From an uncultured Oscillospiraceae bacterium (GTDB lineage Bacteria; Bacillota; Clostridia; Oscillospirales; Oscillospiraceae), in assembly GCA_964495965.1 (NCBI GenBank), contig CAZBXX010000001.1, forward strand, positions 1 to 57,108: a DNA stretch of 57,108 nt, in the 5' to 3' direction. The stretch's first letter is position 1, and each line of letters opens with the position of its first letter. The translations under genes and the position numbers were made by a program. The notes below the pieces were generated by a model. That model was not told where the DNA came from. It did no database searches and worked only from the letters and a program-made list of their open reading frames with translations. Shown here one piece after another: positions 1-57,108 of the stretch.

Positions 1-2
1 AC

Positions 3-902
3 GGCTTCAACGCCAATGTCGGCATCACCCTGACCAACGGCGGCACGATCATCGTGGTTCCGCAGCCGAAGCCGGACGCGCTGCTGGCGGAAATCGTGAA
101 GAACAAGCCCACCATCTTCGCGGCAGTTCCCGCCATGCTGATCGGCCTGCTGAACACCCCGCAGGTTCAGGCGGGTGAGGCGGATATCTCCTCGCTGAAG
201 GGCATCTTCTGCGGCTCGGCCCCGTGCCCGGTGGCGGTGATGGAGCAGCTGGAAGCCAAGACCGGCGCCACCATCGTAGAAGGCTACGGCATGAGCGAGA
301 CCTCGAACATCCTGACCATCAACCCGATGCACGTGCGCAAGGCGGGCTCCGTGGGCGTGGCCGTGCCGGATACCGACCTGGTGGTGGTCGACGCCGTGGA
401 CGGCAAAACCCCCGTGCCGCTGGGTGAGACGGGCGAGCTGATCTGCCGCGGGCCACAGGTCATGGAGAAGTACTGGGAGAACCCGGAAGCCACCGAGGCG
501 ACCATCCGGGACGGCTGGCTGTATACGGCCGACGTGGTTCTGATGGACGAAGACGGCTTTATCTTCATCAAGGACCGCAAAAAGGATATGATCATCGTCA
601 ACGGCTTCAACGTCTTCCCGCGTGAAATCGATGAAGCGATGTTCGCAAATCCCAAGGTCAAGGAAGCCTGCGCGGTCGGCATCATCCACCCGAAGAAGGG
701 TGAGGCGCCGGTCCTGTACACGGTGCTCAAGGAAGGCGAAGAGATGACCGCGGAGGAGGCGGAGAAGTATCTGCGCCAGTCCCTCGCCCCCTACAAGATT
801 CCCATTGCCTATGAGTTCATCAGCGAGCTGCCGCGCACGGCCGCCGGCAAGGCCGACCGCAAGGCGCTGAGCGCGATGTACAAGGAGAAGTACGGACTGT
901 GA
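3..902 (+). CDS. AMP-dependent acyl-CoA synthetase/ligase, C-terminal portion (5' end outside window)
   Basis: The reading frame is open from the window edge; track ORF 54..902 is the same frame. It carries adenylate-forming enzyme motifs 'EGYGMSETS', 'GWLYTADVVLMDEDGFIFIKDRKKDMIIVNGFNVFPREIDE' and 'LPRTAAGKADRKAL'. Confidence 0.85.
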   Translation, partial: GFNANVGITLTNGGTIIVVPQPKPDALLAEIVKNKPTIFAAVPAMLIGLLNTPQVQAGEADISSLKGIFCGSAPCPVAVMEQLEAKTGATIVEGYGMSETSNILTINPMHVRKAGSVGVAVPDTDLVVVDAVDGKTPVPLGETGELICRGPQVMEKYWENPEATEATIRDGWLYTADVVLMDEDGFIFIKDRKKDMIIVNGFNVFPREIDEAMFANPKVKEACAVGIIHPKKGEAPVLYTVLKEGEEMTAEEAEKYLRQSLAPYKIPIAYEFISELPRTAAGKADRKALSAMYKEKYGL

Positions 903-950
903 TGCTCCGCAGCCGGACAGCCGGCACGGAACAAAGACGGAGGAAACAAT

Positions 951-1727
951 ATGTTTGAAGGAAAATACTTCCTGTTCACGCTGGAAAAAGGCGTCGGCGT
1001 GCTGACGCTGAACCGGCCTCCCTACAACATCTTTGAAGCGGGCTTCTATGTGGAGCTGGGCGAGGTGGAAGACGTCTTAGCCGGGACGGAGGGAATCCGC
1101 TGCCTGATCATCAACGCAAACGGAAAATGCTTTTCTGCCGGCATCGACCTGAACTATCTTCAGGGTGTGAGCTCCGACTACGTGCTGGCGAAACTGCCCT
1201 GGCTGCAGAAAATCTACGGCTTCTGGCAGGAGCAGAACTATCCCGTGATCGCGGCGGTACAGGGCCTGTGCACCGGCTCGGGGTTGGAGTTCATCCTCGG
1301 CGCCGACATCCGCATCGCAGCCGAGGACGCACGCTTCTCGCTGCCTGAAGTTCAGCTGGGCCTTTCCCCTGACATGGGCGGAACTTCCAGGCTGACGCGC
1401 CTTGTTGGAATGGGGCAGGCCAAGCGCATGATCCTGACCGGCGAGGAAATCGATGCCCAGGAAGCGCTGCGCATCGGGCTGGTAGAAGCCGTTGTCCCGC
1501 CCGAGGAGCTGAACGCCCGTGCCATGAAGATGGCCAAGACCATCGCGCGCAGCCCCGCCGCGGCGGTGCGCTTCGCCAAGAAGGGCGTGAACCTCACCGA
1601 CGAGGGCGGCCTCTACGCCGGGCGCCTGTTTGAGCAGGCCCAGTCCACCTACTGCTGCGGCACCGAAGACCTGCAGAACGCCATCGCCGCCTATAAGGCG
1701 ATGCTCGCCGCGCGAAGCAAAAAGTAA
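951..1727 (+). CDS. enoyl-CoA hydratase/isomerase (crotonase superfamily)
   Basis: 258-aa ORF with a GGAGGA RBS. Crotonase-type motifs 'CFSAGIDL', 'GLCTGSGLEFILGADIRIA' and 'LPEVQLGLSPDMGGT' are present. Confidence 0.85.
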   Translation: MFEGKYFLFTLEKGVGVLTLNRPPYNIFEAGFYVELGEVEDVLAGTEGIRCLIINANGKCFSAGIDLNYLQGVSSDYVLAKLPWLQKIYGFWQEQNYPVIAAVQGLCTGSGLEFILGADIRIAAEDARFSLPEVQLGLSPDMGGTSRLTRLVGMGQAKRMILTGEEIDAQEALRIGLVEAVVPPEELNARAMKMAKTIARSPAAAVRFAKKGVNLTDEGGLYAGRLFEQAQSTYCCGTEDLQNAIAAYKAMLAARSKK

Positions 1728-1798
1728 ACCAGAGGACGGGCCGCCCGTAAAGCGGCCCGTCCGACAGCGGTAAAAAATGCAAAAGGAGGAATGTACAA

Positions 1799-3349
1799 AT
1801 GCCCAAATATGACATCGTCGTCGTAGGTGCCGGCAACTCCGGCATGTCCGCGGCGCTGCAATGTCAGCTGGCAGGAAAAAAGACGCTGCTGATTGAAAAG
1901 CACAATCTTCCCGGCGGCGCCGCCACAAGCTTTGTCCGCGGCCGCTTTGAGGTCGAGCCTTCCCTGCATGAGCTCTGCGATTTCGGCCCGGAGAATAACC
2001 CCGGCGATTCCCGCAGGATTCTGGAAGGCTACGGCGTCCACCTCAAGTGGTTTGAAGTGAAGGACTGCTTCCGCGTCATCTCGAAATACTCCGACGGAAG
2101 CCCCATGGACGTCACCATGCCGGCCGGCATTGACAACTTCATTGAGAAAATGGAGGAATATGTCCCCGGCTCCCGCGAGAAGATGACGAAGCTTTTCGAC
2201 CTCTTCCAGGAAGTGCTGGACGGCATTGCCTATATCACGGCATCCAAGGGCAATCCGGATTCCAAGGTGCTTCAGACCGATTACCCCGACATGCTGCGCT
2301 GCGGCGCCTACAGCACGCAGAAGGTGTTTGACGCCCTGAAACTGCCGAAAAAGTGCCAGGATATTCTCGCAACCTACTGGAGCTATCTGGGTGTGGATAT
2401 GGAACATCTGGCCTTCATCCACTATGCCGCGATGGTGCACAAATACGTGCAGCGCAGCGCGTATATTCCGGCCCACACCTCCCATGAGATGTCAACCGCC
2501 ATGATTGAGCGTTTCCGTGAGCTCGGCGGGGACGTGTGGTTCAACTGCCGCGCCGAGGAATTCCTGTTCAACGGCGACAGGCTCTGCGGCGTGCGCACCA
2601 ACCTCGGCGATATTGAGTGCGACTATGCCCTTGCCAACATCAACCCGGACATCATTTACGGCCGCATGATGCCGAAGGAGCTGATTCCCGAACGGGAAAA
2701 GAAGCTCTCCAATGCCCGCGGCAGGATCCTGGGCGGACGTATGTACACCGCCTACTTCTGCTGCGACGCGACACCCGAGGAACTCGGCATCACCGACTAC
2801 AGCTACTTCCTGCCCAGCACGGCAAACTCCGTAGTCGAGTACCAGCGTATCCAGGGCGGTATGAAAACCAACGATTATTCCATCTTCCTGTGCTACAACA
2901 TTGCCAATCCGGATTTCTCACCTCCGGGAACCTGCGTCTGCTCGTTTACCACTTTCGGCGCTCCCGACGAATGGGGCGAACTGAAACAGGAAGACTACTT
3001 CCGCTTTAAGAATGAAGGCGCGAAGAAGATGCTGAAGAGTCTGAAGGAAAAGACCGGCATCGACCTCAGCGGTCATATTGAGGAGATGGAAGTGGCCTCG
3101 CCGTGGACGTTTGCACGTTACCTCGGCGTGCCGGAAGGCTCGGTCTACGGCTATGAAGCCCGCGACTGGGACGGCATGATGGCACGTATGCAGATGATCG
3201 GCGATGACTATCCCATCAAGGGACTGCGCCCGATCGGCGCCGCCGGACCGCGCAGCGACGGCTATTCCGCCACCATCGTCTGCGGCCAGCTGATTGCGGG
3301 ATATGCACTGAGAGACCTGAAAGCCTGGAGTGAAGGAGGGAACAAGTAA
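1799..3349 (+). CDS. FAD-dependent oxidoreductase, phytoene-desaturase/amine-oxidase (CrtI/RetSat)-like
   Basis: 516-aa ORF with an AAAGGAGGA RBS. The N-terminal dinucleotide-binding fingerprint is 'DIVVVGAGNSGMSAAL..LAGKKTLLIEKHNLPGGAATSF'. Confidence 0.7.
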   Translation: MPKYDIVVVGAGNSGMSAALQCQLAGKKTLLIEKHNLPGGAATSFVRGRFEVEPSLHELCDFGPENNPGDSRRILEGYGVHLKWFEVKDCFRVISKYSDGSPMDVTMPAGIDNFIEKMEEYVPGSREKMTKLFDLFQEVLDGIAYITASKGNPDSKVLQTDYPDMLRCGAYSTQKVFDALKLPKKCQDILATYWSYLGVDMEHLAFIHYAAMVHKYVQRSAYIPAHTSHEMSTAMIERFRELGGDVWFNCRAEEFLFNGDRLCGVRTNLGDIECDYALANINPDIIYGRMMPKELIPEREKKLSNARGRILGGRMYTAYFCCDATPEELGITDYSYFLPSTANSVVEYQRIQGGMKTNDYSIFLCYNIANPDFSPPGTCVCSFTTFGAPDEWGELKQEDYFRFKNEGAKKMLKSLKEKTGIDLSGHIEEMEVASPWTFARYLGVPEGSVYGYEARDWDGMMARMQMIGDDYPIKGLRPIGAAGPRSDGYSATIVCGQLIAGYALRDLKAWSEGGNK

Positions 3350-4563
3350 TGCCTGATCTGAAAATCAAAGTCGGACTGATCGGCAAGTTCGACATGCTCA
3401 AATTCAAGAACATGAAGAAGGTCCGTGAAAAGGCCATCCAGGCTGCATCCGCCGATGAAATCAGCGGGGTTTTCCCCGTCAATGAGAATGCGAAAGCCCT
3501 GCACCCGGACTTTCTGGAACTGGTCATTGACCGCATCGCGGACCGCGGCGGCGCACAGGCCAAAACCTTCGTTCTGAAACGCAGCGACGGCGCACCGCTG
3601 CCCTACTTCCGCGCCGGGCAGTACATCTCCCTGAAGCTGCCCATGGACGGAAGCTTTGTCACGCGCTCCTACTCCCTCTGCTCCTCCCCGAAGGAGGCAC
3701 TGGCGGGCGAATACGCCATTACCGTGCGCGCCAACCCCGGCGGCTTCGTGGCAGACCGCCTGCTGGAGGAGAAGAAGCCGGGTGATACCGTCATTGCCTC
3801 AGGGCCTCAGGGATTCTTCTATTACGAAGACCTGCGCGATGAGAAGAATATCATCGGCCTCGCCGGCGGCTCGGGCATCACGCCCTTCCTGTCCATGGCA
3901 CGGGCGCTTGCAGACGGGATTGAGGATTTCAATCTGACGCTGCTCTTCGGTTCCCGGGATGAGGACAACATTCTGTTCCGCGGCGAACTGGATGAGCTTG
4001 CCCGCGTCTGCCCGAAGTTCAAAGTGATCCATGTTCTCTCGGAAGAGGAGAACCCCGGCTTTGAACACGGCTTTATCACGGCGGAACTCATCAAAAAGTA
4101 TGCCCCGGCAGATGAGGCATTCTCCGTCTTCCTCTGCGGGCCGGAAGCCATGTACAAGTTCCTGAAACCGGAAATTGAAAAGCTGGGCCTGCCGGAGCGC
4201 CTGTTCCGCCGCAAGCTCATTGACGTCACCAAGACGCCCTGGGAATGCGAAGGTTATCCGCAGGAAGTGAAAGGCAGCCAGTTCACCATTCTGGTAAAAC
4301 AGGGGCCGCAGGAATGGACCATTCCCGCTTCGGCCGACGAGCCGGTTCTGGTCGCCATCGAGCGCGCCGGCATCAAGGCTCCGTCCCGCTGCCGTGCCGG
4401 TGAGTGCGGCTGGTGCCGTTCCCGCCTGCTGGAGGGCACGGTATTCATCCCGCAGGAGAACGAGATGCGCCGCTGGGCCGATATCCACTACGGATACATC
4501 CATCCCTGCTGCAGCTTCCCGACCAGTGATCTGACGCTGGAGATTCCGGGCGAGTTCTTTTAA
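3349..4563 (+). CDS. FNR-family flavoprotein reductase with C-terminal 2Fe-2S ferredoxin domain
   Basis: The start overlaps the upstream stop (TAATG). It has the 'RSYSL' FAD motif, the 'GLAGGSGITPF' NAD(P) motif and a C-terminal 'CRAGECGWCRS...CC' plant-type 2Fe-2S cysteine pattern. Confidence 0.75.
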   Translation: MPDLKIKVGLIGKFDMLKFKNMKKVREKAIQAASADEISGVFPVNENAKALHPDFLELVIDRIADRGGAQAKTFVLKRSDGAPLPYFRAGQYISLKLPMDGSFVTRSYSLCSSPKEALAGEYAITVRANPGGFVADRLLEEKKPGDTVIASGPQGFFYYEDLRDEKNIIGLAGGSGITPFLSMARALADGIEDFNLTLLFGSRDEDNILFRGELDELARVCPKFKVIHVLSEEENPGFEHGFITAELIKKYAPADEAFSVFLCGPEAMYKFLKPEIEKLGLPERLFRRKLIDVTKTPWECEGYPQEVKGSQFTILVKQGPQEWTIPASADEPVLVAIERAGIKAPSRCRAGECGWCRSRLLEGTVFIPQENEMRRWADIHYGYIHPCCSFPTSDLTLEIPGEFF

Positions 4564-4629
4564 GTCAAACGCGGACAGGGACAGTTCAGGCTGCTCCCTG
4601 TCCTTTTTCTCATTGAGGGGGAATAACGA

Positions 4630-7311
4630 ATGCCGCACAGACCCAATATTCTGAAACTTGCAACAAAAATCAGCCTGGAAAGCCTGACCTACACCGGTAT
4701 CACCTACAACGATCCGGAGTATAAGATCCTGGAGCCGATCGTCGATGACGACATGTGCGAAGTCATGATGCACATGCGACTAGAAGCCAACCGCACCGCC
4801 GAGGAAATCGCGCGGCGGGCAAAGAAAGATCTGGACTTCACCCTCGAGCAGCTGAACAAGCTGCGCAAGGCGGGCGTGATCCGCACCCGCATGGTTGACG
4901 GAAAGGAATGCTGGTACTATCCCATCTGGGTGCCCGGCATCATGGAAGGCGTGCTCTCCAACCGCGAGCAGTGCGACAAGTACCCGGTGCTCGGCGAATG
5001 CTTTGAGGCTTATACCCGGGTGCGCGTTTCCATGCTTGCCCCGTTCATGGACGTCGGCATGAACCTGATGCGTGTCATCCCGGTGCAGAGCGCAATTGAA
5101 AACAACACCCGCAAGGCGAGCTACGACGAAGTGGCAAGAATCATTGACGACGCATGGGCCGTATCGGTGGGGCCATGTTCCTGCCGGCGTGCCAGAAGGC
5201 TGATGGGCGAAGGCTGCGGCCATCTGGAAGAAGACATGTGCATGTACGTCAACGACAACGCCGTGAACTACTCCGAGACTGGCGCCCACCGTCTGATCAG
5301 CAAGGAAGAGGCTTTTGAGATTCTCAAGCGCGCCGAGGACAACGGCCTCGTGCACGAACTGAACGTGACGCCCGGCTACGACGATACCACCGCCATCTGC
5401 AACTGCTGCGGCTGTTCGTGCTTCGCGCTGCGCATCGCCACCTACTTCCGCGCGCCGGATGCGATCCGCACCAACTACATTGCCCGCGTGGACAAGGAAA
5501 AGTGCGTCGCCTGCGGGCAGTGCGTGGAAAACTGCCAGCTGAACGCCGTCCGCCTCGGCCAGAAGCTCTGCGACCGTCCCGCGAACGAGGGCCGCCCTGC
5601 CGATACCCCGCGCGATACGCTGTGGTCCAGCAAGCGCTACAATGCCGACTACCGCCTGAACCGCACCGATGTGATGCCAGAGGGCACAGCCCCCTGCAAG
5701 TCCGCATGTCCGGCGCACGTGCCCGTGCAGGGCTACATCAAGCTTGCCTCAGAAGGCCGCTATGCCGAGGCGCTGGAGCTCATCAAGAAGGAACTCCCCT
5801 TCCCGGCTGTCTGCGGGCGCATCTGCAACAAGAAGTGCGAGGAAGCCTGCACCCGCGGCGAGATGGACGCGCCCGTTGCCATCGATGAAATCAAAAAGTT
5901 CATCGCCGAGCAGGAGCTGAAAGCGGACAAACGCTACGTTCCGAAGATGGTGAACCAGATCGGCAAACCCTACCCGGAGAAGATTGCCGTGATCGGCGCG
6001 GGCCCCGCCGGCCTGAGCTGCGCCTACTACCTGGCGTTGAAGGGCTATCCCGTCACCGTATATGAAAAGGAGCAGGAACCCGGCGGCATGCTGACGCTGG
6101 GGATTCCTTCCTTCCGTCTGGAAAAAGACGTCATCCGCAGTGAAATCGATATTCTGCGCGAACTCGGCGTCGGCTTCAAAACCGGCGTTGAAGTCGGCAA
6201 AGATGTGACGCTGGATGATCTGCGGAAGGAAGGCTTCAAGGCGTTCTACCTTGCGGTCGGCGCTTCAAAGGGTGCAAAACTGAACATTCCGGGCGAGGAT
6301 CTGCCCGGCGTGAGCACCGGAATCGACTTCCTGCGCTGCGTGAACCGTGGCGAGCGCCCCGAAATCGGCAGTGATGTCGCCGTCATCGGCGGCGGCAACG
6401 TGGCGATGGATGTGGCGCGGGCCGCCGTGCGCCTCGGTGCGAAGGTCACCGTGTACTACCGCAGAAGCGAGGCCGAAATGCCGGCCGACCGGGATGAACT
6501 GCGGGAGGCCATGGACGAGGGCGTGCAGTTCCGCTTCCTGACGGCGCCGGTCGAAATCGGCGACGCGGGCGGAGCCCTGAGCCTGAAGCTGGAACGCATG
6601 GAGCTCGGCGCCGAAGATGCGAAGGGCCGCAGCAGCGTGACCGGAACCGGCGAATTTGAGACCGTCCCCGTTACGGCAGTGCTGAGCGCCACCGGGCAGA
6701 AGGTTGACCTCGGCGGCATTGAAGTTCCGGTCGGAGCGCATGGCACTGTGGAAGCCGACCCCCTCACCTGTCAGACCAGAGTTCCCGACGTCTTTGCCGG
6801 GGGCGACGCGGTGACCGGGCCGCAGTTCGTCATTGACGCCATTGCGGCAGGCAAGGAAGCCGCCGTCTCGATCCACCGCTTTGTGCACGCCGGCCAGACG
6901 CTGAATCTCGGCCGCGACCACCATGACTATAAGCCCTTCGATAAATCAACCGTTCAGATCGGTCTCGGCGGCTTTGACCGCGCCCCGCGGCAGCGCCCGG
7001 CGACAGCATCCGGCGAGGAGGCAAAAACCAGCTTCAACGATCTGCGGCGAACCTTTACCGAGGAGCAGATGAAAGCGGAGTGCGGCCGCTGCCTCGGCTG
7101 CGGCACGGCGGTAGTGGACAGCTACATGTGCGTCGGCTGCGGCGTCTGCACCACCAAGTGCAGGTTTGACGCCATCCACCTGGAGAAGATTCATAACGCG
7201 GACAACCAGGAGTACTTCCATACGCTCGGGCGTATTGTGAAGAATGTCCCGAAGATCGGCGTCAACGTTGTGAAAAAGCAGATCGGAAAGTACGGAGGAG
7301 GCCATGCATGA
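4630..7311 (+). CDS. multidomain Fe-S flavoprotein (Cys-rich N-domain, 4Fe-4S ferredoxin motifs, GltD/pyridine-nucleotide-disulfide oxidoreductase-like core)
   Basis: 893-aa ORF. It carries 'CVACGQCVENC' and 'CVGCGVCTTKC' ferredoxin motifs and 'CGRICNKKCEEAC'. Two Rossmann fingerprints are present: 'KIAVIGAGPAGLSCAYYL..YEKEQEPGG' and 'VAVIGGGNVAMDVA'. Confidence 0.7.
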   Translation: MPHRPNILKLATKISLESLTYTGITYNDPEYKILEPIVDDDMCEVMMHMRLEANRTAEEIARRAKKDLDFTLEQLNKLRKAGVIRTRMVDGKECWYYPIWVPGIMEGVLSNREQCDKYPVLGECFEAYTRVRVSMLAPFMDVGMNLMRVIPVQSAIENNTRKASYDEVARIIDDAWAVSVGPCSCRRARRLMGEGCGHLEEDMCMYVNDNAVNYSETGAHRLISKEEAFEILKRAEDNGLVHELNVTPGYDDTTAICNCCGCSCFALRIATYFRAPDAIRTNYIARVDKEKCVACGQCVENCQLNAVRLGQKLCDRPANEGRPADTPRDTLWSSKRYNADYRLNRTDVMPEGTAPCKSACPAHVPVQGYIKLASEGRYAEALELIKKELPFPAVCGRICNKKCEEACTRGEMDAPVAIDEIKKFIAEQELKADKRYVPKMVNQIGKPYPEKIAVIGAGPAGLSCAYYLALKGYPVTVYEKEQEPGGMLTLGIPSFRLEKDVIRSEIDILRELGVGFKTGVEVGKDVTLDDLRKEGFKAFYLAVGASKGAKLNIPGEDLPGVSTGIDFLRCVNRGERPEIGSDVAVIGGGNVAMDVARAAVRLGAKVTVYYRRSEAEMPADRDELREAMDEGVQFRFLTAPVEIGDAGGALSLKLERMELGAEDAKGRSSVTGTGEFETVPVTAVLSATGQKVDLGGIEVPVGAHGTVEADPLTCQTRVPDVFAGGDAVTGPQFVIDAIAAGKEAAVSIHRFVHAGQTLNLGRDHHDYKPFDKSTVQIGLGGFDRAPRQRPATASGEEAKTSFNDLRRTFTEEQMKAECGRCLGCGTAVVDSYMCVGCGVCTTKCRFDAIHLEKIHNADNQEYFHTLGRIVKNVPKIGVNVVKKQIGKYGGGHA

Positions 7312-7681
7312 AATCGGTCTTCTGCGGCAGCTGGTTCGGACGGTAACCGCCTTTGCGGCGGAACACAGCATCCCTGCTGTTGCAGAGGTTACGGTGGACT
7401 GCGGCGAGCTGTCTCTGGTCATTCCGGAATACCTGCAGGAGCTTTATCCCGTTGCAACAAAAGGCAGCATGCTGGAAGGCACCCGGCTGAATATAAATAT
7501 CATTCCCGGTCTTGCAGAATGCGATGCATGTGACGAGATCTTCAACGTTATTGAATGCCGGGGTACCTGCCCCAACTGCGGCAGCTTTGAAAAGACCGTA
7601 CTCAGCGGGAAGGAATTCAGCATCAGGGAGATTGTTGTTCCGGAGCAGGCGGATGCGCATTCCGATCACGCCTCCGGTTAA
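7304..7681 (+). CDS. hypA: HypA-like metallochaperone (Ni/Zn-binding hydrogenase maturation factor family)
   Basis: 125-aa ORF beginning 'MHE', the HypA N-terminal metal motif. Paired CxxC motifs 'CDACD...CPNCG' are present, with a GGAGGAGG RBS and an 8-nt overlap with the upstream gene. Confidence 0.6.
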   Translation: MHEIGLLRQLVRTVTAFAAEHSIPAVAEVTVDCGELSLVIPEYLQELYPVATKGSMLEGTRLNINIIPGLAECDACDEIFNVIECRGTCPNCGSFEKTVLSGKEFSIREIVVPEQADAHSDHASG

Positions 7682-7761
7682 AACCGGTCCTGATCGCGCC
7701 CGGTAATCATGATTTGATGAGATCAGCAAAAACTCTTAAAATTTGAAGGAGGTTATTCATT

Positions 7762-8340
7762 ATGGCAAAAAAAGTACTGTTGCTCTGCGGTGACTTCACC
7801 GAGGACTACGAAACCATGGTTCCGTTCCAGGCACTGGGTGTGCTGGGATACCAGGTGGATGCGGTCTGCCCGGACAAGAAGGCGGGCGAAACCGTTGCCA
7901 CCGCCGTCCACGATTTTCTGGGTGAGCAGACCTATACCGAGCTCCGCGGCCACAACTTCGCACTGACTGCGGACTTCGATGCCGTAAAGACGGATGATTA
8001 TGAGGGCCTGTTTATTACCGGCGGACGGGCGCCCGAGTATATCCGGCTGAACGCGCGTGTGCTGGAGATTGTACAAGAGTTTTTCGCAGCCCGCAAACCG
8101 GTTGCCGCCATCTGCCACGGGCCGCAGGTGCTTGCGGCAGCAGGGGTGCTGACGGGCTACCGCGCAACGGCATATCCCGCAGTCGGCCCGGACGTCACCC
8201 TTGCCGGCGGCACCTATGTCCCGGTGAACGTGGATGAAGCTGTGGTGGACCGCAATCTGGTAACCGCTCCGGCATGGCCGGGTGATACCGCCATTGTCCG
8301 CGAGTTTGCAAAACTGATGGGCGCAAAGATCGAAATCTGA
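7762..8340 (+). CDS. DJ-1/PfpI family protein (intracellular protease/amidase type)
   Basis: 192-aa ORF with a GAAGGAGG RBS. The nucleophile-elbow motif '[14 protein letters not shown]' and 'ITGGRAPEY' are present. Confidence 0.85.
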
Positions 8341-8446
8341 GCGCAGGCCGCGCAAAGACGGAGAGTAACATGAACCTGCCGGGAGGATTCCCGTCAGCCG
8401 GAAAGCCATGTAATCCGCATACAGCGATTTAAAGTTCCCGTAAAAA

Positions 8447-8497
8447 AGAACGACGCAAACGGACTCGACAGCCCCTGCGTCGTTCTTTTCTTTTTCG
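8447..8497 (+). terminator. intrinsic terminator, probably bidirectional
   Basis: An 11-bp stem pairs AGAACGACGCA (8447-8457) with TGCGTCGTTCT (8476-8486). A T-run follows, and an A-run precedes it, giving a T-run on the other strand. It lies between two convergent genes. Confidence 0.55.
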
Positions 8498-8617
8498 ATA
8501 AGTCAGAGATCGCCTCAAACGGATGAAGATGCAGCTTATCATGGCGCCAGACTGTCTCTTCCATCCCACCGGCAACAAAGCCGCACCCACCCCTGAGGCA
8601 ACGGCAGCCTTCGCTGT

Positions 8618-9247
8618 TCAGCGGATAAAGTCCGTATAGATGAAAGGCTCACCTTCCGGGAACGGCAGCCCGGATTCTTTCCCGTTTTCAATCAGCTTCA
8701 GCATCCACGCCATGTTCTTTCCCAGCCTGCGCATGGTCTGCAGGCCTTCCAGGTCCTGCTCCACATCCGCCGGGCTGTAGCCGTGTACATTGTTCCAGTA
8801 CTGCGACGTGACGACCGGCATCTGCTTGATGGCAAAGTACTGGTTCAGCCGCTGGAATGCGGCGGTGGTGCCGCTGCGGCGCGCGCTGATGACCGCTGCG
8901 GCAGGCTTCCCGTACAGGGTGTTCCCGCCGGAGTAGAACACACGGTCCAGCAGGGCACAGAGTGCGCCGTTCACCCCGGAATAATACACAGGGGAACCGA
9001 TGACGATGCCGTCCGCTTCCTGCATGAGCGCCAGCATGGCATTTGCGGGGTCGTCATTGTGGACGCACCGGCCAAGTTTTACACAGGCATCACAGCCGTT
9101 GCAGCCGTGGACGGATCCGCTTCCAATCTGGAAGATCTGCGTCTCGATTCCCTCTTCCCGCAGGGCGGCTGCCACTTCGGTCAGGGCGCGGTTGGTGCAG
9201 CCGTTTTCATTCGGGCTGCCGTTAATCAGCAGGACTTTCACCGGCAT
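8618..9247 (-). CDS. flavodoxin-like NAD(P)H-dependent FMN reductase / iron-sulfur flavoprotein (Isf-like)
   Basis: 209-aa ORF with 'VLLINGSPNENGCT' and a compact Cys cluster 'CNGCDACVKLGRC' (CX2CX2CX5C), as in Isf-type flavoproteins. Confidence 0.75.
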   Translation of the reverse strand: MPVKVLLINGSPNENGCTNRALTEVAAALREEGIETQIFQIGSGSVHGCNGCDACVKLGRCVHNDDPANAMLALMQEADGIVIGSPVYYSGVNGALCALLDRVFYSGGNTLYGKPAAAVISARRSGTTAAFQRLNQYFAIKQMPVVTSQYWNNVHGYSPADVEQDLEGLQTMRRLGKNMAWMLKLIENGKESGLPFPEGEPFIYTDFIR

Positions 9248-9256
9248 TCTCCCCTC

Positions 9257-10030
9257 TCAGGCAGTCTCACAGCCGGTTTCCCGGCGGAACTGCGCCGTGA
9301 GTTCCTGGAAGGCGTTGATGAATACGGATGCATCAAGGCTGTAGGTAATGCTGTCGAAGCCCCTGCGCGCCCAGTATACGGCGTTCTCCATGCTGCCCGC
9401 GAAAATGTAGGACTCTTTGCCTGCGTCACGGCAGGCCTTCAGTACGCGCTCAATGGCCCGATGCAGCAGGGGGTTCTCGAATTCCAGCGGGATGCCGAGT
9501 GCGATGGAAAGGTCGCATGGGCCGACGAATATGCCGTCCACCCCCGGCAGGGCCGCGATTTCCTCAATGTGATCCAGCGCCTCCGCCGTCTCACACTGGG
9601 GGATTACCTTGCAGCGGCGGTTGCACTCCGCCATATAGGCCATCACGTCCTTTGACCACGCATCCACGCCCCAGCCGGTGGTGCGGGTCGGGCAGTAGCC
9701 GCGGTTTCCGACGGGCGGAAACTTTGCGGCCGAGACCAGCTGTTTCACTTCATCGACCGTACGGATGTTCGGGACAATCAGGCCGCGGGCGCCGATATCC
9801 AGCATGCGCAGCACGTACGGACGGCGGATGTCGCCGATGCGCACGAACGGGAGCAGGTTTCCCCTCTCCGCCGCCAGGATGGCATCGGCCGTGGTCTCCT
9901 CGGAGAGGCATCCGTGTTCGGTGTCGATGATGACGTAGTCGATGCCGGTACGGGTCAGGCTTTCCATCACGCCCCTGCCGCCCAGCTCATAAAAGGTGCC
10001 TAAAGTCTTCTTCTGTTTTTGTTCTGGCAT
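9257..10030 (-). CDS. HpcH/HpaI family aldolase
   Basis: 257-aa ORF with a TIM-barrel aldolase-like sequence ('DYVIIDTEHG', 'LIVPNIRTVDEVKQLV', 'VIPQCETAEALDHIEEIAALPGVDGIFVGPCDLS'). Confidence 0.7.
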   Translation of the reverse strand: MPEQKQKKTLGTFYELGGRGVMESLTRTGIDYVIIDTEHGCLSEETTADAILAAERGNLLPFVRIGDIRRPYVLRMLDIGARGLIVPNIRTVDEVKQLVSAAKFPPVGNRGYCPTRTTGWGVDAWSKDVMAYMAECNRRCKVIPQCETAEALDHIEEIAALPGVDGIFVGPCDLSIALGIPLEFENPLLHRAIERVLKACRDAGKESYIFAGSMENAVYWARRGFDSITYSLDASVFINAFQELTAQFRRETGCETA

Positions 10031-10069
10031 ATCTGCCGCCTCCCTTTCCGGATTGGGGTTCCGCTGTGG

Positions 10070-10098
10070 ATTCTATCATATACCGTGGCTTTGCACAA
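10070..10098 (-). promoter_or_regulatory. sigma-A-like promoter for the aldolase gene
   Basis: On the minus strand, -35 TTGTGC (10093-10098) and -10 TAGAAT (10070-10075) are separated by a 17-nt spacer, about 40 nt upstream of the ATG. Confidence 0.4.
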
Positions 10099-10312
10099 GT
10101 TTATTGTTGTCCTCAGCATTGATCGGATCGCAAACGCTTTCCCCGCATGTTGCCCTGACTGGAAAGGCATCTTAAAGCGGAGAGAACAGCTTCCCGGAAA
10201 TTTCGAATTCTGCCGCTTCCATGACTGCGGAGAAACCTTACGGATGCGTTCCAACCGCGGCAGGCACGGATTGACGGATACGGAATTGGGCACGATCAGC
10301 ACAGGCAGGATG

Positions 10313-10348
10313 CAAGCAGAAAATCAGCCCCGGATTTCTCCGGGGCTG
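10313..10348 (-). terminator. intrinsic terminator downstream of the response regulator gene
   Basis: A 10-bp stem pairs CAGCCCCGGA with TCCGGGGCTG (10325-10348) around a 4-nt loop. On the minus strand it is followed by ATTTTCTG. Confidence 0.55.
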
Positions 10349-10472
10349 AGCAACTCTGTGAAGGGCACCGTTATACGATTGAAAGGAATGAAATCAGAGG
10401 CGCCGGGAAAACCTTAGAGGTTCCAAGCCTTCAAGGATGATGTCCGATTCGCAGACTATCCTTTGAGGCGGA

Positions 10473-11156
10473 TCACTCGGTTACCTCAAACTTGTAACCC
10501 ACGCCCCAGACGGTTTTCAGATTCCACTGGTCCGAAACCCCTTCCAGCTTTTCACGCAGGCGCTTGATGTGCACGTCAACCGTGCGGGAATCGCCGAAAT
10601 AATCAAAGCCCCAGACCTCATCCAGAAGCTGGTTACGGGTAAACACCCGGTTCGGGGAGGAAGCCAGATGATAGAGAAGCTCCATCTCCTTGGGCGGGGT
10701 ATCCACTTTCCTGCCGTCTACAACAAGCTCGTAGGAGTCCAAATTGATCACAAGTTTATCAAAGGTCAGCTTTTTGTCCGCCGGGCCGACGTGATCGGTA
10801 CGACGGATCACCGCGTGGACGCGAGCCAGGAGTTCCTTCACTTCAAAGGGTTTGGTCACGTAGTCGTCCGCACCCATTTCAAGGCCCTGAACCTTGTCAT
10901 TGGTCTCCCCTTTGGCCGTCAGCATAATGATGGGCGTGGAGGACTTTGCCCGGATGTCCCGGCAGACCTGCCATCCGTCCTTTCCGGGCAGCATAATATC
11001 CAGCAGCATCACGTCCGGCTGAAAAAGGTCAAAATCCGCCTCCGCCTTGTTGCCGTCCGTGGCGATCATGACCTCAAAACCGTCCTTTGTCAGATAAAGG
11101 CGAAGAAGCTCCGCAATGTTTGCGTCATCTTCCACTACCAGTGCGCGTTTACTCAT
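10473..11156 (-). CDS. OmpR/PhoB-family DNA-binding response regulator (no cognate kinase in window)
   Basis: 227-aa ORF. The receiver domain shows 'ALVVEDDANIAELL' and 'DVMLLDIMLPGKDG'. The winged-helix output shows 'VWGFDYFGDSRTVDVHIKRLREKL'. Confidence 0.9.
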   Translation of the reverse strand: MSKRALVVEDDANIAELLRLYLTKDGFEVMIATDGNKAEADFDLFQPDVMLLDIMLPGKDGWQVCRDIRAKSSTPIIMLTAKGETNDKVQGLEMGADDYVTKPFEVKELLARVHAVIRRTDHVGPADKKLTFDKLVINLDSYELVVDGRKVDTPPKEMELLYHLASSPNRVFTRNQLLDEVWGFDYFGDSRTVDVHIKRLREKLEGVSDQWNLKTVWGVGYKFEVTE

Positions 11157-11273
11157 CCAGATCTCCTCCTGTCACACAGCGAATGCAACATGCGATTCTC
11201 ATATCCGATGCTCATTATAATGCACGGAACAAAATATGCGTGAAAAAATTGTAAAGCTTCCCAGGCTGAGCGG

Positions 11274-11582
11274 TTACTCCAGCCCATAAGGCCAGCCGAC
11301 CAGACCGCCCATGTCATAGAGGTTCTCATATCCGAGGGATTCCAGAATATGTGCGGCGCGGGCACTGCGCCGTCCGGTGCGGCAGTATACGAGCACCGGC
11401 GTCTGATGGCTCGGGATGAGCTCCCCTGCCGTTTGTGCGGTAATTTCATCCACCGGAAGCAGCAACGCATCGATGGCATGACCGGTCAGATACTCCGGCT
11501 CTTCACGGACGTCCAGAAGCACCGCATCGGGCCTCGACAGCAGCAGGTCATGCGCCTGCCGGAAACTGAGTGATGTAATCAT
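11274..11582 (-). CDS. single-domain rhodanese (sulfurtransferase)
   Basis: 102-aa ORF with the active-site loop 'YCRTGRRS'. Only 3 nt separate it from the upstream AAA gene. Confidence 0.85.
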   Translation of the reverse strand: MITSLSFRQAHDLLLSRPDAVLLDVREEPEYLTGHAIDALLLPVDEITAQTAGELIPSHQTPVLVYCRTGRRSARAAHILESLGYENLYDMGGLVGWPYGLE

Positions 11583-11585
11583 CTT

Positions 11586-13313
11586 TTAAGCGTTTGCCCA
11601 GTGGTCTGTCTCTGCAGGCATCTCCCCGGGCCAGTCGGGAGAAACAACAGCCGGTGCTGGCGCCGTCATTCCCTTTTTCCGCTCAACCATATAGCGGAAC
11701 CAGGCCTCGTATTCAGGTCCAAGGCGTCGGACGAGCTGCCAAGCTTCTTCCTTCTTTTCCAGAATCAGGCACTGCTGCGCCAGCTGATACTTGCGGGCAA
11801 TGCTGAAACGACGGAGCTCCTCATCGGTGTAACTGCCGAGGGCTGCAAGTTCCTGCCGCGCACGGAAAAAGCGAATGAAAGTCTCGGCGGCATCCCGGCC
11901 GACGATGGGCTCAAGAAGGGAGAAGTCGTTTCCGGAAGCTTCAAGGGCACGGGAGGCCATCTCCCAGCGCCGCGGATCCGCATGGCCTTCGGTGCCGGTA
12001 TAGGGCGTGCGGAGATAGAGGTCGTTATTGGCCAGAAACTCCATAACGAAGGGATTGATCCTGCTGCGGACTGCCCATGGCATCCAGTTCTCCACTGTCG
12101 TGCGGATGTAGATGTGGGCAAAGCGGCCGAAGAGCGGTTCCGCCAGGTCGTGGGAGGCGCTGGATTCACTGCGGTCGTTACCGGCTGCCACAATGCGCGC
12201 CGAAGCGGGCAGCGGCCAGCGGTTGTTCACAAAGCGCTCCAGTACAATCTTGAAAATCACGGACTGGGTCTGCTTGGTGGCATTGGTGAGCTCATCGAAG
12301 AACAGAATATGCTGCTCTCCGTTTTTGCAAAGCCGCTCAAGGCGGATCAGCCAGGCAGGTTTAATGTCGATGATTTCATCTTTTTCCTCGTTATAAACCG
12401 CGCGGCCGTTAATGGTTTCCGGCGTTTCGTTAACCAGTTCAATATCGAGGGCCTGCGGGTCAATCTGCCGGACACGGTCGCTCTTTCCATCGCCGGAAAG
12501 GCCGTGAAGAAAGACCGGGATGTCAGCATCCACGTAAGCGCGGATAAGGCTGAGTTCATCATGCTGAACAAGGCGGAAGGGAGCATCTGCCGGGATAGCA
12601 GCCTCCTGTTCGGGGGCAAGTTCGCGAAGAAACGGCCCGGAGAGATACGAAGCCGCTTCTTCCGCGCTGAGCCCTGCAAAAAGGCACTGAACACTGATCA
12701 GAATATGGCTGTGCGGGTCGTAAAGCCAGCGTACCGGACGCAGCTCCAGAAAGACCTGTTCCCCCTCCGAAACCACAGTACTGTCGGAGAGCGTCAGATA
12801 GCCGTTGGCGCCGCCCGATTCGACTGTGATGACAATCACGCGCTTTGCCCCCAGACGGTAGACCGGATACTGCTTGTTTCGGACCGTGATATGGCGCCCG
12901 GTATCATAAAGGCTGTGGTCAAGGAGATTCTTTGCGGCGAGGTCACGCATACTTCGGTCAAGAACGGCGGTGGGAAACAGGCCGTACTCTGCCGTAGTAA
13001 CGCTGCCGTCCGTGCGCAGGTTATGCAGAAGGGTCTCTTCCTCCGGGTCAAGCAGGATGGCGGGGCGCACTGCGCAGGAGGGGCAGATGAAAACCGTACT
13101 GAGGCGGCCAAACCGGTCGGCAACACTGTCCTGTGAAAGATAGTAGTTGATGCCACCCCCCGCCTCGAAAGCAAAGCCGTCATCCTCGACGGTGAGAAGG
13201 GCCAGATCGGAAGGGGGCGCAACCGTTCCCACTGCGGAAAAAAGAGGGAGAGCCGAATCCGGATGTTCTTCGGATCCGAAGATCTGTTCGGAAGTCAGGA
13301 AGATGGGTTTCAT
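11586..13313 (-). CDS. MoxR-like AAA+ ATPase with an uncharacterised ~270-aa N-terminal domain
   Basis: Walker A 'FLHGLSGDGKS' and Walker B 'HILFFDELTNA' are present. I chose the start at ATG 13313 (GGAGG RBS 5 nt upstream) rather than the track start at 13349. Confidence 0.7.
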   Translation of the reverse strand: MKPIFLTSEQIFGSEEHPDSALPLFSAVGTVAPPSDLALLTVEDDGFAFEAGGGINYYLSQDSVADRFGRLSTVFICPSCAVRPAILLDPEEETLLHNLRTDGSVTTAEYGLFPTAVLDRSMRDLAAKNLLDHSLYDTGRHITVRNKQYPVYRLGAKRVIVITVESGGANGYLTLSDSTVVSEGEQVFLELRPVRWLYDPHSHILISVQCLFAGLSAEEAASYLSGPFLRELAPEQEAAIPADAPFRLVQHDELSLIRAYVDADIPVFLHGLSGDGKSDRVRQIDPQALDIELVNETPETINGRAVYNEEKDEIIDIKPAWLIRLERLCKNGEQHILFFDELTNATKQTQSVIFKIVLERFVNNRWPLPASARIVAAGNDRSESSASHDLAEPLFGRFAHIYIRTTVENWMPWAVRSRINPFVMEFLANNDLYLRTPYTGTEGHADPRRWEMASRALEASGNDFSLLEPIVGRDAAETFIRFFRARQELAALGSYTDEELRRFSIARKYQLAQQCLILEKKEEAWQLVRRLGPEYEAWFRYMVERKKGMTAPAPAVVSPDWPGEMPAETDHWANA

Positions 13314-13412
13314 AAGCGCCTCCAGAAAGATATGATTGCACGCGCCCACGCTGCGGCATCGGTTTACCGTTCAGGGCCGGATAAAAGGCATCACATACGC
13401 CATGACAGTTGA

Positions 13413-14474
13413 TCAGGTAATGAGGAAGTTGATCTCGACCTTGTCTTTCACTTCAGGTGGTTTGGCATAAAGGACACGGCCGCCGTTCGGATGGATGGGA
13501 TTGGTGCCGTAAACAACCCACACACAGTCGCAGCGCTGTTCCGGCATCTCGGCATAGCCGTCGGTAAAGATGATCTGGTTTTCGGCATCGCCCGTGAAGG
13601 CATTGATTGCCGTTGTAAAGTTGGTGCCGCCGGCGCCCCGAAGATCAAGCGCGTCGATGTCATGTTCAGTACGCACCTCGTGAAAGCCGTAAAACCTGGT
13701 ATCAAAACATCCGACACGGATCACAGCGTCCTCAGCAAAAAGAGCTTTAACCGCACGGACAAAGGCGCGGAGGAGATCGGTGTCCACAGAAGCGCTGGTG
13801 TCAAGCAACACTTCCGCATGAGCCACCGGGACCGCGCGAAACTGCCAGGGCAAAACTCCGTCGCGAACGGTATCTCCCGGAAACCAGTCAAAGTCCAGCT
13901 GGAAACTGGGCTCCAAAAGCTGGGAAAGACCGTGTACCGCCTGCGCAAGGCCAGGGTCGTCAATACCGCGGCTTCCGCCATCCGAGGTTTTCCCGGCTTT
14001 GGACTTACCGGGTTCCGCATCGGGTTTCTGGTCCTTTGTATCCGGTTCCGGTGCGACAGGCGGGAGATTCGGCTCCATGGAAGCCAGAATGACGTCATAG
14101 AGTTCCTCGGCACTCTTTCCCTCCGAAGCGGGAATCAGAAGAGCGTCCATCGGGAGAGGAAATCCGTCTTCCATGAGGAGGCGGTTCACCACAGCATCGG
14201 TGGCACGCTTCCATGCAGCACGGTTCCTGCCCAAACCACGGGCAGTATGGCTGAAACGAAGGTGCAAAAGCTGCTGTGCAAGATAAAAGGCACGGGTTTC
14301 TTCAGTGGCGTAGCCAAGGAGGCGCGGATTGTAGTAGACTGTACAGCCGTCATTATCGCTTGGCCAAATGGTCTGCGCATCCTCAATGGGTACGCGGGTG
14401 ATCCATCCCGTCCACTGCGGAAAGCGCTCACAGAGTGCTGTGCGCAGAGCATCAACGTCAATTCGGGCGGTCAT
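13413..14474 (-). CDS. VWA-domain protein with a degenerate metallopeptidase-like N-domain (DUF2201-like architecture)
   Basis: MIDAS elements are 'LLDTSASV', 'GAGGTNF' and 'IIFTDGY'. The N-terminal segment reads '[10 protein letters not shown]' where this architecture usually carries HExxH. The start overlaps the mnmG stop (ATGA). Confidence 0.65.
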
Positions 14475-16468
14475 GAAAATTTCTCCCCAACGGCAGGATT
14501 CCCGGTTGGCGCTGAAACCGTATCCTGCTCCGCAACAGCCTCGGAGACGCCGGGCTGCGAGACCGCGATCATGAGAACCGCGATATCCGCCGGCGAAACG
14601 CCGGAAATGCGGCTGGCCTGGCCGAAGTTCAGCGGCCGGATCTTTTTCAGCTTTTCCCTTGCCTCAAGCCGCAGACCCGTGATTACATCATAATCCAGAT
14701 CCGGTGACAGCCGCCGGGACTCCATTCTCCGGAACTCCTCCACCTGCTTCAGCTGGCGGCGGATATAGCCATCGTAGCGGAGGCGGATTTCAACCTGCCG
14801 GATCACGGGAATCGGAAGTGCCGGGCGTTCGGTATCGAAGCAGGCGAGATCCTGATAGCTGATCTGCGGGCGGCGGATGAGGTCCGCAAGCGAGCTGCCG
14901 GTGGCAAGAGGGGCTGTTCCCCGGTCGGCAAGCAGCGTGTTCAGAGCCTCGGAGGGTGCAAGGTGCGTGTGCTCCAGGCGGTCGAGTTCCGACTGTACAG
15001 CACGGTATTTGGCATTGACATCGGCAAGACGCGCATCAGAGATGAGCCCCAGCTCATGCCCGATTTGGGTCAGGCGCTCATCCGCATTATCCTGCCGGTG
15101 CAAAAGACGGTATTCACTGCGCGAAGTCATCATACGGTAAGGCTCATTGGTGCCTTTGGTGACAAGGTCATCAATCAGCGTGCCGATATACCCCTGGTCT
15201 CGTCGGAGAATGAAAGGGCTCTGATCACTGAGTCTGCGGGCTGCGTTAACGCCTGCAACAAAACCCTGGACGGCTGCCTCCTCATATCCGGAAGAGCCGT
15301 TGAACTGCCCCGCACCGTAAAGGCCGTACACCTGCTTGCATTCCAGCGTCGGGCGCAGTGCTGTCGGGTCCACGCAATCATACTCAATGGCATAGGCCGG
15401 GCGTGTCATTTCCGCACATTCCAGGCCCGGGATGGTATGGAGCATCCGCAACTGGATTTCCTCCGGCATGGAGGATGAAAAACCCTGAAGATAGAGTTCC
15501 TCGGTATTCAGCCCCATGGGCTCCAGAAACAGCTGATGGCGCTGTTTGTCCGGGAATGTCATCACCTTCGTCTCGATACTCGGGCAATAGCGCGGTCCTA
15601 CCCCTTCAATCACTCCGGAGTAAATGGGGCTGCGGTCAAGATTCTCACGGATGATGCGATGGGTCTCTTCGTTGGTATAGGTAAGATAGCAAACTGCCCG
15701 GTTTTCAGGCGGCATAGAAGTCTCAAAGGAAAATGCTTCCGGGGCCGGATCTCCCGGTTGAATCTCCATTTTTGAAAAGTCTACTGTCCTTGCCAGAATC
15801 CGCGGCGGAGTGCCCGTTTTGAAGCGCCGGATCGGCAGGCCAAGCGCAGCCAGACATGCTGAGAGCGGGATCGCCGGTGCCAGCCCGTCCGGTCCCGATG
15901 GCCGCAGAAGTTCACCAATGATGGTACGGGAATCCAGATACGTGCCGGTGGCAATGATCACCGCGCGACAGGAATAGCGGGCGCCTGTCGCAGTGGTCAC
16001 ACCGCTCACAGCGGGCAGCCTGTCTTCCCCGTTCGGTTCCGTACCCGGGTTCTGCGGATACTCCACCTCAACTGAGACAACTTCTGCCTGTTTGACGCGC
16101 AGGTTTTCCTGCTGCTCCAGGGTGTGCTTCATCACTTCCTGGTAACGGCGGCGGTCAGCCTGCGCCCGCAAAGAATGAACAGCCGGACCTTTCCCCTGGT
16201 TCAGCATACGGTACTGAATGCAGGCTTTGTCTGCCGCTTTTGCCATTTCACCCCCAAGGGCATCCAATTCCCGCACCAGATGGCCCTTGCCTGTCCCGCC
16301 GATTGCCGGGTTGCAGGGCATATTCCCTACGCTGTCAAGGTTCACCGTAAAACAGATCGTATCCATGCCAAGGCGTGCCGCAGCCAGGGCTGCTTCAATC
16401 CCAGCATGCCCTGCTCCGATGACGGCAACATCGCAGTTTCCTGCTTCAAACGTTTTCATCGTGCTCAT
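14471..16468 (-). CDS. mnmG: tRNA uridine 5-carboxymethylaminomethyl modification enzyme MnmG (GidA)
   Basis: 665-aa ORF with '[22 protein letters not shown]' and full-length resemblance to MnmG. It carries an extra ~35-aa C-terminal tail. Confidence 0.95.
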
Positions 16469-16666
16469 GGTGCTTTACTCAGTTTCTTCACACAGTTCTC
16501 AAAATTTTGATTGAAATTATATCCGCTTACAACCTTTTCGTCAATGCTTTCCGCAGCAACCATTTTACTTTTTCCCGTCACACCCAAATCCTTATCATGA
16601 AGCTGACAGATACATCCGGACGATCATTTATTCGCGCTTTTTTGAGAAATCGTGCGAACAAAATTC

Positions 16667-16695
16667 TTGACAAAGGAAGTTCCGCGTGCTATGAT
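16667..16695 (+). promoter_or_regulatory. sigma-A-like promoter for tRNA-Leu
   Basis: TTGACA (16667-16672), a 17-nt spacer and TATGAT (16690-16695) lie about 20 nt upstream of the tRNA 5' end. Confidence 0.45.
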
Positions 16696-16714
16696 TGCAA
16701 AGCACTTAAGAGAT

Positions 16715-16802
16715 GCGCGAGTGGTGGAATTGGCAGACTCGCTAGATTCAGGTTCTAGTGCTCACTCCGGGCGTGCGGGTTCAAGTCCCGCCTCGCGCAC
16801 CA
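16715..16802 (+). tRNA. tRNA-Leu(CAG), class II with long variable arm, encoded CCA
   Basis: The acceptor stem pairs GCGCGAG with CTCGCGC. The anticodon stem CTAGA/TCTAG encloses loop TTCAGGT (anticodon CAG). The T-arm is GCGGG TTCAAGT CCCGC, followed by discriminator A and CCA. Confidence 0.9.
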
Positions 16803-16807
16803 AATTA

Positions 16808-16845
16808 AAAGACGAGGAAATGACTGATTTCCCCGTCTTTTTCTT
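16808..16845 (+). terminator. intrinsic terminator after tRNA-Leu
   Basis: The hairpin AAAGACGAGGA...TCCCCGTCTTT has one mismatch and is followed by a T-run. Confidence 0.5.
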
Positions 16846-16946
16846 ATTTTCCCGCACTTTTAACGCTTAAAAGTTATCCACTCTCTCACGCGTCCGTAGT
16901 AGCCCGTGAACGCTTTTTCGCACGTGTGAAGGGGTTTTCATGGGAA

Positions 16947-17005
16947 AATTACTACCGAATTACTACTGTTTTGCCGTCTCCAGCGGTAGTAATTTCGTAG
17001 TAATT
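16947..17005. repeat. long inverted repeat built from ATTACTAC octamers (late-operon terminator and/or att-arm protein sites)
   Basis: 20-nt arms at 16947-16966 and 16986-17005 pair with 1 mismatch and 1 G-U, around a 19-nt loop. The repeat overlaps the holin stop codon. On the minus strand it is followed by AATTTTCCC. Confidence 0.45.
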
Positions 17006-17264
17006 ATTCGTGCTTCCCGGTCTGCTGATACCACGCCTGGTGCACTCCGGTCGCTGCGAATCCACTGATAATGCCGATTGCCACTGCGTTCATCACGTCG
17101 CTTGCAGGAAAATCTGCGATGGTGTACATCGCCACAACGCCCAGCACGCCGCCCAGCACGCCGCATATAATCGGAATCCACTCGTCCATCTTTCTGGTCG
17201 CCTTGACGCCCTCTGCGACAAGATAGCAAATGACGGTGATCGCCCATACAGTTACGCCTTCCAT
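17004..17264 (-). CDS. holin
   Basis: 86-aa ORF with three hydrophobic helices ('VWAITVICYLVA', 'WIPIICGVLGGVLGVVAMY', 'AVAIGIISGFAATGV') and a charged C-terminus. It is the last gene of the lysis cassette. Confidence 0.7.
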   Translation of the reverse strand: MEGVTVWAITVICYLVAEGVKATRKMDEWIPIICGVLGGVLGVVAMYTIADFPASDVMNAVAIGIISGFAATGVHQAWYQQTGKHE

Positions 17265-17554
17265 TATGCCGCTCCTTTCTTGTATAGCGTTTTAATGTCA
17301 TTCTCCATAACGGCTATGCTTTTGGCAATCTCGGATAGCTTTTCCGCATAGCCGTTATGAATATCCAGCTTGTGCTCGATGCTTTTCAGTCTGTCTTCCA
17401 GCCGCGTGGTGCGGACCGCTTCTTCGACTGCCCGCAGCTTTTCTTTCTCCATCTCTTCCCGGGTCTGTTTCTTCCGGTTGTTCCGGTTGATAAGGATCTG
17501 GCAGACGATGGAAGTTACCGCCACTATCAGCGCCGTGATGATCCCTTCGCTCAT
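17264..17554 (-). CDS. lysis-cassette membrane protein (N-terminal TM helix plus coiled coil)
   Basis: Start at ATG 17554 with a GGGGTGAGGAA RBS; the track's longer ORF overlaps the endolysin. The TM helix 'IITALIVAVTSIVCQILI' is followed by a charged helix. A TAATG overlap links it to the holin. Confidence 0.55.
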   Translation of the reverse strand: MSEGIITALIVAVTSIVCQILINRNNRKKQTREEMEKEKLRAVEEAVRTTRLEDRLKSIEHKLDIHNGYAEKLSEIAKSIAVMENDIKTLYKKGAA

Positions 17555-17558
17555 TTCC

Positions 17559-18368
17559 TCACCCCCATCCCTGCAGTTTCTTCCAAGTGAGCTGCCCCAC
17601 AATACCGTCCGCTGTAAGGCCAAAGTCCTTCTGGAATTGCCGGACGGCATCCTCTTCCTCGTCGTCCCACTGGCCGTCGCAATAAACGATGTGATAATTG
17701 CGGCGCTTCAGCAGCCCCTGCATAATGTAGACCTCGTCCCAGCCGGAGCAATGGTAGTCTATCGTCCTCAGATTCAGACTGTGGTCCGCTGCCGGTTCCG
17801 GCGTCGGCTCTGGCGTAGGCTGCGGATCGTCAGGAACATCAGGCTCTGCGTCCATGTTGTTCTCAAGCCAAGAGAACCACCTGTTTGCGATACCGCCACG
17901 AGTCTGCCCTTGCGCTTCAGTATTCGCAGGAATCTCAAAGCGACAGCAGATGTTATATCCGCAGTTGAATGCGCTGTTGCTTGAACAGCAAATCTTCCAC
18001 ACAGACGCATAGAAGGATTTCATTTCATACAGCGCAAACTCCACCTGAGTCTGAAAGTCTCCGATGCTCTTGTGCCGTTGCTGGAAGTATGTAAGCATCC
18101 GCTTTTTGCGATCTTGCGCCGTCCATTGGCAGAGTCCATAGCCGTAGGCATCGTTGCCGAAATTGCGGTAACTGCCGTTATCGACTGCGGCGGTATACTG
18201 CGCATCGGTCATGCCTGACGAACGGTTGTAACAGTCTTGCAGGTTTATGGGGCTTAATACGGATTCGGCTTCCATGTTCGCAATCAAACCTGCCGCACCT
18301 GCAAGAGTCATCCCGGCGGCAACTGCCTGTTGTGCGATGTATAAAGCCTTGCTCTCTTGATCTGTCAT
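17559..18368 (-). CDS. endolysin (phage lysozyme-type catalytic domain plus C-terminal peptidoglycan-binding domain)
   Basis: The N-terminus 'AGAAGLIANMEAESVLSPINLQ...YGYGLCQWT' resembles the phage tail-lysozyme fold. The C-terminus 'AVRQFQKDFGLTADGIVGQLTWKKL' is a PG_binding_1-type repeat. Confidence 0.8.
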   Translation of the reverse strand: MTDQESKALYIAQQAVAAGMTLAGAAGLIANMEAESVLSPINLQDCYNRSSGMTDAQYTAAVDNGSYRNFGNDAYGYGLCQWTAQDRKKRMLTYFQQRHKSIGDFQTQVEFALYEMKSFYASVWKICCSSNSAFNCGYNICCRFEIPANTEAQGQTRGGIANRWFSWLENNMDAEPDVPDDPQPTPEPTPEPAADHSLNLRTIDYHCSGWDEVYIMQGLLKRRNYHIVYCDGQWDDEEEDAVRQFQKDFGLTADGIVGQLTWKKLQGWG

Positions 18369-18614
18369 AGTCGCTTCTCCAGAAGTTCGTTTACGAAAAC
18401 GTCCAGTTCGTCTTCGGTCATCATGGTTGTTACCTCGTGACTATCTCGTGATTTCACGAGTTATTTCAAAAGATACCGACTGTCACGGTTGCCCAGTAGG
18501 TGGACAGTTCTAGATTCCGCAGCTGGCGGTTGTAACCACAGAGAAGCCATATAGACCGCTCTGTTCTAACTGAGCCGCCGCAGTTTAGACCGGACACGTT
18601 ATGTCCGTTTAACT

Positions 18615-18824
18615 CTATTCACCCAGATGCTCGTAGAACTCCCGGCGAACCACGTTGCCGTGTTCGTCATACATGAGAACAGTATGCACTTCCACGGTGC
18701 TGACAGCGGCGGCGGCAAGGATCGTGTGGAATCTTGCTTCGGCTTGGTTGCGGTCGGTGAAAGTAACCGTAGGAGTCAGTGTGGTCTGCGTGCCGCTGGT
18801 CTGAATTTCCTGAATAATAATCAT
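18615..18824 (-). CDS. hypothetical small phage protein
   Basis: 69-aa ORF lying 15 nt downstream of the tail fibre gene on the same strand. No motif was recognised. Confidence 0.45.
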   Translation of the reverse strand: MIIIQEIQTSGTQTTLTPTVTFTDRNQAEARFHTILAAAAVSTVEVHTVLMYDEHGNVVRREFYEHLGE

Positions 18825-18839
18825 TGTTTTTCTCCTCTC

Positions 18840-21587
18840 TTAAATATCGGCACTAAGCATGAAGTAGCCGCTCCCGTTTGTGCCGATGAATGCGTACCCG
18901 GCTTGCCCGGCTGTCATGGTGTTGGTTGCGCTCAGTTGGATGTTGATGAGTCCGTCTCCGGGTGAGTACCCGACTTCGTAAATGCCGCTCACGCTCAGAG
19001 TCCCGGAGATGCTTGAGCCGCCCGGATAGGCAACCATCTGTAGTTCTGTTGAGGAAAGTAAGACGGTCGGTGTTGCCCTCATCGGCACAACCGGGATTGC
19101 CATCAGGCAGACAACGGAGTTGCTTCTCACGACTGCGTTATAGAACTTCCACTGGTTCTGATAGCCGATGACCTGATAGTAATACTGGCACTTTCGCAAC
19201 TGGTCACGGTAATCGGGAATCTCGTTCAGCACCCACACACCGTTTTCTTGGTGGGCAAGAGTCTGGGTGTCTCCCAACTCTAATTTGATCGCTTTTATAG
19301 TGGTGGTTTCAGTCGCTACTGAATAGAATGCCACCCATAGTGATGAGATTCCAGATGGGATTACCCCAGTTGCGCTTAAAAGCCCGCCTGTTCTTCCACC
19401 ATTATCCAGAATGACATTCGAACTGTCGGCAACAAGACGAATTCGACACGGTGAGGTTGTTGCCCCCTCATACAGAGCGGAGACAGTCAGAGTTTTCCCG
19501 ATGTACTGAGTCGGGTTGTCAAGGTACTGCCGTATGACATACCAATTTCCCTGTGTACGACTTGCCGTAATGCCATTAGAAGTAAGTGTCAGCGTGGTAT
19601 AACTTTCAATACTTTTCCATCTATCAATGGTATAAGCATTTGCACTGCTGTAAACTGTTTGACCCCTCTGATTAATCGGAAACTGTCCGCCGCCCTGTTG
19701 AGAACCGCCGCCTACAAAGTACCAGTTGTCCAAGAGATTGGGATTTACAGTTGCGACATTCCCGCTCCCCAGCAGGCTCTGTCCGTTGACGGTCTTGATG
19801 TTCGTGCCGCTGACTAATGTTGCCTGTTTAGTGGCAAGCTTAGTGTCCATTTCCTCGGACAGGGCAACCTCCGTCCAGTGTGCTGCATTCCACGGCTCGC
19901 CACCTGTGATAGCTGTCGTGCAGCGGTAAAGATGACTCCCGCTAATGCAGTAGTCACCAACAGCGTAATTTGCCGTTGTGGAATAATAATCTGCCAGAGA
20001 AAGCAGGACGTTCTGAAGTGTTTGAATAAGGGTCGTGTCTGCTTGTCCAAGTCTGTCCATAGTTTCTTGGACTGATTGGTTGCTCGAAGCCGGAATGTCT
20101 GTTGCCGTCAGTGCAATGTTTCCGTTGGTATCCGGGGAAACGTTGTTCACGGTGCTGGCGGAACCTGTGCCGTCCATCACATCAAAGTTCCGGCTGCCGT
20201 TCACGTCCGTTATGGTGACTCGGTGCCCACCTGTAATATCCGCCACAGCAATGATCGGGGAGTATCCGTCCTGCCCGTCGTCGCCGTCAGCTCCTGCGGG
20301 TCCCTGCGGTCCGGTAGCTCCGGTTTCACCGGTTTCCCCCTGCGGCCCCTGCGGTCCGGTCGCGCCTGTCTCGCCCTTCAGGTTGCGGAAAGCAAACGAA
20401 AACACCTTTGCCGTGTCCGGTCCGGATGCTGTAACCGTAACAGCAGGCGTTCCGGTATTCGCATCAATCGTCGCTGTCGGCGTTCCGAATCCGGCGGCGT
20501 CGCCGGTATCCCCCTTTGCGCCCTGCGGTCCCTGCGGGCCCGTGGCTCCGTCCGTCCCGTTCAGCACGTCAAAGGTTTTCACACCGCTGGCGTCCGTTAC
20601 CGCTACCCTTGTTCCCCCGGTAATTGCGCTCACCGCCACAGTCGGTGAGTAACCGTCATCGCCGTCCGCTCCGGCAGGTCCTGTCTCGCCGGTCGGCCCC
20701 TGGAGCTGCCCGAGGCTTCTCCACGTGCCGTTATCGTACATATAAATGGTATAGGGCGCCTCTGCTCCCACGTTCCACATCTCAGACTGCTGCGCGCTGG
20801 CGGGCAGGTTCGCGACAGCGGATACCGTTCCGGAGATATACAGCCCGGTCCCCGGATCACCCTTGTCGCCCTTCTCGCCCTGCGGCCCCTGCGGTCCCTG
20901 CGGTCCGGCAGCGCCCGGCTCCCCGTCCTCGCCGTCCATCACGTCAAAAGTGGACGTTCCGTCCTTATCGGTGATAGCGATTCTGTGCCCGCCGGTGATG
21001 GTCGTCACGTCCACGGTCGGCGCCACGCCGTCTCCGTTCAGCACGTCCACGGTCTGCGTTCCGTTCACGTCCGTGATGATCAGCCGGTGCCCGCCGGAAA
21101 TCCGGCTCACGACCACCGTCGGGGATACTCCGTTCACGCCGTCGGCCCCGTCAAACTCTCCCGCGTCCGCGTCGTCGCGCACGCTCTGCGCCGTTTCCAG
21201 CGCTTCCGTGGCGGCCGCCTGCACCTGATCCGCCCAGCTGGGCGTCGGCACCAGCGGTGAAGATTCCGACCGCTGTGTACCCACTTCAATCCGGCCCACC
21301 ACGGCCCAGATCGTCGGTATTACAATCTCACCCTCAGTATCGGCGCCGTATATTCCGATTTCCAGCAGCCCGTAAGGTTCCGCAATCACTTCCCACGGCA
21401 CCGTGCAGGCGTTGTCCAGAATCAGCACGTCCCGCTCCACGTCGCTGCCCCGGAAAACCGCCGTCTTCGTCAGTCCTTCCCAGTCGTCCGTAAATATGAA
21501 ATTGACCGGGATACCAACAGCCCCGCTGGTTACGGGGCTCAGCGGCGTCGCCAGCGCGCCTCTGTTTTTCACGTTCACCCGAATCAT
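18840..21587 (-). CDS. tail fibre / receptor-binding protein with collagen-like segments
   Basis: 915-aa ORF with an AAAGGAG RBS. It has G-X-Y runs ('[19 protein letters not shown]', '[28 protein letters not shown]'), four ~35-aa 'SPTVxVxxITGGHRxxITDxxGxxxFDVxDG' repeats and a distinct C-terminal domain. Confidence 0.8.
20163..21146 (-). repeat. intragenic repeat region of the tail fibre (four beta-module repeats interleaved with collagen-like triplets)
   Basis: Covers aa ~148-475 of the fibre. The repeated peptide modules and GXY tracts were read directly from the translation. Confidence 0.7.
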
Positions 21588-21662
21588 CTGTCTGCTCCTT
21601 TGCGTTTTCTGCTTATACTTTAATTTATGGAGACGGAGAATCGAATCCCCGCCCCCATGTTT

Positions 21663-24600
21663 TTACGGATGCTTTGCCGCCCACCAGCTCAGGTCATGCG
21701 ACCATCCCTGCGCGGCCCAGACTCTTACCGCGTCGTCCCAGCTCATCCGGCCGCCCTGGACCGCGTCTCTCAGCACGTAGCCCAGTTCGTCCTGCTTCAG
21801 GCTTCCGTTGTTGTCCGTGTCCGCTCTCTTCAGCATCTCCGTGTACTGCTGCAGGCTCATCCCCGCCGGTTTCGCCGCGTAGGTCGCCTGCTTCTTGTCG
21901 CCGCCGTACAGCGGCGCCGCCTTCGAAAAGCTGTCGTAGTCCGTGACCGCCGTGTTCGCCTGGCTTCCGGAGCTGCCGCTCTTGCTGCCGGTGCCGCTCT
22001 TGCTGCCGGAGGAGCTGCCGCTCTTCTTGCCGCCCAGCCACCAGTCATAGTCGTGGCTCTCCGCCCAGCCCTGGGCCTTCCAGATGGCGTCCGCCTGCTG
22101 CTTTGTCAGGCTGCCTGCGTCCACTTCCGCCTTCAGGTACTCGCCCATTTCATCCTGGGTCACGCTGTTGTTCCCGCTCGCATCCGCATCGCCCAGCATC
22201 GCCTGGTATTTGTTCTTCGTGATGCCCAGCGGTTCCAGCAGTTCTTTCCACGCGGCTTCCTTCTCCGGCTTCAGGGCGTTGCCGTCGTAGGTCCGGATCT
22301 TCCACTCATCCTTCCGCCCGTTCATCACGGTGTTCCAGATGGCGGTCACGTCCCTGGTCAGGTTCGATACCGCAAGGCCCGACAGCTGGCTCAGCGCCTG
22401 CAGCGTCTTGTACACCTTGCCCCACTGCGTCATCTTGCCGTAATAGGTCACCTTTGTGGCCTTGTCCAGTTTCCCGGTTGACAGCTCAATGGTTTCCTTC
22501 CAGATCTCGCACACATTCAGCAGATTGTTGAACGCCGTTACCGACATATCCCCGCTGCTGTATCCCTGCAGCGTCGAGATAAAGTTCTTGATAAACGGCA
22601 GCTTCCCGAGGATGGTCATGTCCTGCGCCATGTTTCCGCGCATCCACTTCCCGTCTTCTCCCCACAGCGCCTGCCTGAACTTCTCCCAGAATTCCTCGTC
22701 GTCATCGTCCCGCATCGCGTCCGCGATGGATTCCACAACCGCCGAGAAGGCCGCGCTGCACACGTACACCGTGAACGCTTTCCCTATCTTTCCGGAGTTT
22801 CGCACCCAGGCTCCGGCCTTGCCATTCTTCCTGGCGTCCAGCGAGTATTCGCTCACCGCATCCAGCAGGATGTTGTAGCTCAGCGTCGGCTCCGCCATGA
22901 ACGCGCTCGCCATCTTTGTGAACGTGGTCTTCCCTCTCATGATTTCCGACCGCGTCAGCGTGCTGTCCATCACCTGGCTGGAATACACCACCTCACGGAA
23001 CAGGTCCGCGGTTTTCTCCATCAGTTCCTCGTGGCTCAGTTTTCCGTCCCGCGCCCGCACCTGCCGCTTGCAGGCCGTCCACAGCATCGACCAGGTCAGC
23101 TGGTCTCCCTTCTCCGCCAGCGTCATCGAGGCTTCCGCCAGCTTGTCCTTCACGGTATCCGCGTGGGCGATCTGCCCCCGCATCCCCTTGGAGATGTCCG
23201 TGTCGTAGTAGCCCAGCGCTTTCCACACCGCCGTCCCGGAGTATTTCATCGCTTCCCGGTAGGCCGCGACGCTCGGCAGCACCCCGATCAGGTTCTGCGG
23301 CTTCAGCACCGTCATCGCCCGCAGGTAGCTTGTCGGCTGCAGCATCGCCACGCGCAGGTTCGCGCCAACGGCCGCGATCTTGTAGTTGCTCATCAGCTTG
23401 CCCGGCAGGTTCATGCCCCGGTCGCCGGATTCCGTCACGCCGTTGATGTCCTTCATCAGCGTCCGGAAGTATGACAGCGCCTTGCTGCCGAACGCCTGTT
23501 CCATCGCACTCTGGATGGTCTTGGTGTCGTAGGTCCCGTCTTCCAGGTCCACCCGTTCCTTGTAGTTGAACCATTTGATCGCGTCCAGGATCGGCAGGCC
23601 CATACCGTTGAGCTTGGCCATGTCGCCCATGTGCTCAGAGAAGGTGTCAAAGATGTCCCCAACAATCAGGGCGTTGCTCGCCTTCGGGTTCAGCGCCTTG
23701 CTGCTCGACAGGTTCAGCAGCCGGAACATGCTGTTCGTCTGCGCGTCGGTGTCGGCCATCGGCCGGTCGTTCGCGTCGGTCCGGATCGGATAGTAGCTCT
23801 CCCCTTCGGTATAGAAGTTGTACCCGAACCGCCGCATGGAGATTTCGTTCCCAAGTTTCGCACCTTCCGCCGCCATGTACAGCTGCAGCGCCTTTGCGAC
23901 CTCGGCCTGCCGCGCCGTCAGGCTGCCCACAATTTCCCGGATCTCCATCGCCGTCAGGTGGTAGTGCGTCGTGTCGTGCACTTCCCCGGTCTTCAGCTTG
24001 ATGTCTCCGATGCGGATGCCGCCCTTCTGGATATGCTGCAGGGCCTGCTGCCGCCCGACCAGTCCGTTCAGCTCCATAATCTGCGCCGTGGTCATCGTGA
24101 TCCTGCTGCCGTCCGCCAGCGTAAACGTGTGCTGCTCCTTCTTCCATCTGTTCACTTCCCTGTCCGTGTACAGGTTTTCCGTAAAGTTGATAATCTTCTG
24201 GGCGTTGAAGGCCATTTTCTCCCAGCCCTTCGTCAGTCCTTCAAAGATCGCCTTCCCGCCTTCCCCGTACCGCTTCATCACGTAATACGGCGTGCCGTTC
24301 TCCCAGGCGGCAAACCGGCTCAGCGCGGTCCCGGCCGTGGCCCTGGCCCGGCCCAGCCTGTTCATGTGCTCCCAGTCTCCGGCGGCCGCTTCCCGCACGC
24401 TCTCGAATCTTGCGTTCGCCATGAAGCTGTTCATGTTCCGGATCGCCGCATACAGGTTCGACAGGAAATTGCTCAGTTGCTTCAGCTCCGCCGCCGTCAT
24501 GCTGTTGATGGTGTAGGTCCGTCCGTCCGCCATCGCCCGGGTAATCATCCCGGCCGTGTTCCGCAGAAAGTCCAGGCTGTCCTGCGAGATGTCCACATAG

Positions 24601-27600
24601 CCGCCCAGATCTGTCTCCACGCTGCCGTCGCCGTCAATGTACCGCTGCTGGTTCTGCAGCAGCTGCTGCAGCTGCTGCAGCCTTGCGGCAAATGCCTGGT
24701 CGTTTCTCGTCTCCGCGCCGCCCCGCAGCGCCCTCTTGCTGGTAAAGTCCAGCTCGCTCAGAAACTCCGCCAGCGGCGCCTTCAGCACTTCGGGCACGTG
24801 CGTCTTGTTGTCGTTCTTCATCAGCATGGTGTAGAGCCTGTTGGCTTTCTCCGTCACCTGCGCCCGGTATTTCGTCACGCCTGCGGATTCTTCCCTGCGC
24901 TCCTTCGCCCGCTTCTGCACGTCCTGGTAGTGCTCTTTCAGCGCCCGGTTCTTCTTCGCGCTCCGGGCCTTTTCCTTTGCCACGCGCTCGGCGGCCCTTG
25001 CCCGGCCTTCCGCCTGCACCTGCGCCACGCGCTCGCTGGCCCGCTCCTGCAGCGCCTGGTATTTCTCTTCGGCCTTCGCCAGTTTCTCGTTGAGCTTCGC
25101 AATCTGCGTGTAGAGCTTTCCGGCTTCCTTCTCCGTGAGCTTCTTCTCTTTCGTCAGCTCCCTGATCTTCTGCCCCAGCTCCTTGTTGCGCGCCTGCATC
25201 CTCTCGTTCCTGGTCATCGGGTCCAGCCTCAGCGCCTCGCGGTCCGGCAGCAGCACCTCGTCCATCATCACGTCGTGCGCCAGGCGGATCGCCGCGCTCT
25301 CCACTGCCTCGCCCATGTAGGCTTCAAACGGGTTCACGGTCTCCTGCTTCCGGCTCGCCTGCAGCAGCTGCGACATAATTTCCAGCTGCTCCCCTTCGTT
25401 GTTCACCTGCGGGAAATAGTTCTCGCCGTAGTCGTTCTGCAGCTCGCTGTAGAATGCGTCGATGTTCGTGTATTCAGCCGGGTTCTGCCGGTAGGCTTTG
25501 CTCTCGCTTCCCGTCACCGATACCTTGAAGCCCAGGTGCGCCCGGTTGAATTCCTGGATGCTCTCATAGCCGCCCGCGTCGTGAATGTGCTCCGGGTTGT
25601 CCAGCACGAATTTTGTCGGGTTCTCCCTGCTTCCGGCAATCCGTCCCGCAATGCTCAGGATGGTCTCGTCCGCCGTAACGGTTTCGTCCGTCACCTGCGC
25701 GTTTTCCACCACGTCCGCCGCGATCTCCCTTGCCATTTCCAGGATGACGGTCGGCTGCACGTCCGCCGCCTGCACCAGGTAGTCGCCCATCGCCTTGATC
25801 TTTGCGGCGACCTCGTCCACGTTTGACGTCCCGCTGTATTCGCTGATAAACGCCTTCGCCATCTTCCTGGCGTCGCTCGTCCGCACTTCCGGCGTCTTCC
25901 CGATGTTCAGCCGCTTCTGGATCTCGCCGATGCTCAGCTTCGCGCCCCTTGTCAGCTCCCGGGTCCCGGCGAACAGCTCGCCCAGGATCTCCGCCTGGCT
26001 GCGGTACATCGTGTACGCGATCTCGCGCCCGCTCTCTTCCGGCGCCGTGTCGTCATAGCTGTCGTCGGCATGCTGGAACAGCGGCTGTCCCACTTCCAGC
26101 ACGTCCTTCCGCATGGCGTCCGTGATCCGCACGCCCCACACTTCGTCGTATCCGTCAATCCTGCCGCCCGGGTTGACGCCCAGCGTCTCGACCCTGCCGC
26201 CCCACTGCTTCGTGTACTTGCCCATGAACTTCGGCAGCTTCTGGTCGTATTCAATCCGGTAGCCTTCCGCATAGCTGCTGGACCAGCGCTCTTCCTGCTG
26301 TTTGGCCGTCGTCCACCCGACCACGTCATAGCCGTCTTCCGCCGCCATCCTCATCAGGTGCTTCATCACATACTCGTGGTACGTGTCCGCGCTCCCGGCA
26401 AAGGGCACATCCGGCGGCGCTGAACTGTTTTTTACCGACAGGCTGAGCGCCTTCGTTTTTGCCTTTCGCATTTCGGCCCTTGCCTCTGTTGCCTTTTTCT
26501 TGAGCTCGATCTCGTCCGCGGTCATCATGGCCATTATCTGAGTTTCGGCAATCGCTCCCTCACGGAGAACTTCCGGATCATTATCGAAAAAGTTCGGGTT
26601 GTATATCGGGCTCTCTTCCAGCCCGATCAGCCAGTCGCTGATAGAGTCCGCTGACACGCCCGGCATCTTCTTGCCGCTGGCCTTCACTCTGGCGTACAGT
26701 TCCTCAGCAAGCCTGTCTGCCTCGTCTCCCATGCGTCTGTTGAGTGTTTCCGCCTCGCGCAAGGCGCGTTCAGCCTCTTTGTACTGCCGCTCGGTATCTT
26801 CCGTCCGGTATCCGGTCTGCGCGCCCTCGTTGTGCAGGTCGCTCTGGATCTCTTCCACAAACAGCATCCTGCCCGCGTGCTCGCCGAATTCCGTTTCAAA
26901 GGCTTCAAAGTCCTGCACCCGGGCGTGGGCGATAATGCCGTACCCGCTGCGTTCTGTGTGGCCCCAGTGCGTTGCCATCGCGTTGTTGGTGTAGTCCAGT
27001 TCCGGCATCCGGAACAGGATCTCGCGGTAGTTCTCCCCGCTTTCAAGCCTGTAGTCTCCCCATCTCGCGCCGTTCGGGAACATATTGTCTTCAAGGTCGT
27101 ACGGGTCCACGTCCATGCGCTCGCTGTAGCCAACGATCACGCTGCCCACTTTGGCCACATAGTACGGACCTTCCGTCTCTGCGAGAATGTCTTCACCTTC
27201 CGGAAGCTCTTCCGTTTCCTCAAACGTGACGCTGTCACCGTGTGCTTCCCTCATCGCCTGCTCAAATTCTTCCCTCGTGTTGTACTCTTCGTTGGCAATC
27301 GGGTCGCGCTGGTATCCTTCCCGGAGCAGCTTTTCTTTCTCCCTGTCGTCCAGTATCTGCGTCTCAATGTTCAGGTCGTTCCCCTGCAGGAACTCCTGCA
27401 CTTCGGCTTTCGTGACACTCTTCCTGCCTTCCAGCCACGGCTGCAGCCCGGCCCAGCGGATTTCCTCGGCCTTCACGCCCTTGCCCCGCAGCCACGGGAT
27501 CACGGCGTTTCCGGCCATCTTGTCCGGCATCGGCCTGCCCTTCGGGTTCGTCCACTCGTCCACGGTGTTCCGCAGCTTGCTGTAGAACACCGGCGCCCAG

Positions 27601-30600
27601 CCGTTGTGCGCGTCGTCCGCCTGCTGGCAGAACACTTCCCTCTGGTTCCGGTAGCTGTTCAGCCGGTTCAGGAACTCCTGCGCTTCGGCCCGGTCTTCCG
27701 GCAGCAGCCGGTCGCCGTCCAGCAGCTTGTGCAGGTGGTCCTTCTCCTTTTGCACGTTGTTCGCCGCGGCGTCCATCCGGGCATAGAACATGCTCGCCGG
27801 TTCATCGGTTTTCCTCGCCCCGGTAAACAGGTCCCCCGGCACGTATCCCGGATAGTACAGGCTCGGGTGCCGTCTCCGGTACCATTTGTCAAAGTCCGCA
27901 TTGCGGGCCTCGGTCCTGCCTTTGGAACCCGGGATGTTGACTGTGCGGTACGCCCCGTTCTCGATGGTTCCCCTGCCCTTCCCGGGCGACTCTGCGGAAT
28001 ATGCCTCGCTGACGTACCGGCTCCGCAGCCGGTTGCCCGCGCTGCCCAGCAGCGCTTCCATCAGCTCAAAGGTTCTTGTCCTCTTCCTGCCGACCTGCTG
28101 CTGCTCGGAAAACCGCGACAGGATGTCCAGCACGTCTTCCGCTCCGTAAATGGTCCCGGCGCCGTATTCGTTCCCGGTCCGGTATGCCTTCGCGCTCAGC
28201 ATCTCCGCCAGTCTCTCGCCCAGCTCTTCCCGGGTGACGCCTTCCGGCGCAATCTCTTCGTTCAGCAGCCCGGCCAGCACGCCAAAGTCTGCGTCGTTCA
28301 GCCCGCTCACAAACTCCCGGACCCGGGCCTGCGCCTGCTCCGCCGTCCGGATTCTCCCGCGGAACTCTTTGCTCCAGCCCGCTCTGGTATCAGCCCGGCT
28401 GTAGTCCCCGCCGGTCCACTCGTCCATGCTCACCTGGTCGTCATTCACCTGCTGGAACTGCGCGCCTTCCACGGAGTTTATAACGCGCCTGCGGTCTTCA
28501 ATGTCCCCGGCCTTATAGGTCAGCACGTTCAGGCCGAGGTCGCGCATCTGCTTCAGCAGATCCGCGTGCTCGGTCTCGGCGCTGTCTTCCACAATGTAGG
28601 CCAGCGGCTCGTCCAGCGTGGCCACCCGCCGCATCTTTGCTTCGAAATACGGGACGTTGATGTTCCGGGTGTCTTCTGCCAGCTGCCACAGCTCGTCCGT
28701 CAGCGCCGGGTCGTAGTTGATCCACTGCGCCTCTTTCCGGAGCTTCCGGTCCATCTGCTGTTTGGTCTTGCTGTCCCGGACCGCTTCCAGAAGGATCTCT
28801 CTTGTGGAGTCCGTTGTCTCCCAGCGCTCATCCTTCGCGGCCGCCCGGACCAGCTCGTGCAGCCGGTCGTTCAGCGCTTCCTTCTGTCCGTAGAAAACAT
28901 CGTCGTCCACGTGCCCGTCGTAGAGTCTTCCGACGTCCGCCCGGGCCTCTTCCACGCTTCCGAAATCCTTCATACCGGCGCCAATCAGGTTCACGCCAAA
29001 GGCTGAAATGCCCTTCTCGTTCTCCTGATCCATAATCGCGACCGTGTTTTCCAGCGTTGCCGGTACGTGCAGCTGCTGGAAGCTCCGCCGGTTCCCGCTC
29101 GGCGTGAACGGATCTTTGTTGTTCCGCAGCCCGCTGTCGACGATAACCCCGTTGAACAACTCTTCCAGCCACGCCCGGTACTTCGGGTCCTCTTCAATCT
29201 CCGTGTTCTTCCGCAGCACGCTTTCCAGCTCTCCGCTGTCCGGAATCTGGACTTCTTTCCGCCCGTCGTCCCGCCAGGTGCGGAACGCATCCTGAATCGC
29301 TCCGACGTGCACATTCCCGGTTTTATAAAGCGGCGCTTTTTCCAGATACCTGAGCTTGTCTTCCTGGTCCTTCAGCGCGCGCTTGAACTTGCCTGTTTTC
29401 TCTACCGTCTTCCGCAGCCTGTCGGTCTCTTCCCGCGCTTCCTCAACTGCCTGCCGGTTCAGCACGTCTGCGACCTTCTGCCGGAATCCTTCGTTATCGT
29501 AAGTCGCGTTCTCGATTTCTTCCTCGCTGATTGCGTCGAAAATCGCCAGCAGCTTCTTGTTGCTGTATCTCCCGAAACCGTCCAGGGTTTTTACCTTCGT
29601 CGGCAGCTCCGGCTCCTGGCCGATACTCCGCATATAGGCATATTTCAGGGCATCCGTTGACTTCAGCGCCTCAAAGACGTCGCCCTCTTTCTGCCCCAGG
29701 CTTTGCTCAACCAGCTGGGTGTCCAGCCTTGTGTCAACGCGCAGCGCATAATAAGCGTTTCCCAGCTCTTTCCTGAGCCGGTCTTTGATGCTGTTCAGCT
29801 TCCTGTAATCCGCCTCGTACTCCACCCGCGGCTCCGTGGGCGTCCATGCGTCCCCGCCGTAAATCCGGTTTCTCCGGTTCACCTTCGGGTCAATGCTCCT
29901 GCGCGGGAAGATAATGGATACCGGCCCGAAATGGTTGTGCACGTCTCCGGCTTTCTTGATGGCCACGCTCGGGTACGGCACGCCGCCCCGCATAATCATC
30001 CGCCGCAGCCCGCTGTAGGTTTTGTTATGTACGGCAATCAGCCGGTCGGTCTCCTCGACCTCGCCCGCCATCATAAACTGCGTCTTCGGCGCCTGCTCGG
30101 TGTACTCAATCTTCACCCCGGCCTCTTCCAGCGCCCGCAGCAGCGCAGGCGGCACCACATTGCTGGGCACGGCAATGTCGGTCCCGTCCAGCAGCTCCTT
30201 ATAGTGCTGCGCCACTTCCGCTTCCGGCACCTTCCGCACCGGCTTCAGCCACCGGCTGAGATACACGTCCCGCTTCAGGCCCTTGGCTTTGGCGATCTGT
30301 GACGCAACCTTCCCCGCCTTCCACGGCAGCCTGCCGACGGCGTCCTTCGCATACTGCGCCCGGTATCCGCTGGTCAGCTCGCTCTCCGGGATGATGCACT
30401 CATAGGTCACCAGGTTCGGCCGGTTGTACGCCTCGCTGAATTGATCGTTCAGCATCAGGTTCGAGGAATGCTGGTACGGGTTATAGGCCACTCGCGTCGG
30501 CTTGCCGTTATCCTTGAAGATGTCCAGGTGCCCGTATTTCTCCCCGGGCTTGACCGTGACCTTGCTCGGGTCCCCGACGCTCTCTTCCCAGCGGCCCACT

Positions 30601-33600
30601 TCCATCGCCTTGACCATTTTCTTCTTGCCGCCTTCGCCGCGCTTCATGGACGCCATCGGCGGGTAGAGCTTGCCGTCAATTTCCAGGAACGATTTATACG
30701 TTTTCACGATCTTCCCGGCCCGCTCCTGCTCGTCCAGGAACTTCAGCGTCTCTTCGTCTTCCACGAATCTGGACCACTGCGTTCCGCTTGCGATCCCGGC
30801 AGCTTCTTCCGCCGCCACCGGATCTTCCATATTGACTTCCCGGGCAGCATCTGCTATACTGGCATTAGAAGCGGTGGGTACCCCAGTGAGCTCCCCTTGA
30901 TTGGGTCGAGTACGGGGTGACGCCGCTTTGATTTTGTCGTTCAGCGTCAGCTGCAGGCTGTATACAAACTCTCCGTCGGCCTTCCTGCGCACGTTTGCGA
31001 GAAGGTCGAATACTCTTCCGTCGATCTGTACGGTCTTTACAAAATAATCCCAGCGATTCACGCCTCTGTGCGCTCTGGTGTTTTTGCCGGTCTCCGGGCT
31101 GCTATTCCGGTAAGTCGCGTTTTCCACCAGGTCAAAGATAGCGCCGTCTGCTCCGGTGTTGATTTTTGCGTCAATCCCGGCTTGGTCGGAATGCCTGTCG
31201 CCGTAGATGTTCTTTCTCAGATCGTCAGCCGCAAACTTTGCATAGTATGCGTGCCCGTTCCGAATAAACTTGGCAGTCCGCCCGCGGTATTCATTCGTCA
31301 TCAGGTCCATAAACATCTGCTTCCGCTGCTTCCACGGCAGCTTCCGCACTTCTTCAGACGTCTCATAAACCTCGATGCCGTCCTCCCGGGTCCCGATCTT
31401 CATAAACTGCGTCCCGGCCTGCATCGCCGCGCCCACGGTCTTCGCCGCCTGGTAGTTCTCCGCCGCGCCCAGGATGCCCCGGTCCCAGATCTCCTGCAGC
31501 GTGTTCAGCTCGCCCTTCATGGCCTTCACGGCCGCAAAGAGGCTGTGGTCCTCTTCGGTGTTCACCTCGTCAAAGGCAGCGCGGATCCGCCCGCCGATTT
31601 CCCGCAGGGAATCCGCGATCTTCTCCGCCGCCGTCATCTTTTCCCTGGCCAGCTGCCGGACCGCCTTGCTGTCAAACAGCATGGTCTGGCAGGCGTTGGC
31701 CACCACTTCGTCCAGCGCCTTTTCATAGCTCAGGTTCGGCGCGATGTTCATCTGGTGCTGCACCAGCCGCCGCAGCGTCTCCGGGTTCGTCTTCAGGATC
31801 GTCGTCACGACAAAATCCTTCAGCTCCCGGTACACTTCCGGGTTATACTTCTGCAGGTAGTGCGTCAGCTCGTGGCTCATCGTGGCGCCCACGATAAACC
31901 GCTGCATCCCGTTGACCGTAATATGCCCGGTCATGTTGATATACAGCGTGTCTCCCTGCCAGGCGCCCAGGGCGTTCCCGTATGTCTCCCCGCCGTCAAA
32001 AAACACCACGTCCAGGTCCAGCGCGTCGGCGACAACCTCGCCCAGCGCCGCGGCCTTTTTCTGGTTCACGTTCAGGCTGTTCGGGTCGATGCCCGCCATT
32101 CTGCGGCCGTCGATCACGCCGCCGCCATAGCTCACCGTGCCCTTCTTGCGCTTTCCGGGATGCTGCTCCCGGATTTTTTTGCGCTCCTGTTCCAGCTGCC
32201 GGATCATCTCTTCCGTGTTTCGGATCTCTTCGTTAATTTTCTCCGCCTGCCCGCTCAGCTCCCGGACGTTCTCGCTCTGCGCCGCCGCCGGGGCTGCGTC
32301 CACGGCCTGCTGCACCGTGTCGGTGATCTCCTTCAGCGCGGCCCTGCGCTCTTCCACGTAGTCGCGCATTTCCTTGATGCTCCGGTTCAGCTCCGTCAGC
32401 TCCGGCGCGGCCGCGTCGTTGATCTCCGCCGCCATCTTCTGCAGGTTCCGGAAGGCCGACGCCGCCTGCTGTTCTTTCCCCAGCAGGTCCTGCCGCACCT
32501 GGCTCCCGATTTCGGCAGCCACGGTGATCTGCGCCGGGGTCAGGTAATCGAGCCTGCCCGCCGTCACGTTCCCTTCCTTCGCCTCGCGGTACAGGCTCTG
32601 CAGATCCGCTCCCGCCGCCGCGTACAGGTTCACCGCCTGCTCCATCGCCGTGGCAAAGGTCGCCACGTCCTGCGTCTTCTCATAGGCCGCCGCCGCCTTC
32701 TCCGCCAGCTCCTTGCTCGCGATCCCCGTCAGGCTCGCCCGCACCATCAGCCGCCCGCTGTCGGTGTCGGTATCCACCGTTTTCGCGGGTCCGATCTGCG
32801 CGTTCCGGCCAAGCGCCCAGGCGATCTTCGCCTGCGGCTCCGTCACGCCGTCCTTCAGGGCCGCGCTCTCGCTGTAGGCTTTGAAGCTCATGCCCCTCTG
32901 CCCGAATTCGTAGGCTTCCTTCATCCCGTAGGCGTAGGGGACAAAGTTCTGGCTCTCTTCCCGCGCCGCAGTGATCTGCTCCACTTCCGCGTCGCTCAGC
33001 TCAAAGGCGCCGAGCGCCCGCTCGTCGCTGAAGATGCTGCGGGTCAGTTCCGGCCCCTGAATCAGATTCTTTGCCAGCTGTGCGCTCGCCCGCTCGGTTC
33101 CTTTTACGGTCCCGCTCATCAGGTTCGTTTCCGCCTGCCGTGCGTTCTGCACGCCTTCGGTCGTTGCGGTCACGTTGGTGAGATACACTGCCACCTGCAT
33201 CAGCGCAAAGCCTTCGTCTTCCGAAAGCTCCACGCCGGTGAGTTCCTGAAACTGTTTTTTCAGCTTGTTGTTGGTTGAAATCCGCTGCGCCGCTTTATAG
33301 GTTGCGACGTCCACGCCGAGGTTTTTTGCCTGCTGCACAATGCTCGGCTGCCCGACAATCGCGCCAACCGGGTTTGCATAAGTGCTCGCGCCGCCCAGCG
33401 CACCGGCAAGGCCGCCCAGCAGTCCGTCATACAGCAGCTGCCCGTCGCCCCAGACGTCGGCGGCAAAGTCTCCGACCTTCTGCATGAAGGTCCGGTCCTC
33501 TCCACGCCCGGTTACTTCTCCGATTTTGAAGATCCGGTCCATAATCGGGTTCAGAATATCCGCCAGCATTTCCTCTGTGGCCTCGCTGCCGAACGTGGAT

Positions 33601-35003
33601 GCCAGCGTACCGATCAGCTCGCTTCCGGTCTTCTCAGCTACCCATTTGTCCAGCTTGCCAAAGAAAGCATCGCCGTAACCGGTACCGCGCCACGAACCAC
33701 CGACACCGCCCAGCAGTTCTGTTCCCACTTCGACGGCAGCCCGCGCTCCACCGGTAACAACTTGTTTCCGCAGGCTCTCTCCGCGGTTTTCCGCTTCCTG
33801 CGCGGATGATCCGAATACCCGGAGCCCCATCATAATCAGGCTGGCCTCTCCGAAAGCGCGGTCAAACAGCTGCTCTACCGAGGTCTTCTCAAGGTCCAGC
33901 ACCAGCCGTCCGAGCCAGTTGGATGATTCCCTCATGGCACTGAACGCCGTACCGGTCAGTCCGCTCCCTGCGTTCTGCAGGTAGTTGGCCACCTGATAAA
34001 TGGACGCTGCCTTCCCGATCCCGCTGCTGAGCTGCCCGCCGCTGACGGCATCCGCAATCGTCAGTCCGCTGTTTGCCAGCGACAGTCCGTAGTCTGCCGC
34101 CGTGATCCCGGCATTTGACAGCATCTTCTGCCCGAAGCTCTTGTTCTCATAATTCTGCAGGTACGCGTCCGTCGTCTGCTGCGTCATGCTCCCGTCAACG
34201 GCATAGGTTGGTATGCCATAGGTGCTCGCGATCAGCTGTGCGGCCTGATTGCTTTCCTGCGTGCGCTCGTGCCAGTTATCAACCTCTTCATCCCCGGTCA
34301 TCTGCAGCGGGGTGCTGAATCGTTCCTTGGCATACTGAAAATTCTGTTTTGTGTCCGTGACGGTTTTTCTCAGCACATCACCGGTGCTCGCGCTTTTGTC
34401 CAGACCGTGCACTTCGGCCAGAGAAACGCCCTTGGCTTTCTTGTATATGGGGCGTCCTGCCAGCCATGACCAGAACGGTGCCTCTTCCAGCTCGTAGTCC
34501 AGCCCGTAGGCTTCCTTTGCTTCCTGCGCGCTCTGCGGGTTCCTGCGCTTCTCCCGCGCAAGTTTTTCCGCCTCGGTCATCTTGGCGTCTTCAACCTCGG
34601 TGCGCTTCGTTACATAGTTCTTCGCATCCCGGGCCATGTTCAGCAGCGTCTGCCACGCGCTGACTTTTCCATTCTCGTCAAACGCAAACACGGAGCCCTT
34701 GGCTTTTTCCGCCTGATTCTGAGCCTGCTTCAGCTGCGCCGCCGTCATCTGGGGCCCTATCTGGTATGCCGCGTTTCCGACTGTCCTCTGCAGCGCCATT
34801 CTCTGCCGTGCGGCTTCCTGCGCGGCCTTCCATGCCTCGCTCTGAAACTGCTCCGTATAATCGTAAAACTGTCCGCCTGCAAGCCGGTTCAGATAGTCCT
34901 CTCTGCTCGCGCCGCCCTGGCTCTGCCCGTAATTCTGCTGTGAAGAGCCGTTTGCAGCCGTCTGCTGTGCTACCGATCTCAGAAGGTCTTCTGCTGTAAC
35001 CAT
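21663..35003 (-). CDS. giant 4,446-aa multi-module virion-associated protein (candidate ejected/polyvalent protein)
   Basis: Single uninterrupted 13,341-nt frame with an AAGGAGA RBS 8 nt upstream of the ATG. It contains HELTH (aa 1044-1048), EEIQSD (aa 2717-2722), long coiled coils, a Gly-zipper segment and two C-terminal EF-hand-like repeats. It sits between internal-protein-like genes and the tail fibre. Confidence 0.8.
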   Translation of the reverse strand: MVTAEDLLRSVAQQTAANGSSQQNYGQSQGGASREDYLNRLAGGQFYDYTEQFQSEAWKAAQEAARQRMALQRTVGNAAYQIGPQMTAAQLKQAQNQAEKAKGSVFAFDENGKVSAWQTLLNMARDAKNYVTKRTEVEDAKMTEAEKLAREKRRNPQSAQEAKEAYGLDYELEEAPFWSWLAGRPIYKKAKGVSLAEVHGLDKSASTGDVLRKTVTDTKQNFQYAKERFSTPLQMTGDEEVDNWHERTQESNQAAQLIASTYGIPTYAVDGSMTQQTTDAYLQNYENKSFGQKMLSNAGITAADYGLSLANSGLTIADAVSGGQLSSGIGKAASIYQVANYLQNAGSGLTGTAFSAMRESSNWLGRLVLDLEKTSVEQLFDRAFGEASLIMMGLRVFGSSAQEAENRGESLRKQVVTGGARAAVEVGTELLGGVGGSWRGTGYGDAFFGKLDKWVAEKTGSELIGTLASTFGSEATEEMLADILNPIMDRIFKIGEVTGRGEDRTFMQKVGDFAADVWGDGQLLYDGLLGGLAGALGGASTYANPVGAIVGQPSIVQQAKNLGVDVATYKAAQRISTNNKLKKQFQELTGVELSEDEGFALMQVAVYLTNVTATTEGVQNARQAETNLMSGTVKGTERASAQLAKNLIQGPELTRSIFSDERALGAFELSDAEVEQITAAREESQNFVPYAYGMKEAYEFGQRGMSFKAYSESAALKDGVTEPQAKIAWALGRNAQIGPAKTVDTDTDSGRLMVRASLTGIASKELAEKAAAAYEKTQDVATFATAMEQAVNLYAAAGADLQSLYREAKEGNVTAGRLDYLTPAQITVAAEIGSQVRQDLLGKEQQAASAFRNLQKMAAEINDAAAPELTELNRSIKEMRDYVEERRAALKEITDTVQQAVDAAPAAAQSENVRELSGQAEKINEEIRNTEEMIRQLEQERKKIREQHPGKRKKGTVSYGGGVIDGRRMAGIDPNSLNVNQKKAAALGEVVADALDLDVVFFDGGETYGNALGAWQGDTLYINMTGHITVNGMQRFIVGATMSHELTHYLQKYNPEVYRELKDFVVTTILKTNPETLRRLVQHQMNIAPNLSYEKALDEVVANACQTMLFDSKAVRQLAREKMTAAEKIADSLREIGGRIRAAFDEVNTEEDHSLFAAVKAMKGELNTLQEIWDRGILGAAENYQAAKTVGAAMQAGTQFMKIGTREDGIEVYETSEEVRKLPWKQRKQMFMDLMTNEYRGRTAKFIRNGHAYYAKFAADDLRKNIYGDRHSDQAGIDAKINTGADGAIFDLVENATYRNSSPETGKNTRAHRGVNRWDYFVKTVQIDGRVFDLLANVRRKADGEFVYSLQLTLNDKIKAASPRTRPNQGELTGVPTASNASIADAAREVNMEDPVAAEEAAGIASGTQWSRFVEDEETLKFLDEQERAGKIVKTYKSFLEIDGKLYPPMASMKRGEGGKKKMVKAMEVGRWEESVGDPSKVTVKPGEKYGHLDIFKDNGKPTRVAYNPYQHSSNLMLNDQFSEAYNRPNLVTYECIIPESELTSGYRAQYAKDAVGRLPWKAGKVASQIAKAKGLKRDVYLSRWLKPVRKVPEAEVAQHYKELLDGTDIAVPSNVVPPALLRALEEAGVKIEYTEQAPKTQFMMAGEVEETDRLIAVHNKTYSGLRRMIMRGGVPYPSVAIKKAGDVHNHFGPVSIIFPRRSIDPKVNRRNRIYGGDAWTPTEPRVEYEADYRKLNSIKDRLRKELGNAYYALRVDTRLDTQLVEQSLGQKEGDVFEALKSTDALKYAYMRSIGQEPELPTKVKTLDGFGRYSNKKLLAIFDAISEEEIENATYDNEGFRQKVADVLNRQAVEEAREETDRLRKTVEKTGKFKRALKDQEDKLRYLEKAPLYKTGNVHVGAIQDAFRTWRDDGRKEVQIPDSGELESVLRKNTEIEEDPKYRAWLEELFNGVIVDSGLRNNKDPFTPSGNRRSFQQLHVPATLENTVAIMDQENEKGISAFGVNLIGAGMKDFGSVEEARADVGRLYDGHVDDDVFYGQKEALNDRLHELVRAAAKDERWETTDSTREILLEAVRDSKTKQQMDRKLRKEAQWINYDPALTDELWQLAEDTRNINVPYFEAKMRRVATLDEPLAYIVEDSAETEHADLLKQMRDLGLNVLTYKAGDIEDRRRVINSVEGAQFQQVNDDQVSMDEWTGGDYSRADTRAGWSKEFRGRIRTAEQAQARVREFVSGLNDADFGVLAGLLNEEIAPEGVTREELGERLAEMLSAKAYRTGNEYGAGTIYGAEDVLDILSRFSEQQQVGRKRTRTFELMEALLGSAGNRLRSRYVSEAYSAESPGKGRGTIENGAYRTVNIPGSKGRTEARNADFDKWYRRRHPSLYYPGYVPGDLFTGARKTDEPASMFYARMDAAANNVQKEKDHLHKLLDGDRLLPEDRAEAQEFLNRLNSYRNQREVFCQQADDAHNGWAPVFYSKLRNTVDEWTNPKGRPMPDKMAGNAVIPWLRGKGVKAEEIRWAGLQPWLEGRKSVTKAEVQEFLQGNDLNIETQILDDREKEKLLREGYQRDPIANEEYNTREEFEQAMREAHGDSVTFEETEELPEGEDILAETEGPYYVAKVGSVIVGYSERMDVDPYDLEDNMFPNGARWGDYRLESGENYREILFRMPELDYTNNAMATHWGHTERSGYGIIAHARVQDFEAFETEFGEHAGRMLFVEEIQSDLHNEGAQTGYRTEDTERQYKEAERALREAETLNRRMGDEADRLAEELYARVKASGKKMPGVSADSISDWLIGLEESPIYNPNFFDNDPEVLREGAIAETQIMAMMTADEIELKKKATEARAEMRKAKTKALSLSVKNSSAPPDVPFAGSADTYHEYVMKHLMRMAAEDGYDVVGWTTAKQQEERWSSSYAEGYRIEYDQKLPKFMGKYTKQWGGRVETLGVNPGGRIDGYDEVWGVRITDAMRKDVLEVGQPLFQHADDSYDDTAPEESGREIAYTMYRSQAEILGELFAGTRELTRGAKLSIGEIQKRLNIGKTPEVRTSDARKMAKAFISEYSGTSNVDEVAAKIKAMGDYLVQAADVQPTVILEMAREIAADVVENAQVTDETVTADETILSIAGRIAGSRENPTKFVLDNPEHIHDAGGYESIQEFNRAHLGFKVSVTGSESKAYRQNPAEYTNIDAFYSELQNDYGENYFPQVNNEGEQLEIMSQLLQASRKQETVNPFEAYMGEAVESAAIRLAHDVMMDEVLLPDREALRLDPMTRNERMQARNKELGQKIRELTKEKKLTEKEAGKLYTQIAKLNEKLAKAEEKYQALQERASERVAQVQAEGRARAAERVAKEKARSAKKNRALKEHYQDVQKRAKERREESAGVTKYRAQVTEKANRLYTMLMKNDNKTHVPEVLKAPLAEFLSELDFTSKRALRGGAETRNDQAFAARLQQLQQLLQNQQRYIDGDGSVETDLGGYVDISQDSLDFLRNTAGMITRAMADGRTYTINSMTAAELKQLSNFLSNLYAAIRNMNSFMANARFESVREAAAGDWEHMNRLGRARATAGTALSRFAAWENGTPYYVMKRYGEGGKAIFEGLTKGWEKMAFNAQKIINFTENLYTDREVNRWKKEQHTFTLADGSRITMTTAQIMELNGLVGRQQALQHIQKGGIRIGDIKLKTGEVHDTTHYHLTAMEIREIVGSLTARQAEVAKALQLYMAAEGAKLGNEISMRRFGYNFYTEGESYYPIRTDANDRPMADTDAQTNSMFRLLNLSSSKALNPKASNALIVGDIFDTFSEHMGDMAKLNGMGLPILDAIKWFNYKERVDLEDGTYDTKTIQSAMEQAFGSKALSYFRTLMKDINGVTESGDRGMNLPGKLMSNYKIAAVGANLRVAMLQPTSYLRAMTVLKPQNLIGVLPSVAAYREAMKYSGTAVWKALGYYDTDISKGMRGQIAHADTVKDKLAEASMTLAEKGDQLTWSMLWTACKRQVRARDGKLSHEELMEKTADLFREVVYSSQVMDSTLTRSEIMRGKTTFTKMASAFMAEPTLSYNILLDAVSEYSLDARKNGKAGAWVRNSGKIGKAFTVYVCSAAFSAVVESIADAMRDDDDEEFWEKFRQALWGEDGKWMRGNMAQDMTILGKLPFIKNFISTLQGYSSGDMSVTAFNNLLNVCEIWKETIELSTGKLDKATKVTYYGKMTQWGKVYKTLQALSQLSGLAVSNLTRDVTAIWNTVMNGRKDEWKIRTYDGNALKPEKEAAWKELLEPLGITKNKYQAMLGDADASGNNSVTQDEMGEYLKAEVDAGSLTKQQADAIWKAQGWAESHDYDWWLGGKKSGSSSGSKSGTGSKSGSSGSQANTAVTDYDSFSKAAPLYGGDKKQATYAAKPAGMSLQQYTEMLKRADTDNNGSLKQDELGYVLRDAVQGGRMSWDDAVRVWAAQGWSHDLSWWAAKHP

Positions 35004-35024
35004 GTTCGGTTTCTCCTTGTCCTG

Positions 35025-36233
35025 TTATTTGAAGAGGCTCTTAATCTTGTCCAGAAGCGACGTGGCGTTCGATGTCACAGTCGTCGTTTTGGTCGTGGCG
35101 GTGTTGTTCCTGGCCGCGTTCTCCTTCGCCCGCTGCTGCGCCGCGGCCATCTCCGCCGCCGTCTTGGCCGTCGAGCTGTAGGCCCACGCGTTGTTCTCCG
35201 CGTTCTGATCTTCGTAATAGTGGTTCGTGTTCTTGTCGTAGTTTACCGGCGCCGGGTTTACGGAAATCAGGCTGCGCTTCTCTGTTGACGTCAGGTTCGG
35301 ATTCTGCAGGATCGCCGTGTTTGTGGACCACGCGTCCGCGCCGTTGTTCACTGCGTACGCCAGGTCCTCCGCCGCCTGGTACAGGGCGCTGTTCGGGTTC
35401 GACGTCACCCAGGTCCCGCTGCCGCCGCCACCGCCGCCGGAGCCGTAGTTCCCGCCGCCGCCGGACCTGCCGTTTCCACTGGAAGTCACCGTCGGCGTGA
35501 TGCTCCGGTTGTACTCGGCCCGCAGTGCCGACGCCGCCGCCCTGGTCATCCCCGCGGCCGCCAGCTCGTCATCGTCCGGCGTGTAGCCCGACTGCAGGAT
35601 CAGCGCCCGCAGGTTCGCATACGCCTGCTGCTGCCGCTCCCAGGCCGTGTTCTCCTCGGCAATTCTCTGGTTGTAGGCATCAAGCTCCCGCTCATAGGCC
35701 GTCTTGTCTTCGGCGATTCTCCGGTTATAGGCTTCCGCCTCCCGCGCCGCCGCCAGCTGCTGCCCGTACTCCCAGTCGCCCATCCGGTCCCGGTACTCCC
35801 CGTACTCGTTGTCGCGCCGCTGCCCCACCAGGCCGTACAGGTCCTTCAGGTTGTCGCCCTCGTCCTGGTACCTGCCGTAGGCCATCCCGTACAGCTGCGG
35901 GATCACCGCGCTCAGGTTCTGCAGGTAGGCGTCATAGGTCTGCTGCCCCACCTGCTGCCCGTAGGTGCTGCCGTAGCCGCCGGTCAGCGCCGCCGCCTGT
36001 CCCATCGTGTCCTTCATCGCCAGCTTCCCGTTCTGGATGTACTGGTCCTTGTAACTCTGGTACAGCGGGTCCTCGTTCACGTCGTAGCTGAACTTCTCCC
36101 GGTTCTGGATCCGGTCGAACAGGTCGTTCAGCTGCCCCTCATAAGTCCCGGCGTAAACCGGCTTCTCCGCCGTCGCCGCCGCCAGCGCGGTGTTGTATAC
36201 CGCATTGTTGAGCTGTTCTTCTCTTGTTGCCAT
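35025..36233 (-). CDS. low-complexity virion protein (possible internal/ejection protein)
   Basis: 402-aa ORF rich in Gln/Tyr/Gly/Ala. It has the tandem 'AYNRRIAEDKTAYER / AYNQRIAEENTAWER' and the poly-Gly tract 'GGGGNYGSGGGGGGSG'. Confidence 0.5.
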   Translation of the reverse strand: MATREEQLNNAVYNTALAAATAEKPVYAGTYEGQLNDLFDRIQNREKFSYDVNEDPLYQSYKDQYIQNGKLAMKDTMGQAAALTGGYGSTYGQQVGQQTYDAYLQNLSAVIPQLYGMAYGRYQDEGDNLKDLYGLVGQRRDNEYGEYRDRMGDWEYGQQLAAAREAEAYNRRIAEDKTAYERELDAYNQRIAEENTAWERQQQAYANLRALILQSGYTPDDDELAAAGMTRAAASALRAEYNRSITPTVTSSGNGRSGGGGNYGSGGGGGGSGTWVTSNPNSALYQAAEDLAYAVNNGADAWSTNTAILQNPNLTSTEKRSLISVNPAPVNYDKNTNHYYEDQNAENNAWAYSSTAKTAAEMAAAQQRAKENAARNNTATTKTTTVTSNATSLLDKIKSLFK

Positions 36234-36251
36234 TTTGTCCTCTCCTTCCCG

Positions 36252-38414
36252 TCAGGTGCTTGGCGTATAGTATTTCCATCCGCGCCAGTTATAGGTTGTG
36301 TTCCCCGTATCTTTCCACTTGCTGTTGATCCAGATCCTTCCCGCCGTCGGCCAGAACTCAAACATGACCACCATCACGTAATACTTTGACATGACGACCG
36401 TTCTCATCGCGTTGAACTCGTTGCACGTGCTCAGCTGCGACGGCATGTTCGTCCAGGCCGGGTACCGGGCATCACCCGCCCCGCCGTGCCAGACGTCAAA
36501 GGTCTGGTTCTTTTCGGACCAGGGGTTTTCCTCGTCAATCGTCAGCACGTCCCGGTTCAGGATCGCGCTGGTCGACCCCTCGCTCGCATCCGCGTGCAGG
36601 CCGAAGTCCAGCAGGTTCACCCCGCCCAGGAACACGCCGCCCGGGGTCGGCAGGTCCACGGTCCCCGGCATCGGGGTCTCCGTTACCGTTTTGCGGTTGT
36701 GCACGGTCCGCTTCTCCGGCGCCACGCCGATGCCCACCGCCGTGCAGTTCCCGTCCCGCATGGCCACCACGTCCTTGTGCTGCGCCGCCAGGATAATCTG
36801 CCGCACCACCGCGCTGCTGACTTTGTCCTCTGCCGTCACCTGCACCGTAACCGGGTCGTCCGCCGTCGGGTTTATCATTCCGAAGGTGGCGCTCTGCACC
36901 CCGTTGGTCAGGGTATGGCTCTGCCGGTCCGCCAGCACCATGAACGTCAGCGTCAGGTCGTTCCCGGTGAGCCCGGTGTCATAGGTCGCGTCCGCCTTCA
37001 CCCGCAGGTACAGGCCGCCGTCAAGCTGGTTGCCGTTGCTGTCGCAGCGGTAGGTCAGGCTCCTGTCAATCACCAGGCCCGGCGCCGTGTAGGTTTTCAC
37101 GCCGGTCAGGTAGTTATAGACCCTGTAGTTCATTCCCCGGACGTCCGTTACCGCCACCATGACCGGCATGTTGTTCGCCGTCACCGCCGCCGGGGCCGTC
37201 CCCTCATACTTCCCGGTGCCGGGGTTCAGCGTCAGGTTGAATTCCTCTGTGCCGTAGCCGCATTTCACGGTCGAGATCCCGGCGCTGCTGCCCGGCGTCA
37301 CCGTCGCCGAAACATTAAACTTCGAAATCCCCGCGATGTACGTGTTCGGGAAGTACGTCGCCGCCTTCCCCTGCTGCGCGATGGTTATCACAAAGTCCGC
37401 GCTCGGGCACATGTTGTTCCCCGCCGCCAGGGTGAAGCTCGCCGTCGCGGCGGTGTAATAGTACATGCTCGCCTGGATCGTGATCGAGCTGAGCACCGTA
37501 ATGCCGGAGTCTTCAAACATCTGCTTCAGCGCCGCCGCATTAAACGTCGTGGACCCGCTGCTCGCCGTCGCCGTAAACGTGCTCGTCCACAGCTGGGTCG
37601 ACCCGTATTTCAGGTACAGCGTCACGCTCTCCCCCACCAGCAGGGACGACCAGTTCAGCGTAATGCTGCTGTCGCTCGTCACGCTGTTTGCCGAAAAGCT
37701 CAGCTGCGGGTAGCTGGTGCTCACGGTCCCGGAGTACCCCACCACGTCGTTGGAGACCTTCGTCGCCCGCACCTGGAAGCTGTGTGTCCCGGTCATCCCC
37801 GGGATCGTGATGCTCGCCGACGTCGACGTTCCGGAGTAGAAGGTGGTCCAGCTCCCGCTGTTGTCCTTGCAGTACTGCCACGCGCAGCAGCTGGCGTCCG
37901 CCGTGGCGTTCAGCGTCACGCTGCCGTTGGCGCTCGTGGTTGTAATCAGCGTCAGGTTCGCCGGGCTCCGGTCGATGGTCGGCAGCGTCACCCGAATGCC
38001 GGTCCCCTGGGAGTATTCGCAGTTGTAGCTGCCGCCCCTCGGATGGAACACGTTGAAGTCGCTGTAGTTCCCCACGGGATGCAGGACCACGTTGAAGTAT
38101 GGCGCCGTCCCGCTCCGGAAGTCATCATGGTCCACGGTGAACGTCAGATACGGCGACCATCCGCCCAGCGTCACCCAGCCGCTCCCGTAGGTGCTGAAGA
38201 TGTCCCCGTAGTATTCCAGCGAGTCGTCTGCGTTGCTGAACACGATTTCCCCGTACGCCGTCCAGGTGGCCGTCCGCCCCTCAATGGACTGGAACTGCAC
38301 GTCCGTGATCTCCACAAAACTGGTGTTTTCCGCCGCGTTCTGCGTCACTTCATATTCAATCCGGATGTATCCTTCCCAGTTCCGGTCTTTCGGGAATGTT
38401 GCGTAGTAGGCCAT
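36252..38414 (-). CDS. large Ser/Thr-rich structural protein (tail/adhesin-like)
   Basis: 720-aa ORF in the late operon with a beta-rich, Ig-like-looking repetitive composition. No catalytic motif was recognised. Confidence 0.5.
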   Translation of the reverse strand: MAYYATFPKDRNWEGYIRIEYEVTQNAAENTSFVEITDVQFQSIEGRTATWTAYGEIVFSNADDSLEYYGDIFSTYGSGWVTLGGWSPYLTFTVDHDDFRSGTAPYFNVVLHPVGNYSDFNVFHPRGGSYNCEYSQGTGIRVTLPTIDRSPANLTLITTTSANGSVTLNATADASCCAWQYCKDNSGSWTTFYSGTSTSASITIPGMTGTHSFQVRATKVSNDVVGYSGTVSTSYPQLSFSANSVTSDSSITLNWSSLLVGESVTLYLKYGSTQLWTSTFTATASSGSTTFNAAALKQMFEDSGITVLSSITIQASMYYYTAATASFTLAAGNNMCPSADFVITIAQQGKAATYFPNTYIAGISKFNVSATVTPGSSAGISTVKCGYGTEEFNLTLNPGTGKYEGTAPAAVTANNMPVMVAVTDVRGMNYRVYNYLTGVKTYTAPGLVIDRSLTYRCDSNGNQLDGGLYLRVKADATYDTGLTGNDLTLTFMVLADRQSHTLTNGVQSATFGMINPTADDPVTVQVTAEDKVSSAVVRQIILAAQHKDVVAMRDGNCTAVGIGVAPEKRTVHNRKTVTETPMPGTVDLPTPGGVFLGGVNLLDFGLHADASEGSTSAILNRDVLTIDEENPWSEKNQTFDVWHGGAGDARYPAWTNMPSQLSTCNEFNAMRTVVMSKYYVMVVMFEFWPTAGRIWINSKWKDTGNTTYNWRGWKYYTPST

Positions 38415-38417
38415 TCG

Positions 38418-39269
38418 TCACGCTCCTATGTAGTTCAGGGAGAACACGTGCTTCCCGTTGATGATCTCCGTCTTGCTCTCCCAGTACCCGCCGTGGCTGA
38501 TCTTCTCTTCCACGAAGATGCTGCCCACGTGCAGCATGCCGTCCTCCGAGTTGAACCAGCCCTTCTTGTATCCGTCAATCCAGAACTGCCAGCCGGTCGA
38601 GGTATACAGGCCGAAGGTCTGCCCGCTGGTCAGGTAGTAGTAGGTGTAGCCGTCGCCGGGGTTGTTCGCGTCGCCCGGCCCGCACTCCCCGGCAAAGCGC
38701 AGGTTCTGGCTGATGGCGATGCCGGTCACATAGGTGCTGGTGCTCGGGTCCAGCACAATGCCGCGCCGGATCTCCCCCTGCACATTCGTGAAGTACGCCT
38801 GCACCAGGTCGATGTCCGCCTGCAGGCTCTGGATGGCACTGCCGTAGTTGTAGCTCTCCACCACGCCCCTGGCGGTGGTCTCGATGCGGCTGTTGATGCT
38901 CTCCGTGAAGGTCCCGTACTCGCTCCTCGCCACGTACAGGCTGTTATATTCCTCTTCCTTCCCGTCCACGTACTCGATAATCCCGCCGTCCGCGTCGGTA
39001 TAGCCTTTCGTCACGTCCTCGGCCGCCTTGATAATCAGGGCCTTGAGCTCTTCCGCGTTCTTCCGGATCGCCGCCGCGTCCGCCGTCCCGCCCGCTGCGG
39101 CCACATAGGTCTGCCGTCCCTGGCTGTCCCTGCCGCCCGGCTGCACCGCCGGGGCACCGGTGACGGTTTCCAGTGTCCCGGCCATGCGGAACAGGTAGTC
39201 CCGCAGCGCCGCCACATCCCGTTTCGCGTCCCCCGACATCAGCGGGGGCTTTTCATTCCACGCCATCAC
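38418..39269 (-). CDS. structural protein, unknown function
   Basis: 283-aa ORF. An ATGA overlap links it to the upstream gene and a 3-nt gap separates it from the downstream gene. Confidence 0.5.
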   Translation of the reverse strand: MMAWNEKPPLMSGDAKRDVAALRDYLFRMAGTLETVTGAPAVQPGGRDSQGRQTYVAAAGGTADAAAIRKNAEELKALIIKAAEDVTKGYTDADGGIIEYVDGKEEEYNSLYVARSEYGTFTESINSRIETTARGVVESYNYGSAIQSLQADIDLVQAYFTNVQGEIRRGIVLDPSTSTYVTGIAISQNLRFAGECGPGDANNPGDGYTYYYLTSGQTFGLYTSTGWQFWIDGYKKGWFNSEDGMLHVGSIFVEEKISHGGYWESKTEIINGKHVFSLNYIGA

Positions 39270-41014
39270 ACATCGCTCCCCGTTTCCAGAATCCTTGCAA
39301 TGGAGTAGATCTTCACCTCGCCCCTGCCTTCCAGCCGCATCCGCATATGGTCACAGCGCCGCGGCCGCACCGGCACCACCGAGGTTCCCGCCTCCGGCAC
39401 GCGCACCTCGCCCATGTACTGCCACAGGCCGCTGCTGTCGTATTCCAGGAAGATCTGCACCCGCGATCCTCTCGCCATGCTCAGCCGGATGTCATAGCGG
39501 CTCACGTACTTCCGGTCCGGGTAGCTGTAATACTGCATCCCGGTCTCCGCTTCCCATTCCACCGCGCTCTCCTGCGTGCCTTCCGTCCCGTTCAGGGCCG
39601 TAATGCCGTTGTCCGCCCAGGCGTACAGCTCGTCGCCCCACCAGGCGAAGCCTTCCGCGTGCAGCTCGTCTTCCCGCATCCACAGTCCCTGTGACGTGTC
39701 ATACACAAACAGGTTCCAGTTGTTCGCGCCGTCCCGCATGCTCACCACATAGCGGTGTCCGTACACGCCCGCCGCGGCCTCGTAATACAGCACGTCGCCC
39801 AGGGCCTGCCCCACTTCCGCAGGGATGCCGCCCTGATACGCCATGATCCCGGTCCGGCTCTTGTAGTACAGCGTCTCTCCGACCACCGCCAGCGAGCGCC
39901 AGGACCCCTCCTGCACGCCTCTCGCGGGGATGTCCCCGATCTGATGCGCGCCCACCGGGGATACGCTCACCGGGTGGATGATGTTCTCCTTGAAGAAGGT
40001 CGGCGTCCCGTTGTAGTTCACGCAGCCGGTCCACGGCCCGTCCGAACCTCTGGACGCCCGCCACGAATCCGTGCTCACGCCCAGGTACTGCTCCCAGTTC
40101 CTGAAGTCCCCCAGGGCGCAGCAGTACACCTCGTTGATGTTCTGCGCGCCGTCGTTGCCGTAGAAGCAGCCCCACAGCCGGTTCTGCGCCTCGCACACGT
40201 AGTCCATCTCCGGCACCTTCCGCTCGATCCGGATGGTATCCGTCTGCGTCCGCGCCGTCTCCTGGATCCCGATAATCACGATGTAGTCCTGCCCGCTCTC
40301 GGTTCCCACGGCGTACAGGATCTTGCTCCCGTTCAGGCTGCTGGTGGCGTCCTCGTACATGCCGGTGATGTTCACCCCGTCATATTCCTTAAACGCCTGC
40401 GTCACCTGCCCGTTTGTGGTAAAGTCCACCCGGGTGTACACCGTCTCGATGACCACCCAGGTCTCCGTGTACACGCTGTATTCCTTCACGCTCCCGCTGG
40501 TGGTGTCGATCCACACCGCCCCGCTCACGGGGTTGGCCGGTTCCGCCGCGCTCTTGGTCACGTTGTCGTAAATGGTCCCGTCCTGATGGCACATGGAATA
40601 CGTGACGCTGCCCTCATAGTTCCACACCGCCCCCATGCTGCCGTAGTCCGTCAGGTCCATCGTGTTCAGGTACTTGGCGTCCGGGAACACGCAGATGTAC
40701 GCCCCCATGCTCACCAGCTGCGTGGGCCGCTGCGTCTGCAGCCCCGTCAGCCCGGTGGCATAGCCGTTTGCGTACAGCGTGCCGTTGTCCACCCAGTACA
40801 GCGCGTCCTTGGCAATGATCCCGTGCAGGTTCGTAAACGTGTTCGTCAGCCGTCCCCGCGGGTTCCTCGGCGAAAACAGCGGGTAATACTGTGTCGTCAG
40901 GTTCTGCGTGTCGTACCATTCGCCGTCCCCGATCTTCAGTTTGTGGTTATAGCCCAGAAACGTGTCGGTCATCATGCGGGATGTGGCCCGCGCCCTCACA
41001 CTCGGATGGTACAT
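39266..41014 (-). CDS. structural protein, possibly beta-propeller-like tail/nozzle component
   Basis: 582-aa ORF with recurring Trp/Tyr-Gly blade-like segments ('LYWVDNGTLYANGY', 'LYYKSRTGIMAY', 'ELYAWADNGITALNG'). Confidence 0.45.
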   Translation of the reverse strand: MYHPSVRARATSRMMTDTFLGYNHKLKIGDGEWYDTQNLTTQYYPLFSPRNPRGRLTNTFTNLHGIIAKDALYWVDNGTLYANGYATGLTGLQTQRPTQLVSMGAYICVFPDAKYLNTMDLTDYGSMGAVWNYEGSVTYSMCHQDGTIYDNVTKSAAEPANPVSGAVWIDTTSGSVKEYSVYTETWVVIETVYTRVDFTTNGQVTQAFKEYDGVNITGMYEDATSSLNGSKILYAVGTESGQDYIVIIGIQETARTQTDTIRIERKVPEMDYVCEAQNRLWGCFYGNDGAQNINEVYCCALGDFRNWEQYLGVSTDSWRASRGSDGPWTGCVNYNGTPTFFKENIIHPVSVSPVGAHQIGDIPARGVQEGSWRSLAVVGETLYYKSRTGIMAYQGGIPAEVGQALGDVLYYEAAAGVYGHRYVVSMRDGANNWNLFVYDTSQGLWMREDELHAEGFAWWGDELYAWADNGITALNGTEGTQESAVEWEAETGMQYYSYPDRKYVSRYDIRLSMARGSRVQIFLEYDSSGLWQYMGEVRVPEAGTSVVPVRPRRCDHMRMRLEGRGEVKIYSIARILETGSDV

Positions 41015-41022
41015 CTCACACC

Positions 41023-41565
41023 TCAGAAATAAATCTTTCTCGTCTGCTTCGGCATGTGCGTCCGGTTGAAGGCGTTCCGGAACGCGCCGTATTCGGCCTC
41101 AAACATGGCGTTCTCGTTGTTGTAGCTGTCATACTCCCGGTTGTTCCAGTCGATCATTGCGGCCAGCCAGTGCACGTACATGCTGTCGTAGGGTTCTCCC
41201 ACCAGCAGCTCGGCCTGTTCGTCCTCGTTGGTGTAGCCGTTAAAGACCAGCTGCCCATCGTCCTCTTCCGGCGGCATCCCGGTGATGTCCAGCCGCCGCC
41301 AGCCGCTCTCGGTCTCCGGCGTCTCCGTGCTGCCGGTCTCGGTATCCCCGGTCCCCGCATCCCCGGTGCCGGTCTCGCTGCCGGTCTCGCCGCCGTCGTC
41401 CTGCGGCAGGAAGGGCGCCTTCTCTTCCTCGCTCAGCCGGTGGGTCAGGATAATCTGCTCAAAGATCCTCTTGTCCAGCCGCGACAGCCACTTTATTTTC
41501 ACCTGCATCCCGTACATGTTGGGCTTCAGGGCGTCTGCTTCGTTAATCGCTTCAAAGACTTTCAT
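41023..41565 (-). CDS. head-proximal structural protein (possible connector/adaptor) with an acidic Gly/Thr/Glu linker
   Basis: 180-aa ORF with a GGAGAGGGG RBS. The central low-complexity segment reads 'GGETGSETGTGDAGTGDTETGSTETPETE'. Confidence 0.45.
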   Translation of the reverse strand: MKVFEAINEADALKPNMYGMQVKIKWLSRLDKRIFEQIILTHRLSEEEKAPFLPQDDGGETGSETGTGDAGTGDTETGSTETPETESGWRRLDITGMPPEEDDGQLVFNGYTNEDEQAELLVGEPYDSMYVHWLAAMIDWNNREYDSYNNENAMFEAEYGAFRNAFNRTHMPKQTRKIYF

Positions 41566-41624
41566 GCTCTTTTCCCCTCTCCGTATTGCAAAGCAGGGAG
41601 CACGTTCCCGCGCTCCCTGTCATA

Positions 41625-41771
41625 TCAGCGGGGTTTCCGCTTCGGTGTTCTGGTGGTGCCGGTCCCGGTGCCTCTGCCCACGGGTCCGGTGCCGAGCCCG
41701 GAGCTGCTCCGGGTAATCGGTCTTGCTGTGCCGGTCACGGTCCGCTTCCGGCTGGTCGGTCTGTTCGCCAT
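41625..41771 (-). CDS. possible 48-aa Arg/Lys/Thr/Gly-rich miniprotein
   Basis: The ATG lies 9 nt after the upstream stop, with GAGG 6 nt upstream. My own translation is MANRPTSRKRTVTGTARPITRSSSGLGTGPVGRGTGTGTTRTPKRKPR: 12 Arg/Lys and no Asp/Glu. It falls below the track's length cutoff. Confidence 0.3.
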   Translation of the reverse strand: MANRPTSRKRTVTGTARPITRSSSGLGTGPVGRGTGTGTTRTPKRKPR

Positions 41772-41779
41772 GCCGCGCC

Positions 41780-42034
41780 TCAGTTCTTGGACCGGTGCTG
41801 CTCCTGAAACTCCAGGCTCTCGCGCATCGCGTCTTCGGAGTGCTCAAGGACCTCAGCAACGCAGGCCGGTACTTTCACGTCAACGCCGCGCTGGATCATC
41901 CACGTGCGTTCGTTCACGCGCACAAACACGTCACTCGTGTCTTCCCGGGTCAGCGGCAGGCGGATCACCACCAGCTCTTCCCCTTCATAAACGTTTTTCG
42001 CGGTTGGGATTTCTGCGGTCTTTTTGGTAGCCAT
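41780..42034 (-). CDS. small capsid-associated protein (unknown, possibly decoration)
   Basis: Start chosen at ATG 42034 (AAAGGAG RBS, 6-nt spacing) instead of the track's TTG at 42049. It lies immediately downstream of the capsid gene. Confidence 0.5.
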   Translation of the reverse strand: MATKKTAEIPTAKNVYEGEELVVIRLPLTREDTSDVFVRVNERTWMIQRGVDVKVPACVAEVLEHSEDAMRESLEFQEQHRSKN

Positions 42035-42054
42035 AATTGCTCCTTTCAAGAATG

Positions 42055-42084
42055 GGGAGCGGGAGAGGAAAGTCCCCCGCTCCC
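42055..42084 (-). terminator. stem-loop just after the major capsid gene (attenuator/RNA-stability element)
   Basis: A 9-bp GC stem pairs GGGAGCGGG with CCCGCTCCC between the capsid stop (42095) and the next RBS. The U-tract is weak. Confidence 0.3.
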
Positions 42085-42094
42085 GTTAAGGTAC

Positions 42095-43117
42095 TCAGTT
42101 GGCCTGAGCGGTCGCGCTGTAGCGCTTGCAGCAGTGCTCGACACGGATGAGATACTCCGGCAGGAGAATCTCGGCCGTCTTCAGGGCCTTCCAGCCCACG
42201 CTGCTGCGCTGGTCCAGCGGGTCGGCGGTACCGGCGGAGCCCTTCTGCTTCACGATGGTCTGCAGGCCGCCGCCGGAGACCTCGGTGACGCCGTAGGCGC
42301 CTTCACCGAAGAAGAGGCTGCCGAACACGGCAAGGTTCGCCGGACACCCGGTGCCGGTCCAGATCTTGGCCTCGGTGCTCTGCACGAAGCGCACGCCGCC
42401 GATCTGTCCGATCTCACCCTGATAGATGTTGGTGGTGTCCACGTACTTGTGCGGGTCGCGCCAGTCGGGGTCACGCATCAGGTCATAGGCCGTAAACGGG
42501 TGAATGATGCCGATGTAGTAGCCGTCGATGGTGGGCGCGTCCATTGCACGCAGGTTGGCAACCACCTGCTCCACAAGGTCCACGGTCAGCACGGCGGTGG
42601 CGTCGAGGTTGGCGCGGGACGATACCGCGGTCTCGGCTCCGGTGCTGGCGTTGATCTTCGGGGCGTACATCACGTTGGTACCGGCCACAAGGATGTCACG
42701 GGTCACGGTGTCCAGCGTCTTACCGGCCTGACGGCCCAGCAGCTTGGTCGCCTCAAGGATCGTGTTGTCAATGGCGGTGAGCTCGAGGATGTCGGACTGC
42801 ACGATGAAGTCACCGTACTGCACGACGGTCGCGGTCAGCGCCGTGACGTCGAGGATGTTGCCTGCCGGGGTCACGCCTTCGGTCAGGGGCGTCAGCGCCT
42901 TGCCGAGCGGGCTGAACTTCCGGAACTCGATGGTCTTGCCGCCGTTCTGGGGGATCGGCCGTTTCTGGCCGAACTGGTCATGCACAAGGTTGGCCTGTGC
43001 ATAGTCGAGAAGACGCATGTCGTAATACGTCTTCATTTCCGGGGACAGGTCGTTCCCGGTGCTGTTCAGCAGCGTGGTCTGGACCGCGAACAGCTGAATG
43101 AAATCAAAAAGTTTCAT
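42095..43117 (-). CDS. major capsid protein (HK97-fold, N4-gp56-like by recollection)
   Basis: 340-aa ORF directly after the scaffold gene. Its N-terminal 'MKLFDFIQLFA|VQ' matches the Prp cleavage-type motif also found in the scaffold. Confidence 0.8.
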   Translation of the reverse strand: MKLFDFIQLFAVQTTLLNSTGNDLSPEMKTYYDMRLLDYAQANLVHDQFGQKRPIPQNGGKTIEFRKFSPLGKALTPLTEGVTPAGNILDVTALTATVVQYGDFIVQSDILELTAIDNTILEATKLLGRQAGKTLDTVTRDILVAGTNVMYAPKINASTGAETAVSSRANLDATAVLTVDLVEQVVANLRAMDAPTIDGYYIGIIHPFTAYDLMRDPDWRDPHKYVDTTNIYQGEIGQIGGVRFVQSTEAKIWTGTGCPANLAVFGSLFFGEGAYGVTEVSGGGLQTIVKQKGSAGTADPLDQRSSVGWKALKTAEILLPEYLIRVEHCCKRYSATAQAN

Positions 43118-43164
43118 GGTGATAGTCTCCCTTCATAATCATGTTGTTCTGGGAGACGCCCGTC

Positions 43165-44091
43165 TCAAAAGACGATCCGCTCTCCCCTTGCCACGCGGCG
43201 GTCTATCTCGTCGCGGTCGGCTTTGGTGAGCTGCGACACATCACTCTTGACGGTTACAGGGCTGCGGTTTCCCATCGCGCCTTCCAGCGGCCGGTTCTGG
43301 CCTGCCCGGATGTTGTTGGCGACCTTCTCGGTGATCTTCTGGGCGGTGAACTGCATCGCCGCCGGGATGATCTCATCCTTGTGAATCACTTCAAAAGCCG
43401 TCTGCAGCGGGACGTTGGACATCAGAAGATTCCGGAACTGCTCATTCTGCAGTTCCCCCTCAAGGCTGAATCCCGGATACACGTCCCGGACGTGCTTCTC
43501 CTGCTCCAGCCAGTCGGAGTAAATGCGGTCCGCGGTCTTCTGCCGCTCGGCATTCTCCATCTGGGCCTTGAGTTCAGCGTTTTCGCGCTGCATCTTCCGG
43601 ATCTCCTTGACCTGCTCCACGGTGAGTCCGCGTTCAAGGGCCTCGTTCTCATAAAAGGTTTCGTCGTCCTCAATCGCCCTGCTGAGTGCGTCCACGTCAG
43701 CCGCATCGACGCCGTACTTCTCTCCCAGCAGCTCCAGTACCGGGGCCAGCGCGTTGTACTTCTGGACGGTATCCGCCGTGCCCTTCAGCCGTTTCTGGAT
43801 CGTGTCCTGTACCCTTGCGTCGTAGAGGTCCTTGTACTCCCCTTTGATGAGAGCCTCAAACTGTGCATTCCTGTCGTCTGCTTCCTGCACCCCGGCGTCC
43901 GGTGCGGTCTCCTGCTTGCCGTACTGCACGCTGGCAAGCGGATTCCCTTTTACGCCCGATGGCTGAGCGACTGCCCCTTCAGCTCCGGCAGGTCCTTCCC
44001 CTGCCGCGCCCGCTCCGGTGCCGCCACCCGCTCCGCCGCCTTCCGCGAAGAGCTGGATGTCGAAGAGAGCGCTTAGATTTCTTTTGTGCAT
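43165..44091 (-). CDS. capsid scaffolding protein
   Basis: 308-aa acidic, helix/coiled-coil-rich ORF between the protease and the capsid gene. Its N-terminus reads 'ALFDIQLFA|EGGGAGGG'. Confidence 0.7.
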   Translation of the reverse strand: MHKRNLSALFDIQLFAEGGGAGGGTGAGAAGEGPAGAEGAVAQPSGVKGNPLASVQYGKQETAPDAGVQEADDRNAQFEALIKGEYKDLYDARVQDTIQKRLKGTADTVQKYNALAPVLELLGEKYGVDAADVDALSRAIEDDETFYENEALERGLTVEQVKEIRKMQRENAELKAQMENAERQKTADRIYSDWLEQEKHVRDVYPGFSLEGELQNEQFRNLLMSNVPLQTAFEVIHKDEIIPAAMQFTAQKITEKVANNIRAGQNRPLEGAMGNRSPVTVKSDVSQLTKADRDEIDRRVARGERIVF

Positions 44092-44142
44092 AGATGCCTC
44101 CTGCGGTAGGTCGCGACCCTTTTTGTCCGGACGCCCTGCGTC

Positions 44143-44547
44143 CTATATTGAATCAGCACCGGACTCCTGCGTTGTGCCCGCCTCATCCCCCGGCACTGTT
44201 TCAACCACGGTTTCAAAGCCTTTCAGCTCCATATTCTCCGGATAGCTTTCCGCCAGCAGCCGCATCCCGGTATACGCGATCCAGTACAGATGCAGCGCTT
44301 CATGGTAGTATTCCGGCTCCGGTTTCACCACCACGCGTACCCGCCCGTTGCGGATCATGATGGCGGGCTTCTTCTGCAGCTTCCCGTACCCGTACATGTC
44401 TTCCGCGCACTGGGCCACGGTCATCGCCAGCACGCTCGCCCCGGCGCACACCGGGTCCTTCCCCAGCTCCGCAAAGCCTGCGTGCCCTTTCACGTCCATC
44501 AGGATGGCCCCGGCGCCGGTGCACATCTCAAAGGTTGCTGTCGTCAT
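44143..44547 (-). CDS. Prp-family cysteine protease (ribosomal-processing protease homologue) for prohead maturation
   Basis: 134-aa ORF with the His/Cys dyad context 'GHAGFAELGKDPVCAGASVLAM', which matches the Prp 'GHA...D.VCAGAS' signature. Confidence 0.85.
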   Translation of the reverse strand: MTTATFEMCTGAGAILMDVKGHAGFAELGKDPVCAGASVLAMTVAQCAEDMYGYGKLQKKPAIMIRNGRVRVVVKPEPEYYHEALHLYWIAYTGMRLLAESYPENMELKGFETVVETVPGDEAGTTQESGADSI

Positions 44548-44550
44548 GCC

Positions 44551-46626
44551 CTACCTCGGATTCGTGGATTCCGCCACGCGCCTGCGGGCATTGGCGGTGA
44601 TGCTGCTTTCCTTGCTCTCACTGCCCGGCGCGATCCGCTCCGGATCAATCTCCGTCTCCGGCAGCTGCTGCCCGGTCAGCGCCGCAAACTGCATCTGCAT
44701 GTCCGCGGCCAGTGCGGTGCCGTGCTCCGCGTCAAGCTGTTCCGCCAGCTGTATTGCCAGCTCCTGCGTCCGGATCAGCATCCGCAGCAGCGTCTGGTTC
44801 TGCTCGATCTTCCGGATCACATCGTCCTTCCGGTCAAAGTCCATCATGTCAAGGCAGGCCAGCGCAGCGTCGGCGTTGTTCGGCGCAAAGAACCCGGCAC
44901 CGTAAAGCTGCAGCGCCAGCTCGTTCTGGGCCGCCCTGCTGTACGGGCTCTCCTTCTCCGCCGTTACCTCGATGTCAAATACCGGCAGCCGGTACCCGAC
45001 CTCGACGCCCATCTCCATCGGGACCCCGTTCACCAGTGTCCCCTGCGGCTGCGGCTGCAGCCCGGCATTGGAATACTGGATGAACTCTTCCGCGCCTCTG
45101 TCGCCCAGAATCCGGAACCATCTCGGCAGGTCCGCAAACTGGCGCCACAGCTCGATCACCTGATACGTCACTTCCCGGTACGCCCGGTAGCTGCCCTTGT
45201 TCCCGTCCCGGTCCAGCCTTGAGCCCGCTTCCTGCATCGCCGCAATCGCTGAGGCCGCCGTGACGCCGTGCGTGGTACCGCCGGTATTCACGTCCCGGTT
45301 GCCGGTGGTCTCCTTCAGCTCGGTAATCTTGTTGGCAAGGATCGTCTCATACAGGCTGTTCAGCGGATTCGTGGCGATCGGCAGGATGCTGTCAGCACCC
45401 AGATTACCGTCCACGTGCACAAAGTCCTGAGTAACATCGGCAAACTCCTTCTCGTTCACGCCGCCGCCTTCGCGTATGAAGTGCCGCGGCCGGGCATTGA
45501 AGAGCATGTTCTGCAGGATGGCCTGGTCCCCGCGGTCGATGTACTCCTGCGCGCTCTTCGCGATGTCCACATAGCCAAAGCCTGCGATGGTCCCCTTGCA
45601 GCGGTACATCCGGTCCACCACAAACGGATACTCCCCGTGCTCATACCAGCCGTTCTCGGCATACTCCGGGTCGTTCTCGGTGGCAAACAGCGGGTCCGGG
45701 TATCCTGCCACAAACTTGCAGTAATGCAGCACGGTCTTCCCGTTGGCCGCCTGCTTCTTGTAGTACCAGTCCACCACCGTGCTCTTCTCGGACGTCTCCA
45801 CGGTCTCGTCAAAGGTGTATTTCGGCACCTGAAACACCGGCCCGCCCAGCTTGTCCTTCAGCTCCGGGTACTGCTCTTCCAGCATGTCGTTGTCTTCCAC
45901 TGTCACAAAGAACAGGTTCCGGCTGGCCTGCAGCTCCGTGATCCCCGGCTCCCAGAACAGATTCATCAGGTCCACGCACTTGATGTCGATGTCGCCCAGC
46001 CCGTTGTGCTTGGTCTTGTTCCAGAACACGCCGTACACGCCGGTGCCGCTCTCGAACTTGTCGTCCATCACGTCGGAATAGGTCTTCTCAAAGCCGCACT
46101 GGTCATACAGCACCGGGATGATCGCGCTCAGGGCCTTCGCTTCGCCCTTGTCGCTCTCTTCCCGCGGCAGGATGTTCGCCCTCGGAAAGTTATCCATCGC
46201 GCTGGCGTGCCGGTTTGCGATGGAATTATGCAGCCACGCGCTGGTGGGTTCTACCTGCTTCGGGCCTTTTCCGTGCTCCCGGTTCCGCATATACTCCCAG
46301 TGCCGCAGCGTATACCACTTCTGATTCTCCAGCAGGCGGCCCTCCAGATTCGCCTTCCCCTGCCGGTAGCGCATCAGTGTCTCCGTCGCCTCGGCGATCT
46401 CCGGCTTTGAGACGGGCAGCCGCTGAAACGGCTCAATCTGTCCCACGTCCGGCACCGCGCTCATGTCCAGGCTCTGCAGCACCGCCACGTCGCCTTCCGT
46501 GCCCGACGGCATCGCGCCAGGCTGCGCGGCCGTCGCCGGTCCCGCTTCCGGCAGCGTGAAGGCCACCCCCGGCATCATGCCCGGGTCCTGCGGCAGGATG
46601 TCTCTGAATCGGTTATTTCTCGGCAT
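44551..46626 (-). CDS. portal protein
   Basis: 691-aa ORF overlapping the 3' end of the large terminase gene and preceding protease/scaffold/capsid. The call rests on position and size. Confidence 0.75.
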   Translation of the reverse strand: MPRNNRFRDILPQDPGMMPGVAFTLPEAGPATAAQPGAMPSGTEGDVAVLQSLDMSAVPDVGQIEPFQRLPVSKPEIAEATETLMRYRQGKANLEGRLLENQKWYTLRHWEYMRNREHGKGPKQVEPTSAWLHNSIANRHASAMDNFPRANILPREESDKGEAKALSAIIPVLYDQCGFEKTYSDVMDDKFESGTGVYGVFWNKTKHNGLGDIDIKCVDLMNLFWEPGITELQASRNLFFVTVEDNDMLEEQYPELKDKLGGPVFQVPKYTFDETVETSEKSTVVDWYYKKQAANGKTVLHYCKFVAGYPDPLFATENDPEYAENGWYEHGEYPFVVDRMYRCKGTIAGFGYVDIAKSAQEYIDRGDQAILQNMLFNARPRHFIREGGGVNEKEFADVTQDFVHVDGNLGADSILPIATNPLNSLYETILANKITELKETTGNRDVNTGGTTHGVTAASAIAAMQEAGSRLDRDGNKGSYRAYREVTYQVIELWRQFADLPRWFRILGDRGAEEFIQYSNAGLQPQPQGTLVNGVPMEMGVEVGYRLPVFDIEVTAEKESPYSRAAQNELALQLYGAGFFAPNNADAALACLDMMDFDRKDDVIRKIEQNQTLLRMLIRTQELAIQLAEQLDAEHGTALAADMQMQFAALTGQQLPETEIDPERIAPGSESKESSITANARRRVAESTNPR

Positions 46627-48151
46627 TTCTGATGATCTCCATTCTTGGCTGCACTCTTCTCGGTGTCAGGTCGTCCTCTTCAATATCCAAAAAGACTTTC
46701 AGCGGATTCTTGTAATACAGGCTCGGCGGCGTCAGCTCCCGCGGCTTGATCGGCCGCATCATGCAAAAGTACCGCGCTTCATCCGCTGCGTGGTCCTCGC
46801 CGTCCGTGTCCACGTCTTCCGGTGTCGTCTCGCTGTACTGCAGGGAAGGGATTGTCCGGATGAACGCCTTGCAGTTCTCGAAAACGTACATCATCGGGAA
46901 TCCGTTCTCGTCGAAGCTCATCCGGTAGTGCATCTGGTCCCAGCCCGGCAGCCGCTTATGGTCTCCCGGCTGAAACACCACTCCGTGCTTCTGGGCGGTC
47001 TCCGCCAGACTCGGGCCGCCGTTCTCCTGCCAGATGGCCGGATCCGCCACACCCTGAATGCGTTTTCCTCTCAGCCAGCGGTGCTCCGTCTCAATCCGGT
47101 GGATCTCGCTGAACACCTTATCCGCCGTCCAGCGCAATCCCTCGTTGGGCGTGTCCGTGCATCCGTACATCTCCAGAATCCGGTACGCCACTCCTTCAAA
47201 GTCCACAGCCCACCATCCCACGCTGAACGGTCTCCGGTAGCCCCAGTCGAAGGACCGGTACAGCTTCCACTGCTCCGGGATCTCAAAGGGCTCGATCACG
47301 TGCACGAACCGGCGCTCCCGCCTCAGCTGCTCCGCGCTCTCCTGAAAGCCCATTGTCACGGCCGCGCGGGTATCCGGCTCAATCCGGAAATCCTCAAAAA
47401 ACATCCCCGCAAAGCTGTCCCAGTCCCCGTACAGCAGCGCGTTGCGCTCCTTCTCCGGCAGCGCTGCCAGTCTCGCCGCGTACTTGGGGTCGTTCTCCAT
47501 CAGGATTCTGTTGTCAAACAGCGTGAAGGGCACGAATACCCGGCTCAGATTCAGCGTCTCCGTCTGCCCGTCTGGATGCACCAGCTCCACCTTGTCCCAG
47601 ATCGTCTGCTCCGGCCTGCCCGCTGTGATAAAGCGGTCCTTCACCCAGCCGTGTCCCACGCCGCCCGGGTTCCCGCTGCTCATCCGGAATACCCGCGTCC
47701 CCGGGCCGTTCGGCCGGTTACGGGACGACAGGTAGATGTACTCTTCAAACAGGAAGTGCGTCAGCTCATCAAAGCCGATAAAGTCAAAGGCGCGCCCCTG
47801 ATACTTGTACTTGTCTTTCGTGTGCTCCAGATTCCCGAACTCCACCTTGGCTCCGCTCGGGAAGGTCCACGTGTATTTGCTGCCGTTGAAGCGCGCCCGC
47901 GGGAATGCTTTCGGATAATACCGCTCCGCCTTCCCCAGCAGCTCTTCCAGCTCCTTGTACGTCTTTCTCAGGATCAGCGCCCGGAAATGCGGGATATGCA
48001 CCTGCGCCAGCGGTGCGATGGTGATAACCTCGCTCTTTCCGCCGCCTGCGGCGCCCCCGCCGAAGATCTCATCCTCGCCCCGGCGCATCATGGCCGCCTG
48101 CCTCGGCTGCGGCTTCCAGATCACGTTACTCAGGCGGAACCACCTCATCAA
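46613..48151 (-). CDS. terminase large subunit
   Basis: 512-aa ORF with Walker A 'GGGAAGGGKSE' and Walker B 'FDFIGFDELTHF'. C-terminal nuclease-type acidic motifs 'DWGY' and 'DGEDHAADEARY' are present. Confidence 0.9.
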   Translation of the reverse strand: MMRWFRLSNVIWKPQPRQAAMMRRGEDEIFGGGAAGGGKSEVITIAPLAQVHIPHFRALILRKTYKELEELLGKAERYYPKAFPRARFNGSKYTWTFPSGAKVEFGNLEHTKDKYKYQGRAFDFIGFDELTHFLFEEYIYLSSRNRPNGPGTRVFRMSSGNPGGVGHGWVKDRFITAGRPEQTIWDKVELVHPDGQTETLNLSRVFVPFTLFDNRILMENDPKYAARLAALPEKERNALLYGDWDSFAGMFFEDFRIEPDTRAAVTMGFQESAEQLRRERRFVHVIEPFEIPEQWKLYRSFDWGYRRPFSVGWWAVDFEGVAYRILEMYGCTDTPNEGLRWTADKVFSEIHRIETEHRWLRGKRIQGVADPAIWQENGGPSLAETAQKHGVVFQPGDHKRLPGWDQMHYRMSFDENGFPMMYVFENCKAFIRTIPSLQYSETTPEDVDTDGEDHAADEARYFCMMRPIKPRELTPPSLYYKNPLKVFLDIEEDDLTPRRVQPRMEIIRNAEK

Positions 48152-48716
48152 TCTGCGGCAGCAGGATCACGCCGTATTCCTCGCTGTCTTCCACAATCCG
48201 CGTCTCGCTGCGGAGTTTCTCGATTCTCGCCTTCTGCTCTTCAATGTCCAGTGCGGTCCTGTTCATGCCCTTCAGGTCTCTCAGATCCTTCAGGGCCCCG
48301 GTCATCAGCTTGATGGCGCCCGCGTTCGTCACGTCCATCCGGCAGATGGCGTCTTCCACCTTGTCCAGCAGGCTGTCCACGATTCTGGCAAACTTCACGG
48401 TCTCGCTCTCTGCTGGCAGTATCCGGTCCGGATACAACTGAATCACCGGCACCGCCGGTGCCATTTCAATGGTGCCATTTTCATCTGGTGCCATTTCGCC
48501 GGTGCCATTTTCATCGGCGCTGTTTATTGCCTCATCCACCGCGGTCTCGATCTTACGGACCCTGGTCTCTTTCCGGCCCTTGACCCAGCCCTGCCTTCCG
48601 GCAGCCTTCTTCAGCGTGTCCAGCGGCACTCCGTATTTCCTGGCAAGCGCGGCATAGCTCAGCCCGTGCTCCTGATAGTCTTTTTGTATCTCGGTCCAGT
48701 CCCGGTGCTTTCCCAC
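48126..48716 (-). CDS. terminase small subunit
   Basis: 196-aa ORF with the N-terminal HTH 'GLSYAALARKYGVPLDTLKKAAGRQGW'. It overlaps the TerL start. Confidence 0.75.
   Translation of the reverse strand: MGKHRDWTEIQKDYQEHGLSYAALARKYGVPLDTLKKAAGRQGWVKGRKETRVRKIETAVDEAINSADENGTGEMAPDENGTIEMAPAVPVIQLYPDRILPAESETVKFARIVDSLLDKVEDAICRMDVTNAGAIKLMTGALKDLRDLKGMNRTALDIEEQKARIEKLRSETRIVEDSEEYGVILLPQIDEVVPPE
48457..48516. repeat. 30-nt tandem duplication containing four GGTGCCATTT(T)C copies inside terS
   Basis: Copies lie at 48457, 48471, 48487 and 48501. They encode the peptide repeat 'ENGTGEMAP / ENGTIEMAP'. Confidence 0.7.
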
Positions 48717-48733
48717 AAGGGTCAGCCTCCTAT

Positions 48734-49057
48734 TCAGGGTTCTGTGGTTTCAGGCGTCTCAGGCGTCTCAGGCGTCTCCAGTGCCGTGACTCTCTCATCA
48801 AGGCCCTCGATGTCTCCCTCGGCCGCCGTGACTCTCTCATCAAGGCTGCTGATGCTGTCGGCAACATCGCCCAGCATTTCATCCGTCGCCGATTCTCTTG
48901 TCCCGCTCGGCCTGTTCGCCAGCATATCCGCGATACACGCGGCTGCTTCGTCCGGCACCGTCACTTCCACACCGGTCGCGTAAACATACTTCGTGTTATT
49001 GATGCTTACTGTAATCCTGCTCCCGATGTCGGCAGGAATCGTAATCTTTTTTGACAT
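48734..49057 (-). CDS. small repeat-containing phage protein upstream of terS
   Basis: Start at ATG 49057 (AAAGGGGG RBS); the longer track ORF would read through a terminator. It contains a 9-nt x3 repeat (ETPETPETP) and a duplicated 'LDERVTA' segment. Confidence 0.55.
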   Translation of the reverse strand: MSKKITIPADIGSRITVSINNTKYVYATGVEVTVPDEAAACIADMLANRPSGTRESATDEMLGDVADSISSLDERVTAAEGDIEGLDERVTALETPETPETPETTEP

Positions 49058-49090
49058 TTCGGCTGCCCCCTTTGGTTCTGTTGCTGTCAG

Positions 49091-49127
49091 TATAAAAAGC
49101 TGAGGCGGGGAATCGAATCCCCGCCCC
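49091..49127 (-). terminator. intrinsic terminator between the early/middle genes and the packaging/late genes
   Basis: On the minus-strand RNA, the stem GGGGCGGGGA pairs with UCCCCGCCUC around loop UUCGAU, followed by AGCUUUUUAUA. It lies 6 nt after the stop of the 71-aa ORF. Confidence 0.65.
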
Positions 49128-49133
49128 TGAAAA

Positions 49134-49349
49134 TTATTTGAACTTTTCTTCCAGCATCTTGGCAATCGGGCACTCGGCCCATCGGTCATAGCAGAATCTT
49201 CTCTTGTAGCCCTTGGCGTTGCCGCTCTTCCCGTCCTTGGAGAGCCTGATGGTCCATCCCGGACCCACGCCCTCACAGGTAATGCTCTTGGCGTCTTCCA
49301 TCTGGTAGAACGGGCACTGCGCCGCCGTGCTTACATAGCCTCTTGCCAT
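49134..49349 (-). CDS. small Cys-rich protein (4 Cys; possible Zn-binding regulator)
   Basis: 71-aa ORF with a GAGGTGAGGGA RBS and cysteines in 'QCPFY', 'ITCEG', 'RFCYDRWAECP'. It is the last gene before the terminator that precedes the late genes. Confidence 0.55.
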   Translation of the reverse strand: MARGYVSTAAQCPFYQMEDAKSITCEGVGPGWTIRLSKDGKSGNAKGYKRRFCYDRWAECPIAKMLEEKFK

Positions 49350-49353
49350 TCCC

Positions 49354-49527
49354 TCACCTCGTCAGCCTGGACCGTCTTTCCTCTTCCAGCACCCGGCCCA
49401 TCTGGGCACGGGCCTCTTCCAGCTCCTTCAGCGCCGCCTGCCACGCCGTCCACGTCTCATGGACCGTGACCTTTGCATTATCAATGCGCTGCTGGATCCG
49501 CTGCTTCCGGACCGTGAACTCATTCAC
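49354..49527 (-). CDS. possible 57-aa coiled-coil miniprotein (GTG start)
   Basis: My own translation reads (M)NEFTVRKQRIQQRIDNAKVTVHETWTAWQAALKELEEARAQMGRVLEEERRSRLTR. It fills the gap between flanking genes exactly and is below the track cutoff. Confidence 0.3.
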   Translation of the reverse strand: MNEFTVRKQRIQQRIDNAKVTVHETWTAWQAALKELEEARAQMGRVLEEERRSRLTR

Positions 49528-49530
49528 GCT

Positions 49531-49815
49531 TCACTCTTCGCTTCCCGCCATGTCAGCCTGTTTTTCCTCTTCCTTCAGCCATTCGAGAAACAGTGATGTG
49601 CTTCCTGAACAGCAATAACCTTTACTTGTTGTCTGGTGTCTTGTACTTGTAATGGTTGAAAGCCAATCTGCCAGTTCCTCATCAGAGAGGGAGCGGATTC
49701 GGTCTGCGTTTGATGGATGTTTGTCCGTACAGTTGTCATCGCAAAAGGATTTGTGTTTGTTGTCTGTCCAGAGTTCGCACTCGTTATCTTTCGTGCGGTA
49801 AATACATCCGTTCAT
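49531..49815 (-). CDS. hypothetical phage protein (Cys-rich N-terminus)
   Basis: 94-aa ORF with 'CIYRTKDNECELW...FCDDNC' and 'ADRIRSLSDEELADWL'. An ATGA-type overlap links it to the upstream gene. Confidence 0.5.
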   Translation of the reverse strand: MNGCIYRTKDNECELWTDNKHKSFCDDNCTDKHPSNADRIRSLSDEELADWLSTITSTRHQTTSKGYCCSGSTSLFLEWLKEEEKQADMAGSEE

Positions 49816-50216
49816 GATTCACTCTCCTTCGGTGGCTCTGGTAACGGCATCCAGTGGGTGACCTTCCCAAGCCCCGATGGATAAGGGTCTGGTCTATTCT
49901 CAATCCACCCGAACTCGCAAGAGTCCCACGCATTCGCATCAGGCCTAAAATAACCGACAGCGCAAGCGTCTCCATCGGTAACAAGAACATCCTCATTCCC
50001 ATCCGGCAACCGCTCCGTCACTGGAATCCACTGTGGAACATAGCAGGACAGAGCAGTTGCAAACTCCGTCTCCTCGTCAAGCTGCTTTTCCAGTTCCTCT
50101 ATAGCATCGGCGGCTTGCCTACGGAGTTCCTCTGTGCCATCGTTGTTATACCGCCTAAGTTCGGCAATCAGTTCGTCATTGTTTGCTTCTTTTTTCATGG
50201 TTCCGATTCCTTTCAT
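49812..50216 (-). CDS. DUF551-like phage protein
   Basis: The C-terminal pattern 'WIPVTERLPDGNEDVLV...VTHWMPLPEPP' is typical of DUF551. The start is set at the ATG overlapping the upstream stop (ATGA); ATG 50198 is an alternative. Confidence 0.6.
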   Translation of the reverse strand: MKGIGTMKKEANNDELIAELRRYNNDGTEELRRQAADAIEELEKQLDEETEFATALSCYVPQWIPVTERLPDGNEDVLVTDGDACAVGYFRPDANAWDSCEFGWIENRPDPYPSGLGKVTHWMPLPEPPKESES

Positions 50217-50881
50217 TCCCCGCGGTACCGCCACGGGTCGTCTGTTGTTTTGTTCTTGTCGTATTCGGTATGCAGCACGCAGTCATTCCCGCCGTCCCGC
50301 ATCTCCAGATACACGTGCTCCGTCGTCAGGTAGGTCGGCAGCCTTCCGGTCTCCGCCTGCAGCAGCACTTCCAGCGCCCACTCAAACTTCTCATCGCTGT
50401 ACGCGCCTTCCGTCCGGTGAAAGTCATACTGCCCCGGCTGCTCCAGCACTTCCCGGACGCTCCCCGGGTACTGGCTGTGCATCGTCCGGATCACCACGTT
50501 CCAGCAATATGCCTTGAACGAGGCTTCCGTCTTCCACACGCCGCCGTCCCGGGCCAGTGCCACAGCGTCCTGGTTCCGTGCGGCTTCCCTGCTGGCTTCC
50601 CCACTCAGAAAATATTCCGCCGCCTTCTCCTGCTGCTGCCGGTCCTTGTAGTCCTGCACAGCCTGCTCGCTCAGATCCCGCAGCTCCGCTTCCTTCAGCT
50701 TCGCGCCGCGCCTGAACGCATAGCCGTACACACCCAGCGTCCATGCCGTCAGGATCCCGATGGCGAGGATCAGGATGCCGTAGCGCTTCGTAAACCGGCC
50801 CGCGTCAAAGCGCCGGGCCTTCGGCAGTGAGATCGGTTCCTCTGCCGCATACACCGGCAGCAGTTCTCTTGTGTTTTTCAT
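50213..50881 (-). CDS. membrane-anchored SleB/CwlJ-like cell-wall hydrolase domain protein
   Basis: 222-aa ORF with the N-terminal TM helix 'YGILILAIGILTAWTLGVYGYAF'. 'AYCWNVVIRTMHSQYPGSVREVLEQPGQYDF' resembles the Hydrolase_2 'NRv.s..fP.tv..Vv.qpgQF' core. Confidence 0.4.
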   Translation of the reverse strand: MKNTRELLPVYAAEEPISLPKARRFDAGRFTKRYGILILAIGILTAWTLGVYGYAFRRGAKLKEAELRDLSEQAVQDYKDRQQQEKAAEYFLSGEASREAARNQDAVALARDGGVWKTEASFKAYCWNVVIRTMHSQYPGSVREVLEQPGQYDFHRTEGAYSDEKFEWALEVLLQAETGRLPTYLTTEHVYLEMRDGGNDCVLHTEYDKNKTTDDPWRYRGE

Positions 50882-50951
50882 ACCCTTGTTCCGCTTCCTT
50901 TCCTGTTGTCAACCGGCCAATGTCAGTGAAAATCAGTGAAAATCCGACCGG

Positions 50952-51677
50952 TCATCCGAAAATATCCTTGATCTTCTCCAGCTGCGACACGTCAATGCTC
51001 TCCGGCGGCCTGTACTCTTCGGCGGTGGTGTACTTCTTCTGCTTCACCGGCTTCTCCGCGTCCTTCTTCGCCCACGTAATCAGCTTCTGTTTCCAGTTCC
51101 TTACCGGATTCCCCTGCCCGTCAATCCAGTCACCGGTGTTGTAGAACTTCCAGAAATAGTCCGCGTCCACGTTGTAGCCGTTCTCCTGCACATAGGCCCG
51201 GACCTCTTCCAGCGTCGGCGGCACAAAGCCCTTTTGCTTCCCGTTTGCTTCCGCTGGCGCCGGAGAAGGGGATACAGGGGATATAAGACATTTGTCCTTA
51301 TTCTTATTCTTGTCCTTGTCCTTATTCTTGCTTGCGGTCTGCTCTTGCTTCCGGTTTGCTTCCGGTTTGCTTCCGGTTTGCTTCGGGCTTTCCCTTGCTT
51401 CCGGTTTGCTTTCCGGCTGCTCTTGCTTCTCGTCTGCTTCCGCTTTGCCGCCCTTTTTCCCGTTCTCTGCTTTCCGCCTGCTTGCGTCCAGAACCGGTTT
51501 GCTTACCTCAAACACGACCGCTGCGATGTCCGGCAGCTTCTCCAAATCCGGCTCGATCCCGTTCAGCGCATAGTCCACAATCGCGTCATAGGCAGCGGCC
51601 CGGTCTGCTGCTTTCCGGATCCGCCGGATGGATTTGGCAAAGCTCGCATAGAATGTAAACTGTTCCCGTTCTTCCAT
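50952..51677 (-). CDS. phage replication-associated (replisome-organiser-like) protein with a low-complexity Lys/Glu/Pro linker
   Basis: 241-aa ORF with conserved-looking N-terminal ('FYASFAKSIRRIRKAADRAAAYDAIVDYALNG') and C-terminal ('PTLEEVRAYVQENGY..DADYFWKFYNTGDWID') domains. It lies directly downstream of ssb and contains the iteron-like array. Confidence 0.4.
   Translation of the reverse strand: MEEREQFTFYASFAKSIRRIRKAADRAAAYDAIVDYALNGIEPDLEKLPDIAAVVFEVSKPVLDASRRKAENGKKGGKAEADEKQEQPESKPEARESPKQTGSKPEANRKQEQTASKNKDKDKNKNKDKCLISPVSPSPAPAEANGKQKGFVPPTLEEVRAYVQENGYNVDADYFWKFYNTGDWIDGQGNPVRNWKQKLITWAKKDAEKPVKQKKYTTAEEYRPPESIDVSQLEKIKDIFG
51345..51417. repeat. 11-nt direct repeat array (TTGCTTCCGGT and variants), candidate origin iterons
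   Basis: Perfect copies lie at 51345, 51356, 51367 and 51395. Degenerate copies lie at 51378 and 51406. A T-rich CTTATTCTT/GTCCTT repeat tract (51290-51335) flanks the array. Confidence 0.6.
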
Positions 51678-51685
51678 CTCTCACC

Positions 51686-52111
51686 TCAGAAGGGCAGGTC
51701 CCCGTCATCCTGCAGCGCCGCATAGCTGCTCTGTGCTTCCGCCTGATACTCCTGCTGCTGCCCGCCGTCCATCTGCGCCCAGCCGCCTTCCCGGCGCTTG
51801 TCGTCTCCAAAGTAGATGTTCTCCACGTTAATCTCCCAGCCGGTCCGCTTCACGCCGCTGCGGTCCTCATACTGCCGCGACTGCATCGGTCCCGTGACGA
51901 TTGCCATCTTCCCTTTGAAGAAATACTTCATCACAAACTCCGCTGTCGCCCGCCAGGCGACACAGTCGAAAAAGTCCACGGTCTTCTGCTTCCCGCTGGA
52001 GCGGTCCCGGTCCACGGCCAGCGTGAACGACGCCACCGAAACCCCGCCCTGCGTCTGCCTCAGTTCAGGATCTTTTACCAGTCTTCCCATTACCGTTGTG
52101 TGGTTGAGCAT
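51686..52111 (-). CDS. ssb: single-stranded DNA-binding protein
   Basis: Start at ATG 52111 (AAGGAGA RBS, 6-nt spacing). The OB-fold N-terminus reads 'NHTTVMGRLVKDPELRQTQGGVSVASFTLAV' and the acidic tail reads 'DDGDLPF'. Confidence 0.9.
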   Translation of the reverse strand: MLNHTTVMGRLVKDPELRQTQGGVSVASFTLAVDRDRSSGKQKTVDFFDCVAWRATAEFVMKYFFKGKMAIVTGPMQSRQYEDRSGVKRTGWEINVENIYFGDDKRREGGWAQMDGGQQQEYQAEAQSSYAALQDDGDLPF

Positions 52112-52415
52112 AATCATTCTCCTTAAACTGTTCAAAATAGATTGCACTGTAGTCTTTTCCAAATTCGTTAATAAACCGCTTCACGCTCCAGCCCTGCTCC
52201 CGCATCACTTTCTGCTGCCCGCAGTGCTTCAGGTACAGCATGGTATCCGGGTTGTTGTGCACGGCATACTTCCCGAAGATGTGGCAGCGGTAATGGCACA
52301 GATACACCACCAGTCCGTATTTCTCGCTCTTCTTCCGGTACGCCCCGTTGAAGATATGGTGCCTGTCCAGCGGATCGCTGCTGCCGTTCCGGTCACAGAG
52401 AAAACACTTTTTCAT
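52065..52415 (-). CDS. Cys/His-rich (HNH/zinc-finger-like) phage protein, possible structure-specific nuclease
   Basis: The sequence begins 'MKKCFLCDRNG..LDRHHIFNG...LCHYRCH...VHNN'. An ATGA overlap links it to the upstream gene, and its 3' end overlaps ssb by 47 nt. Confidence 0.35.
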   Translation of the reverse strand: MKKCFLCDRNGSSDPLDRHHIFNGAYRKKSEKYGLVVYLCHYRCHIFGKYAVHNNPDTMLYLKHCGQQKVMREQGWSVKRFINEFGKDYSAIYFEQFKENDYAQPHNGNGKTGKRS

Positions 52416-52936
52416 TTCCGCTGCTCCCACGAATCCAGCAGGCTCTGAACTTTCCCGGGGTCTTCCGTCTCGATTCCCAGCTCCTTCGCGTCCTGCACCA
52501 GTCCGTCAATGAATCTTGACATCTGCGCCGTGTCATAGTCCGAGGATCCGTATATCACAATCAGGTTCACAAAGCCCTGCCGGTTCGACGGGAACTGCTG
52601 CACCTGCCGTCCGAGATGGTCCCCCACCCACGACCGGGTGAACTGGTCCACGGCCTCTTCCGCGATGCACACGATGGATTCCGTCACCCCGCCCGTGTTC
52701 AGGATTGCGTTCCGGTACACGTCCACCGGCGGCATCCGGAGCTTCGCCGCAATCTGGTGGATCAGCGCCCAGGCGTAGGCGTTGGCGTCCCGGCTGCGTT
52801 TCTTCTTCTCCTTGAACGGCAGGATCTCAAACACGCCCCGTACAAAGGCATATGCAAACTTCAGCCCTTCTCCCGGGTCACAGGCCAGATGCAGCGCTCC
52901 GCCGGAATAGCTGGCCCGCTCTATCGTGAGCTTCAT
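52412..52936 (-). CDS. NinB/Orf-like recombination mediator
   Basis: Start at ATG 52936 (ATGA overlap). 'KKKRSRDANAYAWALIHQIAAKL' and 'IVIYGSSDYDTAQMSRFIDGLVQDAKELGIET' parallel lambda NinB 'RNRSLDQNRKLWACLGDVSRQV' and 'VVIGQSTSRMRVGEFAELLELIQAFGTERGV', recalled from memory. Confidence 0.5.
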   Translation of the reverse strand: MKLTIERASYSGGALHLACDPGEGLKFAYAFVRGVFEILPFKEKKKRSRDANAYAWALIHQIAAKLRMPPVDVYRNAILNTGGVTESIVCIAEEAVDQFTRSWVGDHLGRQVQQFPSNRQGFVNLIVIYGSSDYDTAQMSRFIDGLVQDAKELGIETEDPGKVQSLLDSWEQRK

Positions 52937-53679
52937 GCCGGTACCCGCTGCAGCTCTTTCTTCCCGCACGCGAGGCAAAGCTGCTTCCCGTCAAAAGCCG
53001 CAATGCTTCTCTTCGCCACTTCCTGCGGACTCAGGATCGTCCCGTCCGCCTGCCTGTGCGCGGAAATCGGCATCCCGCACAGATCGCAGACCGGCAGCCC
53101 GTCCGGGCTCTCTCCCGGTCCCGGATAGATGTCCGGCGGCGGCGGTGCCTGCCGTGCGGCCTGCGGCGCCTTCTTTTGGGCCCGTGGCGCTTCCTGCTGC
53201 GGGGCGGGCGCCTGCACCTGCTGCGGCGCTGCCTGCTTCTGTGGCGGCTTTGGCGCGCTCTCAGGCGGCGTCTCGGCGTCTGGGTCCGTCATCTCTTCCG
53301 TGGGGATACAGAACACCTGGAACATCGCATACTTCATCGCGATGGCCATCGCCTTGTTGCTGGCCTTGTCCCCGCTGTCCATGCCTTCCCCGATCACGGT
53401 GGCGCTCACGCTGGTGCCGTCCTCGGCATAAAAGGTGTAGCGGATCTTCAGCACGGAGTAAATCAGGTTCTTACCGCTGCTGCTGCTTACCCGCTCTTCC
53501 CGCCTGGCTTCCAGCACTTCCGGCACCACAAACACACCGGCTTCCGCCATCATCGGCGAGAACGTGTTCATCACATCGTCAATGCCGCGGTACTTGAATC
53601 TCTGCTGCTGGTTTTCCTTGTCCTTCCCGACAAAGGCGCCCTTCTTCATAATGCTGCTGATCGCTTCGTAAATGTTCAT
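52933..53679 (-). CDS. ERF-family single-strand annealing protein with C-terminal zinc ribbon
   Basis: 'QQRFKYRGIDDVMNTFSPMMAEAGV' and 'SGDKASNKAMAIAMKYAMFQVFCIPT' are ERF-like. The C-terminus has 'CDLCG...CLACG'. The start is taken at the ATGA-coupled ATG 53679; the track uses GTG 53688. Confidence 0.7.
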   Translation of the reverse strand: MNIYEAISSIMKKGAFVGKDKENQQQRFKYRGIDDVMNTFSPMMAEAGVFVVPEVLEARREERVSSSSGKNLIYSVLKIRYTFYAEDGTSVSATVIGEGMDSGDKASNKAMAIAMKYAMFQVFCIPTEEMTDPDAETPPESAPKPPQKQAAPQQVQAPAPQQEAPRAQKKAPQAARQAPPPPDIYPGPGESPDGLPVCDLCGMPISAHRQADGTILSPQEVAKRSIAAFDGKQLCLACGKKELQRVPA

Positions 53680-54371
53680 CCTTTCCACCCCAGTTCTTTC
53701 TTCAGAAAATACACATTCAGCAAACTCTTGAATATTTCATAGTAGCGCTCCGTATTCGGTACGCTCCGGTCTTCAAAGCCCTCGTCCTCACTCCGGCCGA
53801 TTCTCAGGATTCTGCACTCTTCCACAGGCAGCCCGGCCTTCTTCAGCAGTTCCGCATAGGCCGCCACCTGCACAAAGTATTCGTTGTAGATCCCGCTCCC
53901 GGTCTTAAAGTCCAGCAGCGTCCCCTTGCCGTCCAGCATGCAATAGCAGTCCACCGTGCCGCCGTATCCCACCATCTTCATCTCCCCGTCCGGTGCGAGA
54001 AACGGAATATCGTCACAGACGTATTTGGTTTCACAGGCGATCGGGATGATGTCGTGCTGCTTCTTCCACTCCAGAAAACTCAGCACGGAGTTCTCCGCCT
54101 GATCAATCTGCGCCGCGCTGAACGTGGTCCGGTCCAGCTCTTCCTTTGTCAGGTGCTCCAGCACCATCGCGTGGGCCAGCGTTCCGATGGCTGCCGCCTC
54201 GTCCGTATACTTGCTGCTGTCGATTCCCTCAAGGCCCAGCCTGTTCGCCCAGCGTACCAGCTGCGGCTTGTTCAGCAGCCCGGTCACGGTGGTGGCGCCC
54301 GGCACCAGCATTCCCGCTGCGGTCTTGTATCTGGTGTGTGCTTTCGATACACTCTTCAGTCTGTCTGCCAT
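53676..54371 (-). CDS. PD-(D/E)XK exonuclease (YqaJ/Cas4-like recombination exonuclease)
   Basis: 231-aa ORF with 'GGTVDCYCML..GTLLDFKTG' (D...D-x-K core) and 'QVAAYAELL'. It is paired with the ERF annealase. Confidence 0.6.
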   Translation of the reverse strand: MADRLKSVSKAHTRYKTAAGMLVPGATTVTGLLNKPQLVRWANRLGLEGIDSSKYTDEAAAIGTLAHAMVLEHLTKEELDRTTFSAAQIDQAENSVLSFLEWKKQHDIIPIACETKYVCDDIPFLAPDGEMKMVGYGGTVDCYCMLDGKGTLLDFKTGSGIYNEYFVQVAAYAELLKKAGLPVEECRILRIGRSEDEGFEDRSVPNTERYYEIFKSLLNVYFLKKELGWKG

Positions 54372-54383
54372 TTCTGTTCTCCT

Positions 54384-54755
54384 TCAAAACGTTTCAATCA
54401 GTTCGCCGAAAGCCAGATCCTCAAAGGTGATCTGGTCGCTCTTCTCCGCAATCTCTTTCATCGCCCGCCGGAATGGCTTGATCCTTCTCAGGATGCTCAT
54501 CGCTCTCGCGCAGTCCTGCCGGTACTGCCGGGCGATCTCCGCATCCGTCTCCGCAATAAAGTACCCCCGACCGTCCTGCGAGTTGCATATCAGGTGGCCT
54601 TCATTCCGCAGCTCTTCAATCATCTGCCGCACCGTCCGGTCCGACATCCCCAAGTGCATCGCGATCCATGACCTGTCGTTCGCTAAGTCCTGCCCGTGCA
54701 TCAGGCAGCTCAGCACCCGTGCCCGCATCCCGGCACGCATTTCTTCATTTGACAT
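54384..54755 (-). CDS. winged-helix DNA-binding protein (early region)
   Basis: Start at ATG 54755 (AAAGGA RBS). 'WIAMHLGMSDRTVRQMIEELRNEGHLI' is HTH/wHTH-like. Confidence 0.5.
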   Translation of the reverse strand: MSNEEMRAGMRARVLSCLMHGQDLANDRSWIAMHLGMSDRTVRQMIEELRNEGHLICNSQDGRGYFIAETDAEIARQYRQDCARAMSILRRIKPFRRAMKEIAEKSDQITFEDLAFGELIETF

Positions 54756-54833
54756 TTCGTTCCTTTCTGGTACAATGACCATAGCACCTTATCCCAGCCG
54801 CTGACCCGTCTTGCCCACGGGGAAGCGGCGCTT

Positions 54834-55076
54834 TCATTTTGCCCGTCTCAGGGCGTCCGCCATTTCCTCAACCGGCACCCCCAGCGCATCGCAGAAGGCC
54901 AGCAGGTCCGCTGCGCTCCACTGCCCGGCGGCCTTTCCGATCTGATGCCGCACATTGTCCGGGCTCTTCCCGATTGCCTCGCCGATCTGTCTCGACGTCA
55001 TCTTCCGGGCCCTCTGGTAGTCCCTCAGCAGCGCCGCCACCGGGTTCGGCGGATTGCACCATGTCAGCTTCGGCAC
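54834..55076 (-). CDS. small HTH protein (early regulator)
   Basis: 80-aa ORF with a GTG start. 'MTSRQIGEAIGKSPDNVRHQIGK' is HTH-like. Confidence 0.5.
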   Translation of the reverse strand: MPKLTWCNPPNPVAALLRDYQRARKMTSRQIGEAIGKSPDNVRHQIGKAAGQWSAADLLAFCDALGVPVEEMADALRRAK

Positions 55077-55174
55077 GATTCTCTCCCCATCCGGGCAATC
55101 TCACGCTCCAGCTGTTCAATCAGTTCGATTCCGTATTTCATGTTCAGGTTCCTTTCACGTTGTTGAATAAAATT

Positions 55175-55384
55175 CTACATACCCGGGAAAAAAATTTGCT
55201 GCCGCTGTGCCACGCTCAACCGCATAATCTCGCTCAGTGACTGGGCTTCTGAAACCGTGAATTCAGCTTCCCCGTTCATCTTGCGCGTCAATGTCTGTAC
55301 GGTTAAGTTTAGACGCTCAGCGACAGCGTTCTTCTTGAGACCGCTCTGGTCAAATGCCTGGTTGATAGCCTTTGTGTCGATCAT
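55175..55384 (-). CDS. Cro-like HTH regulator
   Basis: Start at ATG 55384 (AAAGGAGA RBS). The 69-aa product has 'LKKNAVAERLNLTVQTLTRKMNG'. It is the first gene leftward of the divergent promoter region. Confidence 0.65.
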   Translation of the reverse strand: MIDTKAINQAFDQSGLKKNAVAERLNLTVQTLTRKMNGEAEFTVSEAQSLSEIMRLSVAQRQQIFFPGM

Positions 55385-55473
55385 CTCGCTTCTCCTTTCT
55401 TCAGGATTCCGCGGCGGGTCGGTTAGTCCGGGTCGGAACGGCCTACTGCGGGAATGCGTCTCCCGCCGCGGTA

Positions 55474-55585
55474 TGTAGAAAAACTTTCTACAACGAGAAT
55501 ATACCACAGGTATAATCGAAAGTCAACAGAAAGTTTATATTTTTTCTACAAATCTGTTGAAAGTTTTCCAACAACATGGTATATT
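55474..55585. promoter_or_regulatory. lysis/lysogeny switch: divergent extended -10 promoters with palindromic operators
   Basis: The leftward promoter has TTGACT (55521-55526 on the complement), a 17-nt spacer and TGgTATATT (-10 at 55498-55503 on the complement). The rightward promoter has TTGAAA (55557-55562), a 17-nt spacer and TGgTATATT (55580-55585). Operators are TGTAGAAA-AAC-TTTCTACA (55474-55492) and TGTTGAAA-GTT-TTCCAACA (55555-55573). Confidence 0.55.
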
Positions 55586-55619
55586 AGAATAAAGTACATG
55601 TGCAGGAAGGTGATGTATC

Positions 55620-56012
55620 GTGACCGTCGGCGAAAGAATTGCCGCCCGTCGGAAAGAACTGAATATGACACAGGAAGAGCTGGCAAAGAAGCTGGGATAC
55701 AAGTCCAGGTCCTCTATCAACAAGATCGAGCTGGAGTGGTCCAATGTTCCCCTCTCCAAACTGGAAAGAGTCGCAGCCGCGCTGGACTGCGAGGCGACTT
55801 ATCTGATGGGCTGGTCTGAATTGTCGGAGCCGGAAACCTCTTGGTATCTGACCTGTGAAGAGCAGGAGCTGCTGCGCTGCTGGCGTGAGGCCACGGATGA
55901 GCAGCGGGAGAACGTCGCCTTCATTCTTCGCGATTACGGCATGCCCCACCCGAAGCCCCGGTCAAAAGGGGACGGCAGCAGCTTATCAGCATCAGCTGGG
56001 GAGGGCACATAG
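55620..56012 (+). CDS. CI-like XRE-family repressor
   Basis: 130-aa ORF with a GTG start and an AGGAAGGTGA RBS. The HTH reads 'MTQEELAKKLGYKSRSSINKIELE'. It is divergent from the cro-like gene. Confidence 0.75.
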   Translation: MTVGERIAARRKELNMTQEELAKKLGYKSRSSINKIELEWSNVPLSKLERVAAALDCEATYLMGWSELSEPETSWYLTCEEQELLRCWREATDEQRENVAFILRDYGMPHPKPRSKGDGSSLSASAGEGT

Positions 56013-56013
56013 A

Positions 56014-56262
56014 ATGAAGAAGCCCTGGTGGTACTTCGCGCTGCCCGCCTTCCTCACAGGTGCAATCGTCGGGGGCCTCTTCGCCGCTTCCCTCGAGGGC
56101 CCCAGCGATAACATTGCCGGTGCGGTATCCTCGCTGAAAGAGGCGGAGTATCTGATTCACAACACGGAGGAGTACGGCGGCTATTTGAAGTTTGAAGATG
56201 TTTGCGACCGCATCTGGGACGATGTAAGAGATGCGCTCGCCTGGCTTGAAAAAGAGGAGTGA
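56014..56262 (+). CDS. small membrane protein of the lysogeny module (candidate superinfection-exclusion/moron)
   Basis: The ATG at 56014 starts 2 nt after the repressor stop. The N-terminal TM helix is 'WWYFALPAFLTGAIVGGLFAA'. The track's longer ORF overlaps the repressor. Confidence 0.5.
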   Translation: MKKPWWYFALPAFLTGAIVGGLFAASLEGPSDNIAGAVSSLKEAEYLIHNTEEYGGYLKFEDVCDRIWDDVRDALAWLEKEE

Positions 56263-56269
56263 TACCGCA

Positions 56270-56515
56270 ATGATCGTTGACAACACCTACGACTGGCTGG
56301 AAGAGGCCGTGATTAAAGACATGCAGCTCAGCTACAGGATGATCGCCCTGCCCACGGACCGCGAAAGGAAGAAGCTCGCAGCAGAGACCGTGCCGGAGAT
56401 CACCCGGCTGCTGCGCGGCTGGTACGATGAGCATAAGCACTGGCTGGACGACGGGCGTCAATTTGAACACAGGGACGATGCGCTCCGGCTCCTGAAGCGC
56501 TACAAGATCCTATGA
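56270..56515 (+). CDS. hypothetical lysogeny-module protein upstream of the integrase
   Basis: 81-aa ORF with an AAAGAGGAG RBS and an ATGA overlap with the integrase start. No HTH is obvious. Confidence 0.45.
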   Translation: MIVDNTYDWLEEAVIKDMQLSYRMIALPTDRERKKLAAETVPEITRLLRGWYDEHKHWLDDGRQFEHRDDALRLLKRYKIL

Positions 56516-57108
56516 AGTGCAAATACTGCGGCAGCACCATCCCGGATGCGTCCGTCTTCTGCATGATCTGCGGCGAGCGCGTCGCCAGGAAGAAGCGCGT
56601 GGAAAACCCGCCTGCCCGGTATCCGAAACCCCGGACCCTCTCCGACGGCACCCTGCTCGGCCAGCTCATGGTGGACGGCAGCAGGCAAACCGTCAAGGCA
56701 GCGACAGAGAAGGAATACCACGCGAAGATTGACGCCCTGCGCGCCGGTGTCATGGAGCTGAAGGACCACCCGGACCGGCGCCCGCTCAGGACGGTCCTGC
56801 GCTCCTACATCGACAAAAACGACGCGGTCCTCTCCCCCGCCACCATCCGCGGCTATGAAACTATCTATGATAACCGCTTCCGGTCCTATATGGATACTCC
56901 CGTCGGCAGCATCGACTATCAGGCCATGATAAACGAAGAGGCAAAGTCCGTCTCCCCGAAAACCGTCAAGAACGCGTGGGGTCTGGTCAGCGCCGCCTTC
57001 CGGGATGCCAAACTCCCGGTGCCGGATGTGAACCTGCCTGCGATCCCGGAGTCTGATGAGGACTTACTGTACCATGAACAGATTCAGACTTTACTGAAAG
57101 CAATCCAC
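56512..57108 (+). CDS. tyrosine site-specific integrase, N-terminal part (3' end outside window)
   Basis: My own translation gives the open frame to the window edge (199 codons). The N-terminal zinc ribbon reads 'CKYCGSTIPDASVFCMICG'. 'LSPATIRGYETIYDNRF...VSPKTVKNAWGLVSAAF' is typical of the integrase SAM-like/core-binding domain. The catalytic domain is not in the window. Confidence 0.7.
   Translation, partial: MKCKYCGSTIPDASVFCMICGERVARKKRVENPPARYPKPRTLSDGTLLGQLMVDGSRQTVKAATEKEYHAKIDALRAGVMELKDHPDRRPLRTVLRSYIDKNDAVLSPATIRGYETIYDNRFRSYMDTPVGSIDYQAMINEEAKSVSPKTVKNAWGLVSAAFRDAKLPVPDVNLPAIPESDEDLLYHEQIQTLLKAIH

Follow-up and report, generated by a model that had tools for sequence, protein, structure and literature searches.

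In the 57,108-nucleotide stretch of DNA analyzed in our study (hereafter, the window), we identified a giant gene carried by a podovirus-like temperate phage of gut or rumen Clostridia as part of its late virion operon. Our sequence comparisons support its product as a phage-type polyvalent protein, as defined by Iyer et al. 2017. The assignment to this class is based on the signatures of the PBECR5 and LPD3 domains, on a putative zincin common to the family, and on the ART-PolyVal, LPD23, MuF_C, PBECR3, and methylase modules that are shuffled among its relatives. The protein is a further member of an already known polyvalent kind and not a singular one; it is on the large side but otherwise ordinary within a family that runs to thousands of members in phages of gut Clostridia. 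As for its mode of action, we consider it reasonably probable that the protein is packed in the virion, ejected with the DNA, and processed by its zincin, and that its modules act in the new host.

The 13.3-kb gene is real and encodes one continuous polypeptide. The unbroken minus-strand frame described from 35003 to 21663 (21663..35003) was translated from its ATG start without any stop, giving 4,446 aa (496 kDa, pI 5.5), and the ribosome binding site that had been claimed for it, AAGGAGA, was found 8 nt before the ATG (Table 1), with the TAA of the preceding 402-aa gene (35025-35027) just upstream. The GC content at the three codon positions is 0.60/0.41/0.81, a pattern shared with the major capsid protein (MCP) and portal genes, and this coding signal is even over the whole gene; the probability of 4,446 stop-free codons, computed from the base composition, is about 1e-66. 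Moreover, relatives of the protein are encoded by single ORFs of 2.4-4.8 thousand aa in dozens of independent assemblies, which makes an overlooked frameshift unlikely. The gene takes up 13.3 kb of at least 40.3 kb, in agreement with the earlier estimate of a third of the visible prophage, and its neighbors are those already noted: a Gly/Gln-rich 402-aa protein (p402) upstream and a 915-aa collagen-repeat fibre downstream.

It is necessary to consider that so long an ORF could be an assembly or frameshift artefact, or could encode a tape-measure protein, the phage being long-tailed and its tube or sheath genes having been missed. The size alone and the largely helical character of the protein would fit this reading, which we nevertheless regard as extremely improbable given the uniform coding signal and the comparable ORFs of independent assemblies. 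In addition, as the preliminary description had observed for the tail tube, neither the giant protein nor its neighbors match tail tube, sheath, or tape-measure families in Pfam and PHROG; chaperone-frameshift genes are likewise missing, the portal is P22/SU10-like, and arrays of PBECR, LPD, and zincin domains are foreign to tape-measure proteins.

Table 1. Features of the giant gene, its encoded modules, and its neighborhood (nucleotide positions in the window)
Feature	Residues (aa)	Nucleotides	Strand	Remark
Head module: TerL, P22-like portal, Prp-like protease (44143-44547), scaffold, MCP		42095..48151	-	Family matches
p720, p283, p582 (PHROG 511), p180		36252..41565	-	Virion genes from the capsid gene to the cassette; neighbor annotation
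p402, partner gene		35025..36233	-	Gly/Gln-rich, 402 aa; directly upstream of the giant gene
Ribosome binding site AAGGAGA		35012..35018	-	8 nt 5' of the giant-gene ATG
Q/A-rich N-terminal region	1-335	33999..35003	-	Almost no homologue among the collected sequences
Gly-rich acidic module	~340-540	33384..33986	-	Conserved; invariant D370, D381, R395, E474, E477, E478
Coiled-coil-like linker before the zincin	~778-950	32154..32672	-	Weak matches, to coiled-coil Pfam families only
Zincin module (gluzincin-type, MPTase-like)	~950-1200	31404..32156	-	HExxH...E motif
Zincin HELTH	1044-1048	31860-31874	-	
Zincin Glu1099	1099	31707-31709	-	
LPD3-containing module	1204-1397	30813..31394	-	More than 100 homologues, 40-60% identity
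Module	1408-1640	30084..30782	-	69% identity with L009, 33-36% with L011 and L036
PBECR5, predicted BECR-fold RNase	1641-1865	29409..30083	-	Pfam E 2.6e-41
PBECR5-linked domain	1870-2190	28434..29396	-	Co-travels with PBECR5
Region	2191-2469	27597..28433	-	Almost no homologues among the collected sequences
EEIQSD module	2470-2977	26073..27596	-	Variable insert aa 2733-2863
LxxEExQSD motif		26838-26855	-	
Helical module	3016-3299	25107..25958	-	Precedes the C-core in many relatives
C-core, mostly helical	~3300-4240	22284..25106	-	Family-defining; matches PHROG 22978
Variable tail	4241-4446	21666..22283	-	Two tandem EF-hand-like units
First EF-hand-like loop	4272-4285	22149-22190	-	Degenerate, two-residue insertion
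Second EF-hand-like loop	4395-4406	21786-21821	-	Canonical DxDxNGxLxxxE, DTDNNGSLKQDE
Collagen-repeat tail fibre		18840..21587	-	915 aa; collagen repeats; directly downstream of the giant gene

In our study, homologues of the giant protein were searched with three pieces of its sequence, and Pfam was scanned with the whole protein as well as with 600-aa chunks. The globular modules that had been placed at aa ~1200-2300 correspond to the LPD3-containing module, PBECR5, and the domain linked to it. PBECR5 scores 142 bits against a Pfam cut-off of 25, and the module is predicted to be catalytically competent because it retains every residue conserved in its family (H1659, K1684, H1689, D1705, N1712, Y1715, D1718, T1721, and Y1729). 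LPD3 is near the threshold (25.8 bits against a Pfam cut-off of 27), and the relatives of this module that pass the cut-off are 49-61% identical to it. The PBECR5-linked domain, with the conserved residues D1922, R1973, H1979, E2121, K2123, R2126, E2132, and R2171, also matches hypothetical proteins of Bacteroides phage BF1-TP2 and Acinetobacter phage Ab9. The zincin had been noted from its HExxH motif at aa 1044-1048; this motif is invariant in 74 of 74 homologues, Glu1099 is kept in 72 of the 74, and the module is present in 148 of the 187 family members of at least 2,000 aa. Neither the whole protein nor its 600-aa chunks match the Pfam families MPTase-PolyVal or DUF6782; the DUF6782 metallopeptidase and GDSL lipase labels carried by some homologues fall outside the regions aligned to the giant protein. 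The polyvalent class that had been suggested for the protein is thus supported by a PBECR5 match at E 2.6e-41, a near-threshold LPD3, an HExxH...E zincin motif, and mosaic relatives. The accompanying statement that most of the protein has no assignable function has to be qualified: signature domains are present, but about 60% of the chain is still without an assigned function.

Ahead of the zincin, one relative, L034, aligns to aa 95-644, and the decapeptide QQTTDAYLQN (aa 275-284) recurs in p402; it is important to note that the p402-family HMM does not match giant proteins, so this decapeptide is no evidence of a shared domain. The segment previously described as a hydrophobic Gly-zipper corresponds to a conserved, Gly-rich module that about a fifth of the large family members were found to carry, but it is not hydrophobic: none of its 19-aa windows exceeds a Kyte-Doolittle value of 1.3, and therefore it is not a classical membrane segment. 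Hydropathy revealed no clear membrane segments elsewhere in the giant protein.

The EEIQSD module, named in the preliminary description as a split module, is indeed split but wider than had been described (Table 1). Its invariant motifs are GVKxEExxWxG, YxLxGxxYRE, H, AHxR, LxxEExQSD, DxP, RxAxE, and WTxxxxQxxR, and it is probably enzymatic. Its AlphaFold2 model, built from six sequences, was poor (pLDDT 57.5), and Foldseek with that model was uninformative. A reading of the module as a RecB-type nuclease, from its Q-x-x-R-Y/W motif, was dropped.

The C-terminal region of ~850 aa that had been singled out corresponds to the family-defining C-core, found in about 184 of the 187 family members of at least 2,000 aa and matched by no Pfam model. 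The C-core opens with a charged helix of about 100 residues; in its AlphaFold2 model (pLDDT 69.8), aa 3260-3400, where a long charged coiled coil had been noted, form a single long helix. Foldseek found no match for this model in the PDB (best E 0.034), and in BFVD the matches were confined to C-terminal fragments of unannotated or polyvalent viral proteins. Among them, a Tenacibaculum phage Gundel match (TM 0.21) is labeled "structural protein", but no proteomic basis for this label was found. Judging from these searches and models, both the C-core and the EEIQSD module appear to be without a relative of known fold. Regarding the two EF-hand-like repeats recognized by eye, they are a tandem duplication (41% identity, E 8e-16), but only the second has a canonical loop, and it reaches the EF-hand_1 threshold only in a 600-aa chunk (25.6 bits, with the cut-off at 25.4; the whole protein scores 15.7 bits).

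The survey of homologues and neighborhoods in Clostridia and viromes that had been proposed revealed a large family. With a single-sequence query, the C-core detects 3,462 cluster representatives in the representative library, mostly of 2.5-4.8 thousand aa and with a maximum of 4,844, and it is present in 77 loci of Clostridia genomes and in 331 IMG/VR contigs; these contigs reach 48 kb, and their giant-family ORFs have a median of 3,371 aa. Among 50,697 deposited phages, tblastn found four weak partial matches and one faecal contig, and the C-core is absent from every cultured phage of this set. Relatives also occur in cultured bacterial isolates: Alitiscatomonas aceti, with its prophage in NZ_JAOQJF010000004, Lachnospiraceae bacterium AM48-27BH, and probably C. 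clostridioforme LM41. L009, the closest relative, is 56% identical over aa 2458-4445 but has a different N-terminal half, and both the order and the combination of modules vary across P0025-P0144 and 49 genome ORFs. Domains of the ART-PolyVal, LPD23, MuF_C, PBECR3, DdrB-ParB, or DUF6782 families occur among the 175 homologues of aa 1001-2200; the MuF_C domain, which is PBECR-like, is found in some relatives without a MuF domain. Of the 11 largest relatives, 5 contain ART-PolyVal and 3 contain PBECR5, and a DNA methylase is present as well. In the giant protein, the boundaries of its homologues delimit at least six further conserved modules. Compared at the sequence level, the protein is a mosaic in which exchangeable modules, among them LPD3, PBECR5 with its linked domain, and EEIQSD, lie between and around a frame formed by the zincin and the C-core, and to which the Gly-rich module, conserved in about a fifth of the large relatives, adds a further part.

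Special attention was given to the genomic neighborhood. TerL, the portal, Prp, the scaffold, the MCP, and the fibre are on the same strand as the giant gene, which lies inside the virion module, with its placement relative to the head genes conserved, in more than 50 related loci. In 48 of 56 related loci, the gene immediately preceding the giant one is a p402 homologue; the PDB matches of p402 itself were artefacts of (GGGGS)n linkers. In L004 and L085, the giant gene is the last virion gene ahead of the lysis genes. In 12 related loci, the p402-giant cassette lies between portal-Prp and scaffold-MCP, which is the usual place for head-internal proteins, and this location argues that the product is internal to the head. 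The cleavage motif of Prp occurs only in the scaffold and MCP and is absent from the giant protein. No att repeat of the tRNA-Leu region was found within the window.

These observations bear on whether the protein could instead be an external or tail-associated structural component, such as a needle, a plug, or a wall-penetrating device, whose enzyme modules act at the cell surface. In our prophage the giant gene does sit with tail-side genes, being preceded by p582, p283, and p720 and followed by the fibre; p720 is beta-rich and probably a tail or receptor-binding protein, and tail proteins of Gram-positive phages are often very large and modular. Nevertheless, the position of the cassette in the 12 loci, the substrates of PBECR5 and of the ART-PolyVal and methylase modules of the relatives, which are intracellular, and the difficulty of fitting a mainly helical 496-kDa chain on a short tail make this reading unlikely; nor did we find any beta-helix, lysin, carbohydrate-binding, or other surface-acting domain. 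We judge slightly less plausible still that the protein stays out of the virion and works as a late intracellular or secreted multi-enzyme, in host takeover, superinfection exclusion, or a polymorphic-toxin-like activity, in the producing cell or its neighbors. No signal peptide, secretion-system gene, or immunity gene was found nearby, the gene always falls within the virion operon and keeps its position relative to the head genes in more than 50 loci, and a late RNase would hardly benefit a cell near lysis; this has to be set against the fact that PBECR- and ART-type domains are also known from toxin systems (PMC5512222).

Returning to the virion-packed polyvalent protein, its ejection into the host is suggested by the virion-module context, the pairing with p402, the 12 head-side loci, and the analogous gp47 of phage phi24B, from which we infer the following sequence of events. 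The protein would be synthesized late and taken up into the procapsid in a few copies; by our own arithmetic, one to four copies of 496 kDa lie within the 1.5-2.5 MDa of internal protein of T7, P22, and N4. Incorporation and/or ejection would depend on the conserved C-core, probably in concert with p402, and the protein would exit through the portal and tail channel, with the DNA or before it. The zincin would cut the giant chain into separate effectors, either before packaging, as in P1 DdrB, or after delivery, and the freed modules would act in the newly infected cell, where PBECR5 may cleave host or defence RNAs. More speculatively, the EF-hand-like tail could respond to the shift in Ca2+ met on leaving the capsid. 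Pfam searches with the whole protein and its 600-aa chunks found no MuF or other known encapsidation or ejection domain, and the C-core has no match to solved structures, phi24B gp47, or N4 gp50; consequently, the packaging or ejection role proposed for it is purely contextual.

A related question is whether the protein is mainly a structural ejectosome, in which the Gly-rich module and the C-core form a trans-envelope DNA conduit, like that of T7 gp15/gp16 and P22 gp7/16/20, and the enzymes are secondary passengers. Ejectosome proteins often have membrane segments and a peptidoglycan hydrolase module; our protein shows no membrane segments, and no peptidoglycan hydrolase module was found in it. 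The conserved parts of the family are the non-enzymatic ones, and the giant gene precedes the fibre gene, as gene 16 does in T7. Proteins of ~1,300 aa consisting of the C-core may also exist (P0007 and P0015), but they are at contig ends or beside an upstream giant-matching ORF and hence may be truncated gene calls. A conduit role has been proposed for gp47 by the authors of the phi24B study. On balance, we consider a predominantly structural role improbable, and in any case it does not conflict with the packed and ejected polyvalent protein.

Polyvalent proteins are thought to act first among phage products in a new host and, to our knowledge, almost none of them has been studied by experiment. 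Temperate podophages of gut and rumen Clostridia devote 20-33% of a ~40-45 kb genome to one such protein, and thousands of giant variants keep one frame while exchanging enzyme modules. The family therefore offers a well-delimited pool of candidates for counter-defence enzymes (RNases, ADP-ribosyltransferases, methylases, and the EEIQSD module), as well as a test case for how a polypeptide of ~0.5 MDa is packaged in a small capsid and expelled from it; the relatives in cultured isolates make the question open to experiment. As a bolder and still doubtful proposal, the frame (Gly-rich module, zincin, and C-core) together with p402 might constitute an undescribed podophage delivery chassis of monoderm gut Clostridia, and the EEIQSD module a new enzyme family. 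If so, the chassis would be a new kind of ejectosome or carrier without a relative of solved fold, its effector modules being swapped by recombination, and the EEIQSD module, with its invariant His, Arg, Glu, Asp, and Ser, would target a host or defence component.

Phage-type polyvalent proteins were defined by Iyer, Burroughs, Anand, de Souza and Aravind (J Bacteriol 199:e00245-17; PMC5512222). That article describes the zincin, an HExxH helix followed by a helix with a Glu zinc ligand, as a hub domain of these proteins, gives a rationale for their packaging and for self-processing by the MPTase, and presents P1 DdrB as cleaved by its own MPTase before packaging. Our protein resembles the proteins described there in its many unrelated modules, PBECR5 and LPD3, the zincin motif, the late virion neighborhood with portal and terminase, and its mosaicism. 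It differs from the usual ones in being at the large end of their size range (4,446 aa), in lacking a MuF domain (no match at E up to 1, with either the whole protein or 600-aa chunks as query), and in its pairing with a p402-like gene (48 of 56 loci). Its C-core (~950 aa) and Gly-rich module match no Pfam model, and no name for them was found in the available text of PMC5512222.

Among virion proteins, phi24B gp47 (2,811 aa; LPD1/5/38 and MuF-C) has been detected by proteomics as an abundant virion component, is not visible by cryo-EM, and has been proposed as an ejection protein (bioRxiv 10.64898/2026.04.10.717836). In this 933W-like Stx temperate podophage, as in our prophage, an LPD-bearing giant follows an ORF of ~420 aa, with gp47 as the last gene of the late region. 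In contrast, phi24B has a Gram-negative host and a different set of LPD domains; the C-core has no detectable homology to gp47 (hhalign probability 0.5%), nor is p402 similar to the 421-aa protein upstream of gp47. The virion RNA polymerase of N4, gp50 (3,500 aa), is encoded at the end of the virion operon, packaged, and injected, and the N4 order from the MCP to gp51-vRNAP is that of our locus. According to PMC5512222, gp50 requires an MPTase-type HExxH region for encapsidation and long helical regions for injection. Our zincin matches this MPTase weakly (hhalign E 0.0023, probability 12%), and the C-core and Gly-rich alignments showed no similarity to gp50. In agreement with the preliminary description, which had recognized neither a MuF nor a polymerase signature, Pfam gave no such match for the whole protein or its 600-aa chunks; an RNA polymerase module was not found with NCBIfam or PDB sequence searches either, which gave no match for the whole protein, and there is no DxDGD motif.

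The prophages phi1 and phi4 of C. clostridioforme LM41 are predicted podoviruses that are spontaneously released and whose structural region has an 8-kb LPD3-like ORF at its 3' end, taking up about 20% of the genome (PMC11318856). Both these ORFs and our giant belong to prophages of gut Clostridia; those of LM41 are shorter (~2,700 aa), and the likeness is one of description. Finally, T7 gp14/15/16, P22 gp7/16/20, the MuF (SPP1 gp7)-toxin fusions, and P1 DarB/DdrB are internal to the virion and leave it with the DNA, as the giant protein would; no sequence or fold similarity to T7 gp16 or the P22 ejection proteins was found with Pfam, PHROG, or Foldseek of the C-core (best E 0.034). MuF-family genes follow the portal gene, and the p402-giant cassette does likewise in the 12 related loci.

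The giant gene, a 4,446-codon minus-strand frame, runs from ATG to TAA with no internal stop in both the ORF list and the translation, and the probability of so many stop-free codons, computed from base composition, is about 1e-66. Its GC at the three codon positions (0.60/0.41/0.81) is distributed as in the capsid and portal genes, and AAGGAGA lies 8 nt 5' of the ATG, which upholds the single 13.3-kb frame and the ribosome-binding site proposed in the preliminary description; an artefact is effectively excluded. The predicted protein has a mass of 496 kDa and a pI of 5.5. Three plus-strand ORFs inside the gene (724-736 aa each) were rejected as genes: their GC1 of 0.82-0.86 and GC3 of about 0.6 are the mirror image of the giant gene's pattern, as in antisense shadows of a high-GC3 gene.

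We conducted an exhaustive phmmer search of 1.84 billion cluster representatives with aa 3300-4250, the helical C-terminal core (C-core), and obtained 3,462 hits at E <= 0.001 (2,673 at E <= 1e-30), the best 150 of which are mostly 2,500-4,800 aa long, with a maximum of 4,844 aa. In GTDB species genomes the C-core occurs at 77 loci, nearly all in gut or rumen Clostridia MAGs (Oscillospiraceae, Lachnospiraceae, Acutalibacteraceae, Limivicinus, and Faecousia) and a few in isolates, and 47 of the 55 complete ORFs measure 2,400-4,446 aa. Relatives were likewise found on 331 viral contigs of IMG/VR (complete ORFs: median 3,371 aa, range 1,855-4,396 aa), the largest contigs among those listed being 38-48 kb. 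Relatives of similar length abound, so the giant protein is one of the longer members of a very large family rather than an outlier; for this family its size is typical. The closest relative found, a 4,102-aa ORF of an Oscillospiraceae MAG (L009), shares 56% identity over aa 2458-4445, and its N-terminal half is largely different. A relative in a Lachnospiraceae MAG (L011, 508-13848; P0192) is also exactly 4,446 aa long, apparently by coincidence: its core is only about 46% identical, and it carries another set of modules. Family members also occur in two apparent cultured isolates, Alitiscatomonas aceti (L049/L085, NZ_JAOQJF010000004) and Lachnospiraceae bacterium AM48-27BH (L081), with stop-to-stop ORFs of 2,581 and 2,907 aa, respectively. 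The NCBI gene in A. aceti amounts to just 1,783 aa, and no gene is called in the roughly 2.4 kb upstream of it, which points to frequent errors in start-site assignment for giant genes of this kind.

Pfam identified PBECR5 (E 2.6e-41) and, near threshold, LPD3 (aa 1288-1348) in the giant protein, two families that Iyer et al. 2017 (PMC5512222) defined from polyvalent proteins. The assignment to the polyvalent class was therefore correct, and signature domains of that class, missed in the preliminary description, can be recognised. With aa 1001-2200 as the query, 175 homologues were retrieved, and their precomputed Pfam content (PBECR5, LPD3, ART-PolyVal, LPD23, MuF_C, PBECR3, DdrB-ParB, and DUF6782) is the polyvalent repertoire. 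Module borders were drawn by mapping all homologues back onto the sequence (see table); these modules recur in other proteins in different orders and combinations, and such shuffling is the hallmark of the class. Since every family-conserved residue is kept, the PBECR5 domain is probably active. The EEIQSD module, named after its motif, is real, although it begins about 170 residues earlier than first described. About 35 residues are invariant across six sequences, with His, Arg, Glu, Asp, and Ser accounting for many, and the module looks enzymatic; its AlphaFold model is poor, and a structure search with it matched nothing. Its core matches positions 1785-1886 of PHROG 7348 (E 3.1e-7), a 2,564-position profile; its annotation, 'endolysin', probably reflects a different domain of the large proteins behind that profile. 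The two EF-hand-like units are tandem duplicates with 41% identity.

Features of the prophage, the giant protein and the adjoining host region
Feature	Residues	Positions	Strand	Remarks
Host genes beside mnmG		11586-14474	-	
tRNA-Leu(CAG)		16715-16802	+	
Fibre and lysis end		16500-21587		
Giant gene	1-4446	21663-35003	-	
Internal ORFs		23631-25826, 26832-29006, 31068-33278	+	rejected
p402 gene		35025-36233	-	related loci L002-L081
MCP		42095-43117	-	
Scaffold		43165-44091	-	
Prp-type protease		44143-44547	-	134 aa
Early genes			-	Erf, SSB
Head genes, in order			-	TerL, P22/SU10-like portal, Prp-like protease, scaffold, MCP
Genes after MCP, in order			-	p180, p582 (PHROG 511), p283, p720, p402
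Genes from giant onward			-	giant gene, collagen-repeat fibre, endolysin
Decapeptide, giant	275-284	34152-34181	-	
Decapeptide, p402	97-106	35916-35945	-	most conserved p402 block
Gly-rich module	~340-540			homologue mapping
Coiled-coil linker	778-950			homologue mapping
Zincin	950-1200			homologue mapping
LPD3 module	1204-1397			homologue mapping
Module without assigned identity	1408-1640			homologue mapping
PBECR5	1641-1865			homologue mapping, Pfam
PBECR5-linked domain	1870-2190			homologue mapping
EEIQSD module	2470-2977			homologue mapping; variable insert 2733-2863
EEIQSD core	2656-2761	26721-27038		PHROG 7348 match
Helical module	3016-3299			homologue mapping
C-core	3300-4240			homologue mapping
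Tail, two EF-hand-like units	4241-4446			homologue mapping

The 187 relatives that reach 2,000 aa or more were gathered by their C-core, which about 184 of them contain; the zincin module is present in 148, the Gly-rich module in about 33, and every remaining module in fewer than 30. The HExxH motif of the predicted zincin is borne out: it is invariant in 74 of 74 sequences and a Glu 51 residues C-terminal of it is kept in 72, the motif arrangement that PMC5512222 gives for the polyvalent-protein MPTase hub. Pfam MPTase models did not match the module, and its alignment with the N4 gp50 MPTase was only marginal. The supposed hydrophobic Gly-zipper segment is Gly-rich and conserved, yet not hydrophobic. 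The model of the C-core (pLDDT 69.8) consists almost wholly of helices and has no relative among solved structures; in BFVD it matched 64 predicted structures at E <= 0.001 (best 3e-39), and the matches listed are all C-terminal fragments of large viral proteins, the named ones bearing labels such as nuclease, PolyVal ADP-ribosyltransferase, LPD-containing, MuF-C, and N-acetyltransferase. The giant protein is a polyvalent protein of modular build in which the zincin and the helical core are conserved. That it serves mainly as a structural conduit, a reading that agrees with an ejected effector, is unlikely.

The giant gene lies in the virion operon, paired with the gene for the Gly/Gln-rich p402, which ends 22 nt upstream of its ATG; that the giant protein is no virion component is quite improbable. 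The two genes form a cassette, because a p402 homologue is directly upstream at 48 of the 56 loci whose neighbours could be recognised. The N-terminal half of p402 is strongly conserved (DTMGQAAALTGGYGSSYxQxVGQQAYxxYLQxLNxxVPELY), and no relative of p402 was found in Pfam, PHROG, or the PDB. The decapeptide QQT[T/Y]DAYLQN is common to both proteins (9/10 identical), which may be coincidental or may mark a short motif for interaction or cleavage that the two share; beyond it, a p402-family HMM did not match giant proteins. In the window the cassette follows MCP-p180-p582 (p180, p283, p582, and p720 are virion-module proteins named by length) and precedes fibre or lysis genes, whereas at 12 loci (e.g., L015, L034, L038, and L042) it occupies the interval between portal-Prp and scaffold-MCP. 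Genes in that interval of tailed phages typically encode procapsid-assembled proteins, such as those of MuF/gp7 type, and the arrangement at the 12 loci thus speaks for a site inside the head. An external tail device has a low probability.

The prophage adjoins a tRNA-Leu and host mnmG, and the giant gene makes up one third of its visible extent of at least 40.3 kb, the share originally estimated. Its description as podovirus-like without a tail tube stands, because no tube, sheath, or tape-measure match was found among the prophage genes, of which p180, p283, and p720 are unannotated; a tape-measure role for the giant protein is effectively excluded. The tRNA, at the lysis end, is a likely integration site; no repeat of at least 14 nt from its region occurs elsewhere in the window, and the second prophage end, with an integrase if there is one, must be located past position 57108. 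The fibre gene has a GC3 of 0.64 against 0.81-0.88 in the remaining virion genes, and GC content drops from about 60% elsewhere to 51% over the 16.5-20 kb stretch, which suggests recent exchange of the fibre and lysis end. The host side encodes a DUF2201 metallopeptidase-like/VWA protein and one of 587 aa that weakly matches a sigma-54-activator AAA family, both unrelated to the giant protein. A cysteine protease of Prp type (PF04327, E 2.9e-12) is encoded between portal and scaffold. The N-termini of scaffold (...LFDIQLFA/EGGG) and MCP (MKLFDFIQLFA/VQTT) are probably trimmed by this phage-encoded Prp, since both carry a motif resembling the L27 and phage 80alpha Prp cleavage sites; the motif is absent from the giant protein and p402.

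We favour, with moderate confidence, a mechanism in which a few copies of the giant protein would enter the procapsid, the C-core and p402 being likely determinants of incorporation or ejection, and would leave by way of the portal together with the DNA; the zincin would cut the protein into separate effectors, of which PBECR5 would attack RNA and other modules further targets. The giant protein is a new, large member of an already known class. Novelty may reside in its unnamed frame, made up of the C-core, the Gly-rich module, and p402 as a partner, as well as in the EEIQSD module, all four of which have no matching Pfam model and no solved-structure relative.

Sequence homology of the family to phi24B gp47 or N4 gp50 was not detected. 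In N4, too, the MCP-proximal operon closes with the gene for an injected protein, the 3,500-aa virion RNA polymerase. The 2,811-aa LPD protein gp47 of phi24B was found in virions by mass spectrometry, is absent from the cryo-EM map, and has been proposed to be an encapsidated ejection protein (bioRxiv 10.64898/2026.04.10.717836). The C. clostridioforme LM41 prophages phi1 and phi4 are predicted to be podoviruses and release particles spontaneously; each carries an 8-kb LPD3-like ORF at the 3' end, about 20% of the genome (PMC11318856). Together, phi24B gp47 and the LM41 ORFs are close analogues of the giant protein.
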